Part shown: in pieces, positions 1-64,000 of the stretch
How positions within the stretch are numbered: position 1 is the stretch's first letter
How the letters are laid out: every line of letters begins with the position of its first letter
Assembly: GCA_900544595.1 (NCBI GenBank)
Contig: UQVQ01000002.1
Coordinates: 75,690 to 139,689, forward strand
Direction: 5' to 3'
DNA: 64,000 nt
Source of the DNA: an uncultured Bacillota bacterium
GTDB taxonomy: Bacteria > Bacillota > Clostridia > Christensenellales > UBA1242
Translations under genes and position numbers: made by a program
The notes under the pieces: generated by a model
Databases searched by the model: none
Told to the model about the DNA's origin: nothing
What the model saw: the letters and a program-made list of their open reading frames with translations, nothing else

Positions 1-281
1 GCGCAGCCCGCAAAATATTTGTCAATGTCGCTTGTTATGTTGTGGAATGTTTCAATAACATTTGCCGAAGTTATTGTTTGAAATTCGCCTTTTGAAACAA
101 CATCAAAATCGGCAAAACAAAAGATTTCTTTTGCTGGCTTAAGTTTTGCGTTTGGTTTTTTAACGCCAACAAGTTTTGCATAAACAATTCCCTTTTCAAG
201 CGTGAAAAGAGTTAGGAGTTTATCTGCTTCTTTGAAGTCCTTTGCCGAAATAACAATTCCTTTAAGCCTTTCTTCTGCCAT
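1..281 (-). CDS. recO: DNA repair protein RecO, N-terminal part (gene runs off the left edge)
   Basis: ATG at 279-281. My translation is MAEERLKGIVISAKDFKEADKLLTLFTLEKGIVYAKLVGVKKPNAKLKPAKEIF..., which fits the RecO N-terminal OB-fold pattern (GIVLR..DYGE.DKI.TL.T...G......G.RK..S). It is absent from the ORF track because there is no stop in the window. Confidence 0.7.
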   Translation of the reverse strand, partial: MAEERLKGIVISAKDFKEADKLLTLFTLEKGIVYAKLVGVKKPNAKLKPAKEIFCFADFDVVSKGEFQTITSANVIETFHNITSDIDKYFAGC

Positions 282-316
282 ATAATTATATTATACCACT
301 TTCTTTTATTTCGAGC

Positions 317-349
317 AAAAAAAACAAAGCAACGCTTGCTTTGTTTTTA
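317..349. terminator. Rho-independent terminator hairpin (bidirectional look)
   Basis: Stem ACAAAGCAA / TTGCTTTGT (324-344), flanked by an A-run and a T-run, just downstream of the 363..557 minus-strand ORF. Confidence 0.6.
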
Positions 350-362
350 TATTTAATTTATT

Positions 363-557
363 TTACATTGAATAGTCTTCGCTTGAATATGTCTGAATTT
401 GATTAAGTTTTTCGGTTCTTGCTTGAACATAGGCATGATATGCACTAATTGCTTTCATAGGGTTTGACGAAAGAGTTGCAGAAATAAAAGCATTCCAAGC
501 CCTTTCGGATTTTGGGCAAACATTATATGGCATTTCATAAATTGAATTGTATTTCAT
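363..557 (-). CDS. Small hypothetical protein (64 aa)
   Basis: ORF preceded by a GGAGGGG Shine-Dalgarno and followed by a terminator. No recognisable family. Confidence 0.4.
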   Translation of the reverse strand: MKYNSIYEMPYNVCPKSERAWNAFISATLSSNPMKAISAYHAYVQARTEKLNQIQTYSSEDYSM

Positions 558-786
558 ATCCCCTCCAAAAGCATTTCATTCCTTCCTTTATCTTATGATT
601 TTGTTAATTCAATTATACACTTTGAAAATTAAATTTGTAAAACTTTTACCGTGTTTTTTTGTTAATTTTTAAAAGTTTGGTGGCTTTAACCAATTTTTTA
701 AAGCTTAAATTATAATATAAACTTACAAAATATTAAGCGCTTTCCCGCGCCAATTGGGAAAGGGAGAATTTGTTTTTCTCATTATA

Positions 787-1767
787 TTATATGCTTTGAA
801 ATGTTAAAACTGCTAATGCAACGCTTGCGCCAACAATTGGGTTGTTTCCCATTCCAATAAATCCCATCATATCAACATGGGCGGGAACGGACGAACTTCC
901 TGCAAACTGTGCGTCGCAGTGCATTCTTCCCAACGTGTCGGTAAGCCCATAACTTGCAGGGCCCGCAGCAACGTTGTCTGGGTGGAGCGTTCTTCCTGTT
1001 CCCCCGCCAGAAGCAACCGAGAAATATTTTTTGCCATGGTCAACGCACCATTTTTTGTAGGTTCCGGCAACTGGATGTTGGAAGCGAACAGGGTTTGTTG
1101 AATTCCCAGTTATTGAAACGTCAACGCCTTCGTGAATCATGATTGCAACACCTTCGTTAACATCGTATGCGCCATAAATTTTAACATTTTTGCTTTCTCC
1201 GTTTGAAAATGATTTTTCTTCCAAAACGTGAAGTTCTCCTGTTTTTTGGTCATATTTTGTGTTAACATACGTGAACCCTTTAATTCGCGCAATGATGTAG
1301 GCAGCATCTTTTCCAAGCCCGTTTAAAATAACTTTTAAAGGTGTTTTCCTAACATTATTTGCTTTTCGAACAATTCCCATTGCCCCTTCGGCTGCTGCAA
1401 AACTTTCATGCCCAGCAAGGAAGCAAAAACATTTTGTGTTTTCGCTTAAAAGCATTTTTGCAAGGTTTCCATGCCCAATTCCAATTTGGCGCCTGTCGGC
1501 AACAGAACCGGGAGCACAAAATGCTTGCAAACCTTCGCCAATTGAATCGCAAATTGAATCCAGGTTTTTTTCATTGTTCTTAATTGCAATTGCAACGCCA
1601 AGAGTGTATGCCAAAACTGCGTTTTCAAAGGCAATTGGTTGAATTCCTTTAACAACTGACTCAACATCTATTCCTTTTGAAAGGCAAATTTCCTTTGCTT
1701 CGTTAAGGCTTGCAATACCGTGTTTTTTCAAACATTTGTTAATGTTTTCTGTTCTAAGTTCGTCCAT
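787..1767 (-). CDS. GGGtGRT family protein
   Basis: Contains the eponymous SGGGTGRTLHP motif plus a conserved C-terminal AGSSSVPAHVDMMGFIGMGNNPIVGA segment. Confidence 0.85.
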   Translation of the reverse strand: MDELRTENINKCLKKHGIASLNEAKEICLSKGIDVESVVKGIQPIAFENAVLAYTLGVAIAIKNNEKNLDSICDSIGEGLQAFCAPGSVADRRQIGIGHGNLAKMLLSENTKCFCFLAGHESFAAAEGAMGIVRKANNVRKTPLKVILNGLGKDAAYIIARIKGFTYVNTKYDQKTGELHVLEEKSFSNGESKNVKIYGAYDVNEGVAIMIHEGVDVSITGNSTNPVRFQHPVAGTYKKWCVDHGKKYFSVASGGGTGRTLHPDNVAAGPASYGLTDTLGRMHCDAQFAGSSSVPAHVDMMGFIGMGNNPIVGASVALAVLTFQSI

Positions 1768-1778
1768 CTTTCGCCTCC

Positions 1779-2453
1779 CTATTGCTTTCTTGGGTTAATA
1801 ACTTTAACCGCTTCGCCAAATCTTCCATAGGTTTTAGTGCTGTCCTTAATTGCCTCTTTTGGATCTGTTCCGTTTTCCAAAAGTTTCATAAGTTTTCCAA
1901 GCGAAACATATTCATAGCCAATAATTTCGCCGTTTTCGTCCAACCCTTCTTTTGTTATATATCCTTCGGTTAAATTAAGATAGCGCGTTCCAAAGATATC
2001 GTTTGAATAGATTGTTCCAACTTGGCTAACCTTGTTCCCTCCAAGATCTTCCATTGCCGAACCAACTTCAAGCCCGCCTTCGCTGAAAGCGGATTGGCTT
2101 CGGCCATAAACAAGTTGCAAAAAAACTTTTTTCATTGCGTCGTTAATTGCGTCGCAAACAAGATCGGTATTAAGCGCTTCCAAAAGCGTTTTCCCAATCA
2201 AAATTTCGCCTGCCATTGCTGCGGAATGAGTCATCCCGCTGCAACCGATTGTTTCAACAAGTGCTTCGCGAATTATTCCATTTTTAACATTGATTGTAAG
2301 CTTGCATGCTCCTTGCTGAGGCGCGCAAGTTCCAACGCCGTGGGAAAACCCGCTTACGTCCTCAATTTTTTTTGACGAAACCCATGTTCCTTCTTCTGGA
2401 ATTGGCGAAGATCCATAGGAATTTAAATTTTTAACTTTGCACATTTCGTCCAT
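1779..2453 (-). CDS. NifU/IscU-like iron-sulfur cluster scaffold-type protein
   Basis: Cys-containing IscU-like core (GTCAPQQGACKL ... ETIGCSGMTHSAAMAGE). Sits 11 nt upstream of the GGGtGRT gene, a pairing commonly seen. Confidence 0.65.
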   Translation of the reverse strand: MDEMCKVKNLNSYGSSPIPEEGTWVSSKKIEDVSGFSHGVGTCAPQQGACKLTINVKNGIIREALVETIGCSGMTHSAAMAGEILIGKTLLEALNTDLVCDAINDAMKKVFLQLVYGRSQSAFSEGGLEVGSAMEDLGGNKVSQVGTIYSNDIFGTRYLNLTEGYITKEGLDENGEIIGYEYVSLGKLMKLLENGTDPKEAIKDSTKTYGRFGEAVKVINPRKQ

Positions 2454-2651
2454 ATTATCTCCTTATTGTTATTTTAACAAAATTGAATGTTTTTACAAAC
2501 AAAAAGAAAAAGAATGTTAAAAAAATATTTAAAGAAACTTTTTCCAAAAAAATTCAACAAAAATATAAATTTTTAATACTTTTTTAAAATTTTTAAACAT
2601 TTTTTAAATAAATTATATTAAATTCAACATTTTTTGTGATAAAATAAAAAT

Positions 2652-3410
2652 ATGAGAATTTTGTTAACAATTTCATATAACGGCAAAAATTATGTTGGCT
2701 GGCAAAAACAAAAAAACGGGAAAAGCGTTCAAGAAACAATTGAAGGCGCGCTTTCCTTTTTGCTTGACCAAAACATTGAAATTTGCGGAAGCGGAAGAAC
2801 CGACGCAAAAGTTCATGCTCTCGGCCAAACAGCAAGTTTCGACGCAACAAGCGAGAGATTTCAAAAAAACTTTTGCAACAAAAATTGTTTAAACTCTAAA
2901 AAACTTATTGCCGCTTTAAACGCAAACCTACCTTTCGACATTAAAGTTACTGGCGCAAAAAAAGTTTCGCCGTTATTCCACGCAAGGTTTAATGTTAAAC
3001 AAAAAAGATATCTTTATCGACTTTCTTGGGAAGAAACACCCTTCAACCAAGGTTATGTTGGAATTGTTAAAGAAAAGCCAAACGTGAAAAAAATTGAAAA
3101 CGCTGCAAGGTTTTTAATTGGTGAGCACGATTTTTCTTCTTTTTGCAGCGCAAAGGCAGAAATAAAAGATTTTGTTCGAACAATTTTTAAGATTAGGTTA
3201 ACAAAAAAACATAACGAGCTTGATTTTGAAATTTGCGGAAATGGTTTTTTATATAATATGGTTCGAATTATTGTTGGAACTCTTTATGAGGTTGGAACTG
3301 GAAAACGAACGGCGGAAAGCATTTGCGAAATTTTGGACGCAAAAGACAGAACAAAAGCAGGGAAAACAGCCCCAGCGGAAGGACTTTATTTAAAGGGGGT
3401 TAAATACTAA
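2652..3410 (+). CDS. truA: tRNA pseudouridine(38-40) synthase TruA
   Basis: MRILLTISYNGKNYVGWQKQ ... GSGRTDAKVHALGQ catalytic-Asp motif; 252 aa, typical length. Confidence 0.9.
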   Translation: MRILLTISYNGKNYVGWQKQKNGKSVQETIEGALSFLLDQNIEICGSGRTDAKVHALGQTASFDATSERFQKNFCNKNCLNSKKLIAALNANLPFDIKVTGAKKVSPLFHARFNVKQKRYLYRLSWEETPFNQGYVGIVKEKPNVKKIENAARFLIGEHDFSSFCSAKAEIKDFVRTIFKIRLTKKHNELDFEICGNGFLYNMVRIIVGTLYEVGTGKRTAESICEILDAKDRTKAGKTAPAEGLYLKGVKY

Positions 3411-3598
3411 TGAACGAACACGACATTTTTAAAAGATATGAAAACGACGAAGATTTTAAGATGTGCGACCTTTCAAGCGCCGATCTTCAAGAGATTTTTG
3501 AAGAGAACGCCAAATCTTCAAAAAATTTTAAAGACAAATATTTCGATTTTTATGACGACATTAAATCCCACACAAAATCCGAGCCTCAAGATTGGTAG
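3410..3598 (+). CDS. Small acidic hypothetical protein (62 aa)
   Basis: ORF overlaps the truA stop (TAATG) and is followed by a terminator. No family recognised. Confidence 0.35.
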   Translation: MNEHDIFKRYENDEDFKMCDLSSADLQEIFEENAKSSKNFKDKYFDFYDDIKSHTKSEPQDW

Positions 3599-3683
3599 GG
3601 AAAAATATAAAAGTTTTTTAAGTTAAATTCAAAATTTAACAAATTAAAATATGGACATATTTTCATATGTTTAAGGAATAAAA

Positions 3684-3709
3684 AAGAACGCGTTTTTGCG
3701 TTCTTTTTT
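3684..3709. terminator. Bidirectional rho-independent terminator between convergent genes
   Basis: Stem AAGAACGC / GCGTTCTT with flanking A- and T-runs, between the 3410..3598 (+) ORF and rpsI (-). Confidence 0.7.
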
Positions 3710-3736
3710 GATTTTGAAAATTCCAGTTTCGTAAAA

Positions 3737-4171
3737 TTATCTCTTGCTGAATTGTGGAGCTTTTCTAGCCTTTTTAAGACCATATTTCTTTCTTTCTTTC
3801 ATTCTTGAATCTCTTGTTAAGAAACCAGCTTTTTTAAGTTCTGGGCGAAGGTTTTCTTCTGCCTTAATAAGAGCTCTTGAAATTCCGTGGCGAATTGCGC
3901 CTGCTTGACCTGTGAATCCACCGCCAACAACATTAACTTGAACGTCATATTTTGTTTCGTTTCCTGTTAATGCTAATGGTTGACGAACGATGTATTTTAA
4001 AGTGTCAAGGCTAAAATATTCATCAATGTCTTTCTTATTGATTGTTATAACGCCGTTTCCGTTTGGAATTAAACGAACTCTAGCAATTGCTTTTTTTCTT
4101 CTTCCTGTTCCAAGATAAGCATTTGTTTTTGCTTTTAATGTTGGTTTAACAGTTTTCTTTGCTTCTGCCAT
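3737..4171 (-). CDS. rpsI: 30S ribosomal protein S9
   Basis: [14 protein letters not shown] ... C-terminal [12 protein letters not shown]; 144 aa. Confidence 0.95.
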
Positions 4172-4172
4172 A

Positions 4173-4616
4173 TTAGTTTCTTCCTCCCTTAAGTGTTATA
4201 AGTTCTGGTTGTTGTGCCTCATGTGGGTGCTCTGCGCCTTTATAGATTTTAACTTTTCTTGCCATGTCGCGTCCAAGAGCATTTTTTGGAAGCATTCCTT
4301 TGATTGCACGAAGAAGAGCAACATCAGATTTTTCTTCCATCATTTTCTTGAATTGAGTTTCTTTAAGACCACCTTGGTAGCCAGAATAAGTTTTAAAATA
4401 TTTTTGTGTTAATTTTTTTCCTGTTAAAACTGCTTTATCGGAATTGATAACAATAACATAATCGCCTGTGTCAACGTTTGGAGTGAAAGTTGGTTTGTTC
4501 TTTCCTCTTAAAATTGCAGCAACTTGGCTTGCAAGACGACCAAAAGGCATTCCATTTGCATCAACTAAATACCATTTTCTTTCAACAGTTTCAGGATTTG
4601 CCATATAGGTTTTCAT
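4173..4616 (-). CDS. rplM: 50S ribosomal protein L13
   Basis: RKWYLVDA ... LGRLAS.VA.ILRGK ... typical L13; 1-nt gap to rpsI. Confidence 0.95.
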
Positions 4617-4757
4617 TGATTTTTCTCCTTAAAATTTTAATCCGCTTTGAAAAGTGTTCGCGCAAATTCCAAAACTTCCTAAATTTGTGGTTCAAATTTT
4701 TTGCAAAGGGGCTAGCAATGCAAAGAAAAAGAACGCCCAAAGACTTAGACAATCAAT

Positions 4758-4786
4758 AATATAGCCCATTTAACAAACTTTGTCAA
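4758..4786 (-). promoter_or_regulatory. Sigma-A type promoter of rplM-rpsI, giving a ~140-nt leader
   Basis: On the minus strand: TTGACA (4781-4786), 17-nt spacer, TATATT (4758-4763). Confidence 0.5.
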
Positions 4787-4865
4787 TCCTTTTTAGCAAG
4801 TTTTTAACAAAATTTTCTGTATACTTAAATCTTTGTTCGTTCGCTAAATTAAAGGAAGAATTCAT

Positions 4866-6407
4866 CTATTTTTCGCCTTCAACTTCGCTGTCTTGCTCCT
4901 CGTTGTTTTCCCCGCTTGCCCCATCATTTTCAATAAGGTTATTTTCGCTTTGACTGTTTTCGCTTTGCGCCAAAGCCGCTCTTTTTAAAACAATTTTATC
5001 TTTAATTAAATAGATAAGACGGAAACAATAATATAGCAAAACGCAAACAAGAATGAAAATCGCATAAACAATAAGTTGCAAAACAGGATAGAAAGTTGCA
5101 TATCCAATTTTAAAGTTGATGTCGAAAAGCGCTTTCGTGAATGGAATCATTTTTATTGCAACATCTGGAAGGAACATAAACAAGAAATTTGCCTCATAAA
5201 TTCCTTTTCCAGTTGCCGAAGCAATTGCGTTAAACATTGTTCCAAGCGCAAAAACAGAAAGGAAATAAATTGTGAAACCAATTAAACAATCACGAAGAGC
5301 AAACTTATCGAGCCTTGGGAAAATCCCAAATAAAAGCGCAAGAATTGGAACAATTAAAACATTGCTGTGTTCAAAAATAAAGTGCATATTATAGTAATAG
5401 AAAAAGCCTTTCCCTTCCAAATCTGGCTTTGCAATTGCAAACAGAACACCAACAACATTTATAATAACTGTGAAATTGAAAATCTTTTTATTTTTTGTTA
5501 TAAGCGAAAGAATGATTAAATAGGCTCCAAGATTGCAAAGTTGCAAGGGCAAACGTTTTATATTAAGCGAAATTGCACCAAACATTTGGTTATACTGCAT
5601 AAGAAGGGAAAGCGCAAGCACGAAAAGAACAACCATTTTAACTTCACTGCTTTGTTTTCTAAATCCAAAATAGAGCGCAGCCAAAGTTCCAAAAAGAAGG
5701 AAAATCCAAAGAAAATGAAGCCAACTATATGCGCTTAAAATAACATCTGTTTGCCCGAAAAGATATTGAGGAACATAAACGGGAATCGACGCAAGAATTA
5801 TAAGAGGCAACGCAATAAAATAGTTTCTCCATTCAATTTTATCGTTATATTTAAACAAATGATTTTCGTTTATTGCAAGAATAATTGGAATTGTTAACTG
5901 CAAAACAATTATAATCGCAAACCAAACCGCTCTAAACGCGGGATTGATTAAAAACGCACGAAAGCCCTCCGAAACAGGAAGCGAATTAAGGCCTTTTCCC
6001 GCGGCGCTTGTGAAACAATCAAGATATTGCGCAAAGCACGCAATTTGAGCAATTGTAACAGCAACGCAAAAGGTTATTGCAACATTTCGAACCGCCCTGT
6101 TTTTAAAGAAAACGGCAATTGGCAAAACAGAAAAGCAAGCCATTGAAAACCAGCGCAAAACAGCGTGTCCTTGCATAATTCCGCTTCCAAGTTTTTCTTT
6201 TGAAAGGCAAAGGTTAAATGAATCTGGAAGAAGAATGCTAAGCAGCATAATCGAACAATATATAACAACCAAAACCTTTAAAATTTTTGTTGTGACATTA
6301 TGTAATTTTTCGCTGCTCTTAAATTTCCAAAATTTAAGCAAACAGAAAAGTCCAATGAGCAGTGCCGAAACGATTGGCACAAGAATATAAAACAAAAGCG
6401 CAACCAT
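4866..6407 (-). CDS. Polytopic integral membrane protein with an acidic C-terminal tail
   Basis: 513 aa with more than 10 hydrophobic segments and a C-terminal SENSQSENN...EEQDSEVEGEK tail. Family not recognised. Confidence 0.55.
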   Translation of the reverse strand: MVALLFYILVPIVSALLIGLFCLLKFWKFKSSEKLHNVTTKILKVLVVIYCSIMLLSILLPDSFNLCLSKEKLGSGIMQGHAVLRWFSMACFSVLPIAVFFKNRAVRNVAITFCVAVTIAQIACFAQYLDCFTSAAGKGLNSLPVSEGFRAFLINPAFRAVWFAIIIVLQLTIPIILAINENHLFKYNDKIEWRNYFIALPLIILASIPVYVPQYLFGQTDVILSAYSWLHFLWIFLLFGTLAALYFGFRKQSSEVKMVVLFVLALSLLMQYNQMFGAISLNIKRLPLQLCNLGAYLIILSLITKNKKIFNFTVIINVVGVLFAIAKPDLEGKGFFYYYNMHFIFEHSNVLIVPILALLFGIFPRLDKFALRDCLIGFTIYFLSVFALGTMFNAIASATGKGIYEANFLFMFLPDVAIKMIPFTKALFDINFKIGYATFYPVLQLIVYAIFILVCVLLYYCFRLIYLIKDKIVLKRAALAQSENSQSENNLIENDGASGENNEEQDSEVEGEK

Positions 6408-6498
6408 CTTATTTCCTTTTTTGTTTAATGTATCACAAAACTTGCCAAATTCAAAATAATGTTAAAACCCTATGCTTTTAAAGGCGCGTTTTGAACAA

Positions 6499-6524
6499 TA
6501 AAAAAACTCGCAACTAAGGCGAGT
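6499..6524 (-). terminator. Rho-independent terminator
   Basis: Stem ACTCGC / GCGAGT (6506-6524) followed by a T-run on the minus strand, downstream of 6543..6794. Confidence 0.6.
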
Positions 6525-6542
6525 TTAAATTTAGTTTGATAA

Positions 6543-6794
6543 TTATTCAAAAATCATTATAATTAAAGCAACAAGAAGCATAACAAGCCCTAAAGCCTTA
6601 AGAGTTATGTATAACTTGTTATCGTTGTCAACAGGTTTCGATTTGTCTTTTCTTGCAACCATAGCAATTCGCTTTGCAAGCAAAATAATTGCAAAGCCAA
6701 GAATTGCCAAGATTAACCCTGTTATAACATGTGGCTTTTGAATTCTATCAATTAAACTTGTAAGATCAAGAGCGAGTAACGAAAAATTTAACAT
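6543..6794 (-). CDS. Small membrane protein (83 aa, two TM segments)
   Basis: Two hydrophobic helices separated by a basic loop; terminator downstream. Confidence 0.45.
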   Translation of the reverse strand: MLNFSLLALDLTSLIDRIQKPHVITGLILAILGFAIILLAKRIAMVARKDKSKPVDNDNKLYITLKALGLVMLLVALIIMIFE

Positions 6795-6881
6795 AATTTC
6801 ATCTCCTAACTTAAAATCTAGTTTATTTTAGCACAAAGATTATAAAAAGACAATACCTTTTCGAAAGAAAACTTGGAACTA

Positions 6882-8408
6882 ATGAAAAAAATTATAAATT
6901 TTCGACCACTTTTCTATTGTTTTCTTGCTCTTTTTGGAGCAATTCTTTTTGCAAAGCACATTTTCCTTTCAAATTGGGTTGTTATTGCAGTTTTCTTTTT
7001 AATTATCTTTACAATTGTCACAACCTGCTTTTTAAGGAAAAAATTAAAAATTCTTGTTGCAATTTTGGCTTTCATTTTCCTTGGATTAGGTCTTTATGGC
7101 CTTGAAATGAGTTTCTTTTCTCAGCCAAAAATTCCAAATGGATCAACTCTTTATGGTCGCGTTGAAAATGTTTCAACCTACGATGAAATGCAATACATAA
7201 TTTTGAAAGATGTTAAGGTTAACAACAAGCCCCTTTCAAAAAATGTTCGCCTAAAACTTTATGGTGCACCATATCTTTCCGACGGCGACGAAATTTTGCT
7301 TGAAGCAAACTTTTTAAGTGTTTCTGGGCTTAATAAAGACGGCAGCGTTAACAGTTCGCTATATAAAAACGGGTGCTACTATACGGCAACAAAAATTTCA
7401 CGAAGCAACGTTGAAATTCTTGGAAACACAAAAACATTAAGCCAAAAGTTTCGATCTGCAGTTAAAGAAAAACTCTTAAAGCATATGAGCGAAGAGAATG
7501 CAAACATAACCTATGCAATGCTTTTTGGCGACAAAAGCGGAATTGACAACGAAACAAGAAACGATTTCCAAATTAGCGGAATTGCTCATATTCTTGCTGT
7601 TTCAGGTTTACATGTTGGGCTTGTTGCGGGGCTTCTGGCTTGGATTTTAAAAAAATGCCACGCGAAAAATTGGCTTAACTTAATAATCACTTCCGCGGTT
7701 TTAATTTTCTACTGCTATCTTTGCAGTTTTTCGCCTTCGGTTGTTAGAGCAACAATAATGTCAATTTGCCTTTTGCTTGCAAACTGCCTTGGAAGAAGAT
7801 ATGACAGTCTAAGTGCAATTGGTTTTTCAGGCTTACTTCTTTTGCTTGTTCGCCCTCTTTATGCCTTTGACATTGGTTTTCAATTAAGCTTTGGGTGCGT
7901 TATAGGAATAGCAATTTTCTATCGAAGCGTCTACTCCTTCCTTAGAAAGCCAATTAAAAAATTTATTCTCCCAAACTGGATTGCAAAACCGGTTTCTGTT
8001 TCAATTTCTTCTCAATTTTTGATTTTACCTGTTTTGATTAACTATTTCGACGGAGTTTCTTTCCTGTCGCTTTTTGCAAACTTAATTATTGTTCCAATTT
8101 TCACGGTTGCGTTCACGGCTGCTTTCGTTGCAACGCCTCTTGTTTTTATTTGGAGCGGATTTGGAAACATTTTCTGGTTCTCAAATCTTCTTCTAACATC
8201 TATTAAAACAATTGCAAGTTGGGTTGCAAGCCAAACATGGTCGATAATTCCACATTTTAAATTTGCATTTGCCGCATTTGTTAATTTCTTTGCTCTTATG
8301 TTTGTTTCAAGCAGGTTGTTTTTTGCACGGCGAAAAGCAAAACTTTTAACCTGCTTAATTCTCGTTTGCTCAACAGTTTTAACAATTGGCCTTTTGCAAT
8401 TAACCTAA
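6882..8408 (+). CDS. comEC: ComEC/Rec2 family competence channel protein (no beta-lactamase domain)
   Basis: ISGIAHILAVSGLHVGLV competence-domain motif; many TM helices. ATG at 6882 preferred over the TTG at 6873. Confidence 0.85.
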   Translation: MKKIINFRPLFYCFLALFGAILFAKHIFLSNWVVIAVFFLIIFTIVTTCFLRKKLKILVAILAFIFLGLGLYGLEMSFFSQPKIPNGSTLYGRVENVSTYDEMQYIILKDVKVNNKPLSKNVRLKLYGAPYLSDGDEILLEANFLSVSGLNKDGSVNSSLYKNGCYYTATKISRSNVEILGNTKTLSQKFRSAVKEKLLKHMSEENANITYAMLFGDKSGIDNETRNDFQISGIAHILAVSGLHVGLVAGLLAWILKKCHAKNWLNLIITSAVLIFYCYLCSFSPSVVRATIMSICLLLANCLGRRYDSLSAIGFSGLLLLLVRPLYAFDIGFQLSFGCVIGIAIFYRSVYSFLRKPIKKFILPNWIAKPVSVSISSQFLILPVLINYFDGVSFLSLFANLIIVPIFTVAFTAAFVATPLVFIWSGFGNIFWFSNLLLTSIKTIASWVASQTWSIIPHFKFAFAAFVNFFALMFVSSRLFFARRKAKLLTCLILVCSTVLTIGLLQLT

Positions 8409-8438
8409 AAATGTGTAATAATAGAAAAGGAGAAAAGT

Positions 8439-9389
8439 ATGAAATTTATTGAACTTCCACAAAAACTTAAACAACAAGTGCTCCCCCTCTACATTCTAAA
8501 AGGAGATGACGAATTTGTTATTGCAAGCGCAATTAAGCACATTTCAAACGCTTGCGGAAACGAAATGAGCGATTTTAACAAAACCTATTTCGATAGCGAA
8601 AATTTTTCGGCTCAAAAGGTTCAAGAAGCAATTGAAATGCTCCCTCTTGGAACCGACAGAAAATTCGTTTTAATTCGCTCTGTTGGAAAACTTTCCGAAA
8701 CGGACAAGAAAAATCTTTCCGCTTCTCTTTCGTCAATTCCCCCTTCAACAACTGTCGTGATTATAAACAGCGAAGCTTGGAAATTTTTAAAGGTTGGCGA
8801 AATTGTTGATTGCGGCAAACTCGGACAAGACATTTTGGAAAAATATATCCGTGTTGAACTTAACAAGAAAAATCAAAAAATAACACCCGATGCCCTTAAA
8901 GCGCTTGTTGAAATTTGCAGTTACGACATGACAAAAATTTCTTGTGAACTTAAAAAGGTTTCGGCATATTGCGAAGATGAAATTGGGCAAAACGATGTTA
9001 AAGCGCTTGTTGAGCCAGACTATGAATATCAAATTTTTGAACTTAGCGAAAGTCTTGGGAACAAGAATGCATCGAAAAGTTTAATGCTCCTTTCCTCATT
9101 TTTACAAAAGAAACAACCTGTTCAAGTTTTGTTTTCTTTAATTGCAAACCATTTCCGTCGAATTGCCCACGCAAGTTTCTCATCTCTTTCAAACAGCGAA
9201 CTTGCGAACCTCCTTGGCGTTAAGGAATATGCAATTGTTAAAGCAAAAGAACAAGCAAAGTCCTATTCCAAGGCTCAACTTAAAAACATTTTGGAAGTTT
9301 TGGAGAATGTCGACAATATGGTTAAAAGCGGGAAAATGAGCGCAGAAAACGCAATTTACTACGTAGTTTTTAAAATTTTATATTGTTAA
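8439..9389 (+). CDS. holA: DNA polymerase III subunit delta
   Basis: 316 aa with an N-terminal YILKGDDEF pattern, located directly after comEC as in many Firmicutes. Confidence 0.8.
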   Translation: MKFIELPQKLKQQVLPLYILKGDDEFVIASAIKHISNACGNEMSDFNKTYFDSENFSAQKVQEAIEMLPLGTDRKFVLIRSVGKLSETDKKNLSASLSSIPPSTTVVIINSEAWKFLKVGEIVDCGKLGQDILEKYIRVELNKKNQKITPDALKALVEICSYDMTKISCELKKVSAYCEDEIGQNDVKALVEPDYEYQIFELSESLGNKNASKSLMLLSSFLQKKQPVQVLFSLIANHFRRIAHASFSSLSNSELANLLGVKEYAIVKAKEQAKSYSKAQLKNILEVLENVDNMVKSGKMSAENAIYYVVFKILYC

Positions 9390-9395
9390 ATAAAA

Positions 9396-9425
9396 AAGCA
9401 TAAGAGAAAAACTTATGCTTTTTTT
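9396..9425. terminator. Bidirectional terminator between holA and the patatin-like gene
   Basis: Stem AAGCATAAG / CTTATGCTT with A- and T-runs on both sides. Confidence 0.65.
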
Positions 9426-10320
9426 AAATTATATCAACCTCATGTTTAAATTTTTGTTTTGCTTTTTTCGAAAGTGGACGACGATTGAAAAGCTCTAAAA
9501 TTTTTGGCATATTATCAATTGCTGCGCGATAGCCTTCCTCAATCATATCGTCATAGCCTTCCATTTTTGTTGACTTAAATCGTTTTGTTTCAGGCTGAAG
9601 AACAACGTCGCCAAACTCATAGCCAGTTTCGGCATTCTTCTTCATAAGAATTCGAATTGTTGCGCCAAGAACATCAAAATATTTTGCCGATTTTGCCCCA
9701 TAATTTCGCGAAGGGTTAACATCAACAGCAACAACATAATCGCAATCGAAAAGTTTTGGAACATTTGAAGGGAGCGTGTTTTGAAGCCCCCCGTCGAAAA
9801 GCAATCGATCTTCAAATTGAACTGGTTGAAAAATTGCCGGAACGGCGCAACTTCCCGCAACAGCGCGAGCCAAATTCCCTTTTGTTATAACACATTCATT
9901 TGTTGAAAGAATGTCAACCGCAACAATTGCAAGCGGAATTTTACAATCTTCAACGTTAATGTCGCCAACGGTGTTTTTAACAATATCTTCAATTCCGTCG
10001 GTTGGCGAAGGCATAAGCGGAATTTTAGATTTCCGAATATCTTTTTCCTTAAAATTCTTTGCAACATTATACATTTGTTCAAATGTCCAATTATTTGCAT
10101 AGAATGCGCCAACAAGCGAACCCGCGCTTGTTCCCGCAACATAATCAAATTTAAGACCATATTCTTCAAATGCTTTAATTGCGCCAAGATGCGCAAACCC
10201 TCTTGCGCCGCCTCCTCCAAGAGCAAGCCCAATTTTAACTTTCTTGTGTTTTATAAGTGAAATTTTTTTATTAAACTCTTTAATCTTCTCAAACATACTT
10301 ATATTATAATCCAATTCCAA
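9424..10320 (-). CDS. Patatin-like phospholipase
   Basis: GGGGARG oxyanion motif, GTSAGS nucleophile elbow and a DGG catalytic-Asp motif. Confidence 0.85.
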   Translation of the reverse strand: MELDYNISMFEKIKEFNKKISLIKHKKVKIGLALGGGGARGFAHLGAIKAFEEYGLKFDYVAGTSAGSLVGAFYANNWTFEQMYNVAKNFKEKDIRKSKIPLMPSPTDGIEDIVKNTVGDINVEDCKIPLAIVAVDILSTNECVITKGNLARAVAGSCAVPAIFQPVQFEDRLLFDGGLQNTLPSNVPKLFDCDYVVAVDVNPSRNYGAKSAKYFDVLGATIRILMKKNAETGYEFGDVVLQPETKRFKSTKMEGYDDMIEEGYRAAIDNMPKILELFNRRPLSKKAKQKFKHEVDII

Positions 10321-10355
10321 GATTTAAAGCAACCTTTTATTGAGCAATCAAGAAC

Positions 10356-10379
10356 AAAAAAACCGCGAAATTCGCGGTT
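10356..10379 (-). terminator. Rho-independent terminator
   Basis: Stem AACCGCGAA / TTCGCGGTT with a T-run on the minus strand, downstream of 10397..11653. Confidence 0.7.
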
Positions 10380-10396
10380 TTTATTTGCTAATCTAA

Positions 10397-11653
10397 TTAT
10401 TGAGCATCTGTTGTTGTGTCGGTTTCTGGTTTAACTTCGGTTGCTGGTTCTTCAATAACTTCTTCAACAACTTCTTCTGCTTCAACTCTTTCTTCTTGTT
10501 CTTGAGCAGCTTTCAATGCTTCAATTGCTTCTTCAGTTTCTTTAATATCTGCTTTTAAAGTTTCGTTGTTAGCTGTAAGAATGTTAAATGTGTTTTCCAA
10601 AATTGGATATCTGTCTTTATTCGCAGTCATAACCTCTTCGCAGTGTTGAACAGAAAGTTTAAGCCCTTCAAGAAGGTCAAGTTCCTCGGAAAGTTTCTTT
10701 GCTTTTTCTTCGTCGATGTCGGCAATGTTGTTAACACCATAAAGAACAACTTTTTGTTTTGCAACAATTGCTTCTTTTCTTCTAAGCTTTCTTTCGTCGT
10801 TTTCAAGAGTTTTGCTTACTTTTCTAAGAGGAATATATTCTTTCTTAACTTTACGAAGTTCTTTTTCGTTTGCAGCAAGTCTGTCTTTTAAAGTTTCAAG
10901 TCTTGCTTCATATTCTTCAATATTTCCAGCAGGAACGTTAACTTCTTCTTTGCTGTTAAGTTCATTTTCAAGCTCTTCGTTTCTTGCTTGAAGTTTTGCA
11001 ATTTCAGCTTCAAATTGAGTTCTAAGTTCTTCAATTGAAGGTTGCGCTTCAGTTTCTTCTGTTTCTTCAACAGTTTCTTCTGTTGTTGCTTCGGCTGCTG
11101 GAGCTTCTTCTTGAGCAGCTTCTGTTCCCTCGGCTGGAGCTTCTGCTTGCTCTTCGTCGCCAAACACAGCGATGTCTTCGTCGTCATAGAAGAAATTTTC
11201 GAATGGTTCATCGCTTCCGTCTGCTTGTTTTTGACGTCTTTCTTCAATCTTTTTAAGCATATTTTGTTTGAAGAGTTCTTCCTCTGCTTTAAGTTCGTCA
11301 ACTTCTTCCGCTGGCTTTTCTTGAGTAGGTTCTTCTTTAACTTCTTCAACAGGAGCAACTTCTACTTTTGGTTCTTCGTCTTCTTTTGCAAAAGCATCTT
11401 TGTCTGCTTCGTCGAACTTAAATTCAAGTTCTTTTGTTTCTTCTTGTTTTTCGTCTTTTTCTTTTGAAGATTGCTTGTCTTTAACTTTTTCGCCGTTTTT
11501 CTTTCTTTGCCAGAAATGAACGTATTCAGGGTCTAAAACCGAAAGAACTAAGTCCCCAAGGAAGAAAATTAAAAATCCTCCAACAAGGATAATTCCGATG
11601 ATAGCCAAAACTGAAATGAAAGCATCTCCAAATCCTGCGCCTAAAAATTCCAT
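10397..11653 (-). CDS. Membrane-anchored, highly acidic coiled-coil protein
   Basis: N-terminal TM helix, then E/K/A-rich low complexity and heptad-like segments. No family recognised. Confidence 0.55.
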   Translation of the reverse strand: MEFLGAGFGDAFISVLAIIGIILVGGFLIFFLGDLVLSVLDPEYVHFWQRKKNGEKVKDKQSSKEKDEKQEETKELEFKFDEADKDAFAKEDEEPKVEVAPVEEVKEEPTQEKPAEEVDELKAEEELFKQNMLKKIEERRQKQADGSDEPFENFFYDDEDIAVFGDEEQAEAPAEGTEAAQEEAPAAEATTEETVEETEETEAQPSIEELRTQFEAEIAKLQARNEELENELNSKEEVNVPAGNIEEYEARLETLKDRLAANEKELRKVKKEYIPLRKVSKTLENDERKLRRKEAIVAKQKVVLYGVNNIADIDEEKAKKLSEELDLLEGLKLSVQHCEEVMTANKDRYPILENTFNILTANNETLKADIKETEEAIEALKAAQEQEERVEAEEVVEEVIEEPATEVKPETDTTTDAQ

Positions 11654-11915
11654 AATTTACCTCTCTTTTTAGATTATGTTAAATCGTGATTATAATAACA
11701 CCAAGAGATTAATCTGTCAATACCCTTTTTATTATTTTTTCAAAAAATTTAACAAAAAACACAAAATTTTTCAAAAAAACAAGTTTTTTAAGTATTTTTT
11801 TGCATTTTTGAGCTAAAAACGTCGAAATTATCAATTTTTGTTTTAAACGGCAAAAGCGCCGAATTTCTTTCTTAAATTTAAAAAAGCCCTTTAAAAAAAG
11901 GCTTTAATGTTTGCT

Positions 11916-12266
11916 TGGTGGAAGCGGTGGGAGTTGAACCCACGTCCGAAAAAGTTTGCAGTGGCTTTTCTACGTGTGTAGTTCGTTTTAATCTTGCCTT
12001 AAATAAGTAACGAACAAAACTTGTTTAAAGCAAATCCTTGTTTTTTTCTTTCAAAAACTTTAAGGCGAAGCTTTTGAAGTTCCCTGCGAAAGTTTGATGC
12101 CCTTTGGCAAAAATGCAGGAATTTTTGCTAAGGACAGTTGCGCTAACTAAGCAGCAACAGCAAGATTTCTATTATCTGCGTTTATTTTGTTTTCCGTTTT
12201 ATGGCAACCGGCTGCCACACGCTTTTTCCCCTCAAAATCTTTTCCGTCGAAACCAGTTACGCCCCC
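11916..12266 (-). ncRNA. ssrA: tmRNA (SsrA)
   Basis: 5' GGGGGCGTAACTGGTTTCGACGG and 3' GGACGTGGGTTCAACTCCCACCGCTTCCACCA form the tRNA-Ala-like acceptor with a G3:U pair. The tag ORF ends ...ADNRNLAVAA-TAG (12147-12179). Lies directly downstream of smpB. Confidence 0.9.
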
Positions 12267-12279
12267 ATATTAAGGGTTT

Positions 12280-12738
12280 TTAAAGTTTCCCAAGGCGAAA
12301 ATTTTTGCTTGCACTTTCAATTTCCCTTTGCGCAGTTTTTTCTTTCAGGGTTTCTCGTTTGTCGAAAAGTTTTTTCCCTTTTCCAATTCCAATTTCAACT
12401 TTAACGAGATTTCCTTTTAAGTATACTTTTAAAGGAACAATTGTCAATCCTTTTTCCGAAACCTTTTGCGAAAGTTTCGCAATTTCGCTTTTTCTTAAAA
12501 GGAGCTTTCGCGTTCTTCTTGAATCTGGAACAAACGACGAAGATTTTTCAAAGGGTTTAATGAAAGCATTGATAAGAAAAATCTCATTCCCAACAACACG
12601 AACATAACTTTCGTTAAGACTTATTCCTCCAGCACGAATGGACTTAACTTCGCTTCCTTTAAGTTCAATTCCCGCTTCGGTGTTGTCGGAAATGAAAAAG
12701 TCGAAATATGCTTTTTTATTATTTGCAATAACCTTCAT
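12280..12738 (-). CDS. smpB: SsrA-binding protein SmpB
   Basis: IANNKKAYFDF...GIELKGSEVKS...LLL.K.EI.KL typical SmpB; 152 aa. Confidence 0.95.
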   Translation of the reverse strand: MKVIANNKKAYFDFFISDNTEAGIELKGSEVKSIRAGGISLNESYVRVVGNEIFLINAFIKPFEKSSSFVPDSRRTRKLLLRKSEIAKLSQKVSEKGLTIVPLKVYLKGNLVKVEIGIGKGKKLFDKRETLKEKTAQREIESASKNFRLGKL

Positions 12739-12761
12739 TTCCCCTCCTTTAGTTTATTATA

Positions 12762-15023
12762 TCACTCAACAAGCAAAAATTCAATCTTTCTTGTTTCTAA
12801 ATTTGATGCAATAACCTTAACTTTAAGACTTTGCCCAATTGAAAATCTTCTTTTTCGCCCTTTTAAAACAAATTTCTTCTCGTCGAACATATAGTCATCG
12901 GCTGGGAGCGACTCAATTTTGATAAGCCCTTCAACAGTGTTTTCAAGCTGAACGAAAATTCCAAAACTTGAAACACCCGAAATTTTTCCTTCAAAAACTT
13001 GTCCAATTTTGTCCTTCATAAATTTCGCTTTGAAAAGGTCATCCGCGTCGCGCTCGGCTTCATCTGCCTTTCTTTCCCTTTCGCTCGATTGGAACGCGCT
13101 GTCGATAACAAATTCTTCAAGGTCATAATTTCCCTTAAACGCCTTTCGAATTGCGCTTTTGTTCATATGCGCAGTTTCCAAAACATTGTTTGGGCATGAT
13201 TTAAGAGCCTCTTTAATTATTCTGTGGATTGTAAGGTCTGGATAGCGACGAATTGGAGAAGTGAAATGGCAATAATATTGAAGCGCAAGCCCAAAATGCC
13301 CCAAACATTCCTCGCTGTATATCGCCTTTTCAAGCGCACGCAAAACAAGCGAACTTCCAACATCGCTAAACTCTGTTTTTGAAAGTTGCTTTAAAATTTT
13401 TTGAATATAGAGTGCATCAACCTTTTTGCTTTGTTTAATGTCAAGGCCAAAACTATTTAAAACATCAACAACTTCCATAACACGAATTTTTGATGGCTCG
13501 CCATGAATTCGATAAACAAAAGGTAAATCTAATTCGCAAAAAGTTTGCGCAACAACACGGTTTGCGAGAACCATAAAATTTTCAATTAGCTTATGGGAAT
13601 TATCTCGTTCTCTTCGTCGAACATCAAGAACCTCGTTTCCGTCCATTTCGAAATATGTTTCTGGCAAATCAAGGTCGAGCGCGCCGGCTTTTTCGCGCGA
13701 TTGCCCAATTTTAACGCTTAAATTGTTCATCTCAACAAGCATTTGTTCAATTTGCGGAGTTATTGGACTTATGATAAGTTTTTTAACATCGCTTGGCGAA
13801 AGGATTTTCTCGCTGTCAAAAAAGCCCCCGTCTTCGCAATTGCTGTTGTTTTGCAAAACTTCTTGAACTTGGTCGTATGTTAGTCTTGCGCTGCTTTTAA
13901 TAACACTTTCAAAAATTTTAGATTCTTTAACTTCTCCAAACTTATCCACGGTCATCATAACCGAAAGCGCAAGTTTTTCTTCGTTTGGGTTAAGAGAACA
14001 AAGATTGTTTGAAAGTTGTTGTGGAAGCATTGGATAAACTCTCCCCGGGAAATACACACTTGTTCCGCGAACATAAGCTTCTTTATCGATTTCGCTGTTA
14101 TATGGAACATAGTTCCCAACATCGGCAATGTGAACTCCAAGAACAAGATTTTCCCCATCCTTTTCAAGGCTTATCGCGTCATCAAGGTCTTTTGCATCTG
14201 CCCCGTCAATTGTTACGATAAGTTTTTCGGTTAAGTCGACACGTTGTTTTTTCGCTTCCTCAAAATCTGTTTTAAGAGATGCAGCCTCTTTCAAAACCTT
14301 TTCTGGGAACACGCTTGGAATTTGGTGCTCGCAAAGGATTGCATCAATTCCGTTTTCAACGTCTGTTCCTTTCATAATTTCAACAACTTTTCCAACAGGA
14401 AGCGAAACTTTTGAGCCTTCTGGCTGGAAGGTTATTTCCGCCTTAACAAAATCGCCGTCTTTTGCGTTTCCAATTTCTCTTGCTGGAATTAAAATTGGTT
14501 TTGAAATTTTTGGGTTGTTGCAAAGAACATAATAGTTCTCGCTGTCGAGCCTTGCGCCTTTAACAATTGCGTTGTTCCCTTTAACAAACTTTCCAACAAC
14601 AACTTTGTTTGCGCGTTTTAAAATTTTAACAACCGCCCCGCTGTCTTTTCCTTCCAAGCGGAAAAGAACTTCGTCGCCGTCAAGCGCGCCAAAAAGCATA
14701 CTTGCAGGAACAAAAACATCTTCCCTTGCTCCTTTCTTAAACTCAAAGCCTTGGCGACCGCTAAGTTTTGGAGCAATGAATGCAAAACCTTTTGGGTTTC
14801 CAGAAACTGTTCCCTTAAAAAGTCCAAGGGAACTTGGAACAACAAGTTCGCGTCTTGAATTTTCAACAAGTTCGCCGTTTGAAAGCATTTTGTTTATGCA
14901 CTTTGCAACATTCTCTTTTGTTTCATCAAGAGAAGAGGCAAGTTCGGAAAGAAGTTGACCAAGATTTTTATATTTATGTTTTTCGTTTTTGATTTCTAAA
15001 AAAATTTGCTCATGAAGTTTCAT
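12762..15023 (-). CDS. rnr: Ribonuclease R
   Basis: RNB-domain motifs (IDGADAKDLDDAIS, HFGL...YCHFTSPIRRYPDL) and a C-terminal S1 domain. ATG at 15023 preferred over the TTG at 15029. Confidence 0.95.
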   Translation of the reverse strand: MKLHEQIFLEIKNEKHKYKNLGQLLSELASSLDETKENVAKCINKMLSNGELVENSRRELVVPSSLGLFKGTVSGNPKGFAFIAPKLSGRQGFEFKKGAREDVFVPASMLFGALDGDEVLFRLEGKDSGAVVKILKRANKVVVGKFVKGNNAIVKGARLDSENYYVLCNNPKISKPILIPAREIGNAKDGDFVKAEITFQPEGSKVSLPVGKVVEIMKGTDVENGIDAILCEHQIPSVFPEKVLKEAASLKTDFEEAKKQRVDLTEKLIVTIDGADAKDLDDAISLEKDGENLVLGVHIADVGNYVPYNSEIDKEAYVRGTSVYFPGRVYPMLPQQLSNNLCSLNPNEEKLALSVMMTVDKFGEVKESKIFESVIKSSARLTYDQVQEVLQNNSNCEDGGFFDSEKILSPSDVKKLIISPITPQIEQMLVEMNNLSVKIGQSREKAGALDLDLPETYFEMDGNEVLDVRRRERDNSHKLIENFMVLANRVVAQTFCELDLPFVYRIHGEPSKIRVMEVVDVLNSFGLDIKQSKKVDALYIQKILKQLSKTEFSDVGSSLVLRALEKAIYSEECLGHFGLALQYYCHFTSPIRRYPDLTIHRIIKEALKSCPNNVLETAHMNKSAIRKAFKGNYDLEEFVIDSAFQSSERERKADEAERDADDLFKAKFMKDKIGQVFEGKISGVSSFGIFVQLENTVEGLIKIESLPADDYMFDEKKFVLKGRKRRFSIGQSLKVKVIASNLETRKIEFLLVE

Positions 15024-15062
15024 AAGCAAATTTTATCACATTCAAAATATTAAATCAAAATT

Positions 15063-15359
15063 TTAAAGGGCGTTTTCAATTAAAATTGTAACAAAGAACA
15101 AAACAATTAAGATTGCAATTATTGAAGCCATTGCAATTGTTATCTTTTTCAAAATTCCTTCCTTTGTTTGACCTTTATTTTGCGAATAATAACTTTCTTG
15201 AACCCCAGTTATTGCGTTTTCGCCGCCTTCTTTTGTGTCTTGCATTAAAGTTGCAACAATTAAAGTTATTGCTGCCGCTGCAATTAAAAACATAAAAACA
15301 TATCTAATTATTGGGAAAGATTTTGAAACCCATTCTGGTGCTAACGCTAAAAATTTCAT
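15063..15359 (-). CDS. secG: Preprotein translocase subunit SecG
   Basis: Two TM helices with a central LMQDTKEGG...G pattern resembling SecG (LLQ..K..G). Conserved position upstream of rnr-smpB-ssrA. Confidence 0.65.
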   Translation of the reverse strand: MKFLALAPEWVSKSFPIIRYVFMFLIAAAAITLIVATLMQDTKEGGENAITGVQESYYSQNKGQTKEGILKKITIAMASIIAILIVLFFVTILIENAL

Positions 15360-15418
15360 ATATTCTCCTTAAAAACTTACTAAGTTTATCACATAAAAAT
15401 TAAAATGCAAACAAATTT

Positions 15419-15670
15419 TTAAACAAATGCTGCGCAGGAAACAAAAGCAACAAGCGCGCCAAACAAAATGCAAAGAATTAGTGGGGCAACACGAATTTTG
15501 TTCTTATCTGCGCTATACATTGGCTTTAAAAATCTAACCAAGCAAAGCAAACATAAAAGCGAAAGGATTGCAATTATAAGCGCCAAAACAGTTGTGTTAA
15601 GCCCTTTAAAGAACTTTGAAATTGAATCCCACCAATCTGTTAAGAAGTTTTCACCGCATAAAAATCTCAT
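15419..15670 (-). CDS. Small membrane protein (83 aa)
   Basis: Two hydrophobic segments; no family recognised. Confidence 0.4.
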   Translation of the reverse strand: MRFLCGENFLTDWWDSISKFFKGLNTTVLALIIAILSLLCLLCLVRFLKPMYSADKNKIRVAPLILCILFGALVAFVSCAAFV

Positions 15671-15793
15671 TTTCCTGCTCCTTTCTTGCCTTAATTATAT
15701 ATGATGTTTAGTAAAAAAGCAACATTTTCTTAAAAATAACTATTGACAAAATAAATTTCATGAAATATAATTTAGAAAAATAAGAGGTGAATT

Positions 15794-16141
15794 ATGGCAA
15801 TTAGAAATTACACAACAGGAAAAACTAAAATAAATTTTTCAATTAACACTTGTCCTCCAAAAATGACAAACGACGAATATAATGCTCGATGCGACAAGTT
15901 TGATAAGTTCGTTTTAGACATTAAAACAAAATATCAAGATGATTTAACAATTAAACAAATCAAAGAGCTTGGCTTAATTTTAAAAAACATTGTTGCTCCA
16001 TTCCAATTTGGCTATTTAAACTTTTCGCCAGATGAAGTTCTTAAAATCGACACTGAAAACGCAAAATCAATGCTTTCAACTCTTAAAGCATTCCGCGACA
16101 CATATCAAGAACAAAAAGACAGTTTGGAACAAGATTTTTAA
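15794..16141 (+). CDS. Hypothetical protein (115 aa)
   Basis: GAGGTG RBS 5 nt upstream of the ATG; terminator downstream. Confidence 0.45.
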   Translation: MAIRNYTTGKTKINFSINTCPPKMTNDEYNARCDKFDKFVLDIKTKYQDDLTIKQIKELGLILKNIVAPFQFGYLNFSPDEVLKIDTENAKSMLSTLKAFRDTYQEQKDSLEQDF

Positions 16142-16152
16142 GAAAAACAAAA

Positions 16153-16177
16153 ACTCCCAAAAATTTGGGAGTTTTTT
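16153..16177. terminator. Bidirectional terminator
   Basis: Stem ACTCCCAAA / TTTGGGAGT plus a T-run, between convergent genes. Confidence 0.7.
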
Positions 16178-16186
16178 CATAGTAAT

Positions 16187-17419
16187 CTATAAAGTCATTT
16201 CGTTCGACTTTTCCGATGTTTTCAATGCGGTTGGCTGAATTACGTTAAAAAAAGCATTTTTTGCAATTGCCTCATTTTTCTTTTCCATTTCGCCAAGCAT
16301 CTTATCAATGAACTTCATTGACAGTTCAACACGATTAACATCTGGTTTCTTTTGCTCCTCTTTTGGAGCTTCTTTTTTTGTTTCTTGTGGAGGTGTGTAT
16401 GGAGCATAATATTGCGTTCCTGCCGCTTTTCCTTTTGCTTTTGGCTTTGCTTTTGCCGCCGCCTTTTTTTTTGCTTTTCCGCCTTTCTTTGCTCCGCCAG
16501 AAGAACCGCTTGCCGCCTTTGCTTTTTCTTCCGTTTTCTTTGGCGCAGGGGCTTTTTCTTGCTCGGCAAGCAATTCTTTATGCATTGTTTTATAGTTTTC
16601 AACAAACTCCGATTTTGCCTTTTCAAGAAGCATTGCAACTGTTGGGTCTCGCTGCTCTAAAATTGCTCCGGCAATGATTTTGTCGAGCATATTTTTCATC
16701 TTAACAAAATATAATGGCTTTCCAAATCCGTCATTAAATTCCAAAAGTTTTTCGCCATATTTTCTTAAAACATATTCCGAAAACTTGCTTGGATAACGGC
16801 GCAAAATTGAAAGAACTTGGTCGATATATGTGTTGCAAATGTAGTCGAGAGATTCAACTCTCTTTTTCCTAAGCACAAGCATTTCTTTATATCTTCTTAA
16901 AATGTTTGAAAGCTCTTCTTCGTTGATGTCGTCGCCGTCAATTCCCTCTTGCGTTTTAACATTAAAAACTTTAAACGCTTTTTCAAGGAAATATATGTCC
17001 GCATCGTCTTTATATCTTGCAACAATTGTTTTAAGAACTTCTTTCGTGTCGTCAATCTTATTGTTAACCTCAACAAAGCATAATGTTGCAATTTTCTTAT
17101 CTTGTTCAAAGTTTTCAATTGTAAGCGTAAATTTAAGTTCAATTTCAAGAAGTTTAGCCTTTAAAAGATAGACATTTTCCTTCTTTTCAGCAATTGTTTT
17201 CTTAATCTTAACAAGTTCAATAAGATAATCTCTGTCGATTGAATATTTGCCTTCCTTAGTGAATTTCCCAAGGAGCAAATTTCTTAAGACTTCGTCGTTT
17301 TGGTCGCACATATAGAAACTAATGTCAACAGGGTTGGTTAAATATAGCCCCGTTTCGCGGCAAACATACTCTTCCCTTTTCCCTTCAACTTTAACTTCCT
17401 GTTCCATATTTTCTATCAT
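16187..17419 (-). CDS. Hypothetical protein with a Lys/Ala-rich histone-H1-like tract
   Basis: 410 aa with an internal KKTEEKAKAASGSSGGAKKGGKAKKKAAAKAKPKAKGKAAG tract. Confidence 0.55.
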   Translation of the reverse strand: MIENMEQEVKVEGKREEYVCRETGLYLTNPVDISFYMCDQNDEVLRNLLLGKFTKEGKYSIDRDYLIELVKIKKTIAEKKENVYLLKAKLLEIELKFTLTIENFEQDKKIATLCFVEVNNKIDDTKEVLKTIVARYKDDADIYFLEKAFKVFNVKTQEGIDGDDINEEELSNILRRYKEMLVLRKKRVESLDYICNTYIDQVLSILRRYPSKFSEYVLRKYGEKLLEFNDGFGKPLYFVKMKNMLDKIIAGAILEQRDPTVAMLLEKAKSEFVENYKTMHKELLAEQEKAPAPKKTEEKAKAASGSSGGAKKGGKAKKKAAAKAKPKAKGKAAGTQYYAPYTPPQETKKEAPKEEQKKPDVNRVELSMKFIDKMLGEMEKKNEAIAKNAFFNVIQPTALKTSEKSNEMTL

Positions 17420-17605
17420 ACCATTAAAAATTTAAAAAATCAAGCAAGAGCCACATCTTCGAAACTTAATTTTGCAAAATTTGTTGCTATACAAATCTTT
17501 CACCCAATTTTTAAAAACAACCCATTTCGTTTTGTCTTTTATTTAAAATAGGTTAAAATACACATAATTAGTTAATCAGTCATAGATCATAGGAGGAAAC
17601 TAAGC

Positions 17606-19609
17606 ATGAAAGAGGATAGAAAAAATAATGCCGAAAGAGATGCCGTTCAAACTATTCTAAGCGGGAAGTATAAACGAAGCTTAACTTTTAAGCTTGTTTG
17701 CTTTTCTGCCTTTTTTGTTATAACTGCCCTTACTTGCATTGTTGGCGTTTGGGCGGCGCAAAGAGTTTCAATAACAACCTCCGGTTCAATTTCATATGTT
17801 GCAACAGATGTTAACGCAACAATAACGGGAACAATCTCTGGTTCGCAAACCAACCCAAGTCTTTCAACCTTAACCTACACTGCAACAAGCGAGCCAACAA
17901 GCGCAGAGCTTGCAACCTGGCAAGATTTAGACCTTAAATTTAAAGCAAATGCAGAAGATGTTGTTATTTCAATCACAATTAAAAACAACTCAACTGAAAG
18001 AAAACTTAACTACACAATTGCAGACACAGTTGCAACCTCTTCAAACCTTTCAAAAACAATTTCGGGCGGAAACAGCGGTGAAATAGGCGTTGGAGGAAAC
18101 AAAGTTATTACCATAACTTTCAAAGTTATAGACAAAAACAAGTCTGTTGAGAACACAAGTTTTAACTATGTTGTTCGTCTTAACGACCCAAGTTACACCC
18201 CACCAGCCGGCGGATTCCTTATGACGGGCGAAAAATGGCAACAAAAGATTAAAGACACAATTTCCGGCTACACCAATTCCGCCGTAACATCAATTTCGTT
18301 CACAAAAACTAGACCAACAACAGGAACCCCTGTTTCAGTTGGCGCATGTGACGAAGGCGGAACAACTCCATATTCCGCAGCAGCCGCACTTCCAACAACA
18401 AAAGACGTAACAGCATATGTAACAGAAACTGACGGCTCATATTCAATCGTCTTCTACTGCCCTGAAACAATCTATGCCCCAACCGATTCAAGTTATTTGT
18501 TCTCGAATAGGGAATTTGCATGGTATTATGCCGCTCTATTTGCTGGTGTTAATATTGATGAAACTATTACTTCCGACGAGGTCAATTCAGAAGAGTTTCA
18601 AAGCCAACTTTCTACGGATAATATATTTCAAACCTTGAGTTCTTTAGACCTTAGTAATTTTAATTCGAGTTTATCAGAAAAAACGAAAGGCATGTTTGCC
18701 TTATGTATGACATTAGAAATGTCACAAACTATAACCGATAAAATTAGCATTAATAGTGCAAAAGATATATCTGGAATGTTTATAGGCGTTTCCAAACTTG
18801 CAATTGACTTTGATAAATTTGACACAAGCAACGTCATCGTTCTTGTTGCCCCATTTTATGCGCAAGACAACTCGACTGTTAAAGCAAATAAAATTAAACT
18901 ATCTCGAAATGCAACAAATATTTCAGGATTGTTTGCAGGTTGCAACTTAGAAAACCTTGATCTTTCAAAATTTGACACTTCAAATGTTACAGATATGTCT
19001 GGTTTATTTGCTCAATGCGATATAACAAGTTTAGATCTTTCAAAACTCAACACTTCAAATGTTACAAATATGTCACATATGTTTGAAGGCTGTAAAATTT
19101 CAGATAATTCAAAAACATACACCATAACATTGGACACAAGCAAAGTAACTAATATGCATTTAATGTTTGGGAGTTCAAATTTTACAAAACTAATTTTAAA
19201 TTTCGACACTTCCAATGTTGAAAATATGAGTTATATGTTTAATGGCTGCACATCGTTAAGCAGCGTAGATTTATCTTCATTTAGAACTACAAAATTGCAA
19301 AATGTAGAAAGAATGTTTGCTTGGGGACCAGATTATGGTTCAACTGCTGCTGCAGCCATAACAGAGATTGATTTATCTAATTTTGATTTATCTAATGCTA
19401 GCAATTTAGACAATATGTTCGATCAATGCTTAAATCTAACAAAAATTAAGGCACCATCAAAACTTTCAAAAAATATAAATCTTAGTTCTATTGGAGTTGG
19501 AGGGAGCAATTCTACTTGGAAAATTGAAGGTGACACGAGCGGGAAGACATACACAGAAATTACGGCAACAAACGGAACGCTTGGAAAAACTTTGATTAAA
19601 GTTAGTTAG
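17606..19609 (+). CDS. BspA-type (DUF285) leucine-rich-repeat surface protein
   Basis: N-terminal TM/signal anchor and Thr/Ser-rich Ig-like region. The C-terminal half has repeated units LDLSKFDTSNVT(D/N)MS.(L/M)F..C. Confidence 0.8.
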   Translation: MKEDRKNNAERDAVQTILSGKYKRSLTFKLVCFSAFFVITALTCIVGVWAAQRVSITTSGSISYVATDVNATITGTISGSQTNPSLSTLTYTATSEPTSAELATWQDLDLKFKANAEDVVISITIKNNSTERKLNYTIADTVATSSNLSKTISGGNSGEIGVGGNKVITITFKVIDKNKSVENTSFNYVVRLNDPSYTPPAGGFLMTGEKWQQKIKDTISGYTNSAVTSISFTKTRPTTGTPVSVGACDEGGTTPYSAAAALPTTKDVTAYVTETDGSYSIVFYCPETIYAPTDSSYLFSNREFAWYYAALFAGVNIDETITSDEVNSEEFQSQLSTDNIFQTLSSLDLSNFNSSLSEKTKGMFALCMTLEMSQTITDKISINSAKDISGMFIGVSKLAIDFDKFDTSNVIVLVAPFYAQDNSTVKANKIKLSRNATNISGLFAGCNLENLDLSKFDTSNVTDMSGLFAQCDITSLDLSKLNTSNVTNMSHMFEGCKISDNSKTYTITLDTSKVTNMHLMFGSSNFTKLILNFDTSNVENMSYMFNGCTSLSSVDLSSFRTTKLQNVERMFAWGPDYGSTAAAAITEIDLSNFDLSNASNLDNMFDQCLNLTKIKAPSKLSKNINLSSIGVGGSNSTWKIEGDTSGKTYTEITATNGTLGKTLIKVS

Positions 19610-19793
19610 ATAAATATAATTGTTAAAGCCCAACCTTTTATGGCTGGGTTTTATTTTTTGTTGTTTATTCTTACAATCATTTTTTTAATTATTTATTCTT
19701 TAAAACATTCTTAAACAATTTTGTGTTTTTTATCAAAAAACCTCGCTTTTTGCGGCGAAGTTTTTTGTTTGATTTTAAGTTAACTTTTTCGTT

Positions 19794-20873
19794 TTAGTTG
19801 TTTGCGTTAAGGGCTTGTTCAAGTTTTTGTTTTTGGTCGGCAAGGGCAAGATTATCAATCATCTCGTCGATGTTTCCGTCAAGGAAATCGTCAAGGGCAT
19901 AGATTGTGTAGTTAATTCGGTGGTCAGTTACGCGGCCTTGAGGATAGTTATAGGTTCGAATTCTTTCGCAGCGTTCTGCATTTCCAACCTGATTTTTTCT
20001 GTTTTCGCTATATTCTTTGTCGATTTGCGATTTATAGAACTCATAGAGTTTTGAGCGTAAAATTTGGAACGCACGTTCTTTGTTTTTAATTTGCGAACGC
20101 TCGTCTTGGCACGCAACAACAATTCCTGTTGGCATATGAGTTATTCGAATTGCGGAATCGGTTTTGTTAATGTGCTGTCCGCCCGCCCCGCTGCTTCGAT
20201 ATGTATCAATTCGAATGTCCTTATCCAAAATTTCAAAATCAACTTCTTCAATTTCTGGAAGAACTGCAACTGTTGCGGTTGAAGTGTGCACGCGGCCTTG
20301 CGACTCGGTTTCTGGAACTCTTTGAACGCGGTGAACTCCGCTTTCATATTTCAAACGCGAATATGCGCCTTTTCCGCTTATGATGAACGAACATTCTTTA
20401 ACTCCGCCAATTTCGGTTTCGGAAAGGTCGGCAATTTCAACTTTCCAACGTTTTCTTTCGGCATAGCGGCAATACATTTTCATTAAAACCGCGCCAAAAA
20501 GCGCCGATTCCTCGCCTCCAACCCCTGGACGAATTTCAATGATAACATTGCTGTCGTCGTTTTCGTCTTTTGGAAGCAAAAGAATTTTAATTCTTTCTTC
20601 AACCTCTTCAATTTTTTCCTTGCACGATTTTTCTTCTTCTTTAAAGAGTTCAATCATTTCGTGGTCGGTTTCGGTTTTAAGAGTTTCTTGCGCGTCGGCA
20701 AGTTCTTTTAAGAGTTTTTCAAGTTCGTCGTGTGCTTCCGCAATTTCTTCAATTGACGCGCGTTCTTTAACAAGTTTTTTCCATTCTTTTTGGTCGGCAA
20801 TAATTTTTGGGTCGGCAATTAAATCTGTTAATTCGTCAAACCTTTTCTTAATGTTAATTGTTTTTTCAATCAT
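19794..20873 (-). CDS. prfA: Peptide chain release factor 1
   Basis: [20 protein letters not shown] motif and a PET-like PETES tripeptide region; 359 aa. Confidence 0.95.
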
Positions 20874-20887
20874 AGTTTTTCCTTATG

Positions 20888-22576
20888 TCATTTTTTTGTT
20901 GCAATTATAATTCGGTCGTTTCCGCCATAATCTTTTTTTATTCTAATATTTTTAAAGTTTTTTTGCAAGAGTTTTTTAACGCTTTCGCCTTGGTCGAATC
21001 CAATTTCCAAAACAAGAACTCCGCTTTCTTTAAGGTGCAATGGCGCTTGGGCGGCAATTTCACGATAGAAATATAATCCGTCTTCCCCGCCGTCGAGAGC
21101 AAGAATTGGGTCGAACTTTTTAACTTCGTCGTCAAGCGTTTGAATTTCCGCCGATTTAATATATGGTGGATTTGAAATTATAACATCAAATTTTTCTTTT
21201 TTAAGCCCTTTAAAAATGTCCGATTCAATAAATTTAACTTTTGCGCCATAATGTTTTGCATTTTTCTTTGCAACTTCAAGCGCAAGTTTTGAAACATCGC
21301 TTGCAAAAACAGTTGCCGAGGTTTCAAGAGCAAAGGTCACGGCAATTGCTCCGCTTCCTGTCATTAAATCTAGAACGCGTGGCTTTTCAAAAAATTTGTT
21401 TGCTTCTTTAATTGCTTCTTCAACAACTTGCTCGGTTTCTTGTCGAGGGGAAAGAACATTCTTATCAACATAAAAATCTCTTCCATAGAACGCAGCAACA
21501 TTAAAAATTTTTGAAATTGGCATTCTTTTTTCGCGTTTTGCAAGCGCATTTTTAATTTTTTTATACTCTTCTTTTGAAACAGTGTTCAAAAGTTTAATTT
21601 CGCTTCTGTTTTTCCCAAGACAATTTGCAATAAGCCAATCGGTTTCGGCGCCGTCTTCAATTCCCGCTTGCAAAAGTCTTTGTTTAACTTCGCTGTAAAC
21701 AACGCTGAACGCAACGCCGTCCGCGCTGAAATCTCCAATTAGTCTTTCTTTATTTTCGTGCATCAAAATAACCTCATTCATTGCCGAAAAGGCAATTTCT
21801 CTTTCTGTTTGTGTTGGACGTTCGCTTGTTAAAAAAGCAATTGGATTTACAAAAATTTTCGAAAAAACTCCTGTTTTAAGTTCAAAAAGTTTTAAAACTT
21901 CGTAAATTATTGAAAAACACGCAATAACAAGCAAGAAGTTGATTAAAAATTTCAAAAAGAAGTTTATATCAACGATAATAAATGATAACACAAAAAGCGA
22001 AAGAAGAAAACCACAAACAATGTAATTTAAAAAATTTGTTGAAAGGAAAAACGAATCAACCTTTTTCCCTTCAAAAAATGCTTTTGCCAAATTCCCAGCT
22101 GCGTTGTTTCGATAGACCTGTCGCATTGAAGGAATAAACCTTAAACAAAGCATTGCCAAAACAAAAAATCCGCAGCGAACAATTCCCATTATAAGCGCAA
22201 CAACATACCCATTAACCCCCTGATTTTTCAAAATTGAAAACGTGAAAAATGGAACAAGAAAAATTGAAATAAAAAAGCAAACAAAGCCAATAACACCAAT
22301 CGATGTTAAAATAACAACACTTGCCGATGGCTTTGTTTTTCTTTCCTGATTTCCTCTTTCAAAAAAAGTTTTCGAGCCGCTAAGCGAAATTAAATAAAGA
22401 TATAGTCCAAAAATTAAAATTGAAATTCCGCGAATAAACCAAATTTTTTCCGCAAAGAAATTTCTTTTTTCTTTAAATGAAACAACCTCAATCTTTCCTT
22501 TTGAATTGATTGATGCAATTGCTCTGTTTTTTTCATAAACTGCCGCCGTTCCAAGAACGGCTGGGAAAAACATCAT
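20888..22576 (-). CDS. prmC: Fusion protein: N-terminal DUF1385-like membrane domain plus C-terminal release-factor glutamine methyltransferase PrmC/HemK
   Basis: C-terminal half has VLDLMTGSGAIAV (SAM motif I) and IISNPPY (catalytic NPPY). The N-terminal ~285 aa have 4-5 TM helices and DUF1385-like segments (PAVLGTAAVYEKNRAIASINSKGKIEV; FLTSERPTQTEREIAFSAMNEVI). Confidence 0.8.
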   Translation of the reverse strand: MMFFPAVLGTAAVYEKNRAIASINSKGKIEVVSFKEKRNFFAEKIWFIRGISILIFGLYLYLISLSGSKTFFERGNQERKTKPSASVVILTSIGVIGFVCFFISIFLVPFFTFSILKNQGVNGYVVALIMGIVRCGFFVLAMLCLRFIPSMRQVYRNNAAGNLAKAFFEGKKVDSFFLSTNFLNYIVCGFLLSLFVLSFIIVDINFFLKFLINFLLVIACFSIIYEVLKLFELKTGVFSKIFVNPIAFLTSERPTQTEREIAFSAMNEVILMHENKERLIGDFSADGVAFSVVYSEVKQRLLQAGIEDGAETDWLIANCLGKNRSEIKLLNTVSKEEYKKIKNALAKREKRMPISKIFNVAAFYGRDFYVDKNVLSPRQETEQVVEEAIKEANKFFEKPRVLDLMTGSGAIAVTFALETSATVFASDVSKLALEVAKKNAKHYGAKVKFIESDIFKGLKKEKFDVIISNPPYIKSAEIQTLDDEVKKFDPILALDGGEDGLYFYREIAAQAPLHLKESGVLVLEIGFDQGESVKKLLQKNFKNIRIKKDYGGNDRIIIATKK

Positions 22577-22739
22577 AACTTAATTATTGACAACAAATAA
22601 AAAAACAAACATAATGTTTGCTTCTTAATTTTGTTTTTTTATCATAAATTTTCATTTTTCTTGCATTTTTTTATTAAAAATCAATATTTTTTGCCGTTTT
22701 TATTAAATTTATGATTTATTTATTTTAAAAATCAGAAAT

Positions 22740-23906
22740 TTATTCTTTTGATGCCGCGTTTGTTTTAACAGGAACAGCGCATGATTGAACCATCAACGCT
22801 GCAGCGGCAAAAGACTCAACAATTTTTTGGTCATTGAAAGAAATTGGGTTATCAAAACTTATTGAATTGACATCAACTTTGCTCATAAAATCATTTTGAA
22901 TTTGATTTTTAAGATTCTCTTTAAGTTCCAATCGCAAATCAATTAAGTCGTTTGCCAATTCTTTGTTTTGAGTTAAATCAATTTTTTCGCCGCTTTCATC
23001 TCTTGCGTAAGCAAAATAGTTGTTAAAATTTTGGTCAAGTTCAAGATTTGAAATTGCTGTTTCATAAACAACATTTGGGCTTGTAAGCCCCTCTTTAATT
23101 GCTTTTTGAGTTAAAATTTGAGCATATTTTTTAGCGATGTTTGCCCCAACGCCTGCAACACATCTTTGGCGGTTAACAAAAATTGTTTTGTTCTTTGTTT
23201 CTGTTGAATCTGCAAAAGAATCGAAAAGGCCAAAAATTTCATGAACAAGAGAGGTGTTTTCAAGTCCATATTTCCTTGCAATTGCATTTTCAAGTCCTTT
23301 TAAATCGGCTTTAATATAGAAAGTGAAAATTTCATTTTCATCAAGCCCATCGCAAAGAACAGAAAGAACCTTTGCGGGAAATTGATAAGAGCCATTAAGA
23401 TTGTAAACCGCATCGGAATACATTGTTGTCATTGCTTCTGTTATTCCTCGATTTATCATAACTGTTTTAGTTTTTGGCAAACCCTTTGTGAAAACTGAAA
23501 AAACAGCTTCATCTTCGTTTTGATTTGGATTTGCAAGTTCTTTTGTTTGCAAGAATCCAGAATACTCTGAAAATGCCGACGATGCGGCATGGAACATCTC
23601 ATGATTTAAAACTGGAAATTGTTTTTCCCCAAGGTCCTCTTTAAGATAGATTGAATTTGGAATATAGTTGCCGCTGTCACCATGAATGTCGTAAAAAGCG
23701 GCTGTGCGGCGATAGTTATTGCTAAGAGGAAAAAACTTTAAATTATCCAAATATGCAACAACTTGATTTTTTTCACTTTTTGAAAGATTTGCTTTCAAAA
23801 CTTTTTCCAAAATAATTTGCCTTGAAAGTTTAATATGCTCAAGCAAAACTCCGTTAATTTCGCTTTGCTTTGGGGTATATTCTTGTTCGTTTGTGTTTAT
23901 GTTCAT
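22740..23906 (-). CDS. Hypothetical protein with an HExxH motif (possible metallopeptidase)
   Basis: 388 aa with LNHEMFHAASS. No signal peptide obvious; family not recognised. Confidence 0.45.
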   Translation of the reverse strand: MNINTNEQEYTPKQSEINGVLLEHIKLSRQIILEKVLKANLSKSEKNQVVAYLDNLKFFPLSNNYRRTAAFYDIHGDSGNYIPNSIYLKEDLGEKQFPVLNHEMFHAASSAFSEYSGFLQTKELANPNQNEDEAVFSVFTKGLPKTKTVMINRGITEAMTTMYSDAVYNLNGSYQFPAKVLSVLCDGLDENEIFTFYIKADLKGLENAIARKYGLENTSLVHEIFGLFDSFADSTETKNKTIFVNRQRCVAGVGANIAKKYAQILTQKAIKEGLTSPNVVYETAISNLELDQNFNNYFAYARDESGEKIDLTQNKELANDLIDLRLELKENLKNQIQNDFMSKVDVNSISFDNPISFNDQKIVESFAAAALMVQSCAVPVKTNAASKE

Positions 23907-24100
23907 ATGTTCATTATATATTATATTATTCTTTTGGTCAATAGTTAAAATTGTAAACTTAATAACTATTTTTTAAATATAAATTAAGATTAAAAACTCT
24001 ATTTTTAATGAATATTTTGAAAAATTTAATAAAAATAAAGATTTTTTATTTATTTTTCTTATTTTTTTAAAAAAAATTAAATAATTAAAAATTAAATTTA

Positions 24101-24127
24101 AAAAATAAAACGCCATTTTGGCGTTTT
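24101..24127 (-). terminator. Rho-independent terminator of rpmE
   Basis: Stem AAAACGCC / GGCGTTTT with a T-run on the minus strand, 20 nt after the rpmE stop. Confidence 0.7.
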
Positions 24128-24146
24128 ATTTAAAATTGAATTAAAC

Positions 24147-24350
24147 TTATTTTCCAATTCTTTTATTAAATCTTTCAACACGTCCGCTTGTGTCAACAAT
24201 TTTTTGTTTTCCTGTGAAGAATGGGTGACATTTATTGCAAATGTCAATTTTCATTTCATCGCCTTCATAGGTTGAACCTGTTTTGAAAGTGTTTCCGCAA
24301 GCGCATTTAACGGTTACTTCGTGATAATTTGGGTGAATGCTTTCTTTCAT
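24147..24350 (-). CDS. rpmE: 50S ribosomal protein L31 (Zn-ribbon type)
   Basis: [20 protein letters not shown]...[13 protein letters not shown]; 67 aa. Confidence 0.95.
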
Positions 24351-24367
24351 TTTTTCCCTCCTGTTTT

Positions 24368-26461
24368 TTATTCTTTGCCAACAAGTTTAAGGTCAACCCT
24401 TCCCTTGTTGTCGATTTTAATAACTTCAACTTCAACTTCGTCGCCAATGTTAACAACGTCTTCAACTTTTTCAACGCGTTTTGTTGAAAGTTTTGAAATG
24501 TGAATCATTCCGTCTTTTCCTGGTGCAATTTCAACAAATGCTCCAAATTGCATAATCCTAACAACTTTTCCGCTGTAAATTTTTCCAACTTCCAAGTCTT
24601 CTGCAATGTTAAGGATAATTCTCTTTGCTTTTTCTGCCATTTCGGAATCTGGAGTTGCAATGAAAACCTTTCCATCGTCGGTTATATCAATTTTAACACC
24701 TGTTTCTTCAATTATTTTGTTAATTGTTTTTCCGCCGGAACCAATAACATCTTTAATTGAATCTGGGTCGATTGAGAATGAAATAATTTTTGGTGCATAT
24801 TTTGAAAGTTCTTTTCTTGGCTCTGGAAGAACGGCAAGCATTTTATCCAAAATGTAAAGACGGCCTTGGCGTGCTTGTTCAAGCGCAGTTGTTAAAATTG
24901 CCTTGTCGATTCCTTTAATTTTGATGTCCATTTGAATTGCCGTGATTCCTCTTGTTGTTCCGGTTACTTTGAAATCCATATCGCCAAGGAAATCCTCAAG
25001 CCCTTGAATGTCGGAAAGAACAGCAACTTTTTTGCTTTCTTCGTCTTTAATAAGTCCCATTGCAATTCCTGCAACTGGCAACTTAATTGGAACACCTGCG
25101 TCCATAAGCGCAAGGGTTGAGCCACACGTGCTTGCCATTGATGAAGAGCCGTTTGATGAAAGAACCTCGCTTACCAAACGAATTGCATATGGGAATTCTT
25201 CTTCCGATGGAATAACAGGTTCAAGCGCTCTTTCTGCCAATGCTCCATGACCAATTTCACGGCGGCCTGGGCTTTTAAGAGGTTTTGCCTCGCCTGTTGC
25301 ATATCCTGGCATATTGTAGTGATGCATATATCTCTTGCAGTCCTCTTCGTCGAGCCCTTCAAGTTTTTGCATATCGGAAATTGTTCCAAGAGTTAAAGTT
25401 GTTAAAACTTGTGTTTGACCTCTTGTGAAAACGCCTGTTCCATGAACTCTTGGCAAAACTCCAACATCGCACCAAATTGGACGAATTTCGGTTGTTTTTC
25501 TTCCGTCTGGACGAACCCCTTCGTTAATAATTTTTGAACGAACGGTTTCTTTTGTTATTTTATAGATAACATCGCCAATTTGTTTTGTTTGCTCTGGATA
25601 GATTTCAGCAAAGTGAGCATAAATTTGTTCGTTTGCTTCTTCCTGATTTTTTTGTCTTTTTTCGCGGTCGAATTCGTCAAGCGCTTTAACAATTAAAGGT
25701 GTTGCAAATTCTCTAACCGCAGTGTTAATTTCTTCTTCAACAGTTTCATAAACGATTTTGTCGTTAACAGGTTTTCCAATTTTTGCTTTAACGTCTTTGA
25801 TGAAACGAACAATTTTCTTAATTTCTTCGTGTCCAAACATAATTCCGTCAAGCATCTGTTCTTCTGTTACTTCTTTTGCACCTGCTTCAACCATTAAAAT
25901 TGCTTCTTCGGTTCCGCTAAGCATAAGGTGCATAAGGCTTTTTTCTCTTTGTTCAAGGTCTGGGTTAATAACATATTTCCCGTCAACAAGCCCAACACAA
26001 ACCGAGCCAGTTGGCCCCATAAAAGGAATGTCGGAAATGCTTAAAGCAAAACTTGAACCGAGCATTGCAAGTGGTTCTGGCGCAATGTTAGGGTCAACAG
26101 AAAGTGCTGTTGCAACAACTGTAACATCGTTATAGAAACCTTTTGGGAAAAGAGGGCGAAGAGGACGGTCGATTAAACGGCTTGTTAAAATTGCCTTATC
26201 GCTTGCTCTTCCTTCTCTTTTCTTAAAGCCGCCTGGAATTTTCCCAACGGCATACATTTTTTCTTCAAAATCAACACTAAGAGGGAAGAAATCAATTCCT
26301 GGTCTTGGAGCTGGGCTCATATTAACATTAACCATAACGGCAGTTTCGCCACAACGAACCAAGCAGCTTCCGCTTGATTGTTCGCAGTATTTCCCTGTTT
26401 CAAATGTAACTTTCTTTCCGCCAATCTCAATTTCAAAGATTGTTGCGTCTTTATTTGACAT
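24368..26461 (-). CDS. pnp: Polyribonucleotide nucleotidyltransferase (PNPase)
   Basis: Two RNase PH domains, KH ([10 protein letters not shown]) and S1 ([15 protein letters not shown]) domains; 697 aa. Confidence 0.95.
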
Positions 26462-26502
26462 AAATTTTCTCCTTAATTTTTTCTTCCCTTTATTTTTCTT
26501 GC

Positions 26503-26763
26503 CTATCTAATTCCTAAAGATTTTTTAAGTTCACGATATGCATTGATGTCTTTTTCTTCCAAATATTTCAAAAGGCCTTTTCTTTGACCAACCATTTGAA
26601 GAAGACCGCGGCGAGAATGGTTGTCCTTATGGTTGTTCTTTAAGTGCTCTGTTAAGTGGTTAATTCTTTCTGTTAAAAGAGCAATTTGAACTTGTGGAGA
26701 ACCAGTGTCGCTTTCAGATAAACGATATTTTTCGATTATCTCTTTTTTAACGTTCTTATCCAT
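26503..26763 (-). CDS. rpsO: 30S ribosomal protein S15
   Basis: [36 protein letters not shown]; 86 aa. Confidence 0.95.
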
Positions 26764-26961
26764 ATTTTACCTCCTACATAAAATTCGCTTCAAACAAAGC
26801 AAGTCGTAATGTCGTAGGAAATTCGCGACAAACCTTGATTGAAGTACGACTAGGAGTATATCACACAAAAAAAAAGTTGTAAAGTGTTTTTACAATTATT
26901 TACATAATTAATATATTAAAAGGCAAAATGCGACTCGACGAGAGCAAAAATAAGCAAAATT

Positions 26962-27516
26962 TTAACCTAACTTTTTTGCATAAATTTTTAAATTTTTTTC
27001 AACTTTTTCAACATAGTTTCTCGTTTCCAAAAAAGGGATGGTTAGGAGCGTTTTCCCGTCTGAAGAGATTTCTTTGTTTTCAAGCCATTTCAAAACCGTC
27101 CCTTCTCCTGCATTATAGGCGCAAAGAGCAACATTAAGATTTCCAAATTTTTCGAGCAAATATTTGATGTAACAAGTTCCAACTCGAATGTTTGTTAGAG
27201 GCGAAAAAAGTTCGCTTTCTCCAACTTCTTTTTCAAAATTAAAATTGGTTAAACTAACCCAAGAAGCTGTTGAAGGAAGAACCTGCATAAGCCCAACTGC
27301 TCCTTTCTTTGAAACCGCATTTTCGTTAAACGAACTTTCGGCGTTAATTATGCTTGCAATAAGTTTCTTCTCAATTCCAAATTCATTTGCGGCAAGAGAA
27401 ATTTCCTTTTCAAATTTAAGAGGATATTTTATGCTTAAATAGGCAAAAACTAATGCAAAGCAAAGCATTAAGACAAACAGAAAAACAGCCGAAAAAACAA
27501 AGAAATTTTTTCTCAT
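26962..27516 (-). CDS. Lytic transglycosylase (SLT domain), membrane-anchored
   Basis: N-terminal TM helix; AESSFN (catalytic Glu), GLMQV and AYNAG motifs. Confidence 0.8.
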   Translation of the reverse strand: MRKNFFVFSAVFLFVLMLCFALVFAYLSIKYPLKFEKEISLAANEFGIEKKLIASIINAESSFNENAVSKKGAVGLMQVLPSTASWVSLTNFNFEKEVGESELFSPLTNIRVGTCYIKYLLEKFGNLNVALCAYNAGEGTVLKWLENKEISSDGKTLLTIPFLETRNYVEKVEKNLKIYAKKLG

Positions 27517-27568
27517 ATGTTTATTTTATGAAGTTGGAAAAATTTTATAATGACAATATGTTTTTAAG

Positions 27569-27597
27569 TTGACTTAATTATTTTGTTTGTTTATAAT
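27569..27597 (+). promoter_or_regulatory. Sigma-A type promoter for secDF
   Basis: TTGACT (27569-27574), 17-nt spacer, TATAAT (27592-27597). Confidence 0.5.
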
Positions 27598-27628
27598 ATC
27601 TTGACTTAATTTTAAAAGGAAAATCATA

Positions 27629-28945
27629 ATGGAAAAGAAAAAGGCAATAGCAAAAATCGCATTCATATCTCTTTTTAGCATTCTTTTGATTATTTTTGCA
27701 GTTATCAGTTTCATGCCTGCGGGAAAAGTTAAAGGCTTTGCCGGTTTTGCAGGGGCAATAACAAAAGGATTAGATTTTGAAGGCGGCATTTATGCAAACT
27801 ACACCTCGGCGCCAATTGGCGAAATGACCGACAAAGAATTCAAAGATGCTCTTAACGAAACTTATAAAAAAGTTAACAGTATTATTGAACAAAAGGGTTA
27901 CACCGACGCAAAAGTTTTCTTAACTTCCGACAACAAAATTAGAATTGAAAGCCCAAATGTTGACGATGCAAAAGAAATTTTAAACTTAATTGGCAGCGGC
28001 GAACTTAAGATTTCAACATCTTCTTCTAATTCTGGCGACACAATTTTAACAGGGAAAGATATAACAGCAACGTTTGCCATGCAAAACCCTTCAACAGGAA
28101 CTTGGGGAACATATGTTGGATTCAACGAAGAAGGAATGAAAGCCGTTAAAGCAGCAACAAAAGGCGCTTCAAGCTCTTCCAAAACAACTCTCTATTTCTT
28201 CCGCGGGAACGACACATCTGCTTTCACAAGTCTTTCTTTCGACAGCCCATACACAAGCGACTTCTTCTTTATAAGTTACACAAATGGCTCAATGACACAA
28301 GAACAAGCAGTTAGTCTTGCTGTTCAAATTTCAACAGGAAGTTTTAAAACAATTTTAACTGTTGACGGAACAACCAATTGGATTTCTTCAAGCACGGGTG
28401 ACGAAGCAATTTTGGGGCTTACAATTGCAAGCGCAGCGGCAGCTCTTGTTATCTTAGTTATTTTTGCAATTGTATATCGCGAGCTTGGACTTATGTCAAT
28501 CATCTCAATCTTAATGTATATTGGCGGAATGCTCTTCTTTATGCAAGCAATTCCAGTTATAACACTTTCCGTTGCAAGTCTTGGCGCGGGGCTTGTTTCG
28601 CTTGTTTTAGTTTCCGCTTGTCATTTCATTCTGCTTGAAAAAATTCGTGCGGAATATGCAATTGGAAAGAAATTTAAAACTGCAGTTAAAACTGGCTATA
28701 AAAAATCTGTTAGCGTAATTTCCGAAATTTGCGGGGCAATTGCAATCATTTCAACTGTTGCATATTTCATTTTAACTGGTGCGGTTAAGAGCTTTGCAAT
28801 GATTATGATTGCCGGTTCGCTTTTAACTCTTTTAACAACTCTTTTCTTCTCATATCACCTTGCAAAAGCCTATGCAACCTTAAACACAGCAAACGGGAAA
28901 AGAGTTAACTTTTCAAGGGAGGAAAACATTGATGAAATTGAATAA
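27629..28945 (+). CDS. secD: Protein translocase subunit SecD
   Basis: N-terminal TM helix, large periplasmic-type domain (GLDFEGG), C-terminal 5 TM helices; overlaps secF. Confidence 0.85.
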   Translation: MEKKKAIAKIAFISLFSILLIIFAVISFMPAGKVKGFAGFAGAITKGLDFEGGIYANYTSAPIGEMTDKEFKDALNETYKKVNSIIEQKGYTDAKVFLTSDNKIRIESPNVDDAKEILNLIGSGELKISTSSSNSGDTILTGKDITATFAMQNPSTGTWGTYVGFNEEGMKAVKAATKGASSSSKTTLYFFRGNDTSAFTSLSFDSPYTSDFFFISYTNGSMTQEQAVSLAVQISTGSFKTILTVDGTTNWISSSTGDEAILGLTIASAAAALVILVIFAIVYRELGLMSIISILMYIGGMLFFMQAIPVITLSVASLGAGLVSLVLVSACHFILLEKIRAEYAIGKKFKTAVKTGYKKSVSVISEICGAIAIISTVAYFILTGAVKSFAMIMIAGSLLTLLTTLFFSYHLAKAYATLNTANGKRVNFSREENIDEIE

Positions 28946-29930
28946 ATTAACAAATCTTTTCAAAAAAGATATTAGTTTTCTTGGGCACGCAAAATACTAT
29001 TTTGTTGCACTTGCTGCAATTTTAATTTCTGCAATCATTATTGTTTCGGTTATTGGAATGAAAATTGGGTTTGATTTTCAAGGCGGAACAATTGTTGAGG
29101 TTGTTTATGGTGTTGAGTTTGATAATGAGGGGAATCCATATCCAGAAGATTCTCAATACACAAAAGACTTAGCCAAAGAAAAAATTGAAAAAGTTTTGGG
29201 AAATGTTGGCGGCTTTGAAATTTCAACAATTCAAGACGCAAAAGGCGAATATGGAAACAAGGTTGTTTATAAACTTCTTTCAAACGAAAAAATTTCAAAC
29301 GACCAATATGAAACAATAAAAACAAAACTCTATGAAGAATTCGACCAATACAACGCAACCGGCCTTCTCCAATCAAAATACATCACAGTTTATGGCGTTC
29401 CAGGAAGCGCAAACAATGCAGCGGTTTATGGCTCAATTGCCCTTGCTGTTTCGGTTGTTCTTCTTTCAATTGGTGTTGCAATTCGCTATGGATTTTCGGC
29501 AATGTTCTCAATTCTTTTAACATCGCTTATTAACATCGCTTTGGCTTTTGCAACAGTTATAATTTGCCGTGTTAGCGTTGATGCCCAATTTATTGGAAGC
29601 GTCTTAACAATTTTTGTTTTAACTTTAATTGCAAATTTAATCTACCTTGACAAAGCAAAAGAGAACTTCAAAAATAAAGAACTCTCAAGAAACGATGTTG
29701 TTAACCTTTCTGTTAAACAAACCTTAGTAACAAACGCATTGATTCTTAGTGTTTCCCTTATTTCAGTAATTTTCCTAACTGGGTTTGGAGTTTTAGCAAT
29801 AAGAAGCTATGGAATTCCTGTTATTCTTGGAACGCTTTATGCTTTCTTCTCGGCAATTTATGTTTTGCCTTGGCTTAACTTTAAAATTAATTTCAAAAAG
29901 AAACAAAAAATCAAAAAGAGCGGTAAATAA
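28929..29930 (+). CDS. secF: Protein translocase subunit SecF
   Basis: GFDFQGGT motif, 6 TM topology, translationally coupled to secD. Confidence 0.85.
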   Translation: MMKLNKLTNLFKKDISFLGHAKYYFVALAAILISAIIIVSVIGMKIGFDFQGGTIVEVVYGVEFDNEGNPYPEDSQYTKDLAKEKIEKVLGNVGGFEISTIQDAKGEYGNKVVYKLLSNEKISNDQYETIKTKLYEEFDQYNATGLLQSKYITVYGVPGSANNAAVYGSIALAVSVVLLSIGVAIRYGFSAMFSILLTSLINIALAFATVIICRVSVDAQFIGSVLTIFVLTLIANLIYLDKAKENFKNKELSRNDVVNLSVKQTLVTNALILSVSLISVIFLTGFGVLAIRSYGIPVILGTLYAFFSAIYVLPWLNFKINFKKKQKIKKSGK

Positions 29931-29941
29931 CCGCTTTTTTT
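29919..29941 (+). terminator. Rho-independent terminator of secDF
   Basis: Stem AGCGGT / ACCGCT overlapping the secF stop, followed by T7. Confidence 0.65.
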
Positions 29942-29979
29942 ATTTTAATTTATCAAATATTTCTCTTTGATTAAAAGCT

Positions 29980-30915
29980 TTAAGTTGCAATTTGAACAAT
30001 AGAAAGCATTATGCTTGGAGCTCCGGAAGCAGTTATTGTTCTGTTTGTTGAAAGCTTTGGAACAAGTGTTATTATGTCGTTGATTTTTAGCGAAACAACA
30101 AACATTGCGCTAACATTTGTGCTTGAGGTTAAAGACCGTGTTGTTCCAGGAATTAAACTGGAATTCTTATACACCCCAACACAATCACCTGCCGCCGCCG
30201 AAGAACCATTATTCATTGAAAATGAAATAACATATGTTCCATTTGCGGGTATAAAAACAGATGTTTCGTTTGTTGTTATCCCATTATTTGTTAAAGTTTG
30301 ACCAAAAGTTAGCGGACGAGAATTGGAAATGTCTTGATTGTTGGGATTAAACAGAGTTACATTTATATTATTAGTTGACCCTGGCGGCCCTGCAACTCCT
30401 TGCTCCCCCTTTTCGCCTTTTGGCCCTTGTTTGCCCTTATCTCCTTTAACCCCTTGAGGGCCGGCTTCCCCTTTTATTCCTTGATCGCCTTTTGGCCCAA
30501 TTTCTCCTTTTGGAATGTGGAATTCAAAATAATGAACCCCATCTTTATAATTATCCGTAACACTTGCAGGAACATTAGATTCAACCTGCGTTGTTTTTCC
30601 AACAATAATTTTTTCTGGCACTCCATTTTGTCCGTCGTAACCTTTTGGAATTCCAAAATCTAGGAACGTTGTGTTTCCATCATGAAACGCTTTAACCGTC
30701 GCTTGCTCGCCGGGTTGTAAAGTTGATGTTGACCTTATTATCAAATTTTCGCCGCTTGGTCCAGTTGGCCCAACAGGCCCAGTTGGACCTGTTGCTCCTG
30801 TTGCCCCTTTTGGCCCTTGTTGCCCTATTGGGGGTAAATTTATGCTTTTTGGCAAATAATTCGATTTTGAACAGGGTTTTTTGCATAAAATTTTGTTTAA
30901 AAAACTGTTTCTCAT
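29980..30915 (-). CDS. Collagen-like triple-helix repeat protein with a BclA/C1q-like C-terminal domain
   Basis: Two G-X-Y tracts (GQQGPKGATGATGPTGPVGPTGPSGE; GPKGDQGIKGEAGPQGVKGDKGKQGPKGEKGEQGVAGPPG). They are separated by a globular insert with a duplicated F.F.IPKG..G..G motif. The C-terminal ~130-aa beta-rich domain resembles exosporium BclA. Confidence 0.85.
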   Translation of the reverse strand: MRNSFLNKILCKKPCSKSNYLPKSINLPPIGQQGPKGATGATGPTGPVGPTGPSGENLIIRSTSTLQPGEQATVKAFHDGNTTFLDFGIPKGYDGQNGVPEKIIVGKTTQVESNVPASVTDNYKDGVHYFEFHIPKGEIGPKGDQGIKGEAGPQGVKGDKGKQGPKGEKGEQGVAGPPGSTNNINVTLFNPNNQDISNSRPLTFGQTLTNNGITTNETSVFIPANGTYVISFSMNNGSSAAAGDCVGVYKNSSLIPGTTRSLTSSTNVSAMFVVSLKINDIITLVPKLSTNRTITASGAPSIMLSIVQIAT

Positions 30916-31002
30916 ATTTTCTCCTTAACAAAAATTTTGTTTGTTCGAAATTTACTTTGTCTTTGTTGTCGTCTTGAATTAAATCAATTCGCAAAAAGTT
31001 TT

Positions 31003-31776
31003 TTAGTTTACTATAACTTTAAACGTGACTTCAATTTCCGCTCCAACATCAAGATTTCCAACTTCAAATCCATTTTCTGGGTTATATTCGGCTGGCGCAT
31101 CGGATTTGTTAATTCTCACACTCCCTGGGACAAAAGCTGTTTCTTTTGGGATTGAATCTCGAAAGAAAAGATTGGTGTTTGCAACTTTTCCAATGTTTTT
31201 AATTACATTTTGATACATAAATTCCGTTCCAGATATAACAACAGATTGGCTTGAAGTTTTTTCGATAACAATTTTGTTATCTGTTATATCAATAACAATT
31301 TCTAAAGTGTCTTCCGACAAATTTCGAATTTCATTAACATCATACGTTATGTTGGTTTTTAGCGGAACACTGTTAACCGTTGGCTTATCGTCGATAACAA
31401 GTATATAGGAAACAACTATTCCTGAATTTGGAACAAGTTTGTTTGGTAAAGTTATGCCCTTTATTAGATCAAAATTTGGATATGAAACGTCGTCGAGAGT
31501 TACCGACCCCTCTTTAAAACTTGCCCCTTGCCCAATTGTTTCCTTTAATCTAATATTTTCAATGTCCGACAAGCTTTCATTCGTTAAGATTTTACTTTGA
31601 AGAACTTCCTCTTTTGCCGCAGCATAATCTAACATAGACGACTTATCTTTCACGAAAGCAACCGTCATATTTTCTGTTTTAGATTCATTGCTTAAAGCGC
31701 TTAATGTTTTTGTTGTTTGGTCTGGTGTAGTATATTCTGCTGTTATGCTGGATTTGTTCAATATGAGTTTGTTCAT
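31003..31776 (-). CDS. DUF11-like conserved-repeat-domain protein
   Basis: C-terminal ...FRDSIPKETAFVPGSVRIN......P..GFEVGNLDVGAEIEVTFKVIV matches the DUF11 (TIGR01451-type) repeat pattern. Located directly upstream of the collagen-like gene. Confidence 0.5.
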   Translation of the reverse strand: MNKLILNKSSITAEYTTPDQTTKTLSALSNESKTENMTVAFVKDKSSMLDYAAAKEEVLQSKILTNESLSDIENIRLKETIGQGASFKEGSVTLDDVSYPNFDLIKGITLPNKLVPNSGIVVSYILVIDDKPTVNSVPLKTNITYDVNEIRNLSEDTLEIVIDITDNKIVIEKTSSQSVVISGTEFMYQNVIKNIGKVANTNLFFRDSIPKETAFVPGSVRINKSDAPAEYNPENGFEVGNLDVGAEIEVTFKVIVN

Positions 31777-31896
31777 TTATTTCTCCCTCAACTAAAGCAT
31801 CATATATTAAGAATGAAAAATGTGACACCGTAAAAAAAATAAGCAACTTATCCCACATTGCTTATTTCTTTCATTTTATATGTTTTTTGTTCCTTA

Positions 31897-32991
31897 TTAT
31901 TTGCAACAACTGTTTGCAACTCTGTTTTGGAAGCCAATTTTCCCAAGTTCGGTTTCAAGGAACTTGTCTTTTGCCTCGCCAGAAAGTTCGTTTCCTTTTT
32001 CATAAATTCCCATTGCTTTTTGAGTTATTTCAAAGCAGGTTGGATTTCCATAGAATTTTGCATAGTTAATTGCCATTCTGCCGTTGTTGTCTTGCAAGTT
32101 CAAATTTGCACCCCTTGAAATTAAAACCCTTGTTGCTTCTCTGTTGCCGCGTTTGCAGCAAAGCATTAAAGTTGAAACTCCGTTTTTATCTTGCTCGTCC
32201 ATAAACTTTTTGTTATAGTTTGCGCTTTTAAGCAAAATATCCATCATAACACCGTTGCTGTTGTTAGCTGCGTGCATAAGCGGATTTCTTCCCGCAAAAT
32301 CTGCCATAAAACTTGCTCCGCTTTTAACAAGATGAACAAGCGCTTCTTGGCGATGTTTGTTTTGGCAAGCAACAATTGTTGGAGTTGCGCCCTCGCGGTT
32401 TCTTTGGTTAATGTTTGCCCCATAACTTTGAAGAAGTTCAATCATTGGAACATCGTTTTGCTTAACCGCATCGAAAATTGGTGTTTCTTTATATGCACCA
32501 ACAAGATTTGGATTTGCTCCATTTTCCAAAAGAATTTTTGCAATTCGAAGATTCCCAAGTTTAACAGCAAGCGAAAGTGCAGAAAGCCCATCTTTGTTAA
32601 GCGCATTCATATTGATTGCATCAATTTCTGGAAGAATTTCGCCTCTTTCGTTTTTATTATATGTTGCAAGATATTTAACAACCTCTTCCTTTCTTGAATA
32701 AACGGCCAAAATTAACGCATTGTTTTTGTTTGAATCAACACAGTTGATGTCCGCCCCGTTTGGATATGTTAACGCAATTTTAATTCTTCGTTTATCTCCA
32801 AAAAAAGCGTTTTCCAACAAGTCGCAATTTCTTATTTCGCGTGTTTTTGTTTCTTCTTTTTTAAGCCAGTCGCTTGGAACATTTGCATATTTCAAAACCG
32901 GTTTATTAAACTCTTGAAAATCTGTTCGAAGTGCATTCCCAAGAATTGCCCCTTGGCTAAGTTTTTTCTTTGAATTGTATTTTTTTGACAT
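31897..32991 (-). CDS. Ankyrin-repeat protein
   Basis: At least 6 ANK-like units (G..ALILAV, LSALSLAVKLGNLRIAKILLENGANPNL, TPIFDAVKQNDVPMIELLQSYGANINQRN, GRNPLMHAA, STLMLCCKRGNREATRVLISRGANLNLQD). Confidence 0.85.
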   Translation of the reverse strand: MSKKYNSKKKLSQGAILGNALRTDFQEFNKPVLKYANVPSDWLKKEETKTREIRNCDLLENAFFGDKRRIKIALTYPNGADINCVDSNKNNALILAVYSRKEEVVKYLATYNKNERGEILPEIDAINMNALNKDGLSALSLAVKLGNLRIAKILLENGANPNLVGAYKETPIFDAVKQNDVPMIELLQSYGANINQRNREGATPTIVACQNKHRQEALVHLVKSGASFMADFAGRNPLMHAANNSNGVMMDILLKSANYNKKFMDEQDKNGVSTLMLCCKRGNREATRVLISRGANLNLQDNNGRMAINYAKFYGNPTCFEITQKAMGIYEKGNELSGEAKDKFLETELGKIGFQNRVANSCCK

Positions 32992-33076
32992 TTTCTCTCC
33001 CTTACATTTTCATTATACCAGCGAAAAACGGTTTGTCAATATGGAATATTTATTTAATTATTGAAAAAAATATGTT

Positions 33077-33631
33077 ATGGAAAAATTTAAAAACTTTTGT
33101 TTGTTCATAAGCAGTTTTGCTCCTCTCTATTTTTTAATTATCGTTAAGGAGCTTGTTGAAATTGCAAACGGCAATCTTTCGTTTAACGTAACGAATTCAA
33201 TTATGCTTTCGCTAAACCTTTTGTTGATTGCTTTTGGGATTCTTGGAGTTTGTTTAACATATAAAGACAGATATAAAGCAATTGAGATTATAGATTCAAA
33301 AAATGTGACCTGCCAAAATTTCTTAGGCTATTTTCCTCTTTTCGTTCTTTTTGCGCTTGCCTTCCAACTTGAATTTATTAGTATGGCAGTTGTTTATGTT
33401 TTAATTCTTGTTATGATTGGCGTTGTTTATCTCAAAAACGACCTAACCTATATCAACCCTTTCCTTAACATAATTGGCTTTTCAACCTATCAAATAACCT
33501 TTCTTAAAGGCGAAGAAGAAAAGAAACTTTATGTTTTCTCTTTTTCAAACCTTGAAAACAGAACATATCTTTCAAACGGATTTTTTATTAAACCTCTTAA
33601 ACAAAAGAAAAATAAGAAAACAAATCGCTAG
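33077..33631 (+). CDS. Hypothetical membrane protein (184 aa, 4 TM segments)
   Basis: Hydrophobic segments and a basic C-terminus. No family recognised. Confidence 0.45.
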   Translation: MEKFKNFCLFISSFAPLYFLIIVKELVEIANGNLSFNVTNSIMLSLNLLLIAFGILGVCLTYKDRYKAIEIIDSKNVTCQNFLGYFPLFVLFALAFQLEFISMAVVYVLILVMIGVVYLKNDLTYINPFLNIIGFSTYQITFLKGEEEKKLYVFSFSNLENRTYLSNGFFIKPLKQKKNKKTNR

Positions 33632-33714
33632 GTTTAATTTTCTTTTTAAATAAATTAACTGCCAAGTAAGTAAACAAAATAAAAAAAGCCTTAGAAACCT
33701 AAGGCTTATATTTT

Positions 33715-33789
33715 TGGAGCGGAAGACGAGATTCGAACTCGCGACATTTGCCTTGGCAAGGCAACGCTCTACCACTGAGCCACTCCCGC
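33715..33789 (-). tRNA. tRNA-Gly (anticodon GCC)
   Basis: Reverse complement is GCGGGAGTGGCTCAGTGGTAGAGCGTTGCCTTGCCAAGGCAAATGTCGCGAGTTCGAATCTCGTCTTCCGCTCCA. Cloverleaf with anticodon loop TTGCCAA; encoded CCA. Confidence 0.9.
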
Positions 33790-33966
33790 ATTTCAAATTG
33801 CTTTAACAATATACCAAAACATTTCATTCTTGTCAACAAAAATTTAATTCTTTTCGAACTTTGTTCTTGAAGTTAACCTTTTAAGAAGTTAAATTCATAT
33901 AAAACTTAAGATAATTCGTTGACAAAGCAAGTTTCTTTTGATAAAATAGCCTTGCAAAATTTGAAT

Positions 33967-34041
33967 GGTACCATAGCCAAGTGGTAAGGCAAGGGTCTGC
34001 AAAACCCTCATTCCCCGGTTCAAATCCGGGTGGTACCTCCA
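33967..34041 (+). tRNA. tRNA-Cys (anticodon GCA)
   Basis: GGTACCATAGCCAAGTGGTAAGGCAAGGGTCTGCAAAACCCTCATTCCCCGGTTCAAATCCGGGTGGTACCTCCA; anticodon loop CTGCAAA, U73 discriminator, encoded CCA. Confidence 0.9.
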
Positions 34042-34044
34042 AAT

Positions 34045-34130
34045 GCTGGTGTGGCGGAATGGTAGACGCAAGGGACTTAAAATCCCTCGTTCGCAAGGAC
34101 GTGCCGGTTCGAGTCCGGCCACCAGCACCA
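34045..34130 (+). tRNA. tRNA-Leu (anticodon UAA), long variable arm
   Basis: GCTGGTGTGGCGGAATGGTAGACGCAAGGGACTTAAAATCCCTCGTTCGCAAGGACGTGCCGGTTCGAGTCCGGCCACCAGCACCA; anticodon loop CTTAAAA; encoded CCA. Confidence 0.9.
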
Positions 34131-34140
34131 TACACGAATA

Positions 34141-34180
34141 AAACGAACCTTGAAGATAGTTCAGGGTTCGTTTTGTTTTT
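34141..34180 (+). terminator. Strong rho-independent terminator of the tRNA-Cys/Leu unit
   Basis: 14-bp stem AAACGAACCTTGAA / TTCAGGGTTCGTTT followed by a T-run. Confidence 0.8.
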
Positions 34181-34264
34181 TAACAAGGAATGTTTTGGAT
34201 TTAAACTAAGCATATAGACAAAAGAAGGCTTTTTGTTATAGCCTTCTTCTTTTTATTATTTGTT

Positions 34265-35341
34265 TTACTGATTGTTCGAAAATTGTTTTATGTAATCTTC
34301 GTAAGAAATGCCTTTCTTTTTTAAACTCTCAATTAGAGCAGTATTAAATGCAGTATCCTTGCAATTGTTTTCATCATGTTTTATATACTCACCATGTTCA
34401 TTAATTTCTATTTTTAACATTTTTGACAGCTCTTCAATTGTTATCTTTTTTATGTCCTTATGGTTATCTTCTATATTATGGTCACAAGACAAATCTCTTT
34501 CACCATACTCATCCCCCATAACAAAATATGAACAAATTGATCCTTTATTTCCATAATTGTATCCTGCATTAAAAATAGCTTCAATAAGTCTCAATCTTCC
34601 TTCCGTTGTTGTTTCTTTAATAGAATCCGATAAACAAATTAAAGGCCAATTATCTCTTTCTGGATATTTTTCTGCAATTTTCTTCAATTTTTTAGCAAAT
34701 TTACCTGTTTTTTCGCCAATTTGATCATTATTTTCTTTATTTTGTTTTATTGAAGAAACAATAAAGTTTTCTGTCCTATCTTTAACGTTAGGACATAATT
34801 CAATAATCTCAATAAGAGAAAATCCAAGTTTATTAAGTATTTCCTTGAACTCTATCATTGTATTGTGGGCGTCAACTTCAGCGTCATGTTCACCCTCTTC
34901 GCCCTTTAATTCAAGTTCTTCCAAAATGTTTAATACTGATATTTCTTTTTTAGTATTCTTGTATTCTTTATAAAACAATTTAACATCGTAAAAATCAAAA
35001 TCAATACTTGGTAAATTATATCTTTTACAATCATCATTTAATGCCTTGGCGTCATTATTTAGCGAGTGCCCTAGAACATAATCACAGCTTTCTATTATCT
35101 CCTTAATTTTAGGATAATATTTATTGAAAGTAAGTCTTTCTTCATACTCCTTTTTAGTTCTTGTAAGTATGTGTTTTAATGCCCACCAATCCCATTCATC
35201 ATTAGATATGTATGGATTGATTATAAGATTATTCCTTTCTATTATTTCAAACTTTTCATTAGTTATAACATACCCGAATTCACAAATCTTGCAACCATTT
35301 TTACAACTCGCATATTCTAAATCAAAAAATAAAATTCTCAT
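34265..35341 (-). CDS. DEDD (DnaQ-like) 3'-5' exonuclease with a C-terminal BRCT-like region
   Basis: FFDLE (ExoI), GHSLNNDAKAL (ExoII) and HDAEVDAHNT (ExoIII, DEDDh). Downstream segment ICLSDS....R..LIEAIFNAGYNYGNKGSICSYFVMGDE resembles a BRCT fold pattern. Confidence 0.7.
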   Translation of the reverse strand: MRILFFDLEYASCKNGCKICEFGYVITNEKFEIIERNNLIINPYISNDEWDWWALKHILTRTKKEYEERLTFNKYYPKIKEIIESCDYVLGHSLNNDAKALNDDCKRYNLPSIDFDFYDVKLFYKEYKNTKKEISVLNILEELELKGEEGEHDAEVDAHNTMIEFKEILNKLGFSLIEIIELCPNVKDRTENFIVSSIKQNKENNDQIGEKTGKFAKKLKKIAEKYPERDNWPLICLSDSIKETTTEGRLRLIEAIFNAGYNYGNKGSICSYFVMGDEYGERDLSCDHNIEDNHKDIKKITIEELSKMLKIEINEHGEYIKHDENNCKDTAFNTALIESLKKKGISYEDYIKQFSNNQ

Positions 35342-35357
35342 TAGTTATTTTCCTTTA

Positions 35358-35744
35358 CTATATTTTATCACCATTAAAGATAATGTCATTACCAACATTT
35401 ATTTCTTCAATTAAGTTCTTTTTTTTATAAAACCAATCTTTTTCATTTGTATATCTATCAGAAATATAATTGATATTTTGATTTAATGAACCAACTAATG
35501 CTCTATCGTTATCAATTTTCTGCTCATCAAAATAACCATCAATGATGATATCACATTGACTTTTTAAATTATCTTCAATTTCATTTAATTGATATCCCGT
35601 AAAAAGAATTATGCCTAATTCCAAATTTTTAACTTCTTCAAGTAGTTTAACTAAACCGGTTTGTAAGAGTGGTTCCTCCTCTCTGATACTGATTTTATCA
35701 ATGATATTTCGCAATAGCCAGCAATGAACACTTGCATTGCGCAA
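35358..35744 (-). pseudogene. 5'-truncated NrdG-like (anaerobic RNR activase / 4Fe-4S single-cluster radical-SAM) gene fragment
   Basis: ...EEPLLQ....LLEEVKNLELGIILFTGYQLNEIEDN....CDIIIDGYFDEQK.......GSLNQN aligns by eye with the T4/E. coli NrdG C-terminal two thirds (GGDPL...WTGY...DVIIDG.Y....RGS.NQR). The N-terminal CxxxCxxC segment is missing, and the fragment abuts the tet stop codon. Confidence 0.55.
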
Positions 35745-35748
35745 GACG

Positions 35749-37668
35749 TTACATTATCTTCTGAAACATATGGCGAACCTTATCTAACCGACTATTTGGG
35801 CGGCGAGGTTGTACTACAGGTTCCCCTGAAGTTTCCTGATACCCTTTCAATTCTGTCAAGCAAACGCTTCTTCCATTTGTATAGAAATTCAAATCACTTT
35901 TGTATTCCCCAATCCGTCTTGCTGGTATTTCTCCAGTTAAGATCGCTTCATTATTTTTTATTGAAGTTGTTTCAATTACCGCATCGTATTTCACAGCATC
36001 ATGATAAGCCCGTGAAAGATATTCCTGCGGTGCAAACAGGGTAAAAGAAAGATAGGGTTCTAAAACCTGTGTTCCTGCTTTTTTTAATGCCAGTTCCAGC
36101 ACAATGGGCGCAAGAAAGCGGAAATCTGCCGGAGTACTGACCGGGCTGTAGTAAACACCATATTCAAAACAAATTCTGCAATCTGTTACCTCCCATCCAT
36201 ACACTCCCTGCTCTAATCCATACCGAATCCCTTCCATAACTGCGTTTTGAAAGCTTTGGTTTAAATAACCGAGAGGCACTTTACTTTCATATTCTGTTCC
36301 GCTTCCAACAGGAAGAGGAGTGACAGCCAAACCAATCGACGCCCAAAAGGGATTTGGCGGTACTTCAATATGAATTGTATAATGAGCCTCTTTTCGTGGT
36401 CTCTCCCGATAAATAACGGTAGGCTCTTTTATTGCTACCTCGACACTATATTTTTCATTTAATAAAGAACAAACAACTTCCAATTGTACTTTTCCCAAAA
36501 AGGAAAGAATAATTTCATGAGTAATAGAATCAATCATAAAATGCAGAAGCGGATCAGTATCCGCAATCTCTGTAAGGGCATCCAGTAATGCTTCCCTTTG
36601 CTCTGCTTTGATTGGCTCTATCGTTGTCCGAAAAAGCGGCAGGGGATTATCCGTCCATGCCTTGCGTGGCAATAGTTTTTCATCTCCCAGAACATCATTT
36701 AGTTTTAATGTATTGTCAGATAAAATAACAATCTCCCCGGAATCAGCGGTGTCTGTTGGGACGATTTCTCCATCAAATGGAATTGACATCTCTGTAATTT
36801 TAATTTTTTCCTTTTTTGACAGAAGAATCGTTTCCCGTAAACAAAGCGTACCGCTATACAGCCTTAAATAGCAACGTCGTTTTTTCTGCTCGGTATATTC
36901 AATTTTAAAAACATACCCGCACAGTTCCGATTGACAGTTATCTGTTTTCGATGAAAAAATATCTGTGATTACATCAAGCAATTTTTTTGTTCCGATATTC
37001 TCTTTTGCGCTTCCATGATATACCGGAAAAAAAGTTCCCTGCTGTACCCTTCGCTTTATTTCTTCCTGAAGTTCCCGCAATGTCAAAGGCGCTCCTGAAA
37101 GATATTTTTCTAAAAGATTATCATTCCCGGCAATCACAGCATCCCACTTTTCAAAATCCGCAACGTCGGAAAGTGTTAATTCTGGAAATAAATGAACTTC
37201 CTGCATAACCATCATATCTTCTGTCAATTTTTCTCTGATATTTTGATAAGTCTGTGCAGGAACAAAGCCTTCCTGATCGATTTTATTGATAAAAATAATG
37301 GTTGGTATCTTCATCTTCCTCAGCGCATGGAACAGCACTCTGGTCTGTGCCTGTACTCCATCTTTTGCAGATATTACTAAAATCGCTCCGTCCAGAACCG
37401 ATAAAGAGCGGTACACTTCTGTTATAAAGTCCATGTGTCCCGGTGTGTCTACAAGATTCACTTTGTACTCTTTCCAGTGAAAAGATGTAACGGCAGCCTG
37501 AATGGTAATTCCCCTTTGACGTTCCAAAGCCATAGAATCCGTTCTTGTTGTGCCTTTATCTACATTGCCCGGTTCCATGATTGCCCCGCTTGTATACAGC
37601 AAGCTTTCTGTCAGTGTTGTTTTTCCTGCATCAACGTGTGCAAGAATGCCAATATTGATTATTTTCAT
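35749..37668 (-). CDS. Tetracycline-resistance ribosomal protection protein (Tet(M)/Tet(O)/Tet(W)/Tet(32) group; allele not assignable without a search)
   Basis: 639 aa. [30 protein letters not shown]...[23 protein letters not shown]...[56 protein letters not shown] is nearly collinear with known Tet RPPs. The segment is visibly GC-richer than its surroundings. Confidence 0.95.
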
Positions 37669-37706
37669 GTGTCATCCTCCATTCACAGCCAAAAAAGGCA
37701 TAAAAA

Positions 37707-37739
37707 TCCCCAGCAGCAAAATACTCTTACCGCTGGGGA
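37707..37739 (-). promoter_or_regulatory. Terminator-like attenuator hairpin in the tet leader
   Basis: On the minus strand: CCCCAGC-GGTAAGAGTATTTTGCT-GCTGGGG followed by ATTTTTAT, about 40 nt upstream of the tet ATG. Confidence 0.5.
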
Positions 37740-37906
37740 TTTAATCTTTGGACATACACATAAAAGACATACGCCAACAGACGCTTGTCACTTGTCTTAC
37801 TATGTCAATATATAAGGCAAAAGTATTCTTAAATAGGTACAAAAAACCAAGCCCTTGTTCCAAAGGACATCCCAAAGTTTTTTGTTCCCACTATTTGGTT
37901 ATAGTT

Positions 37907-37930
37907 TTATTTAAGAATACCCTGCCGCAT
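37907..37930 (-). promoter_or_regulatory. Candidate 7-codon leader peptide ORF (MRQGILK) of the tet attenuator
   Basis: AAGGAG RBS 9 nt upstream of ATG CGG CAG GGT ATT CTT AAA TAA. Lies between the predicted promoter and the leader hairpins. Confidence 0.4.
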
Positions 37931-37960
37931 ATTTTTTAACTCCTTTTTGGAAATATCATG

Positions 37961-37990
37961 ATTATAACACTAAACTGTACCCCTTGTCAA
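37961..37990 (-). promoter_or_regulatory. Candidate promoter driving the tet leader
   Basis: On the minus strand: TTGACA (37985-37990), 18-nt spacer, TATAAT (37961-37966). Confidence 0.5.
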
Positions 37991-37998
37991 GGACATTT

Positions 37999-38274
37999 TT
38001 ATTTATTTGTTCTAGGGAACGTCTGTTTGTCTACTTTACAACTTACAATCCCCTCTAATGGATAAATCCCTGTTGTGATATACTCATAATACTCGTTAGG
38101 TGACAACTTTGCCAACTGCCATTGATATCTGCTATTATTATAATAATCCATCCAGTCATCCACGATTGCTTTTACCTCACGATATTTGCTACATTCACTA
38201 ACATCTATCTCATCCTTCATATGTCCAAAAAAGCTTTCCTGTGGTGCATTATCCCAACAGTTTCCTTTCCGGAA
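37999..38274 (-). mobile_element. IS3-family transposase 3' remnant (last ~90 codons only)
   Basis: Reading frame gives FRKGNCWDNAPQESFFGHMKDEIDV...YYNNSRYQWQLAKLSPNEYYEY. This is the conserved RKGNC.DNA..ESFF..LK.E ... L..LSP.EY C-terminus of IS3/IS150-type OrfB. No N-terminal part or inverted repeats were seen. Confidence 0.75.
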
Positions 38275-39434
38275 ATAATCTCACCAGAATCCTCATCAAG
38301 ATTTTCTCTTATTTGTTTAGATATTTCTTTCTTCTCATTTTCAAGTTCTATAAGTTCTGGATTAAACTGAATTTGGTTTAATTCATCAATAATATTTCCC
38401 AAATCCATTCTCATAATTCCATTAATGTTTGATGTTTTGAAATATGTTTTCTTTCTAATTATGTCATTAATATCACTACTTAATTTTTCTAAAACATCTT
38501 TCTTAAACTCATTCTCATCAATAGTAAAATTATAGTTTCCAATCTTTTTAATCAAAAACTCATAATCATTTTTATTATTCTCTATTATAGAAATTTCTTT
38601 TCTGTAATTACTGATTTGTTCATTCAATAATTTCTTATTGTTTTCATGAGACGATATCTGATTTTTTACACTATCAATTTGAACTTGCTCTTTCAATAGT
38701 TTTTGATAATCCAATTTTAACTTTTGGAATTCTTCATCAAAGTTTTCTTTTGTCGCTGTGAAATTTTCAAATGATATTATTTGCTTATCAATTTTCTGTG
38801 AAATATTTATGTAAAAATTATCCACAAGTCTTTCTGGATTGTAATCTGTATTTTTACCATTAATGTTAGGTATCAATCTTAATGGCCTTATTTCTGGGAT
38901 TTTTGGCAATCTATCAAAGACATTATCAATGGCTTTATGAGTTTCGCTTGATACCAATATTTTTTTGCCTTTTTTTGTTAATTGAGCAATTATTTCAGCA
39001 ATAACTTGTGTCTTACCCGTTCCCGGTGGACCTTGCAATAAGAAAATACTTTCACTAGCAACTGCTTTTTTAACAGCTTCCTTTTGTCTATCATTTAAAC
39101 TTTGCAAATTCCATTCAATATCATCTTCTATATTGTGGTTAAGATTTTGTAATGACTTTGGCTCAAACAAATACCTTGACAAATAAGGATTTTTAACAAA
39201 ACCTTTGAAGAATGCGTCCAAAGATTTTTCTTGTCTTTCAATCTTCATTTTTTCTGCAATATTATTATATGTCATAAAACATGGCTTAATATTTTCAAGT
39301 TCTTTTCTTACTTCATCAACACTATTCTTTTCAATTTTAAATAGTATGTTAAATCTTCTAATTGTTTCATTTTCTATTGCTTTATTTATTTTTTCATTTT
39401 TAATATTTAATAGATACTCTTTTGTTTTAAACAA
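38217..39434 (-). pseudogene. Superfamily-1 (Upf1/DNA2-like, AAA_11-type) helicase fragment, 3'-truncated by the IS3/tet insertion
   Basis: Walker A segment LLQGPPGTGKTQVIAEIIAQL followed by KILVSSETHKAIDNV. The coiled-coil-like insert then breaks off near 38275-38290, where the frame runs into the IS3 remnant. No motifs III-VI are present. The frame is open upstream to 39566. Confidence 0.7.
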
Positions 39435-39523
39435 CTCTAAATTAATTTGATTGTTATACTTGTTTTTTAGTTCTTGTGTCTTTGATATTCTCGCTTTATT
39501 GATATTCTCATTTTTTTCTTTTT

Positions 39524-40795
39524 CTAACTTTTCTGCAAATTTTTTGCATTTTTCTTCATTTTTTTGTCAGAAATATCATTTTTTTCATTAAATTCTTTAA
39601 TTTTATTATTTTTTTCTAAATCAAGTTGCAAAGATAAGTCATCTAAATACTCATGAACTTCATCATTAATAATGTTGTTATATTGAGTTTCAACTTTGGC
39701 TTTATCATTCAAGTAATCGTTTTCAAATTCTTTTTCATACTTATCTGTGTTTGGTAAAATATCTTCTGCAAAAATTTTATATCTTTCATCTAATTGAATT
39801 GATTTTATTCCTGTTTGATTATTACTTGGTTCTTGTGCTGTTAAAGAAATGTCCTGTCTAGTAAATCTATTTAATAGTAATTCTTCTTTTGGTTTTCTAT
39901 CTTTTTCTGTCATAGCAGAATAAATTTCTTTTTTATTAAAGTCAACTTCAATGCTTACAAGTGGAAAACTCTCTGCCCCATCAACATTTTCAGTTATAAC
40001 AATTTGGTCATCTCTAACAAGTTCTTTATTTAATAATAATCCACTATATCTTTCTTCATTAAGTCTATAAACATTTCTAGGAATAATAAAAGTATTTAAT
40101 ATTTCACATTTATTAAATCTAATACATTTTTCAGATTGTGCTTCTAAATATTGTTTTCTAAATAATATATAATCTTTCCATTCTTCATAAGTTTGTAATA
40201 CTTTCTTATATTGTTTTACATAGAAAGGACTATTGACTAATCTATAAATAAAATCATTTGTTAAAACATTGCTTGCTGAATATTCATCAATGTTAACACC
40301 AAAATTGGGAACCTTAATTCCATTTGGAAGAACTTTTAATTCAAAAGCAACTGAACAATTACATTGAACACTTATCTCACTAACTTTATCTTCAATTTCA
40401 TCTATAAGTTCAATACCTTTAACGACAAACAAATAGTTTTTAAGACATTTTATATCTCCAATGATAATAATATCTTGACCTTCTGGTAAGAACCTTTTTA
40501 TTAAGGTATCCTTTTCTGGCCTTATGACAACATTTCTATAAATGTAATTTCCCTTTTTATCGCATTCCGCCCTTCTATCAAATGCCGGCATTGAAAAATG
40601 ATATATATTGGTCTTGTATGGGTTAAAACATTGATTCATAAATTCCTTAAAATTTTCAATAGTTGCCTTTTGAGTGTTTCCCATTTTCCTATAAATATTT
40701 GAATATTGCTCAACTAATGATGTGGAAAAATAGTCATCCCAATTTTGACTCCCTTTAACCATATTAAATGTGCAATCTAAAAATAAAAAATTCAT
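39524..40795 (-). CDS. Unknown ~420-aa protein; probably the N-terminal part of the downstream helicase gene, split by a frameshift
   Basis: GGAGGG RBS 5 nt before the ATG at 40795. Its 3' end overlaps the open frame of 38217..39566 by ~40 nt. Inserting one A in the A7 tract (39559-39565) would fuse them. Confidence 0.5.
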   Translation of the reverse strand: MNFLFLDCTFNMVKGSQNWDDYFSTSLVEQYSNIYRKMGNTQKATIENFKEFMNQCFNPYKTNIYHFSMPAFDRRAECDKKGNYIYRNVVIRPEKDTLIKRFLPEGQDIIIIGDIKCLKNYLFVVKGIELIDEIEDKVSEISVQCNCSVAFELKVLPNGIKVPNFGVNIDEYSASNVLTNDFIYRLVNSPFYVKQYKKVLQTYEEWKDYILFRKQYLEAQSEKCIRFNKCEILNTFIIPRNVYRLNEERYSGLLLNKELVRDDQIVITENVDGAESFPLVSIEVDFNKKEIYSAMTEKDRKPKEELLLNRFTRQDISLTAQEPSNNQTGIKSIQLDERYKIFAEDILPNTDKYEKEFENDYLNDKAKVETQYNNIINDEVHEYLDDLSLQLDLEKNNKIKEFNEKNDISDKKMKKNAKNLQKS

Positions 40796-41316
40796 CCTAT
40801 CCCTCCAACACGACATTTGTCAATACTAACCCATTTGCATTATAGCATATAATCAAAAGATTATCTTACTAAAATAAAAAAATCATCAACTTGTGTTGAT
40901 GACCAAAAATTTCTTTTTTCATGCAACACAAACAATGGAGCTAAATCCCATATAATTGAGTTACATACTTATAATTTTATCTATCTGGACTGTAGACCCG
41001 AACTTATAATACTCTCAAGGAAAACGAATACTATAAGATTTATAAAATGTAATTATATTAAATTATGTGCATTAGTTGACCTTCTTACCTGATATCCCTT
41101 GAAATATCTCATCACAACTCTATTATGCAAGAATAGAATAACAAAAACAATATTTTTTGTCAAGTATTACAAGGATTTTTTAATTTTAATTTTTCATTCT
41201 ATTTCGAATATAGCGCTCTCGTGTGTTCATCATTTGAACACGCGGGAATATTTTTATGTAAAAAATTTACCAACTCCAAGAGTTCAGCGTTTGAACTCTT
41301 CAAAAAAATTTACAAG

Positions 41317-41376
41317 AAAAAATAACCCAACACTAGTTGAGTTATTTTCTATATAAGTTATTAAATTTAATATATC
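41317..41376. repeat. Left copy of a ~60-bp direct repeat (terminator hairpin plus 30 conserved nt)
   Basis: AAAAAATAACCCAACACTAGTTGAGTTATTTTCTATATAAGTTATTAAATTT... About 90 percent identical to 46787-46846. Confidence 0.8.
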
Positions 41377-41440
41377 CTCATATATTTAAGGACACTTTCA
41401 TTCAAAAATTTAAGACAGGAAATTGAAAATCAATAAATAA

Positions 41441-41626
41441 TTATTTCTTTTCTTCCCATTTAGAACAAGCTCCATTCATGCAACCTTGGTTTCCATTTCC
41501 TCTTGATTTAATTTTGCAAACGTGTGTGGAACCTTCCCATTTCACAGAACTTCCTTGTCGTTGCGAATTTCCTCCAAAATGCTGACAAGTACAACAACAT
41601 TTTTGACTTACTGGTGTTGAATTCAT
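41441..41626 (-). CDS. Small Cys-rich protein (61 aa, 7 Cys, CCCTC motif)
   Basis: AAGGAG RBS; 27 nt after the GmrSD-like gene. Cys at positions 10, 11, 12, 14, 37, 49 and 53. No family recognised. Confidence 0.5.
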   Translation of the reverse strand: MNSTPVSQKCCCTCQHFGGNSQRQGSSVKWEGSTHVCKIKSRGNGNQGCMNGACSKWEEKK

Positions 41627-41653
41627 TTTTTAACTCCTTTTAATATACATATA

Positions 41654-43516
41654 TTATTTTTTAAATATAAACTTTGTTATTCTTTCTGCCACATTATTTG
41701 TCTCATTTTCTATATTTCCTTTATCCCATATTGGTTTTTCAATATTTTTATATTTTATCGCCAAGTAAGACGCCATTGGGTAATGGCTGTCTGCATAACA
41801 AAACTTTCCATCTATTGAATGGTGGACTTTAGTTCTAAACCAATCGTTACTTATAGACCTATTTATTTTTTGTTCTAGTAATATCTTATTTCCTATTTTA
41901 TTTACTATTTCATCAAACTCGTCTTTATCTTTTATATTGGCATCAATTTGTATTGCATAAATATTATGTCCACTAGCAGGCATTATGTGCTCTATATCAT
42001 ATTTATCATTTAAACTAAATTCTAAATGTTTTTCCTTAGCAAAAATAAATTCATTTAAATATACCAATAAATTTTTATCATAATCAGTTATATTTAATTT
42101 TATATCTTCTTCTTTCCAGTTAGAACAAATATGATTATTAAAATCTTCTACTATTTCAGAAATTGCGATACTATTGTTTAAGAACTTAACAGATTCGCCA
42201 AATAAAAACGTTTTAAAATTTTTACTTGAATAGCCGGCATCAACCAATTCTAGAATTACAAATAATCTCAACATAGTTTCTGAAAGTAATTCAACATTAT
42301 TTTTATCCAAAATATGGTTAATAAACCTATTAAAATAACACCCTAAAAATAATTTTGCGTTTTCGTTGAATTTTAATAGAATGTTTACAATTGGCATTTC
42401 ACTAACTTGGCTCCAAATTTTTGCAAGTGCGAGCATCTCGGTACAAGTCTTAATAGGGTTATCTATCAATTCTTTGTTTATTGCTGTAAAATATCTTCTT
42501 ACTCCCGGCACTGTAACATCAATAGACCCTGTTGATGTAACTACTTCATTATTTTTAGCTCTAGTAAGATACATATATTGCATTAAAATAGAATCTATGT
42601 CTAATATATTTTTTGCTGATAAAGCGTTCACAACATCCAATAATTCTTTCCAAATGTTAGAAAATTCACCATCTTTATTTAATCCTTTAGAAGTTGCGAA
42701 CAATTTTGCCGAAATTATATCCGCATCGCTTAATGGCATACCATCTGAGTTAAGAGAATTAAACATTGTTATAGCTTGTTCAATATTCCAACTTTTAATT
42801 TCAATGACTTCACATTTTTCAATTATAGTTTTTGCTATATTATTTACTTGACTACTATCTAATTCTTGTAATTTACCATAGAAAAACTTAAAATTTTTGA
42901 AAAAATTAGTATATATATTATCTTTTTGTTTATATTTTATTTTAAATACTTCGCGTTGTGCATCATCGTAATCTACAGCCTGCAGTATCCTATTTAACTC
43001 TTTTTTATATTCATCATTTTCATTATTTGATTTATTGATAAGAATATTTAATTGACTATAAAGTTTTTTATCTTCTTCTACATTTGGTTTTTCAGAAACA
43101 TCTTCAACTTCAGCATTATATAAAATATTTAAAATGGTTTTTCTACGATCTTTTAAACCTCTTAACAAACTACTAGACTCTTCATCATTTTCGCTAATTC
43201 GGCTAAGTAGATTATTAATATTTATCAGTAAAGCTTTCAGTAATAGTAAAAATGTAGTTGTTCTTTGTTGTCCATCTATTAGTTCATATAATGTATCTTT
43301 ATCATTACAACTAATAATGATTGTTCCAAAGAAATAATTATCTTTACCTTTGTTCTCTTTCTCTGAAAAATCGACAATATCTTGCCAAAGTTTATCACAA
43401 TTTTCAATTCCCCAAGAATATGGTCTTTGATATTCTGGTATTACGAATACTGCATCATCATCTAACTTTAAATATTCTCCAATTTTTCTTAATTTTGGTT
43501 CTATGTTTTTTGCCAT
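41654..43516 (-). CDS. GmrSD-family type IV restriction endonuclease (DUF262 + DUF1524)
   Basis: N-terminal IPEYQRPYSW and DGQQRTTT (DUF262/ParB-like NTPase). C-terminal DIEHIMP ... IGNKILLEQKINRSISN (DUF1524 His-Me finger). Confidence 0.85.
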   Translation of the reverse strand: MAKNIEPKLRKIGEYLKLDDDAVFVIPEYQRPYSWGIENCDKLWQDIVDFSEKENKGKDNYFFGTIIISCNDKDTLYELIDGQQRTTTFLLLLKALLININNLLSRISENDEESSSLLRGLKDRRKTILNILYNAEVEDVSEKPNVEEDKKLYSQLNILINKSNNENDEYKKELNRILQAVDYDDAQREVFKIKYKQKDNIYTNFFKNFKFFYGKLQELDSSQVNNIAKTIIEKCEVIEIKSWNIEQAITMFNSLNSDGMPLSDADIISAKLFATSKGLNKDGEFSNIWKELLDVVNALSAKNILDIDSILMQYMYLTRAKNNEVVTSTGSIDVTVPGVRRYFTAINKELIDNPIKTCTEMLALAKIWSQVSEMPIVNILLKFNENAKLFLGCYFNRFINHILDKNNVELLSETMLRLFVILELVDAGYSSKNFKTFLFGESVKFLNNSIAISEIVEDFNNHICSNWKEEDIKLNITDYDKNLLVYLNEFIFAKEKHLEFSLNDKYDIEHIMPASGHNIYAIQIDANIKDKDEFDEIVNKIGNKILLEQKINRSISNDWFRTKVHHSIDGKFCYADSHYPMASYLAIKYKNIEKPIWDKGNIENETNNVAERITKFIFKK

Positions 43517-43525
43517 AATCTTCTC

Positions 43526-44506
43526 CTATTCATATCTTTTGTTTATTTGTTTGACTATTTCTTTTATCTTATCCCTTGTGTCTTTTGGGGATAAAAGTTC
43601 TATATCTTCACCATATTGTAAGCACCAATAGATAAGTGAAGTTTCGTTTGCTGTTATATCTGCAAATATTGAGTTTTCTTTTTCATAAAGACTAGCATTT
43701 TTACCAAACCATTCTTCAACATAATTTGCAGCTTCTTCTCTATGAATTTTTACTGTCGCATTTATCGTTTTTGTCGCAAACATATAAATGTTTTCATTTA
43801 CATATTTTGCAATATCTAATCCATTTTCAAAACCTTTAACTTGCGTTACTGGTTTTATTGGTGTGTCTAAAATTTTAATGTTATGTATTCTTTCAAGCTT
43901 GTAGTTTCCTATTTCATCAAAATAATCATAATTACAAACTAAAAAATATTTTCCTTGATTATTTATTAGGCAATATGGGTTAACTTTATAGGGGTGCTTT
44001 TTTGTATTATTGTTTTTATATCCATTTCTAATATAATCAAACTCAATCTGTCTGTTATTTTCAATAGCTTCGTTAATTATATCAACATTATAAAATAGTT
44101 CTTTACTATCAGTTCTATTGAGTTCATCTGCTTTATACACATATTTGTATTGTTTTCGCTGATAAACACTTAAAAATTCTGATAGTTTTTTCGCAAGTTC
44201 TCTTGATTGCTTACTATTTATGCTTTTACTAGAAAATACAGCATCAACCAAAAACCTAATTTCACTTGGCTCAAACTCTCTACTAGCCAGATATGAGCCA
44301 GCATTTGTTTTGACAATGTCATAACCAAAATCTATCAAACTATCAATATTTGTGGCAATAGACTTTCTTTCACAAGTCATTCCATAAATATTGTTTATTT
44401 TAATAACTATATCATTTTGAGATAATAAATGATTTTCATCACTATAATCTCTTAACACTTGTAATGTGTATAGAATAGATAGTTTTTTATTTGATGATGA
44501 TGGCAT
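43526..44506 (-). CDS. WYL-domain transcriptional regulator (BrxR/CapW-like)
   Basis: N-terminal wHTH (LSILYTLQVLRDYSDENHLLSQNDIV...RKSIATNIDSLIDFGYDI). Central WYL-type segment (KVNPYCLINNQGKYFLVCNYD....YKLERIHNIKILD). Confidence 0.8.
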   Translation of the reverse strand: MPSSSNKKLSILYTLQVLRDYSDENHLLSQNDIVIKINNIYGMTCERKSIATNIDSLIDFGYDIVKTNAGSYLASREFEPSEIRFLVDAVFSSKSINSKQSRELAKKLSEFLSVYQRKQYKYVYKADELNRTDSKELFYNVDIINEAIENNRQIEFDYIRNGYKNNNTKKHPYKVNPYCLINNQGKYFLVCNYDYFDEIGNYKLERIHNIKILDTPIKPVTQVKGFENGLDIAKYVNENIYMFATKTINATVKIHREEAANYVEEWFGKNASLYEKENSIFADITANETSLIYWCLQYGEDIELLSPKDTRDKIKEIVKQINKRYE

Positions 44507-44521
44507 ATATTCTCCTTAATG

Positions 44522-44842
44522 TCAATTGGTTCTATAACCACTTCTTCTTAATGTTTCTTGTAATTTTCTTTTGAATTCTCTTTCATCAACCATATCATCA
44601 AGTTTATAATCAAATCTTGCGCCATTGTAACTTGATGAAGAACGAACATCTTTTGCTCCAGCAGTAGATAAAAAGTTTTGTATCTCTTTTTCAGGGTCAG
44701 CACATTTAATTGTATATCTTACTTCGATTTCGCCACCACAACTTCTTCTTATATAAATATTTCTTGCTCCGCTACGCGAAAGTTGTTCTTTAATTTCATT
44801 CTCTGGTTTTTTAAATTCTACATTAATGTTTGAATATTTCAT
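44522..44842 (-). CDS. Hypothetical 106-aa protein with an internal triplication
   Basis: AAGGAG RBS. The three units are PENEIKEQLSRSGARNIYIRRS / PEKEIQNFLSTAGAKDVRSSSS / DEREFKRKLQETLRRSGYRTN. No family recognised. Confidence 0.5.
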   Translation of the reverse strand: MKYSNINVEFKKPENEIKEQLSRSGARNIYIRRSCGGEIEVRYTIKCADPEKEIQNFLSTAGAKDVRSSSSYNGARFDYKLDDMVDEREFKRKLQETLRRSGYRTN

Positions 44843-44885
44843 TTTAATTTCTCCTTTATAATAACATATTTCTTTTTATTTTGTT

Positions 44886-46151
44886 TTAATTTTTTATAAT
44901 TTTTTTTATATCTTCTGAAATTAGCAACTTTTTCTTGTTTAATTCACTTGCTAGTTTGTCTAATGTGCCACGATTTTCAATTAGTATTTGTTTTACTTGT
45001 GCATAACTCTTTTCTAATTCATCATTAATGGATTTGTTTTGAAAAAATTTTTGCAATTCAGACACTTCGAAAGAAAAATACGAAGAACATTTGTCAAATC
45101 CATTTCCAGCATATTCAATGATAATTCTTTTTACCACTTCGACAGCTCTTTCAATATCTGATGAACAGCCAGCATCAAGTGTGCCGTATTTTATTTCAGT
45201 GGCACATTTTCCACCAAGCAAACATAATACTCTATTTTTCATGGATTTAACAGACTGCCAATAGCTTTCATCTCTGTAATATGCTGTAAAGCCACCAATT
45301 GATGAACCTTCATGCCCACCAATAGAAATCATTGTTACACTTTCTGGTTCCAAAATTTCGGCAATCAAAGCATGCCCAGCTTCATGATAAGCAGTTTGTT
45401 CATTGTCCTCACAAGTTCCATTTTTTATTGTTTCAGGAGCATTGTAAATAGTTCTAATACAAGCTCTTATAATATCATCAAACTCAATTTTATCTTTATT
45501 CTCAAATCCCGCATAAATTCCAGCTTGGTTTATTATTGTTTCAAGTTCCGCACAAGACCTGCCATTTAAAATTCGTGCTAACTGCTTAACATCTAGATTA
45601 GCAACTGCATTCTTTCCACTAAGGTAATGCTTGATTATCATTTCAGCATCTATCCCTTTTGGTGCTTTGATTTCAATACTAGTATCAAACCTTCCAGCTC
45701 TTAGCAAAGAATCAGGGACTAAACACAAATCATTTGCGGTTGCAATCACAAATACTTCAGAAGATTTAACATCATCAATACACGATTGAATAGTTACATA
45801 TTCTTCTGCATTCTTATGGTCTTTGTCTTCGTTTGCAAACTTATCAAAATCATCTAACAAAACTAATGACGGAGCATTGTTTTTTGCATCTTCAAAAGTT
45901 TTTTTGATGAATTTAATAAATTCATCATCTGGCAAATTTTTTCTGCAAACATAACATTTTTTACCACATTCTTCAATAAACGAATTAGCAATCAATGTTT
46001 TGCCTACACCGGGTTCTCCATAAAGTAATAAACCTTTTGGAATTTTGACACCCAATTTTTGATACTTATCACTATTTTTTATTACATCACAAATTCTTGC
46101 AATTTCTAACTTAATAGCATCATATCCAATAACCTTTTCAAAACCATTCAT
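44886..46151 (-). CDS. Soluble FtsH-like AAA+ ATPase / M41 zinc metalloprotease (no transmembrane region)
   Basis: Collinear with the FtsH cytosolic part: KIPKGLLLYGEPGVGKT (Walker A), LVLLDDFD (Walker B), VIATAN (sensor 1), LLRAGRFD (Arg fingers), AYHEAGHALI (HExxH), GCSSDIERA (third-ligand region). The ORF starts directly at the AAA module, with an AGGAGG RBS. Confidence 0.8.
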   Translation of the reverse strand: MNGFEKVIGYDAIKLEIARICDVIKNSDKYQKLGVKIPKGLLLYGEPGVGKTLIANSFIEECGKKCYVCRKNLPDDEFIKFIKKTFEDAKNNAPSLVLLDDFDKFANEDKDHKNAEEYVTIQSCIDDVKSSEVFVIATANDLCLVPDSLLRAGRFDTSIEIKAPKGIDAEMIIKHYLSGKNAVANLDVKQLARILNGRSCAELETIINQAGIYAGFENKDKIEFDDIIRACIRTIYNAPETIKNGTCEDNEQTAYHEAGHALIAEILEPESVTMISIGGHEGSSIGGFTAYYRDESYWQSVKSMKNRVLCLLGGKCATEIKYGTLDAGCSSDIERAVEVVKRIIIEYAGNGFDKCSSYFSFEVSELQKFFQNKSINDELEKSYAQVKQILIENRGTLDKLASELNKKKLLISEDIKKIIKN

Positions 46152-46359
46152 ATAATACCTCCTTTGGTTTTCAATTGCATTATACCAAAATGGGTGTACT
46201 AAAAATCGGACAACGATAATGAATTTTTATTTTTTTCGATAACACCTCCTAATCAAAATTTTTCAACACTACATATGTAATGTTTGAATAGTTAGTATAA
46301 ACTGCATAATTTGAGAGAATAATTAACTTAAATTATATTAATCGCGCAAACATTATACC

Positions 46360-46430
46360 ATAACTGATTGAATAATTATATCATTTTGTCAAAGATTTAC
46401 AAATTTTATAATAATAGCTCAATCAGTTAT
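46360..46430. promoter_or_regulatory. 12-bp perfect inverted repeat pair bracketing the putative XRE-gene promoter (candidate operator)
   Basis: ATAACTGATTGA (46360-46371) and TCAATCAGTTAT (46419-46430), with TTGTCA ... TATAAT-like boxes between them. Confidence 0.4.
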
Positions 46431-46471
46431 TTTACATACTCGTTTTAAAATATATGTAAGGAGCAATCATT

Positions 46472-46786
46472 ATGGAAAAAATCACTTATGACGATGTTAT
46501 AACTAGAATGGGGTATTTTAGAAATAAGGCAAATTTGTCTATGAGAGAAACCAGCTTGCAACTAGGATACAACCCACAATTTATGTCCACAATTGAGAAT
46601 AAAACAATAAAATTAAAGGTAAAAACTCTTTTGGAATTTTGTGACCTAGTAGATATTACTCCACAAGATTTTTTCTATATGGGGGAACACTATAACAAAG
46701 AAGATAAAAATGTTTTAGATTTATATAACCATTTAACAGATGATAATAAACAAACAATATTAGATTTAATGAAAAAGTTGAAATAA
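46472..46786 (+). CDS. XRE-family helix-turn-helix transcriptional regulator
   Basis: LSMRETSLQLGYNPQFMSTIENKTIKLKVKTLLEFCDLVDITPQDFF is a typical Cro/C1 HTH. Divergent from the FtsH-like operon. Confidence 0.8.
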   Translation: MEKITYDDVITRMGYFRNKANLSMRETSLQLGYNPQFMSTIENKTIKLKVKTLLEFCDLVDITPQDFFYMGEHYNKEDKNVLDLYNHLTDDNKQTILDLMKKLK

Positions 46787-46846
46787 CAAAAAATAACTCA
46801 ACAAAAATTGAGTTATTTTCTATATAAGTTATTAAATTTTATTTAT
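46787..46846. repeat. Right copy of the ~60-bp direct repeat; also a bidirectional terminator
   Basis: AAAAAATAACTCAACAAAAATTGAGTTATTTTCTATATAAGTTATTAAATTT... Perfect stem AATAACTCAA / TTGAGTTATT at 46791-46816. Confidence 0.8.
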
Positions 46847-46862
46847 CTCTTATACTGAGATT

Positions 46863-47234
46863 TTATAAATTCACCATAATACTTTTTACTCTTGGCATAA
46901 AAACATTGTATATATTCACAAGTTCGTTTGCCACCTTTTCTACATCAAGGTCAAAATCATAATTTGTATAGTTTGTTGTATCAAATCGTGGGTCGTTTAA
47001 TCGGCGAGGGCTTGGTTTTTTGTAATACTTTCCAAATCTACCAATTCTTGTTGCTATTTTTTCGTTATTTCTATCCCAAATAAGTTCATAACCAATTTCG
47101 TTTTCAATCTCTTTTTTATGCGAATAAAGTCTGTCATAAATAGTTTTTGCGGCTATACTTGGAAAAAAAACGCAAATATCTTTTAAATATCCACTTACAA
47201 CTCTTGTGTTTACCATAATTTTATTGAATGACAA
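46863..47234 (-). CDS. DUF4268-like protein, tandem copy A (possibly degenerate)
   Basis: KKEIENEIGYELIWDRNNEKIATRIGRF pattern (E.elG..L.W.r...k..RI), typical of DUF4268 by recollection. About 85-90 percent identical to copy B. Confidence 0.45.
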   Translation of the reverse strand: MSFNKIMVNTRVVSGYLKDICVFFPSIAAKTIYDRLYSHKKEIENEIGYELIWDRNNEKIATRIGRFGKYYKKPSPRRLNDPRFDTTNYTNYDFDLDVEKVANELVNIYNVFMPRVKSIMVNL

Positions 47235-47320
47235 ATCACTTGTTTTACGAACATCAAAATGCTCGCAATTATTTTTATATTTTACAAAGAAATCAGGGTA
47301 ATTTTCTTTAAAACATTGTG

Positions 47321-47755
47321 CTAATTTATCAAAGAAACTCTTCTTATCTTTTCTTTATCTCTCATTTCAGAAACCTCTATTCCTAAAATACTTTTTACTC
47401 TTGGCATAAAAACATTATATATATTCACAAGTTCGTTTGCTACCTTTTTCACATCAAGGTCAAAATCGTAATTTGTATAGTTTGTTGTATCAAAACGTGG
47501 GTCATTTAATCGGCGAGAGCCTTTTTCTGTATAATACTTTCCAAATCTACCAATTCTTGTTGCTATTTTTTCGTTATTTCTATCCCAAATAAGTTCATAA
47601 CCAATTTGTTTTTCAATCTCTTTTTTATACAAATAAAGTTTGTCGTAAATAGTTTTTGCATCTTTATCTCCAAGATACACACAAATATCGTGCAAACAAG
47701 CATAACGGTCAACTCTTACATTTACCATAATTTTACTAAATGTCAAATCGTTCAT
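47321..47755 (-). CDS. DUF4268-like protein, tandem copy B
   Basis: Same family pattern as copy A. Its frame is open upstream to the stop of the preceding 200-aa ORF, and it runs into copy A before a 1-nt deletion shifts the frame. Confidence 0.45.
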   Translation of the reverse strand: MNDLTFSKIMVNVRVDRYACLHDICVYLGDKDAKTIYDKLYLYKKEIEKQIGYELIWDRNNEKIATRIGRFGKYYTEKGSRRLNDPRFDTTNYTNYDFDLDVKKVANELVNIYNVFMPRVKSILGIEVSEMRDKEKIRRVSLIN

Positions 47756-47893
47756 TTTGCGAATATCAAAATGCCCGCAATTATTTTCATATTTTACAAC
47801 AAAATCAGAGTTGTTTTCCTTGAAATATTGTGCTAATTTATCAAAGAAATCTCTTCTTATTTTTTCTTCATCTCTTATTTCAGAAACCTCTAT

Positions 47894-48496
47894 TTATAAC
47901 TCTGGACATATTTTTTCCAATTTTGAAGAAGCTGTTATACCGTGTGGATTTGTTTGTATATCGTTTAAATCTTCATTTTCTCTGTCGTAAATTTCTATAC
48001 CACAATCTTCATATGCTTTTAGCGGATTTTCACGATGTTTTCTGTATCCTAGTGCGTTTAGTTGATTGTTTTCATCTTTTGTTATCCAACAAAGTCGTTG
48101 CTTTGAAATAAGTTCTTTGATTTTTTCAACATCAAGTTTTCCTTCTTTGCAAAGTTTAAGCAGTTTGGTTTTAAAATCAAAAGCAGTCGTCATATGTTCG
48201 TCTACAAAATGTTGATGAACAACTATTTTTGTCCCACCATTTGTTTTAACTGAACTCAACCAATCAAAATCCCTTATGTCTTTGCCTGTCAAACCATAAA
48301 ACTCGTTGTAAGCTTTTACACTTGCTAAATGTTTTGGAAATTTTGATAAAACCCACTCGTCGTGACTTGCTCTATCAAATATCCACTTGTTCGCAACTGT
48401 TGGATTATGAACCATTGCTTGGGTATAATCTAGTAGCATTTTGCACCAAGTATCAAAATCCTCTTCTTTATTCATAAATTTTTCGTTCGTATTCAT
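47894..48496 (-). CDS. Hypothetical protein (200 aa)
   Basis: AGGAGG RBS before the ATG at 48496 (MNTNEKF...). No family recognised. Confidence 0.5.
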   Translation of the reverse strand: MNTNEKFMNKEEDFDTWCKMLLDYTQAMVHNPTVANKWIFDRASHDEWVLSKFPKHLASVKAYNEFYGLTGKDIRDFDWLSSVKTNGGTKIVVHQHFVDEHMTTAFDFKTKLLKLCKEGKLDVEKIKELISKQRLCWITKDENNQLNALGYRKHRENPLKAYEDCGIEIYDRENEDLNDIQTNPHGITASSKLEKICPEL

Positions 48497-48566
48497 AATT
48501 CTTTCCTCCTTTTTGTATATGAAATATGTTATAAAAATTCTCAATTAAAACAAGTAAATTATTTTA

Positions 48567-49010
48567 TCATACATTTTTATTCTTAAAATCTCTTATTTTG
48601 TTTAATGTTATTTCACATCTGTTCCCACCAAAATACTTAAATAATAAATTCTTTAATATTGGTAATTTTGTTACTTCGTAAAATAGAGTTAATGAAGAAC
48701 AAAATTTTATTGAATCTATAAATCCCAATATTTCATAGATAGTAAAGTCTTTTAAATTTAACAAAATATTACAACATTCCAAATATCTATCCCACAAAAT
48801 TTTGTTTTTCGCATATGCCACCGCTTCTTCTATATTTTCAATTCCATAAATATTTGAATATTCACTTCTTCCAAGGCCCTTTAATTGTGGGAATATATAC
48901 CAAATCCAATGTGTTTCCTTATAACCATTTTTTAATTGTTTGATAACATCACAATAAATTTCATTTTGTGCTTTTATAAACCTTTCCAAATTATATTTAT
49001 CATTCTCCAT
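48567..49010 (-). CDS. DUF1810 family protein
   Basis: LERFIKAQNEIYCDVIKQLKNGYKETHWIWYIFPQLKGLGRSEYSNIYGIENIEEAVAY matches the DUF1810 signature (F..AQ...Y......G.K.SHWMW.IFPQ..GLG.S). Confidence 0.75.
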   Translation of the reverse strand: MENDKYNLERFIKAQNEIYCDVIKQLKNGYKETHWIWYIFPQLKGLGRSEYSNIYGIENIEEAVAYAKNKILWDRYLECCNILLNLKDFTIYEILGFIDSIKFCSSLTLFYEVTKLPILKNLLFKYFGGNRCEITLNKIRDFKNKNV

Positions 49011-49022
49011 CAAAACACCTGT

Positions 49023-49484
49023 TTATTGTTTCAAATTTGCAAAAGGCAACTGTCCATATTTGTTTTTAAATTCACACAACAATTCTTTTTTTACTTTTTC
49101 AGAATTTTCACACTTCATATACCATATATGCAAGTCTTCATAATTTTGTATTTGTCCAATTATTCTACCACCGAAGGCAGAAACATTTTTCCCACCCCAA
49201 AACTTGAGATGTTCCAAGACTCTTTTGTAAACAGTTTTAGATTCGCTTTTCCCAATATATAGAACATCCGCATCCTTCAACCATCTGTTTTGCAACTCAT
49301 CAATGGAAACAGCGACTTTTCTATCTCTCCATATCTCTAAATTAACAGCCTCGTTAAAATTTACTTTTCCAAAATCACTAGGAAGAACAATAATATAAAC
49401 TCCATAGTAATTTCCTTTGCTCTCGTTCAAATCTCTCAATGTTCCGCCAAATTCAAAATCTCTATCAAAAAATCTTTTAATCAT
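49023..49484 (-). CDS. Possible GIY-YIG-superfamily nuclease with a ~40-aa insertion
   Basis: GVYIIVL ... VLYIGKSE ... YKRVLEH ... KKELLCEF ... PFAN fit the GIY / YIG / Arg / Glu / Asn order. By-eye assignment only. Confidence 0.4.
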   Translation of the reverse strand: MIKRFFDRDFEFGGTLRDLNESKGNYYGVYIIVLPSDFGKVNFNEAVNLEIWRDRKVAVSIDELQNRWLKDADVLYIGKSESKTVYKRVLEHLKFWGGKNVSAFGGRIIGQIQNYEDLHIWYMKCENSEKVKKELLCEFKNKYGQLPFANLKQ

Positions 49485-49753
49485 TTTTTAATCTCCTTAA
49501 AAAAACAATCTCCTTGCTTTACCTTATATTTTAAGATTAAATCTATCAATTCTCTCAAAAATAAAATCATGTTTTTGTTTTGTAGGCGTTTTGTAAAATG
49601 CGTGATACTAGGAGTATTTACTCCTTTTTCTAAGCACCTTTCACACAAACACCATCTCCCATGACAATGATATTTTTTGTAAACGATTTCAAAATCTTCT
49701 AATTGCGGTTCACTAAAAATTTCGCCACAACACTTACACTTATATAGTGGCAT
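49481..49753 (-). CDS. Small Cys-rich (zinc-ribbon-like) protein
   Basis: MPLYKCKCCGEIF...YHCHGRWCLCERC. Stop overlaps the next start (ATGA). The start codon is uncertain (the ORF track extends to 49813). Confidence 0.35.
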   Translation of the reverse strand: MPLYKCKCCGEIFSEPQLEDFEIVYKKYHCHGRWCLCERCLEKGVNTPSITHFTKRLQNKNMILFLRELIDLILKYKVKQGDCFFKEIKK

Positions 49754-49763
49754 ATAAAATGTT

Positions 49764-50054
49764 TCAGTTCTCTCCACTATTTTTCTCCAAAACAGTTGTG
49801 TTCGTTGGTACACTTCCCCCTAGAAGTGGATAGGACTTCATGTAACAACCTTTACCTTTAATTGTAACAATGTCGCACCCATACTCCCTAAGATAACCAA
49901 TATTGCGAGCAATTGTTTTTCTATCACAAGAAATCCCACAGAATTTGCTAATTTGTTCTGCGATTTTTGTTTGATGCAAAGGACAATTTTCCGAACTTCC
50001 ATATTTTAATGCATCATAAACATATAATATAATAAGTTTTTTGTGTTTTTTCAC
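49764..50054 (-). CDS. Stand-alone winged-HTH protein related to the N-terminus of WYL regulators
   Basis: GTG start with a GGAGGTG RBS. LIILYVYDALKYGSSENCPLHQTKIAEQISKFCGISCDRKTIARNIGYLREYGCDIV parallels residues ~9-66 of the WYL regulator at 43526..44506. Confidence 0.5.
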   Translation of the reverse strand: MKKHKKLIILYVYDALKYGSSENCPLHQTKIAEQISKFCGISCDRKTIARNIGYLREYGCDIVTIKGKGCYMKSYPLLGGSVPTNTTVLEKNSGEN

Positions 50055-50155
50055 TTACACACCTCCACTATTTCAATTATATCATACCACATGAGACAAA
50101 AAGGACGCATATAGTTCTAAAAAAACTTAAATTGGTTTCCATCTTATACATTTCT

Positions 50156-50776
50156 TTAATTTTCCAGCAAATCTTCGATATTACAACCCAAAACTCTTGC
50201 TAGTTTGTAAAGTGTTTCAACTTGTGCTTTGTTTATGTCGTTTCTTCGTTGTTCATACATTTGAATAGAGCGAAGTTCCACTTCTGCAAGACTTGCAAGT
50301 TTGCTTTGAGATAAGCCTCGTGCTTGTCTTATTTTTTTTAGGTTGGTGATTTCAGACTTTTTGAAATATGTGTTCGCTACATCAAAAAACTTTGTTACAT
50401 CGGCTTCGTGCAAGGTTGGATATAGTCTTAAAACTTCTTCAATAGGCAATGAATTATTTATCTTATAGAAAGAATATCCTTTTTTGTGTTGGAATTGTGC
50501 CAAAACCCAGCCAGCCCAATAATATTTATCTTTGTTTATATCTTCTTTGTTTGGAATGGATTTTTTTCTATTATAAATTTCATTCAAATAATCTAATGCA
50601 GAGCAGGTAAGATATTTTGGATTTCCTTTTTCAATTTGTTTTGCCACATTGGAATTGACAAAGGTGTTCCAAAAAATTGTAGGGTTTATTCCAATATCCA
50701 CAGCATGCTCAAACATTACACCCAAATTTTCGGATAGATTTGGTAAATATAAATCGTTATATGATTGAATCGCCAT
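50156..50776 (-). CDS. DUF3791-like N-terminal domain fused to a C-terminal XRE-type HTH
   Basis: C-terminus IRQARGLSQSKLASLAEVELRSIQMYEQRRNDINKAQVETLYKLARVLGCNIEDLL is a classic XRE HTH. It overlaps the upstream DUF3990 gene by 20 nt, and the DUF3990/DUF3791 pairing is common in Firmicutes. Confidence 0.6.
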   Translation of the reverse strand: MAIQSYNDLYLPNLSENLGVMFEHAVDIGINPTIFWNTFVNSNVAKQIEKGNPKYLTCSALDYLNEIYNRKKSIPNKEDINKDKYYWAGWVLAQFQHKKGYSFYKINNSLPIEEVLRLYPTLHEADVTKFFDVANTYFKKSEITNLKKIRQARGLSQSKLASLAEVELRSIQMYEQRRNDINKAQVETLYKLARVLGCNIEDLLEN

Positions 50777-51440
50777 CTTTTAACCCCTTTCTCATAATAT
50801 CCACTACAAATATATCATTGGTTAGTGTCGCCGACTTTCTAGTACCTTTCAAATAATCTTCTCGTGCCTTTTCATCTCTTGCTTTTCTTTTTGTAAAGTA
50901 TTCCAATCTGTCTGCAGTTTCAAAACCTTCAAAATGAAGTTTACTAAATGCAAGTTCGCTAACTATTACAACTTGCTTTCCAAGTTGACCTAATTCCATA
51001 GCTTGACTTAATTTTCTAACAGGAATTGTATTGTTTACAAAATCTCTTGCAAAACTAAAATATGAGTCGTCTGCTCTAAACCCAATAACTATATCGTAAT
51101 TATTTACATCAATGTAAAAGTTTTTGAGCAAGTATTCTTTTGCTTGAATAGATATATCATTGCTCAAATCAAAAGTTCTAAATTTTAAAAGTATTGCAAT
51201 CCAGTTCAGTATTGAATATCTTTTATCTGTTAAATCTAGAATTTTAAGCCCAGACAAATCAATAGAATATTTATTTGCAAATCCATTATTTTCGTTATTA
51301 CTGCAAGACCACTCTTTTGCAAGTTCCAAACTTTCTGTGCAATAAAATCCAAAACCATAATCATTTTCGGCTTTCCCACCGTGATAATATGGTTTTTCAA
51401 TAATATCTTTTGAACCGTGATAAATAACCAACTTTGACAT
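50757..51440 (-). CDS. DUF3990 domain protein (ADP-ribosyltransferase-like H-Y-E motifs by eye)
   Basis: MSKLVIYHGSKDIIEKP...DYGFGFYCTES is typical of DUF3990 N-termini; AAGGAG RBS. Confidence 0.7.
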   Translation of the reverse strand: MSKLVIYHGSKDIIEKPYYHGGKAENDYGFGFYCTESLELAKEWSCSNNENNGFANKYSIDLSGLKILDLTDKRYSILNWIAILLKFRTFDLSNDISIQAKEYLLKNFYIDVNNYDIVIGFRADDSYFSFARDFVNNTIPVRKLSQAMELGQLGKQVVIVSELAFSKLHFEGFETADRLEYFTKRKARDEKAREDYLKGTRKSATLTNDIFVVDIMRKGLKDGDSII

Positions 51441-51468
51441 CTTCTTCTCCTTTTAATCTATGCTATTA

Positions 51469-51576
51469 TATCATTACAATGACACATTGTCAATCAATTA
51501 TGACATTTTCTATCATTACAATGATATATCTGCATTTCAACCAATCACGAATATTAAATTTATATCATTACAATGA
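51469..51576. promoter_or_regulatory. Three direct copies of a 14-bp motif TATCATTACAATGA upstream of the DUF3990 operon
   Basis: Exact copies at 51469-51482, 51511-51524 and 51563-51576. Each contains the inverted half-sites TCATT / AATGA. Confidence 0.45.
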
Positions 51577-52495
51577 TACATTATGAATTATTGTCTTTAA
51601 TAATCATATTAAAACCACTTTGTTAAACTTACAAAGTTTTAGGCAGTTCAAGAGCAACCAATTTTAGTAAAAACATCACATTTGCTGTCAATTGCTGTCA
51701 TTTTTTCTTATCAAAAGACAGCAAATATTTTCTTATATCGCTAAAAGCCTTTATTTTACTGATGTTTTGATGTATAGAGCACACACTCTATTTTACTAGA
51801 ACCCGACATGGGTAAAGTATGGGTTTAGTTACTGGTAATTCTAAAAAGCGCCTCTTAAAATGTTTGTAGTGTATCAAGTGAAAACAAGTTTGAATTAAGA
51901 AATATCAAACTAAATCAAAAATAAGGCATATAAATATCATTAAGCTGGCAAGTGATGTCATTCCCTTATCCAAATTCCTTAGATACACTAAAAACGAATT
52001 AAAAAAGGCAATGCAAAATGACAATAAGATTTTAGTTGTATATTGGAATGGCGAATAAAAAAGCCCAAAGCCCGACTAGGGGTTAGCACTAGTAGATTAG
52101 ATTTTATGGCATAGAGAAATTTCTCAGTCTTTTTAATTCCAAGTTTACAAAAAGGAGTTAAAAATTATGCAAAAACTAGAGATTGAATTTGAAAACGAAT
52201 TAGATTTAACTTTGCTAGACAATGAATTTTTTGTTGCAATGCTAAATCAGATTATGCTTTTCAAAAAATGCGAGGTGCAATATTGAGATCATGGCGTGTG
52301 CTTGTCTTGATACAAGTATTATTTCTTTCGGTTACAGAGCATAAACGAAAACTCTTTCTTGTCAAGGATAAAATGTATTGTTCCACAACCCTTGACAAGA
52401 AAAGAAAAATAATAAATAAAAATATTTTAATCCCTTTTCGTTTCTTTTCGCTCTGTCGAAAGACAAAAATTAAACTAAATAAAAGGAGAAAAATA

Positions 52496-53190
52496 TGAAA
52501 ACAGCAGTAAATATATGCATATAGTTCAGATAGTCAAACTGAACAAAGTATAGAGAACCAATTAAGAGTATGCAAAGATTATGCCCAAAAGAATGATATT
52601 GTCATTGTTGATACATACATAGATAGAGCCATGTCAGGCACAAATGATAATCGTATCGCATTCCAAAAAATGATTAAAGATAGTAGTAATCATCAATTTT
52701 CTATCGTTCTTGTTTACAAGTTGGATAGATTTTCGAGAAATAAATACGAAAGTGTTATTCACAAGAAAACATTAAAGGACAATGGGGTTAAAATCATATC
52801 TTGTATGGAAAACATCCCGGACACGCCAGAGAGAACTTTAATGGAAGCATTACTTGAAGGATTTAACAAATATTTCAGTGAAGAACTAACTCAAAAAGTA
52901 AATCGTGGACTTAAAGAAAGCTGGTTTAAAGGTAATGCTACTGGCGGACAACAATTTTTACGAAAACAAGTATTTGAAGATATGAGTGATATAAAAGATA
53001 CAAAAACTTGTGATAAATACTTTTGTAAGACAAATATACCTCTATAAAGATAAAATCATAATACTTTTTAATTTTGCAACACCACCAGACAAACCAAAAC
53101 TAACAGTTGAAGAAAACATAAAAATAGCAGAACAAATAAACTCTGCTTTATCTAAAACCAATGGTTCGCGCATTAAACTTCCGTCCGCAC
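52496..53190 (+). pseudogene. Decayed serine recombinase (resolvase-domain) gene
   Basis: ATG at 52496 gives MKTAV, then a +1 shift restores IYAYSSDSQTEQSIENQLRVCKDYAQKNDIVIVDTYIDRAMSGTNDNR...LVYKLDRFSRN (catalytic Ser/Arg region). Beyond ~53000 only a short C-terminal-like piece (FVRQIYLYKDKIIILFNF) remains. Most of the recombinase/zinc-ribbon region is missing. Confidence 0.75.
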
Positions 53191-53199
53191 CAAAAAAAA

Positions 53200-53225
53200 C
53201 CGTTTCCTTTGAAACGGCTTTTTTA
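53200..53225. terminator. Bidirectional rho-independent terminator at the right island edge
   Basis: Stem CCGTTTC / GAAACGG flanked by A8 and a T-run. Confidence 0.65.
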
Positions 53226-53292
53226 TTTTATTTAGATATACTTAAACGCGAAAAATTTTTATATGATAATATTTACTTTGCAATAATATTTC

Positions 53293-54201
53293 TTATTCTT
53301 TTACGGAAGCAAAATAAGTTTCAAGTTCTGAAAGGAACATACGCGAAGAGTTTGCCATAAATTTGTCTTTCATATTAAAAACGCAAATTTCACGAGGTGT
53401 AATTTCAAAATCTGTTTTAAGAATTTTTATGTTTTTTGTTTTTAAGTCTTTTTCAATAAAACTTTTTGTTGAAAAGCCAATCATGTCGGTTGCATTTGAA
53501 ACAAAATCCAAAATTATTCCAAAACTTTCGGTTTCAAGGCTTGGCACGATTGTAACTTTGTTTTCTTTGCAAAGTTTATCGAAAAACACGCGGTTGCTTG
53601 AAGGCAATTTTTGCAAAATCATTTGATAGTTTTTAAGTTCATTTTTGGAAACAAAATCGCTTTCAAAATTTTTGTTAACAACAAAACAATCTTCAATTGT
53701 TGTTATAACTTTTTTGTTTGCTCCTTCAATTGACTGGGCAGGCTCGGAAACAATTGCCATATCAACATCGCCACGTTTCAATTTTTCCATAAGTTGCGTG
53801 CTAATTCCGTCAACAATTGAAATTTTTATGTTTGGATGTTTTTCTCGAAATTTAAAAATGAAAGGAAGTAAAAGCCCGCGCATAATCGTTGAACTTGAAC
53901 CAATAACAATTTCGCCGCCCTCAATTTGGTTCCTTTCAAACAACACATTAACCCCGTGTTGAACGCAGTTTAGCGCGCGCTTGAAATCCTCATAAAGAAC
54001 TTCCCCGCTTGGCGTTGGTTTCATTCCTTTTGGCAAACGAACGAAAAGTTCGCAGTTAAACGTTTCTTCAAGTTTTTTAATGCTTTGCGTTATTGCAGGC
54101 TGAGAAACAAAAAGTTTTTCGCTTGCCAAAGTTGTGCTCCCTGTTTCATAAACGCTAACAAAAGTTTTTATTAAGTTTAAGTCAAAATTAGTATTATCCA
54201 T
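53293..54201 (-). CDS. LysR-family transcriptional regulator
   Basis: N-terminal HTH LIKTFVSVYETGSTTLASEKLFVSQPAITQSIKKLEE plus a substrate-binding domain; 302 aa. Confidence 0.9.
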   Translation of the reverse strand: MDNTNFDLNLIKTFVSVYETGSTTLASEKLFVSQPAITQSIKKLEETFNCELFVRLPKGMKPTPSGEVLYEDFKRALNCVQHGVNVLFERNQIEGGEIVIGSSSTIMRGLLLPFIFKFREKHPNIKISIVDGISTQLMEKLKRGDVDMAIVSEPAQSIEGANKKVITTIEDCFVVNKNFESDFVSKNELKNYQMILQKLPSSNRVFFDKLCKENKVTIVPSLETESFGIILDFVSNATDMIGFSTKSFIEKDLKTKNIKILKTDFEITPREICVFNMKDKFMANSSRMFLSELETYFASVKE

Positions 54202-54289
54202 ACTTATACCTCATATAACAACAAGATATTTTACTTATACCATAATTTCTCATATAATGCAACTACATTTTAAAAAAAGGAGAAAAATT

Positions 54290-54895
54290 ATGGCAATTAT
54301 TGTTAATTTATTGGGAACACCAGGAGCAGGGAAAAGCACGGGTTGCGCCTACATTTTTTCAAAACTTAAACTTGCAGGAATCAATGCCGAACTCATAACA
54401 GAGTTCGCGAAAGACAAAGTTTGGGAAGATAATCAAGCAGCGCTTTCAAATCAACTTTATATTTTTGGGAAACAAAACTACAAAATTAGCAGATGCGAAA
54501 AAAAGGTTGATGTTATAATAACCGACTCACCTTTGCTTAACAGCATTCTCTACAACAAAGATAAAGTTCTTGGAGAAGAATTCAACGCGCTTGTTGCAAA
54601 AGTTTTTAAATCATATTCCAACATGACATATTTAATTAACCGAACAAAACCTTATAACCCCGCAGGAAGACTTCAAACCGAAAGTCAAGCGGACGCTCTT
54701 AAATCTTCAATTTTGTCAATTTTAACAAGATATGATATTCCATATAGAGAAAGAAATGGCGACCAGCAATCATACGACCAAATTGCAAACGATGTTATTT
54801 TAACCGTTAAACACCTAAAAGCAATTCGCGCTCAAAACAATTTTAGCACAACAAAAGAGTTCAAGCCCCAAGATCGAATTATGAATTTTGATTGA
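54290..54895 (+). CDS. P-loop NTPase (AAA/kinase-like), function unknown
   Basis: AGGAG RBS before the ATG at 54290. LLGTPGAGKST Walker A and VIITDSP Walker B-like. Divergent from the LysR gene. Confidence 0.55.
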   Translation: MAIIVNLLGTPGAGKSTGCAYIFSKLKLAGINAELITEFAKDKVWEDNQAALSNQLYIFGKQNYKISRCEKKVDVIITDSPLLNSILYNKDKVLGEEFNALVAKVFKSYSNMTYLINRTKPYNPAGRLQTESQADALKSSILSILTRYDIPYRERNGDQQSYDQIANDVILTVKHLKAIRAQNNFSTTKEFKPQDRIMNFD

Positions 54896-55337
54896 TTTCA
54901 AGAAAAAATGCAAAAAATACCCTTGAAAAATTTAAAAAAAGCGATGAAATTACTGTTTCATATAAAATTTTAATTAAAAATTTATAAAAAGTTTACAAAA
55001 AAGCTAATGAAAATAGAAAAACTCATCGATATAATTTCACGTGCTAAAAAAAGGACAATATGATAACCTACAACTCAACATATGTTAAAAAACTTTCAAA
55101 AGATGTTAGCGAAGTTGAAAAAGTTTTCTAGGAAATTTCAGCAGCATTTACAAAAGATGGGCAACTTTATATGCACAATAATGAATCAAGCAGTTATTAT
55201 ACAGATGGTTTAAACCAACCATACACCGCAAAAGAATTTATTAGGGATTCAATTCTTGAAAACAACCGAACTTCTTCCGCAAAGCAAACATCAGATCTTA
55301 ATTTGCAAAAAAAAGAAGCTGATTTGGGCTTCTTTTT

Positions 55338-55994
55338 TTATATTGCGGTTTCGTCTTCGTTTTCGGTTTCAATTTCTTCGCCGTTAATTTGAATTTTGCT
55401 AACCGAAATTTCATATGCAGTTTTTGTTACCGTTTCGGTTTCGCTAAGTTTCTTTTGATAGTCGCGGCTTTGAATTCTTCCAACAATTGAAATTTGCGTT
55501 CCAACTTCGGCATCTTTAATATATTTTGCATTTCTTCCCCAAGCGATGCAAGGGAGATAGTCCGATTTATTATATGCGCGGTTAACGGCAACCAAAACAT
55601 CGCAAATTTCGCGTTTAAACGGAGTTGTTCGATAGATTGGAGGTTTGCAAACATATCCAACAATTTCAATTATATTTGGATTCATACTTTCATCAACTTC
55701 AATTATTTCGCGAACAAAAACAGTTAAAACAAGTTTGCTTACGCCGTCAACAAGTTTATTATAGCTTCTGAATTGCCCTTTAATTGCAACTTTATTTCCA
55801 ACATCAAACTTATTGTTTGTTAACAATTTTTCGCTAACAGTTATTGGAATTAAGTCGTTATGTTCCGAAAGGCGCGGAACGCTCATTTGCATTTCATAGA
55901 ATGCTTCGCCAAAAGTTTCATGGCTGAAAACTGGTTCAGTTTCAATTTTCCCAAGCAAGAACACTTTGTTGTTGTTCATCATTTCGTAGTTCAT
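55338..55994 (-). CDS. Tandem OB-fold single-stranded-DNA-binding-like protein with an acidic tail
   Basis: Two SSB-like OB segments (NKVFLLGKIETEP...; IIEIVGYVCKPP...ISIVGRIQSRDY) and a C-terminal EEIETENEDETAI tail. Confidence 0.5.
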   Translation of the reverse strand: MNYEMMNNNKVFLLGKIETEPVFSHETFGEAFYEMQMSVPRLSEHNDLIPITVSEKLLTNNKFDVGNKVAIKGQFRSYNKLVDGVSKLVLTVFVREIIEVDESMNPNIIEIVGYVCKPPIYRTTPFKREICDVLVAVNRAYNKSDYLPCIAWGRNAKYIKDAEVGTQISIVGRIQSRDYQKKLSETETVTKTAYEISVSKIQINGEEIETENEDETAI

Positions 55995-56008
55995 ATCAAT
56001 CTCCTCAT

Positions 56009-56776
56009 TTAAGCAAGAGCTTTTTGCATTCCGTTTCTGTCAATTTCAAAGTTTTCTTTCATAACAAGTTCGCCAACGCTTCCAACCGTGTAGCCTTGTT
56101 TTTGAAGGCGGTCGAGAACAAGAGGAAGAGCGTCTAAAATATGGTCGGAATTATTATGGCAAAGGATAATGCTTCCAGGGCGAACGTTATTTAAAACGCG
56201 ATTGCAAATTTCTTCGCCAGAAAGACCTTTCCAATCTAATGTGTCAACGTCCCATTGAATTGAGATAAGCCCCATTTCGTCGGCAACATTTAAAAGAGTG
56301 TTGTTATATGCCCCAAATGGCGGACGAAAGAGTTTAACTTCTTTTCCAGTTATATCGGTTATGAGTTTGATTGACGCTTCAAGTTCGTTTTTAATTGCCT
56401 CGGCAGAAAGTTTTGTCATGTCGGGATGAGTGTTGGAGTGGGTTCCAATTTCAAAGCCGTTTTCGTCAATTTTCTTAACCATATCCGCATATTTATCTGT
56501 CCAAAATCCAACAAGGAAGAATGTTCCGTTTGCGCCATATTCTTTAAGTGTGTCCATAATTCCTTGAGTTTTGTCCGCTCCCCATGCGGCGTCGAAACTT
56601 ATTGCAACCCGTTTTTCTTCGGTTTGAACATAGTAAACAGGAACTTTTCTGTTTGCATAGCCGAAATAAACTTGGGCGGCGCTTACGCCATCGATGCTTA
56701 TCGCAAGCAAAATTGCAACAATAATAACAACCAAACAAATTGCTAATGTTTTAGATTTGACAACATAGAAATGCAT
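56009..56776 (-). CDS. Polysaccharide deacetylase (NodB homology domain), membrane-anchored
   Basis: VAISFDAAWG, GANGTFFLVG, HSNTHPDM and LCHN motifs. GGAGAA RBS before the ATG at 56776. The longer ORF to 57040 is rejected. Confidence 0.85.
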   Translation of the reverse strand: MHFYVVKSKTLAICLVVIIVAILLAISIDGVSAAQVYFGYANRKVPVYYVQTEEKRVAISFDAAWGADKTQGIMDTLKEYGANGTFFLVGFWTDKYADMVKKIDENGFEIGTHSNTHPDMTKLSAEAIKNELEASIKLITDITGKEVKLFRPPFGAYNNTLLNVADEMGLISIQWDVDTLDWKGLSGEEICNRVLNNVRPGSIILCHNNSDHILDALPLVLDRLQKQGYTVGSVGELVMKENFEIDRNGMQKALA

Positions 56777-57043
56777 TTTCTCCTCGCTTTTAACAATACC
56801 AAACCGCACTAATATGCGGCAAGGTTTAATGTGGTGAATTAAAGCAAATAAGCAAGTTTTTTGTCGAATTTGCCTTTCGCTTACTTTAATATATTTTGAA
56901 AAATTTGGCTTTATGAATTTTTTTAAGCAATTTGTAACATTTATGAAAATCTGGGAGTAGTATGAAGTAAGGACAAAAGAAAAATTCCTTAAAGCACAAA
57001 AGATGAAACGATACATATGAAAATTTTTAAGGAGGTACATATC

Positions 57044-57241
57044 ATGAATTTCTTCAACGGATTTGGCTTTGGCGGAAATGGATGCGACTGCTGCTCACTT
57101 ATCATCTTGCTCTTACTCTTATCGTCTTGCGGATGCGGAAACGGCGAAGGATTTGGCGGAAACGGATGCGACTGCTTAATTTGGATTCTTCTCTTATCCT
57201 GCCTTTGCAACAATGGCAACACTTGCGGAAACAGACCATAA
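57044..57241 (+). CDS. Small Cys/Gly-rich hydrophobic protein with an internal duplication (65 aa)
   Basis: AAGGAGG RBS. MNFFNGFGFGGNGCDCCSLIILLLLLSSCGCGNGEGFGGNGCDCLIWILLLSCLCNNGNTCGNRP, followed by a terminator. Confidence 0.5.
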   Translation: MNFFNGFGFGGNGCDCCSLIILLLLLSSCGCGNGEGFGGNGCDCLIWILLLSCLCNNGNTCGNRP

Positions 57242-57294
57242 TTTTAGCTTACATAAAAAACTTGCGTAATTTTTCCCCCGAAAAGCGCAAAAAG

Positions 57295-57320
57295 AAACCT
57301 TGCTTCATGCAAGGTTTTTT
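57295..57320. terminator. Bidirectional terminator
   Basis: Stem AAACCTTGC / GCAAGGTTT plus a T-run. Overlaps the stop of the HtrA-like gene. Confidence 0.65.
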
Positions 57321-58408
57321 CTTGTTAATGTTAAACTTGTTTTTCTTTCAACTCCTTCTCGAAGGAAAGTTAATTCAACAGCATCGCCAACTTTATAGTT
57401 ATAAACCGCGGTTCGCAAATCGAGCATGGTTTTAATTTCAAAATTGTCAAGCCCCGTTATTATGTCTTCTTTGTTAATTCCCGCTTTTGCAATTGCCCCA
57501 GAAGGGTCGAGATTTACAACATAAACTCCGGTTTTGTTAAGCGTTCGTCCATAGAAAAGCGCAATTTCGCTGTCGAGCCCAAACATTCCAAGATATGGCG
57601 TTTCATATTTCCCGTCTTCTAAAATGTGGGAAACAACAGGAAGAGCAACTTCAATTGGAATTGCAAAGCCAATGCCCTCCGCTTCCGAAACTTTTAACGT
57701 GTTAATTCCAACAACTTCGCCGCGTGCGTTAATTAACGGGCCGCCGCTGTTCCCTGGGTTAATGCTTGCATCGTGTTGAAACAAGTTTTGAAGATAACTT
57801 GTTGAGCCGTCTTCATTTTCAAGTTCAACTGTTCTGTTTGTTGCAGATATTATCCCTTTTGTAACTGTGTGTTTAAATTGAAGAGTTAATGGCGTTCCAA
57901 TTGCAATAACATCTTCCCCAGTTTGAACAACGCTTGAATCCCCCGCTTGCAAATATGGCATATCAACGGTTGTTTTAATAACCGCAAGATCCATTGCAGG
58001 GTCGCGCCAAACAAGGCTTGCGCGCCCGCTTGTTTTGTTAGCATAATAAACAGTTATTGAAGACGAATCCTCAACAACATGGTTGTTTGTTAAAACATAT
58101 CCGCCTTCGGCAATTGCAACACCGCTTCCAACGCTTTCAATTCCGTCATAAACTGCGCTAATTCCAACAACCGCCGGAGCAACAAGCGAAACAATCTCCT
58201 CGAAATTTGTTTTTTGCGAAGATGAAATTTTCCTTGGAGTCATATTTATGTTAACATCTGGTGTTCCGTTAATGCCATTATAGTTCCCAAAGCAGCCGCA
58301 AAGGCAAAATGGGAAAATTAAAAAAAATAACAATAATGGAAAAAGTTTATGTTTCATATTGTTATTTTGCTTATTTTTGCGTTTTTTATTACTTATAAGT
58401 TTTACCAA
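57305..58408 (-). CDS. HtrA/DegP-family trypsin-like serine protease with a PDZ domain
   Basis: TNNHVV (His), DLAVIK (Asp), GNSGGPLIN (Ser) and a C-terminal PDZ. Start uncertain: TTG at 58408, or ATG at 58357 giving a lipoprotein-like MKHKLFPLLLFFLIFPFCLCGC. Confidence 0.85.
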   Translation of the reverse strand: MVKLISNKKRKNKQNNNMKHKLFPLLLFFLIFPFCLCGCFGNYNGINGTPDVNINMTPRKISSSQKTNFEEIVSLVAPAVVGISAVYDGIESVGSGVAIAEGGYVLTNNHVVEDSSSITVYYANKTSGRASLVWRDPAMDLAVIKTTVDMPYLQAGDSSVVQTGEDVIAIGTPLTLQFKHTVTKGIISATNRTVELENEDGSTSYLQNLFQHDASINPGNSGGPLINARGEVVGINTLKVSEAEGIGFAIPIEVALPVVSHILEDGKYETPYLGMFGLDSEIALFYGRTLNKTGVYVVNLDPSGAIAKAGINKEDIITGLDNFEIKTMLDLRTAVYNYKVGDAVELTFLREGVERKTSLTLTRKNLA

Positions 58409-58785
58409 ATTCCAACTAGCGTTACAATTATTCCAATAATAATTACAGCAAGAAGAACAAGAAGAAGAATTGTTAGCGAGCGTTTTTGGCGATAGTCTTT
58501 ATAATATCCTTTAACAATTCTTGGATCGCCATTTTCAAGTTGGTCTTTTGTTATAAGCCCATTATTGTATAGTTCAACAAAATATGTTTCAAGACCTTCG
58601 TCATATTGTTTTTTCATTAACTTCAAATTGTAGATTTTGTTATATAAGAAAAATCCCATGAAAAGAACAAATGCAACAGAAGAAACATAGGAAAATCCGT
58701 CCCAAACTTTTCTTAAAAGAGCCGAAGCAACTGCAACAACTGCCAAAATGCTTAAAACAACAATTTCCCAAACTCTCATTTTCAT
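58402..58785 (-). CDS. Small membrane protein (127 aa, 3 TM segments)
   Basis: Hydrophobic segments; translationally coupled to glnS (ATGA overlap) and overlapping the HtrA-like ORF. Confidence 0.45.
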   Translation of the reverse strand: MKMRVWEIVVLSILAVVAVASALLRKVWDGFSYVSSVAFVLFMGFFLYNKIYNLKLMKKQYDEGLETYFVELYNNGLITKDQLENGDPRIVKGYYKDYRQKRSLTILLLVLLAVIIIGIIVTLVGIW

Positions 58786-60443
58786 ATTTTCTTTGTTTCC
58801 TTTAATGTTATTGTTCTGTTGAAAACCATCTTTTCGTCTGACGAATCTTTATCTAAACAGAAATATCCATTTCTAATGAATTGATATCTCTCATCAAAAT
58901 TAACATCAAGCCCGCTTTCAATATAGCAGTTTTCCAAAACAATTTTACTGTTTGGATTAAGTTTGTAACCTTCAACAGCATGTTCCTGCCCTTCAACATC
59001 GCTTGCGGAAGATTCATCGATAAGGTTTTCAAAAAGACGAACTTCAATCTTATCCGCATGAGAAGGATTTATCCAATGGATTGTTCCTTTAACTTTTTTC
59101 GTGCAATCCGAACCAGATTTTGTGTCTGGCAAATACTCGCAATAAACTTTTGTAACATTTCCGTTTTCATCTTCGTCAAAGCCTGTGCAGCGAACAATGT
59201 ATGCGCCTTTAAGGCGAACTTCTGCGCCAACATAAAGACGATAGAATTTTGGGTTTGGCTCTTTAATGAAATCTTCTTTTTCAATTAAAAGATGTTTTCC
59301 AAAATAGTAGGTTCTTTCGCCTTTGTTTTCTTCGCGTTGTGGATAGTCTTCAAGATAAACTTCCTCTTCTTTTCCCTCTTCATAATTTGTTATTTCAAGT
59401 TCCAAAGGATTTAAAACAGCCATAACACGGCGGGAAACTTGGTTAAGAGTGTTACGAATGAAATGTTCAAGGAACGCTGGCTCTAAAAGTGCGTTGCTTT
59501 TTGTTATTCCTGCTCCAACAACAAAGTCTTTAAGACTTTCTGGGAGAACTCCGCGGCGTTTGAGCCCGCGAAGGGAATATAATCTTGGGTCGTCAAATCC
59601 AGAAACAACTCCGTCTTGAACAAGTTTTTTAATAAATCTTTTCCCTAAAATTGCGCCTTTAATATAAAGGTTTGCATATTCAATTTGTCGAGGGTTGTTC
59701 CCTGTTTTGCAGTTTTCAACAACCCAATTATATAAAGGACGATGATCCTCAAATTCTGGGCCACAAATTGAATGGGAAACGCCTTCAAGCGCATCGTCGA
59801 GAGGGTGGGAGAAATCGTAGGAAGGATAGATTTTCCATGTGTCGCCAATGCGTTGGTGGTGGTTAAATTGAATTCGATATATAACAGGGTCGCGCATGTT
59901 CATATTTGGGCTTGCCATGTCAATTTTTGCACGCAAGCAGCGAGAACCCGCTGGGAAATCTCCGTTTTTCATTTTTTCAAAAAGTTCAAGGTTTTCTTCA
60001 ACGCTTCTGTTTCGATATGGACTTTCAACTCCTGGCTCTGTTAAAGTTCCGCGTGTTTTTGAAAGTTCTTCTGGCGAAAGATCGCAAACATATGCTTTTC
60101 CATCTTTAATAAGTTGAACAGCATATTCATAGTTCTTTTGAAAATAGTCGGTTGCGTAGTGAATTTCATTCCAGTGGTATCCAAGCCATTTAACATCTTC
60201 TTGAATTGCATCAACAAATTCCTGACTTTCTTTTGTTGGATTTGTGTCGTCATATCTAAGGTTGCAAACGCCGCCATATTTTTGCGCAATTCCATAGTTA
60301 AGGACGATGTTTCTAACATGCCCAATATGCAAATATCCGCTTGGTTCTGGGGGGTGACGAGTTTGAATTGCTTTAACTCTGCCGTCGGCGATGTCCTTGT
60401 TAATAATTTCTTCAATGAAGTTTGTTGCTTCAACTTTTTCCAT
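58782..60443 (-). CDS. glnS: Glutamine--tRNA ligase
   Basis: NFIEEIINKDIADGRVKAIQTRHPPEPSGYLHIGHVRNIVLNYGIAQKYGGVCNLRYDDTNPTKE is nearly collinear with the E. coli GlnRS N-terminus; 553 aa. Confidence 0.93.
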   Translation of the reverse strand: MEKVEATNFIEEIINKDIADGRVKAIQTRHPPEPSGYLHIGHVRNIVLNYGIAQKYGGVCNLRYDDTNPTKESQEFVDAIQEDVKWLGYHWNEIHYATDYFQKNYEYAVQLIKDGKAYVCDLSPEELSKTRGTLTEPGVESPYRNRSVEENLELFEKMKNGDFPAGSRCLRAKIDMASPNMNMRDPVIYRIQFNHHQRIGDTWKIYPSYDFSHPLDDALEGVSHSICGPEFEDHRPLYNWVVENCKTGNNPRQIEYANLYIKGAILGKRFIKKLVQDGVVSGFDDPRLYSLRGLKRRGVLPESLKDFVVGAGITKSNALLEPAFLEHFIRNTLNQVSRRVMAVLNPLELEITNYEEGKEEEVYLEDYPQREENKGERTYYFGKHLLIEKEDFIKEPNPKFYRLYVGAEVRLKGAYIVRCTGFDEDENGNVTKVYCEYLPDTKSGSDCTKKVKGTIHWINPSHADKIEVRLFENLIDESSASDVEGQEHAVEGYKLNPNSKIVLENCYIESGLDVNFDERYQFIRNGYFCLDKDSSDEKMVFNRTITLKETKKI

Positions 60444-60565
60444 TTTCTTGCCTCTCTTTTAAGTGCTTTAATAAAAATATCATTAAATAAGATTAAAGTC
60501 AATAAAAATGCCTTGCGCAATTTAAAATGCTATGAAATTTAAGGATTTTGGGTTATAATAACAAT

Positions 60566-63079
60566 ATGGAACAATTGCTTATTATCGACGGAAACAGCAT
60601 TATCAATCGCTCTTTCTACGCTCTCCCACTTTTAACAAACAGCAAGGGGGAATTTTCAAACGCAGTTTATGGCTTTGCAAACACACTAACCAAGGCAATT
60701 TTGGATTTAAAGCCAAAATATATTGCCGTTGCCTTCGACTTTGGAAAGAAAACTTTTCGAAATGAAATCTATTCGGACTATAAAGCAACGCGAAAGGGAA
60801 TGCCTTCGGAACTTGCGTGCCAAATGCCAATTCTTAAAAATCTTCTTTCGTCAATGGGAATTTCCTATTTTGAAATGCAAAACATAGAAGCCGACGACAT
60901 TATTGGAACAATCGCAAAAACACCGGGAGTTAAAAAAGTTCTCCTCTCGGGCGACAGAGATTTGTTCCAACTTCTCGACGACTCAACAATCATGTGGTTT
61001 CCTAAAAAAGGTGTTTCGGAAATTGACATAATAACTTCAAAAAATTTGGAAGAAAAATTTGGATGCAAACCAGAAGAAGTTGTTGAGTTTAAATCAATTC
61101 GTGGCGACGCTTCCGACAATATCCCAGGTGTTGTTGGAATTGGAGAAAAAGGTGCTTTCGATTTAATTAAAAAATATGGGACGCTTGAAAAAGTTTATGA
61201 AAATTTGAACGATTTTTCGCCAAAAATGCGCGAAAAACTTGAAAAAAGCAAAGATTTAGCATTCATTTCCAAAAAACTTGCAACAATCAACCGAAATGTT
61301 CCCCTTGATTTTAAGCTTGAAAATTTAACCTACACTTTCCCATATTCAAAGGAAACCTACAACTTTTTTGAAGACTATGAATTTAAAAGTTTGCTTAAAA
61401 GAAAAGACATTTTTTCGAATGAATTTGAACTTCCAAAATCTCATGAAAAAACTTTTGAAATTGTTAAAGTTGAAAGCGAACAAACCCTAGATAAACTTAT
61501 TTCCTACATTAAAGAGGAAGGAAGAATTGCGTTCGATTTTCAAAGTGAGCCAAAAATTTCTTGTTCCCCAAATGTTTTATATTCTTTCTCGCAAGAAATT
61601 TCAATGTTCTCTTCTTCAATATCTTTTGAAACCGCGCTTGAAAAACTTAAACCAATTTTCGAAAACAAAAACATTGAAAAAATTTGTTACGATTTTAAAA
61701 AGCATTTGCACATTTTAAGCGCATATAATATTTCCCCATGCGGGGATGTTTTCGACCTTTCAATTGCAAAATATTTAACCTCCAACAAAGCAAAAATTGA
61801 AACCGACCCTCCTTTCTATTTCTTTCTTAAAAAAGAACTTAAAGAGGAACTTGAAAATCTTTCTTTAATGGATTTATACTCCAAAATTGAACTTCCTTTA
61901 ACAACTGTTTTGTTTTCAATGGAAAAAGACGGGCTTAAAGTTGACGAAAACGAACTTTTGCTTTTGAAAACCTCGCTTGAAAGCGAACTTGAAAAAATAA
62001 CTGAAAAAGTTGTTGAACTTGCGGGCGAAAGTTTTAACATCAATTCCCCAAAACAACTTGGGAACATTTTGTTTAATAAACTTGGGCTTTTAGCGAGAAA
62101 TAACAAGAAAAATTCAACAAATGTTGAAATTCTTCAAGAAATTTCGCTTCAACACCCAATTGTTCCCGAAATTTTGAAATATCGCAAAATTCAAAAACTT
62201 CTTTCAACCTATGTTGAAGCGTTCTATGAAATTTCAAAAAGAGAAGGCGGATATATTCGAACAATTTTCAATCAAACTCTAACCGCAACTGGAAGACTTT
62301 CGTCAAGCGAACCAAACCTTCAAAATCTTCCAATTCGCGACGAAGAAGGAAAGAAACTTCGAAAAGTTTTCGTTTCGCGCTTCGAAGGCGGCGAAGTTGT
62401 TTCTGCCGACTATAATCAAATTGAACTTCGTTTAATGGCGCATTACAGCCAAGACAAAACCATGATTGCGTCATACAAACGAAACGAAGATATCCACGCA
62501 AGAACAGCGTCGGAAATTTTTGAAATTCCTCTTTCAGCGGTTTCAGCGAATCAGCGCCGCCTTGCAAAAAGTGTTAACTTCGGAATCATTTATGGAATAA
62601 GCGAATATGGGCTTTCCCAAAACCTTGGAATTTCGGTTAAAAAAGCAGCGGAATATATGAAAAAATATTTCGAAAGATTCCCCCGCGTTAAAGAATACAT
62701 GAACGAAAGTATTGAACTTGCAAAATCTCAAGGATATGCAAAAACGCTTTTTGGAAGAATTCGTCCAATTCCAGAACTTTCCGCAGATAATTCTGCTGTT
62801 CGAAAATTTGGCGAACGCGTTGCAATTAACATGCCTCTTCAAGGAACAGCCTCCGACATAATTAAACTTGCAATGATTAATGTTTCAAGCCGAATTAAAA
62901 AGGAAAATTTGCAATCAAAACTCGTTTTGCAAATTCACGACGAACTTATTGTAGACAGTCCAAGCGAGGAAGTTAAAACTGTTAAGCAAATTCTTAAAGA
63001 AGAAATGGAAAGCGTTGTTTCTCTTTCAATTCCCCTTCCTGTTGAAGTTTCAAGCGGCAAAAATTTATATGAATGTTAA
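60566..63079 (+). CDS. polA: DNA polymerase I
   Basis: 5'-nuclease domain (LLIIDGNS...), a degenerate 3'-5' exo-like domain, and pol motifs A (VSADYNQIELR), B (RRLAKSVNFGIIYG) and C (QIHDEL). Confidence 0.93.
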   Translation: MEQLLIIDGNSIINRSFYALPLLTNSKGEFSNAVYGFANTLTKAILDLKPKYIAVAFDFGKKTFRNEIYSDYKATRKGMPSELACQMPILKNLLSSMGISYFEMQNIEADDIIGTIAKTPGVKKVLLSGDRDLFQLLDDSTIMWFPKKGVSEIDIITSKNLEEKFGCKPEEVVEFKSIRGDASDNIPGVVGIGEKGAFDLIKKYGTLEKVYENLNDFSPKMREKLEKSKDLAFISKKLATINRNVPLDFKLENLTYTFPYSKETYNFFEDYEFKSLLKRKDIFSNEFELPKSHEKTFEIVKVESEQTLDKLISYIKEEGRIAFDFQSEPKISCSPNVLYSFSQEISMFSSSISFETALEKLKPIFENKNIEKICYDFKKHLHILSAYNISPCGDVFDLSIAKYLTSNKAKIETDPPFYFFLKKELKEELENLSLMDLYSKIELPLTTVLFSMEKDGLKVDENELLLLKTSLESELEKITEKVVELAGESFNINSPKQLGNILFNKLGLLARNNKKNSTNVEILQEISLQHPIVPEILKYRKIQKLLSTYVEAFYEISKREGGYIRTIFNQTLTATGRLSSSEPNLQNLPIRDEEGKKLRKVFVSRFEGGEVVSADYNQIELRLMAHYSQDKTMIASYKRNEDIHARTASEIFEIPLSAVSANQRRLAKSVNFGIIYGISEYGLSQNLGISVKKAAEYMKKYFERFPRVKEYMNESIELAKSQGYAKTLFGRIRPIPELSADNSAVRKFGERVAINMPLQGTASDIIKLAMINVSSRIKKENLQSKLVLQIHDELIVDSPSEEVKTVKQILKEEMESVVSLSIPLPVEVSSGKNLYEC

Positions 63080-63086
63080 CAAAAAT

Positions 63087-63109
63087 GCAGCATTTTTTGC
63101 TGCTTTTTT
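63087..63109 (+). terminator. Rho-independent terminator of polA
   Basis: Stem GCAGCA / TGCTGC followed by a T-run. Confidence 0.6.
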
Positions 63110-63332
63110 ATTTTTTGCAGTGTTTATTTTCTTGATCTTCGCAAAGTTTTTTTGAAATTATTGTTTGCATTGTTGCCGAAATTTGAGTTAAAACGCTTTT
63201 AATTAAATTAAGCTGGGAAATTGTTTTTCCTTTTGAAAGTTCAAGAGCAATTTGCGTTGAAATTAAAGCAAGTTTTTCTGGCGAACAATTTTCCATAATT
63301 TTATTTATGAACCTATGCTTCTTTTTCGTCAC
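63108..63332 (-). CDS. Small hypothetical protein (74 aa or shorter)
   Basis: ORF only; no clear RBS or family. Confidence 0.3.
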   Translation of the reverse strand: MTKKKHRFINKIMENCSPEKLALISTQIALELSKGKTISQLNLIKSVLTQISATMQTIISKKLCEDQENKHCKK

Positions 63333-63447
63333 AAAATTTACTTTTCAGCTATAATAAATTCATGTGAATTTGTTAAGATTTTTAAAAAATACTATTGATT
63401 TTATATTACAAATATGCTATTATATCGTGAAAATTGGAGGTAAAAAT

Positions 63448-64000
63448 ATGTCATTTAAACATAACTTCACTCAAAACGATTGGGACAACTTAACCCAAAC
63501 AACAAAGGACGACATTAACTTCGCCCTCAGCCAAGAACTTGACAGCATTGGAAACTTCGTTTTTAACAAAAGTGAAAAATCTGTTAATGCTTTAATTCAA
63601 ATGGCCCAAAGTTTAACAAACCCAAAAACAATTGGAGCAATCCAAACAAAACAAGAATGGGCAACAACCGCAAGAAACGGAAAAGTTATGGAAAGCATCA
63701 AACCATATTCAAATGCTGGCTATTCAAGCCTTGCCGTAACACTTCCTTGGTGGGACGCATCAAAACTTCTTATTCCTGTTAAGAGAAATTATTCCGAACA
63801 AAACTGCTCCTTGCCACTTTCCGCTTCAAGATACAAAAAATTTGTTGAAAAAATTCAACCAACTTTTGGTCTTAAAGTTGTTGAAAATTCAAGCTACTCT
63901 TCCCCAACAACCTATGGAATTGAAAAAGTTAAGGAAGCTGCTTTCAAAAAAGCAGATGCAATTGTTCTAAATTGCAATAACGCAGTAACAACCGACTACG
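63448..64000 (+). CDS. Hypothetical protein, N-terminal part (runs off the right edge)
   Basis: GGAGG RBS before the ATG at 63448. Open frame to the window end (MSFKHNFTQNDWDNLTQTTKDD...). Not in the ORF track because there is no stop. Confidence 0.5.
   Translation, partial: MSFKHNFTQNDWDNLTQTTKDDINFALSQELDSIGNFVFNKSEKSVNALIQMAQSLTNPKTIGAIQTKQEWATTARNGKVMESIKPYSNAGYSSLAVTLPWWDASKLLIPVKRNYSEQNCSLPLSASRYKKFVEKIQPTFGLKVVENSSYSSPTTYGIEKVKEAAFKKADAIVLNCNNAVTTDY

Follow-up and report, generated by a model that had tools for sequence, protein, structure and literature searches.

An anchorless FtsH-like AAA-M41 protein lacking the aromatic pore-1 loop, encoded with a WYL regulator in a defence operon

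FtsH-type proteases are textbook membrane-anchored motors, which pull their substrates through a pore by means of an aromatic loop. The 64,000-nucleotide stretch of DNA analysed here (the window; contig UQVQ01000002.1 of assembly GCA_900544595.1, from an uncultured Clostridia bacterium) encodes an FtsH-like protein with neither the anchor nor that loop, and this raises the question of what such a protein can do and in which genetic setting it does it. Literature searches on M41 or FtsH-like proteins in connection with anti-phage activity, defence islands or WYL, and on soluble FtsH paralogues, returned no description of the family, and what is new here is the genomic context of the anchorless protease, a WYL-bearing defence operon.

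A complete FtsH cytosolic module without a membrane anchor

The gene and its ribosome-binding site are:

44886..46151, minus strand: anchorless FtsH-family protein of 421 aa with an ATG start, comprising an AAA module, an AAA lid and an M41 zinc protease domain (ORF, Pfam, PDB match, AF2 model)
46158..46165, minus strand: ribosome-binding site AAAGGAGG, 6 nt before the ATG (sequence)

Pfam places AAA at residues 41-162 (6e-21), AAA_lid_3 at residues 186-227 and Peptidase_M41 at residues 248-418 (1.1e-19), and the top PDB sequence match is the FtsH of T. thermophilus (2dhr, 3.7e-44). The AF2 model, which is that of a monomer (pLDDT 88.3), has a TM-score of ~0.8 to FtsH (3kds), YME1 (6az0) and AFG3L2 (6nyy), and by sequence and fold the protein has the same two-domain cytosolic module as FtsH/HflB, YME1 and AFG3L2 (MEROPS M41). 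A preliminary description of this DNA had proposed that the ORF starts at the FtsH AAA module, that the transmembrane and periplasmic part is missing, and that this is not an artefact of truncation, and all three points are borne out. The alignment of the FtsH profile TIGR01241 begins at profile position 161, which means that the transmembrane/periplasmic part is missing, and the maximum Kyte-Doolittle mean in a 19-residue window is 1.27, hence there is no transmembrane helix. With the curated FtsH models the protein scores far under the cutoffs (TIGR01241, 203 vs 600 bits; NF008004, 123 vs 1008). The ribosome-binding site was found as had been described, the 320 bp that separate the gene from a divergent XRE gene (46472) are non-coding, and the frame 5′ of the ATG contains many stop codons. 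All relatives share the start point and a length of ~420 aa, so the gene is not truncated, and none has a fused upstream transmembrane segment, which would imply truncation. The protein is confirmed as a complete FtsH cytosolic module without a membrane anchor.

The family of anchorless AAA-M41 proteins is widespread in Bacillota and is present in at least 554 species genomes; at 50% identity its members, all of ~420 aa, fall into over 150 clusters. Homologues occur in the cultured strains Lachnoanaerobaculum orale DSM 24553, Schwartzia succinivorans DSM 10502 and Butyrivibrio sp. VCD2006. A 37%-identical gene lies amid replication genes on the Butyrivibrio plasmid pCY186, and on plasmids of C. 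botulinum there is a longer version, of 574 aa and 29% identity; neither copy sheds light on what the protein does. In phage records the matches were all of <30% identity and fell on genuine ftsH or on other AAA genes, and no family member was among the matches listed from IMG/VR; a phage origin of the protease is not supported.

The AAA ring and the protease domain

The motifs on which the function of the ring and of the protease would depend are listed below, with conservation counted over 149 family representatives at 50% clustering:

45996..46019, minus strand: Walker A, GEPGVGKT, residues 45-52 (translation; G48, G50 and K51 invariant in 149/149)
45912..45947, minus strand: remnant of the pore-1 region, CRKNLPDDEFIK, residues 69-80, without the aromatic-hydrophobic-Gly motif (hhalign, AF2)
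45843..45866, minus strand: Walker B with Asp-Asp, LVLLDDFD, residues 96-103, instead of hhhhDE (alignment to FtsH FIDEID)
45684..45743, minus strand: sensor 1 (N140) and second region of homology (SRH; R151 and R154), ATANDLCLVPDSLLRAGRFD (translation)
45372..45386, minus strand: zinc-binding/catalytic motif HEAGH, residues 256-260 (translation; H256, E257 and H260 each 148/149)
45144..45164, minus strand: SSDIERA, residues 330-336, with D332 at the third zinc-ligand region of FtsH (FtsH alignment; D332 143/149)

Walker A, sensor 1, the SRH arginines, HExxH and the third-ligand Asp are common to FtsH and the 421-aa protein. The latter differs from FtsH in having no transmembrane helices or extracytoplasmic domain, no aromatic-hydrophobic-Gly loop, an Asp-Asp Walker B and a shorter pore-2 region (KFANEDKDHKNAEE), which is acidic. 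The retention of sensor 1 and of the arginines, and that of HEAGH and the SSDIERA zinc-ligand region, agree with the preliminary description. The motif ATAND...LLRAGRFD occupies residues 137-156, in which N140, R151 and R154 are near-invariant (146, 146 and 145 of the 149 representatives, respectively), and the HExxH residues are present in all but one representative.

That Walker B reads Asp-Asp for Asp-Glu, and that no aromatic pore-1 motif is left, had likewise been claimed, and both were upheld by profile alignment, which gave neither a canonical pore loop nor a Walker B Glu in register. LVLLDDFD is set against IVFIDEID of FtsH by pairwise phmmer as well as by profile-profile hhalign, which means that the Walker B Glu is replaced by Asp, and the Asp-Asp form occurs in 63/63 in one count and in 147/149 representatives. 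Such a Walker B may hydrolyze ATP perfectly well. In the pore-1 region, what remains is a short basic turn (R70, K71) followed by F78 within helix alpha2. Pairwise phmmer sets F78-I-K beneath F-V-G of FtsH and then opens a 4-residue gap, while hhalign sets F78 beneath the Phe of FtsH 'SDF' and deletes the 8-residue aromatic-hydrophobic-Gly loop whole. The AF2 model (pLDDT 88) has beta2 at residues 65-69, a 5-residue turn, RKNLP (70-74), and one unbroken helix at 75-91, and because of this short turn and unbroken helix the hhalign placement is favoured. The aromatic-hydrophobic-Gly motif is missing whichever alignment is taken. Among the 149 representatives, position 70 is basic in 141, position 71 in 143, and Phe stands at the place of F78 in 135. 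By alignment and predicted structure the pore-1 loop is excised across the family, and F78, conserved beside the lost loop, might still serve as a pore residue. Judged from the family sequences, the Asp-Asp Walker B, the lost anchor and the lost pore-1 loop are family-wide traits and not those of one odd gene. The suggestion of a protease that is retained but gated differently holds in part, in that an intact, selected protease with no threading loop fits these sequences, while the gating itself stays conjectural.

The operon, its promoter and its variants

The protease gene is the first of a tightly packed operon; behind it come the genes for a 106-aa protein, a regulator of wHTH-WYL-WCX type, a nuclease of the GmrSD family and a Cys-rich protein of 61 aa. 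The features of the operon and its flanks are:

46472..46786, plus strand: divergent XRE-type HTH protein, 104 aa (weak Pfam HTH_19/HTH_26; PADLOC HTH_VI 5.4e-06)
46195..46212, minus strand: inverted repeat TGTCCGATTTTTAGTACA of the form TGTMC-N8-GKACA, a candidate operator close to the -10 element on its upstream side (conserved position)
46179..46187, minus strand: putative extended -10 promoter element TGGTATAAT (sequence; invariant in a 6-sequence upstream alignment)
44522..44842, minus strand: second operon gene, encoding a 106-aa protein in which an alpha-beta-beta unit is repeated in tandem (no match in Pfam, PADLOC, NCBIfam or PHROG)
43526..44506, minus strand: wHTH-WYL-WCX transcription regulator of BrxR/CapW/DriD type, 326 aa (Pfam WYL 1.2e-10, WCX 3.4e-07; PADLOC WYL 1.4e-28)
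41654..43516, minus strand: GmrSD-family type IV restriction nuclease, 620 aa (Pfam GmrSD_N 1.5e-32, GmrSD_C 1e-12; PADLOC HEC-06 1.7e-37, Orf5, SspE)
41441..41626, minus strand: 61-aa Cys-rich protein, last gene of the operon (ORF; no matches)
41317..41343, minus strand: terminator-like hairpin past the last gene, AACTCAAC-tagt-GTTGGGTT and then ATTTTTT (by eye; not listed by the terminator scan)

The operon has a GC content of 28.4% (window, 33.7%), the genomic position of the protease varies between loci, and at one chromosomal site the protease is present in one locus and missing from another (L090 vs L091). Given the low GC and this presence/absence polymorphism, the protease gene is accessory, and it lies in defence islands, whereas ftsH is a housekeeping gene.

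The WYL regulator was assigned with the help of a profile of 22 homologues, which matched PDB structures of WYL-domain proteins at ~4e-06; one of these, 8tp8, is DriD and is entered there as a DeoR-family regulator. A single-sequence PDB search with the regulator found nothing. PafBC matched the profile weakly (0.0066), with no aligned stretch passing alone. A WYL gene lies within 4 kb of the protease in 29 of the 49 loci that are flanked on either side by 4 kb or more (40 of 79 loci overall), so that ~40% of the well-flanked loci have none, and the protease often stands alone between convergent genes. Where the two are linked, the WYL gene is on the same strand in 37/40 cases and at a gene offset of +1 or +2 in 20/40. 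Conversely, of 26 WYL loci with full flanks, 8 carry the protease. Each of the two genes also occurs without the other, and the pairing is facultative, unlike the obligate pairing of CapH/CapP type, and an obligate protease-WYL pair is rejected on the reciprocal count.

The effectors encoded behind the WYL gene are single-gene defence nucleases, namely GmrSD/HEC-06, UzuA-like (Uzume-like) proteins and PDC-S26, and they are swapped behind near-identical protease and WYL pairs: GmrSD in the window, a protein from the UzuA-like GIY-YIG cluster in L008, whose protease is 98% identical to that of the window, and PDC-S26 in L001. The divergence of the protease and that of the adjacent WYL regulator are correlated (r = 0.79, Mantel p ~5e-4), which could simply reflect shared host phylogeny. 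The neighbours across loci are overwhelmingly defence genes and WYL regulators.

The strict form of the inverted repeat, TGTMC-N8-GKACA, has a single match in the 64-kb window, at the protease promoter, and is found at -150..-20 in 13/70 loci (expected, 0.0026 per such interval). Relatives with otherwise unrelated upstream DNA keep it at the same promoter position, and in L018, L040 and L086 it precedes WYL genes by 41-59 nt; from its position it may be what the WYL regulator binds. A distal promoter-like site at 46375-46402, flanked by a 20-nt inverted repeat, is conserved in close relatives only and was not adopted as the operon promoter. The WYL regulator is the conserved partner of the protease, which sits in a defence island and has at its promoter an inverted repeat that is shared with relatives.

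The other neighbours are less constant. The 106-aa protein and the XRE regulator had both been put forward as candidate substrates, and neither is retained as a partner. Homologues of the 106-aa protein form 53 clusters, almost all of 106 aa, and its AF2 model (pLDDT 89) has no significant fold match in the PDB (best E = 0.015, TM 0.33). By tblastn it is present in only 5/87 fetched loci; it follows the protease in five loci including that of the window, all close relatives, is replaced by a 79-aa YGED-repeat protein in L004, L010 and L054, and occurs without the protease after GmrSD (L091) and beside Nmad3 in integrase elements (L093-95). The XRE gene is confined to 6/87 loci, all closely related. 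The 61-aa protein travels with this GmrSD, directly following a homologue of the nuclease in L010 (98% identity) and L054 (95%).

Like BrxR/CapW-type operons (PMC9122601, PMC9122589, PMC11662680), the operon combines a wHTH-WYL-WCX regulator, a promoter inverted repeat and a defence nuclease cargo that includes GmrSD. In those operons the regulator is at the head, whereas in the commonest layout here it stands behind the protease gene. No mention of an AAA-M41 protease as a WYL partner was found in the WYL and defence literature searched.

Possible roles of the protease

The best reading of these data, to which a probability of roughly 0.5 is given, is that the protein is a WYL-controlled, inducible, ATP-gated, non-threading cytosolic AAA+/M41 metalloprotease of defence islands. 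It would form an FtsH-like hexamer, because the retained arginine fingers make sense only between subunits. A WYL dimer would bind TGTCC-N8-GTACA and hold the operon off until its ligand appears in infection or DNA damage. For CapW, DriD and PafBC the ligand is single-stranded DNA. The sensing of ssDNA by WYL regulators is described in two reports (PMC11662680, PMC11804915). Once expressed, the protease would thread no folded proteins; instead, a slow or switch-like ATPase ring without a pulling loop would open and close access to the M41 chamber, and only unstructured or specifically docked targets would be cut. The target is probably encoded outside the operon, as a phage or host protein, since the protease gene is found on its own as well, and the small genes beside it differ between loci.

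The Iet system, which is active against phage and in plasmid stabilization, likewise has an FtsH-like AAA ATPase (IetA) and a protease (IetS) in a defence setting, and its ATPase holds the protease in check (PMC13069673), which makes it a useful analogy for a protease gated by an ATPase. The Iet protease is, however, a separate, subtilisin-like serine protease, while the 421-aa protein has a fused M41 domain, and IetA bears an FtsH-like extracellular domain (PMC10924106). The AAA part does match the IetA models (PADLOC, 4.5e-24; NF042959, 4.3e-19, 68.9 bits vs a cutoff of 510, residues 12-238 only), but the same region scores higher on PAN and FtsH models, so a specific kinship to IetA is rejected. 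There is no IetS-like gene in the window: the operon genes, the XRE gene and the next gene past the operon end (39524-40816, encoding a 430-aa protein without matches) hold no serine protease.

A further proposal, which is possible although doubtful, is that the protease as signal executor and the WYL protein as sensor and repressor form a two-part front end that drives interchangeable nucleases. The protease would be gated by ATP and possibly by DNA, would not thread, and on infection would cut one specific target, which may be the WYL repressor, a host protein or a phage protein with an anti-restriction or regulatory role. An unlikely rival to the best reading has the AAA-M41 protease and the WYL repressor as a regulatory front end in which the WYL protein itself is cleaved, either firing the nuclease, as CapP acts on CapH and ImmA on ImmR, or resetting the response, as the Pup-proteasome does in that of PafBC. 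The CapH/CapP and the ImmR/ImmA cassettes resemble the present one in that genes for a metalloprotease and a repressor lie side by side, with a variable cargo of defence or mobile-element genes behind them. The CapP/ImmA-type proteases, however, are small ATP-independent metallopeptidases of a family other than M41, and their repressors are XRE-type. Cleavage of the WYL protein is consistent with a constant protease and WYL pair behind which the nuclease is swapped, with the near-adjacent, same-strand arrangement of the two genes and with their correlated divergence. There is also a precedent for a WYL regulator encoded with an AAA-dependent protease system: the pafBC genes, for WYL-domain DNA-damage regulators, are encoded with the Pup-proteasome system (PMC5656591, PMC8223512) and lie in its gene cluster (PMC5656591). 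That system differs in its unrelated protease (20S, Mpa, pupylation), in PafBC being an activator, in its phylum (Actinobacteria) and in not lying in a defence island. Against cleavage, most WYL homologues of the clade have no protease nearby and must therefore work without it, the protease is often solitary, and known WYL regulators are switched by ligand binding, not by cleavage (PMC11662680).

It is distinctly unlikely that the ring binds or is activated by DNA and that the enzyme cuts phage DNA-binding proteins, repressors or protein-DNA adducts. The conserved basic pair R70 and K71 in the turn that replaces pore-1 would suit such a role, as would the neighbouring genes, for DNA nucleases and for a WYL regulator of the ssDNA-sensing kind. 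Two representatives carry a C-terminal FtsK_gamma DNA-binding domain (P0204, 49.8 bits; P0177, 22 bits), and in L017 a separate gamma-like protein (27.5 bits, under the Pfam cutoff) directly follows the protease. Such fusions are rare (2/149), however, the window protein has no DNA-binding domain, and its acidic pore-2 region is ill-suited to DNA in the channel.

That the family is a housekeeping or stress protease or chaperone, a cytosolic quality-control factor of Clostridia without a role in defence, is very improbable, although the family is widespread in Bacillota and B. subtilis YjoB, a soluble AAA hexamer with non-canonical pore loops and a proposed ATP-regulated chamber, can act by its chamber and not by threading (PMC9565160). 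YjoB has a different architecture, with an N-terminal Bcs1-like domain and AAA and no M41, and is not among the best 60 PDB sequence matches of the 421-aa protein; moreover, the variable genomic position and presence/absence polymorphism of the protease, the low GC of the operon and the defence genes and WYL regulators around it speak against housekeeping. A truncated ftsH or decaying pseudogene, for which the low FtsH score (203 vs 600 bits) might be taken to speak, is refuted by hundreds of full-length relatives with the same start and length, almost invariant catalytic residues, the gene's own ribosome-binding site and promoter, and a confident fold prediction.

The large and strongly conserved family has kept the protease and the nucleotide site but not the anchor, the pulling loop or the catalytic Glu, and amounts to a natural experiment on the use of an AAA ring to a protease once it can no longer thread. 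The position of the protease at the head of the operon, with a WYL regulator and swappable nucleases, suggests that regulated proteolysis takes part in the immunity of gut and rumen Firmicutes, which are poorly covered by defence studies. If the protease and the WYL regulator do form the two-part front end proposed above, the family would represent a new mechanistic class of AAA+ protease, in which the motor has become a gate, and a module of defence or regulation, likewise new, that is common in gut Clostridia.

An anchorless protease of the FtsH lineage

The gene under study encodes an AAA-M41 protein with the following features, the motifs being taken from the translation and alignments.

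44886..46151, minus strand: protease ORF, 421 aa, from the ORF call
46158-46165, minus strand: its RBS, AAAGGAGG, read from the sequence
Residues 41-162: AAA (Pfam)
Residues 186-227: AAA_lid_3 (Pfam)
Residues 248-418: Peptidase_M41 (Pfam)
Walker A: GEPGVGKT
Walker B: LVLLDDFD (FtsH, hhhhDE)
Sensor 1 and second region of homology: ATAND...LLRAGRFD
Zinc site: HEAGH, plus D332 within SSDIERA

A preliminary description had this ORF as an FtsH paralogue without a membrane anchor, and this holds. In addition to the Pfam domains, the alignment to the curated FtsH model spans model position 161 to the model end, and no membrane helix was found in the protein, where the highest 19-residue hydrophobicity is 1.27. 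The ORF is not a truncated gene, as it has its own RBS and is separated by 320 bp of non-coding DNA from a divergent XRE-type gene at 46472, several stop codons close the frame upstream, and relatives are also of about 420 aa. The closest solved structures by sequence are cytosolic regions of FtsH (2dhr, 3.7e-44), and the whole AlphaFold model (63-sequence alignment, mean pLDDT 88.3, pTM 0.79) matches subunits of FtsH, YME1 and AFG3L2 with a TM of about 0.8. The protein is a descendant of FtsH, from which it nevertheless departs in four defining features: it has no membrane anchor, no Walker B Glu and no pore-1 motif, and it scores 203 bits with the curated model, whose cutoff is 600.

Two alignments conflict over the pore-1 loop. 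Pairwise phmmer places F78-I-K beneath the F-V-G of FtsH, followed by a four-residue gap, whereas the profile-profile alignment places F78 beneath the Phe of the FtsH 'SDF' and deletes the whole eight-residue aromatic-hydrophobic-Gly loop. The AlphaFold model, with a strand (65-69), a five-residue turn (RKNLP) and a single unbroken helix (75-91), fits the latter. Under either alignment the canonical aromatic-hydrophobic-Gly motif is absent, as had been claimed, and the same is true of the claims that Walker B has DD for DE and that sensor 1, the RxGRFD arginines, HEAGH and SSDIERA are all retained. The motifs, alignments and model thus confirm the original observation, which is real and richer than the sequence alone had revealed.

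A protein search yielded over 100 clusters with identities of 50-94%, almost all of about 420 aa and matching the same domains; in public records they are named just 'AAA family ATPase' or carry an unspecific FtsH name. A relative is present in at least 554 genomes (scan of one genome per species), and carriers among the matches listed are almost all Clostridia or other Bacillota of gut and rumen, including a few cultured strains. An exhaustive search of 50% representatives listed 150 matches at E <= 1e-79, of which 148 are family members and the other two are multi-AAA FtsH-like proteins of more than 1100 aa.

Conservation across 149 sequences (the window protein and 148 of the 50% representatives)
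Walker A (G48, G50, K51): 149/149
DD Walker B: 147/149
Sensor-1 Asn: 146/149
R151 and R154: 146/149 and 145/149
HExxH residues: 148/149
Third-ligand Asp: 143/149
F78: 135/149
Basic residue at R70 and K71: 141/149 and 143/149

On this conservation both active sites, the nucleotide site and the zinc protease, are under selection, and the family is defined by its DD Walker B and its short basic turn. Two of the 149 representatives carry a C-terminal FtsK_gamma winged-helix DNA-binding domain (P0204, 49.8 bits; P0177, 22 bits), and at locus L017 a 166-aa protein with a gamma-like domain (27.5 bits, under the cutoff) abuts the protease gene 3' without a gap. More distant anchorless AAA-M41 genes lie on large clostridial plasmids: those of C. 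botulinum (L089, pCLK) encode an N-terminally extended protein of 574 aa (29% identity), and Butyrivibrio pCY186 (L088) encodes one of 420 aa (37% identity) amid plasmid replication genes.

The operon, its island and a candidate operator

The protease gene is the first of five minus-strand genes in succession, with gaps of 9-43 bp and a terminator-like hairpin (read by eye) at the 3' end. The GC content of the operon is 28.4% (33.7% for the window), and the genes surrounding it, listed after it here, are accessory.

44522-44842, minus: second gene, 106-aa protein without a family match
43526-44506, minus: third gene, wHTH-WYL-WCX regulator, 326 aa (Pfam WYL and WCX; PADLOC WYL, 1.4e-28)
Fourth gene, minus: GmrSD type IV restriction enzyme, 620 aa (domain matches)
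41441-41626, minus: fifth gene, 61-aa Cys-rich protein
39524-40816, minus: 430-aa protein without a family match
38217-39434, minus: 405-aa helicase-type ATPase (AAA_11), with a match to the Mokosh MkoA model (1.8e-32) in its central part only
35749-37668, minus: EF-G-like GTPase, 639 aa (GTP_EFTU, EFG_III, EFG_IV, EFG_C)
46863-47234 and 47321-47755, minus: tandem paralogues (123 and 144 aa), near-identical across most of the sequence
49764-50054, minus: 96-aa ORF
50156-50776 and 50757-51440, minus: overlapping genes, first that of a 227-aa DUF3990 protein and then that of a 206-aa protein with C-terminal HTH_3

Against the PDB, a profile of homologues of the third-gene regulator matched structures of WYL-domain regulators, and PafBC only weakly. 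The 61-aa protein, which includes CCC-x-C and lies directly 3' of GmrSD in the window, L010 and L054, could serve this GmrSD subtype as a small zinc-binding accessory. Since its match is confined to the middle of MkoA, the helicase could be either a short variant or a fragment. In size and architecture the GTPase resembles tetracycline ribosomal-protection proteins such as Tet(M) and Tet(W), and it may be one of that type. The longer tandem paralogue, the one copy scanned, matches DUF4268, and the DUF3990/HTH_3 layout resembles a toxin-antitoxin pair. The 96-aa ORF, with 42% identity to residues 1-71 (wHTH) of the operon regulator (E = 1e-13) and neither WYL nor WCX domain, resembles a second WYL-type regulator of the same island that has been truncated or frameshifted.

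When the DNA 5' of the start codon was aligned for the window and five relatives, conservation in L008 and L004 ended about 65 nt upstream, the DNA beyond being unrelated; the shared part comprises, in this order, TTGTCCGATTTTTAGTACA, TGGTATAAT and the RBS. The inverted repeat of this shared part, TGTMC and GKACA separated by 7-9 A/T-rich bases, occurs at the matching position in many more distant loci. Its strict pattern is found once in the 64-kb window (46195-46212) and in 13/70 loci at -150..-20, against an expectation of 0.0026 per such interval; a relaxed pattern is found in 20/70 loci against a background of 7.9% (p = 3e-7). The repeat is conserved beside the protease -10 in the window, L001, L004, L008, L011, L012, L013, L018, L020, L021, L037, L050 and L075; the strict repeat also lies 41-59 nt upstream of WYL genes with their own promoter (L018, L040, L086) and TGTMC-N7-9-GKACA upstream of a DUF2779 gene elsewhere. 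A second variant, TGTACCGAAAACGNCGCA, occurs in L022, L028, L029, L038 and L071, and together the two may mark a WYL regulon in Clostridia. Most simply, the repeat is a candidate operator of the WYL regulator, an assignment made from position and from likeness to BrxR and CapW, for which PMC9122601, PMC9122589 and PMC11662680 provide precedent. Between the XRE and protease genes, a 20-nt inverted repeat (46360-46430, 85% complementary, arms 31 nt apart) flanks a minus-strand promoter-like site (TTGTAA-16-TATAAT with TG). Conservation of this 20-nt repeat is limited to close relatives with the XRE gene, so that it may be the XRE operator.

Neighbours across related loci

The comparative set comprised 87 related loci and the window (the sampled loci being the best 80 of a larger set), with ORFs called by a simple picker and neighbours clustered. 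A WYL regulator is by far the commonest neighbour, in 40/79 non-redundant loci and in 29/49 of those flanked by 4 kb or more on each side. In 37 of the 40 it shares the strand of the protease; in half of the 40 it is one or two genes downstream, and in others directly upstream. Behind it lie single-gene nucleases of differing kind (GmrSD/HEC-06, UzuA-like GIY-YIG, PDC-S26-like), the GIY-YIG protein matching Uzume UzuA (7e-50) and the PDDEXK_4 proteins PDC-S26 (1e-43). The nuclease is swapped among near-identical protease-WYL pairs: the window has GmrSD, L008 (UMGS1429; protease 98% identical) a member of the UzuA-like GIY-YIG cluster, and L001 PDC-S26. The protease and the WYL protein next to it diverge in a correlated manner (r = 0.79, Mantel p about 5e-4), an effect that may owe something to common host ancestry. 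Two unrelated phosphatase-type genes recur immediately beside the protease gene, a calcineurin-like phosphoesterase (16 loci, among them L005, L018, L039, L040, L048 and L086) and a DSPc-like phosphatase (L026, L059, L072, L077). Further recurrent neighbours are DUF2779 (11 loci), a PtuA-like ATPase and an unassigned 208-aa protein that is always directly upstream of the protease (L052, L062, L073, L074, L078, L079, L083, L085).

Protease and WYL regulator pair facultatively. Among well-flanked protease loci, about 40% lack a WYL gene within 4 kb; several of these proteases are solitary between convergent neighbours, and some of the solitary ones retain the inverted repeat. In the reverse direction, among 80 metagenomic loci fetched by WYL profile, the protease was present in 8/26 fully flanked loci, and upstream on the same strand in 17/44 with enough upstream DNA. 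At one chromosomal site the protease-WYL segment is present in L090/L092 and absent in L091.

Neither of the small proteins suggested earlier is conserved as a partner. Only six close relatives have the XRE gene. The 106-aa protein, a narrow family of 53 clusters, is also present elsewhere (L090-L095): at the end of GmrSD operons, without the protease, and directly behind an Nmad3 gene in elements with an integrase and a HEPN_AbiU2 gene. In the close relatives L004, L010 and L054 its slot between protease and WYL is taken by a 79-aa protein of YGED[AV]K repeats, without a family match, even where protease and GmrSD are 93% and 99% identical to those of the window. The 106-aa protein has three internal repeats (E-I-x-x-x-L-S-x-x-G-A-[KR]) and a confidently predicted fold of two helix-strand-strand units and a helix, for which the PDB gave no significant match.

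Proposed mode of action and relation to known systems

The protease gene is an accessory gene of defence islands and frequently shares an operon with a WYL regulator and a nuclease, preceded by the conserved repeat. Its nucleotide site, with trans-acting arginines, and its zinc site are intact and selected, while Asp replaces the catalytic Glu and anchor and pore-1 loop are gone. We infer its function from these features and expect it to work much like FtsH. In the reading that we favor, with a probability of about one half, the protein would form an FtsH-like hexamer, and a WYL dimer would repress the operon until released by a ligand during infection or DNA damage; the ligand is ssDNA for CapW, DriD and PafBC (PMC11662680, PMC11804915). 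The ring, unable to pull a chain, would use its nucleotide state for assembly or for opening access to the protease chamber, so that cleavage would be limited to unstructured or specifically docked targets. Given that solitary copies of the protease gene exist and that its small neighbours differ between loci, the target is probably a phage or host product from outside the operon.

A regulatory protease acting on the WYL repressor is an unlikely alternative, favoured by the constant protease-WYL front end with swapped nucleases and weakened by the facultative pairing. More doubtful is a DNA-linked protease, at which the conserved R70-K71 turn, the two FtsK_gamma fusions and the adjacent gamma-like gene hint, although the pore-2 region is acidic. 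That the protein is a housekeeping protease or chaperone is less probable still, and the chance of an artefact is negligible.

Identity with IetA was rejected, since the match is partial and weaker than those to PAN and FtsH, and an IetS gene is also absent. The Iet system, in which an ATPase restrains a protease (PMC13069673), is nonetheless a useful analogy. YjoB, which is the other soluble AAA protein to have been studied in Bacillota, is built differently. In its regulator, promoter repeat and nuclease cargo the operon resembles WYL-regulated defence operons of the BrxR/CapW type, and the literature that could be searched makes no mention of an AAA-M41 partner of WYL regulators. The protein represents an uncharacterised, anchorless and loop-less FtsH family tied to WYL-regulated defence cassettes.

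Follow-up and report, generated by a model that had tools for sequence, protein, structure and literature searches.

A DUF3990-led array of nine clostridial ORFs probably comprises four independent cassettes, the first of them toxin–antitoxin-like

The window, the whole 64-kb stretch of DNA that was analysed, carries nine minus-strand ORFs, here A to I (Table 1), and all nine were found where the original prediction had placed them. They had been described as separated by overlaps or single-digit gaps. This holds for A/B (20-nt overlap), D/E (4-nt overlap) and E/F (9-nt gap), but not for the other junctions, for which the ORF coordinates give gaps of 10 nt (C/D), 101 nt (B/C), 70 nt (F/G), 138 nt (G/H) and 86 nt (H/I). 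The array ends at an intrinsic terminator common to it and to a convergent HTH gene; with a folding energy of −20.7 kcal/mol (z = −5.24), none of 200 shuffles was equally stable. The claimed defence-island setting is borne out by the neighbours: GmrSD, a WYL regulator, an IetA-like AAA+/M41 protein and an SF1 helicase. Array and neighbouring defence genes sit in a low-GC block, and the island shows decay, since the window has a truncated serine recombinase and a split helicase, whereas both are intact in sister contigs.

Table 1. Features of the nine-ORF array and its flanks (positions within the window)
Feature	Position	Strand	Remarks
A+B cassette, unit of horizontal transfer	50152..51824	-	Upstream leader, promoter, operators, A, B; shared end points in other contexts
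Three copies of a 16-bp 7-2-7 palindrome	51469..51577	-	Putative operators for B
Consensus sigma-70 promoter	51465..51493	-	TTGACA, 17-nt spacer, TATAAT, extended-10 TG
A, 227-aa DUF3990 protein, predicted ART-fold toxin	50757..51440	-	PF13151, E=2.7e-42; PDC-M42A, E=4.7e-45
B, 206 aa, predicted antitoxin and autorepressor	50156..50776	-	N-terminal ~130-aa PDC-M42B-type domain, C-terminal Xre HTH
C, 96-aa stand-alone wHTH of WYL-regulator N-terminal type	49764..50054	-	No WYL domain; GGAGGTG ribosome-binding site, GTG start
D, 90-aa Zn-ribbon protein (CxxC...CxxC)	49481..49753	-	Stop codon overlaps E start (ATGA)
E, 153-aa divergent GIY-YIG-like protein, putative nuclease	49023..49484	-	Family invariants, remote relatives
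F, 147/148-aa DUF1810 protein, Rv1873-like, variable slot	48567..49013	-	PF08837, E=3.7e-45
G, N-terminal 200 codons of disrupted 374-aa DUF4268-family gene G'	47894..48496	-	Alignment with intact genes
Copy 1 of C-terminal (DUF4268) half, L012 allele type	47387..47893	-	Contains ORF H (47321-47755); PF14088, E=3.4e-8, partial
Copy 2 of C-terminal half, L011 allele type	46863..47386	-	Contains ORF I (46863-47234); PF14088, E=5.4e-7, partial
Intrinsic terminator at array end	46786..46823	-	17-bp stem, then U run

The first gene, A, is a DUF3990 protein, as had been proposed. Comparison of homologues revealed invariant residues that include YHGS (7–10), NDYGxGFYCT (26–35) and RADD (122–125). The Pfam ART (ADP-ribosyltransferase) clan includes DUF3990 (PMC7955679), and in the Serratia marcescens T6SS effector Rhs5 this domain is the C-terminal toxin tip, with an immunity gene downstream (PMC4524185). 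A profile search with A for solved structures found none. Clan membership and the motif pattern, in which the third catalytic acidic residue is not placed, suggest that A is an ADP-ribosyltransferase-fold toxin. For B, the XRE-type HTH stands (HTH_3 at residues 146–203, E=5.8e-9), but the DUF3791-like label found no support: DUF3791 gave no match at E<=10 in the window protein and seven diverse homologues, and none of the best 120 B homologues carries PF12668. The N-terminal domain matches PADLOC PDC-M42B (E=1.8e-6); no similarity was detected to macrodomains, ARH enzymes or any Pfam family, and a search for PDB relatives of B found none beyond the HTH. Invariant within this domain are Y6, Y10, S42, S59, YWxGW (86–90), Q96, H123 and E124. 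In Treponema, the DUF3990 partner is a stand-alone 142-aa protein that aligns to the N-terminal domain of B and has no HTH.

A consensus sigma-70 promoter, the sole 12/12 match within 46600–52300, lies some 25 nt ahead of the start codon of A; promoter-like matches in total are not above the shuffled control, and hence only this perfect site is counted. The palindrome, TATCATTGTAATGATA, is present at 51469–51483, 51511–51525 and 51563–51577, its first copy falling between −35 and −10, and the copies are embedded in 29-nt repeats with spacings of 42 and 52 nt. The motif gives 5 matches against 0.21 expected, with none elsewhere in the window. It is also kept ahead of A homologues and moves with the cassette. 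Divergent B clades have other palindromes, TACTCCnnnnGGAGTA, TACCATTGCAATGGTA or TATCACTGCAGTGATA, built to the same 7-2-7 pattern, so that palindrome sequence co-varies with B clade.

The next three genes were for the most part recognised correctly. Residues 1–71 of C share 42% identity (E=1e-13) with the wHTH of the island's own WYL regulator (326 aa, 43526–44506), and D is indeed a CxxC/CxxC protein whose overlap with E can be read from the sequence; D had no family match. For E, the GIY-YIG-like assignment holds at the family level, where the GIY (G28, Y30), YIG (Y76, G78), Arg (R88) and Asn (N150) motifs are kept together with an invariant G106, but the window protein itself falls below threshold (E=0.035 and 0.07; 14.5 bits against the 22.4-bit cut-off of GIY_YIG_2, PF20815). 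Among remote relatives, 9 of 68 match PF20815 and 5 of 68 match PF01541, and a homologue fused to a D-like domain, P0181, 54% identical to E, passes the GIY_YIG_2 cut-off. The AF2 pLDDT of E is 93.9, and its best PDB fold matches are to R.Eco29kI, at a weak level that is not significant (E ~0.5, TM 0.33–0.41). E further differs from GIY-YIG nucleases in that no single alignment column holds the catalytic Glu throughout, in an N-terminal beta-hairpin extension and in having its Zn-ribbon partner as a separate gene. P0181, P0184 and P0189 combine the two in one protein, with a D-like domain preceding an E-like one, and a mini-FtsZ gene is next downstream in the fusion lineages. Adjacent C-like, D-like and E-like genes, known outside the window type from three lineages only, occur in L044, L094 and L095; in L094 an 82-aa C orthologue (86% identical) precedes the D–E fusion. 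C, D and E probably form a second module, in which a small wHTH regulator would accompany a Zn-ribbon/GIY-YIG-like putative nuclease encoded by two overlapping genes. F, a DUF1810 protein as predicted, covers the complete family profile and matches Rv1873 (PDB 2JEK, E=3.4e-29); the DUF1810 family has no known function, so nothing mechanistic can be transferred to F. An FtsZ/tubulin-like gene takes its place in L044, and F is probably an exchangeable passenger gene.

G, H and I had been listed as an unknown 200-aa protein followed by two DUF4268-like copies. Alignment against the intact genes L012:8989-10113 and L011:8989-10110 revealed instead three fragments of a single 374-aa gene. G ends at a GAA-to-TAA nonsense codon (47894–47896), the C-terminal half is present as a tandem repeat (47894..47387 versus 47381..46878, 86% identical), and copy 2 is out of frame owing to a 1-nt deletion near 47337. 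H and I do give partial PF14088 matches, but they are not independent genes, and ORF H has no Shine-Dalgarno sequence. G/H/I is thus what remains of one DUF4268 gene after a nonsense codon, a tandem duplication and a frameshift. Its sister-strain counterparts in L011, L012, L014–L020 and L044 are unbroken, and intact homologues of 350–376 aa (41–91% identity) stand as solo genes. Residues 203–317 of G' match models of the PADLOC candidate PDC-S11 (E=3e-10) and PF14088 (E=3.8e-9), and G' is solo, as in 'S' (single-gene) candidates; the window copy differs in being disrupted. The N-terminal 200 residues of G' have no match in PDC-S11, Pfam, PDB or BFVD. At least 19 contigs from several samples carry the broken G allele, so its 200-aa N-terminal fragment may still be functional.

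Breakpoints in related contigs fall behind B and E, ahead of G and behind I, and so divide the array into four cassettes: A+B, C+D+E, F and G+H+I. In L003, L004, L006 and L045, window position 50152 is fused directly to 46793 and C–I are absent; in L046, 50137 is fused to 48534 and C–F alone are missing. L044 retains 51815–49022, has another gene in the F slot and resumes homology from 48534, and in L014 and L017 homology starts at 50438, within B. Neighbourhood conservation, the check that the original prediction had itself named, refutes its nine-gene "second accessory operon" as one unit, although the leading pair does travel together. A DUF3990 homologue is followed by a B homologue in 53 of 53 species-level genomes; in 50 of these the pair stands without any of the other seven ORFs, and in the remaining 3 it is accompanied by a different subset each time. 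E, like intact G', is a solo gene elsewhere. We consider it likely that four cassettes with separate evolutionary histories have come to lie next to each other as one physical array of nine ORFs, in a partly decayed and recombination-prone defence island of an uncultured gut Clostridia bacterium, with A+B as an autonomous toxin–antitoxin-like or defence cassette.

The A+B DNA block recurs, 92–97% identical and with the same end points, in at least five contexts (L001, L003–L007, L041, L045), and in a Collinsella genome the pair alone is inserted between yihA and thrB. Across phyla the pair is patchily distributed and horizontally transferred. The A protein can be 100% identical between different species-level genomes despite 20–36 synonymous differences; pN/pS is 0.00–0.11 for A and 0.03–0.13 for B, and purifying selection on both is strong. 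In 50 of 53 loci the two genes overlap by 20 or 23 nt, and such invariant translational coupling implies a fixed A:B stoichiometry. The suggestion that the cluster might hold new toxin–antitoxin or immunity modules is right in that A+B is conserved, translationally coupled and self-contained, with toxin–antitoxin-like anatomy, but as a candidate phage-defence system the lead pair is not new, since PADLOC PDC-M42 models match it. A matches PDC-M42A over its full length, the N-terminal domain of B covers positions 2–128 of the 138 in PDC-M42B, and the two genes are adjacent and co-directional; the difference is that B continues into a C-terminal Xre HTH, which the PDC-M42B model lacks. PDC systems are, to our knowledge, candidates from computation that have not been validated by experiment, and we found no mention of PDC-M42 in the literature searched.

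Most likely, A+B is an autoregulated toxin–antitoxin or defence pair. A would act as an ADP-ribosyltransferase-fold toxin and be neutralised via the dedicated N-terminal domain of B. As an Xre-HTH dimer, B would bind the three palindromes flanking or overlapping the promoter and repress the A–B transcript, and its loss or titration, e.g. in phage infection, would free A. RES-Xre (ParST-type) type II systems likewise pair an ART-clan toxin with an Xre-HTH antitoxin that also bears a toxin-neutralising domain, and the HTH of B matches the Xre_ParS antitoxin model weakly (E=1e-4, below cut-off); the window pair differs in having DUF3990 instead of RES, in its reversed order with the toxin gene first, and in B, whose HTH lies at the C-terminus and whose predicted neutralising domain is unrelated. 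DarTG, which has a role in phage defence, consists of the ART-clan toxin DarT (DUF4433) and an adjacent antidote gene for the macrodomain hydrolase DarG. It shares with A+B the toxin clan and the neighbouring partner gene, but the predicted toxin here is DUF3990, and B bears an HTH and no macrodomain signal. Rhs5 has a toxic tip of the same PF13151 family and a cognate immunity gene downstream (PMC4524185); its toxic domain is delivered between cells in a large Rhs protein, whereas A is a free-standing cytoplasmic protein whose partner has an HTH.

A possible but unlikely alternative is that the pair is not a toxin–antitoxin at all but an accessory enzyme, such as an NAD-dependent modifier of a small molecule or of phage or host nucleic acid, with a dedicated transcription factor whose N-terminal domain senses a ligand. 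B would then have the layout of one-component regulators, ligand domain plus HTH, and the enzyme gene would precede the regulator gene. The HTH-less Treponema partner implies an independent role for the N-terminal domain, yet such a stand-alone protein suits immunity better than sensing. Moreover, fixed stoichiometry is typical of toxin–antitoxin pairs, DUF3990 forms the tip of a polymorphic toxin that has an immunity gene (PMC4524185), the candidate model matched by A+B was derived from defence islands, and the patchy, horizontally transferred distribution also speaks against an enzyme and its regulator.

It is rather doubtful that only A+B is alive and C–I are mostly non-functional debris of a decaying island. 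The pseudogene pieces of G/H/I, the broken recombinase and helicase nearby, the lack of ribosome-binding sites in H and I, and the 12 non-synonymous against 2 synonymous changes between E and its L044 counterpart would all fit such decay, but C–F are all complete and have good ribosome-binding sites, none of the family-invariant residues is missing from E, the DUF1810 profile is wholly covered by F, and the C orthologue of L094 lies in an unrelated contig.

Within the toxin–antitoxin reading, B would act as a stoichiometric inhibitor. It seems improbable that its N-terminal domain is an enzymatic antidote reversing the modification made by A, as the DarG macrodomain does for DarT. The invariant polar and aromatic residues could make an active site, and DarTG provides a precedent among ART-clan toxin–antitoxin systems; against this, the domain resembles no macrodomain, ARH or Pfam family, B has PDB relatives only through its HTH, and tight translational coupling favours a 1:1 complex.

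That all nine genes work together in defence or immunity as one multi-gene system, with A+B as regulatory or toxic head and C–I as co-operating effectors, is hardly credible: the ORFs are co-directional with some overlapping junctions, lie in a defence island before a sole strong terminator and recur as a whole in several metagenome samples of the same lineage, but those recurrences are near-identical strains, clean breakpoints set the parts off, companions of A+B are rare and inconsistent among the 53 genomes, E and G' stand alone elsewhere, and G/H/I is a single pseudogene.

In the window's host there may be functional cross-talk among the cassettes. Folding of the B/C junction gave no convincing terminator, so the cassettes may well be co-transcribed, and all nine ORFs are possibly transcribed together up to the single strong terminator. 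The element forming this terminator is found again at 41317–41384.

The nine minus-strand open reading frames that the original prediction combined into one tightly packed accessory operon (A to I, lettered from A as the first) were all found in the window sequence. The claimed defence-island setting is likewise borne out: GmrSD, a WYL regulator, an FtsH-like AAA+/M41 protein resembling IetA and an SF1 helicase surround the array within a low-GC block. The packing is tight only in part. A and B overlap by 20 nt, C and D are 10 nt apart, D and E share an ATGA overlap and E and F are separated by 9 nt, but there are gaps of 101 nt between B and C, 70 nt between F and G, 138 nt between G and H and 86 nt between H and I. 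A strong intrinsic terminator (−20.7 kcal/mol, z=−5.2) lies 3′ of I. Since the B/C spacer holds just a weak A-U hairpin and no structure was found in the F/G spacer, read-through from the promoter of A is possible, and the array may be an operon physically without being one functional unit. The prediction was largely right as an observation, whereas its interpretation held for the lead pair A+B but not for a nine-gene unit.

Coordinates of the array ORFs, the A promoter region and the mini-FtsZ genes (window positions unless a contig is named)
Feature	Position	Strand	Length or remark
A	50757-51440	-	227 aa
B	50156-50776	-	206 aa
C	49764-50054	-	96 aa
D	49481-49753	-	90 aa counted from ATG
E	49023-49484	-	153 aa
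F	48567-49013	-	148 aa
G	47894-48496	-	200 aa
H	47321-47755	-	144 aa
I	46863-47234	-	123 aa
sigma-70 promoter of A	51493-51465	-	TTGACA, 17-nt spacer, TATAAT, with TG; sole perfect consensus in region
palindrome TATCATTGTAATGATA	51469-83, 51511-25, 51563-77		16 bp, 7-2-7; three copies
mini-FtsZ	L044:5928-6593, L094:1265-1912, L095:2344-2967		directly after wHTH/Zn-ribbon/GIY-YIG-like module

The nine ORFs are not co-conserved. When one genome per species was scanned, 53 loci were found to encode an A homologue (40–100% identity), and further window genes followed A+B in only three of them. DNA comparison of the window with contigs encoding an identical A protein, among which several contexts occur, revealed sharp and recurrent breakpoints between cassettes. 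In four contigs (L003, L004, L006 and L045), window position 50152 is joined directly to 46793, and C to I are absent. In L046, 50137 is joined to 48534, giving A+B and then an intact DUF4268 gene, while L044 keeps A to E, has an FtsZ/tubulin-like gene in the F slot and continues with the intact DUF4268 gene. L014 and L017 retain C onwards and have unrelated DNA where the window has A and half of B, the first (the 227-aa protein found there in place of A is unrelated to A); in L001, A+B adjoins wholly different genes. A single nine-gene system is ruled out by this co-conservation analysis. The units are A+B, C+D+E, F, G′ (the intact 374-aa DUF4268-family gene of sister contigs) and then a block of HTH104, AAA/M41, WYL and GmrSD; besides A+B, the array itself consists of a second small module (C+D+E), a passenger gene (F) and a pseudogene (G/H/I). 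A tidy co-directional array in a defence island is not necessarily one system, and packing is no proof of it; it was the comparison with sister contigs that split the array into exchangeable cassettes and revealed a pseudogene reading as three "genes". Exchange may also occur within the A+B cassette. From B to F the window DNA matches L012 and L018 at 99.3–100% identity, with no difference at all in B, E and F, whereas A is 96% identical, with 23–24 synonymous and three non-synonymous changes, which indicates a putative breakpoint of homologous recombination between A and B. A search for terminal repeats on either side of the A+B cassette, as a possible cause of mobility, found none.

The pair A+B occurs in many lineages in a uniform layout. 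The hosts of the 53 loci include Christensenellales, other Clostridia, Lachnospiraceae, Erysipelotrichaceae, Bacilli, Anaeroplasmataceae, Treponema and Faecalibacterium; in every locus a full-length B homologue (32–99% identity) follows the A homologue, and in 50 of them the two genes overlap by 20 or 23 nt. A and B therefore form a small, adjacent, co-directional, translationally coupled gene pair that always occurs together, as is typical of type II toxin-antitoxin systems. On a Collinsella replicon the pair stands alone between yihA and thrB, and in Treponema saccharophilum the DUF3990 partner, 142 aa long, lacks an HTH and can be aligned with B residues 3–127. Both genes are under strong purifying selection (overall pN/pS of 0.00–0.11 for A and 0.03–0.13 for B), and between the window and L003 the A gene shows 20 synonymous and no non-synonymous differences. 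Just one 90%-identity cluster of B, the one at 97% identity to window B, contains 1678 member sequences; A+B is an abundant gut-microbiome cassette. A phage origin of the array was rejected after a PHROG search returned no informative matches, and A homologues were seen on only four metagenomic 'phage' records and three large secondary replicons.

The assignment of A to DUF3990 is firm (PF13151, E=2.7e-42, 144.5 bits against a 32.2-bit cut-off), as is that of an Xre-type HTH in B (HTH_3, residues 146–203, E=5.8e-9). The description of B as DUF3791-like had to be dropped for want of HMM support: at the level of similarity that HMMs can detect, PF12668 was matched neither by window B (E≤0.1) nor by seven diverse N-terminal domains (E≤10), nor by any of the 120 best B homologues. 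The RefSeq name of the Collinsella B homologue is merely 'helix-turn-helix transcriptional regulator'. By profile comparison, A+B matches the PADLOC phage-defence candidate PDC-M42, both models being matched by adjacent genes: A aligns with PDC-M42A (PDLC04641, E=4.7e-45) over residues 1–196 and model positions 1–196 of 215, and B with PDC-M42B (PDLC04642, E=1.8e-6) over residues 4–127 and model positions 2–128 of 138. The pair is thus a fresh member of an already catalogued candidate family and not a new family. To our knowledge, no member of this family has been characterised so far.

Several features of A point to an ADP-ribosyltransferase. Through PF13151 it belongs to a Pfam family assigned to the ART clan; DUF3990 is listed among the families of that clan (PMC7955679) and forms the C-terminal tip of the Serratia T6SS effector Rhs5, which has its own immunity gene (PMC4524185). 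A has three invariant motifs, YHGS (7–10), NDYGxGFYCT (26–35) and RADD (122–125), and S126 and Y127, next to RADD, are shared by ≥90% of sequences. We infer from these motifs that H8 (YHGS) and Y33 (GxGFYCT) correspond to the first two motifs, His and Tyr, of an ADP-ribosyltransferase of the H-Y-E type; the third, acidic residue of the triad could be D124 or D125 of RADD. Searches of PDB chains with A, by single sequence or by profile, gave no match.

The operator/promoter layout is among the most useful outputs for A+B. The palindrome TATCATTGTAATGATA, whose first copy sits between the −35 and −10 elements, has five matches against 0.21 expected and none elsewhere in the window, and related loci conserve it in front of their A genes. 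In divergent clades the same geometry is kept with other sequences (TATCACTGCAGTGATA, TACCATTGCAATGGTA and TACTCCnnnnGGAGTA), as expected for an operator co-evolving with its HTH repressor. The HTH_3 domain of B and the three putative operators correspond to the DNA-binding antitoxin and the palindromes at its own promoter that characterise type II systems. In a distant A/B clade (L070, L081, L084, L086, L087 and L093), TACTCCnnnnGGAGTA starts ~23 nt before the A start and its right arm contains the Shine-Dalgarno sequence; it could sequester the ribosome-binding site at the RNA level besides serving as a DNA operator. In the mechanism we propose, A would be an ART-fold toxin, the N-terminal domain of B would neutralise it and the HTH of B would repress the A-B operon; the pair might also have an anti-phage role. 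A+B is ready for experiment, with a defined promoter, three candidate operator sites, a predicted toxin (candidate residues H8, Y33 and D124/D125) and a two-domain putative antidote.

The second small module begins with C, for which the proposed resemblance to the N-terminus of a WYL regulator proved right: over its first 71 residues it shares 42% identity with the wHTH of the 326-aa WYL regulator in the island. C consists of the wHTH only, a full WYL regulator continuing with WYL and WCX domains. It is not a truncated regulator, however, as an 82-aa orthologue in the unrelated contig L094 (86% identical) shows that the short form is native. Some public gene calls run C past its TGA stop (104 vs 96 aa; 49740–50054 and L002:11387–11701), dropping D; the 104-aa version is an annotation artefact. 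E retains the GIY, YIG, Arg and Asn motifs of the GIY-YIG superfamily, although window E itself stays under the Pfam cut-offs (14.5 and 13.9 bits). Its close family is rare (20 clusters) and forms the tip of a large superfamily with 1318 representatives, in which G28, Y30, Y76, G78, R88 and N150 are invariant (69 sequences, to ~25% identity); a catalytic Glu is not fixed to any one column of the alignment. Nine of 68 remote relatives match PF20815 (GIY_YIG_2) and five match GIY-YIG, and P0181, a fused homologue, exceeds the 22.4-bit cut-off of GIY_YIG_2 with 24.1 bits. When the AF2 model of E (pLDDT 93.9) was compared with PDB by Foldseek, the top matches were to the GIY-YIG enzyme R.Eco29kI and were weak (E=0.5–1.5, TM 0.33–0.41).

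In P0181 and two other E-related proteins (P0184 and P0189), an N-terminal extension clearly homologous to D precedes the E-like part; there, D and E are therefore one protein. In L035, the E homologue is preceded by an 85-aa protein that is unrelated to D. In L094 the C orthologue is followed by a D-E fusion and then by a protein of 215 aa with a tubulin/FtsZ GTPase domain, and L095 and L044 have the same trio of C-like, D/E-like and tubulin/FtsZ-like genes. The mini-FtsZ proteins (207–221 aa, three lineages) comprise the FtsZ/tubulin GTPase domain only (PF00091, E ~1e-33) and had no significant match in PADLOC; where these relatives have mini-FtsZ, the window has DUF1810 in the F slot. More distant E homologues are solo genes. 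The gene order in the three contigs, together with the D-E fusions, argues that C+D+E is a real small module made up of a predicted wHTH regulator and a putative nuclease, Zn-ribbon/GIY-YIG-like and split over two genes. Beyond the window, two small leads are new, namely the fusion of D with E and the mini-FtsZ gene that recurs as a neighbour. E differs from its orthologue at L044:5447–5908 by 12 non-synonymous and two synonymous changes (pN/pS ~1.4, from small numbers), which could reflect relaxed or diversifying selection.

We put forward tentatively, as possible rather than probable, that A+B represents an experimentally unexplored ADP-ribosyltransferase-type toxin-antitoxin/abortive-infection family, with DNA, RNA, protein or NAD+ as candidate substrates of the toxin, and that C-D-E, accompanied elsewhere by the GTPase-only mini-FtsZ, is an undescribed nuclease-based defence/addiction module. 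If A+B is such a toxin-antitoxin pair, it would spread horizontally through gut Firmicutes, Spirochaetes and Actinobacteria, and antitoxin B would be a family-specific neutralising domain fused to an Xre repressor that reads the 7-2-7 palindrome. Confirmation would enlarge the repertoire of toxin-antitoxin and defence systems by a further toxin family of the ART clan.

The remaining ORFs belong to neither module. F is indeed a DUF1810 protein (E=3.7e-45, 153.6 bits, model positions 2–135 of 136) and matches PDB 2JEK, M. tuberculosis Rv1873 (E=3.4e-29); no function of DUF1810 has been reported in the literature. It is missing from L044 and L046 and is thus not tied to its neighbours. Most sister contigs have a single 373/374-aa DUF4268 gene after DUF1810, and alignment with this intact gene rules out G as an independent gene and H and I as two genes. 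What had been listed as an unknown 200-aa protein is the N-terminal part of disrupted G′: protein and DNA alignments show that G corresponds to its first 200 codons, stopped by a GAA-to-TAA change. The C-terminal half of G′ is doubled in tandem (47894..47387 and 47381..46878, 86% identical), copy 1 being of the L012 allele type and copy 2 of the L011 type, the latter shifted out of frame by the loss of 1 nt near 47337. H and I, which begin at internal codons without a Shine-Dalgarno sequence, do have partial DUF4268 matches, as predicted, but are fragments of the broken gene; G/H/I is a pseudogene of a single DUF4268 gene. Intact G′ homologues (350–376 aa, 41–91% identity) are widespread solo genes in unrelated contexts. 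The likeness of G′ to the PADLOC candidate PDC-S11 is limited to its C-terminal half (residues 203–317, model positions ~160–276 of 313), whereas the N-terminal domain, with conserved His, Glu and Cys residues, is unrelated. The AF2 model of intact G′ (pLDDT 84) had no significant fold relatives in PDB or BFVD, and a weak sequence match to RMI1 (E=0.005) was not taken as meaningful.

Around the array, no Rfam family was matched at window 38000–55000 and the closest tRNAs lie at window position ~34 kb; a tmRNA gene (tag peptide ADNRNLAVAA) lies at 11916–12266 (−). Just outside the low-GC island sits a gene for a 639-aa TetM/TetW/TetO/TetS-family ribosomal protection protein (35749–37668, −; NF033148, 1195.6 bits vs an 1100 cut-off), which would confer tetracycline resistance. 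The SF1 helicase (AAA_11/AAA_30; MkoA-like in PADLOC) is present as 430-aa and 405-aa ORFs (38217–39434 and 39524–40816, −) and, since L011 and L016 have one 859–863-aa gene, has probably become a pseudogene as well in the window strain. Beside the island, all that is left of a large serine recombinase is its Resolvase domain as a 138-aa remnant (52631–53047 and 53010–53360, +), whereas L018:3423–4982 encodes an intact, CcrB-like 519-aa recombinase, which suggests that the island is an immobilised integrative element. Its decay differs from strain to strain, as seen from the GmrSD gene: 620 aa in the window (41654–43516) and 578 or 336 aa among L011, L012, L015 and L016, the 578-aa form being without a GmrSD_C domain match. 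A terminator-containing element of ~70–86 nt, with copies 86–88% identical, ends both the DUF4268 gene (46772–46854) and the GmrSD block (41317–41384) and might provide homology for recombination where cassettes end.
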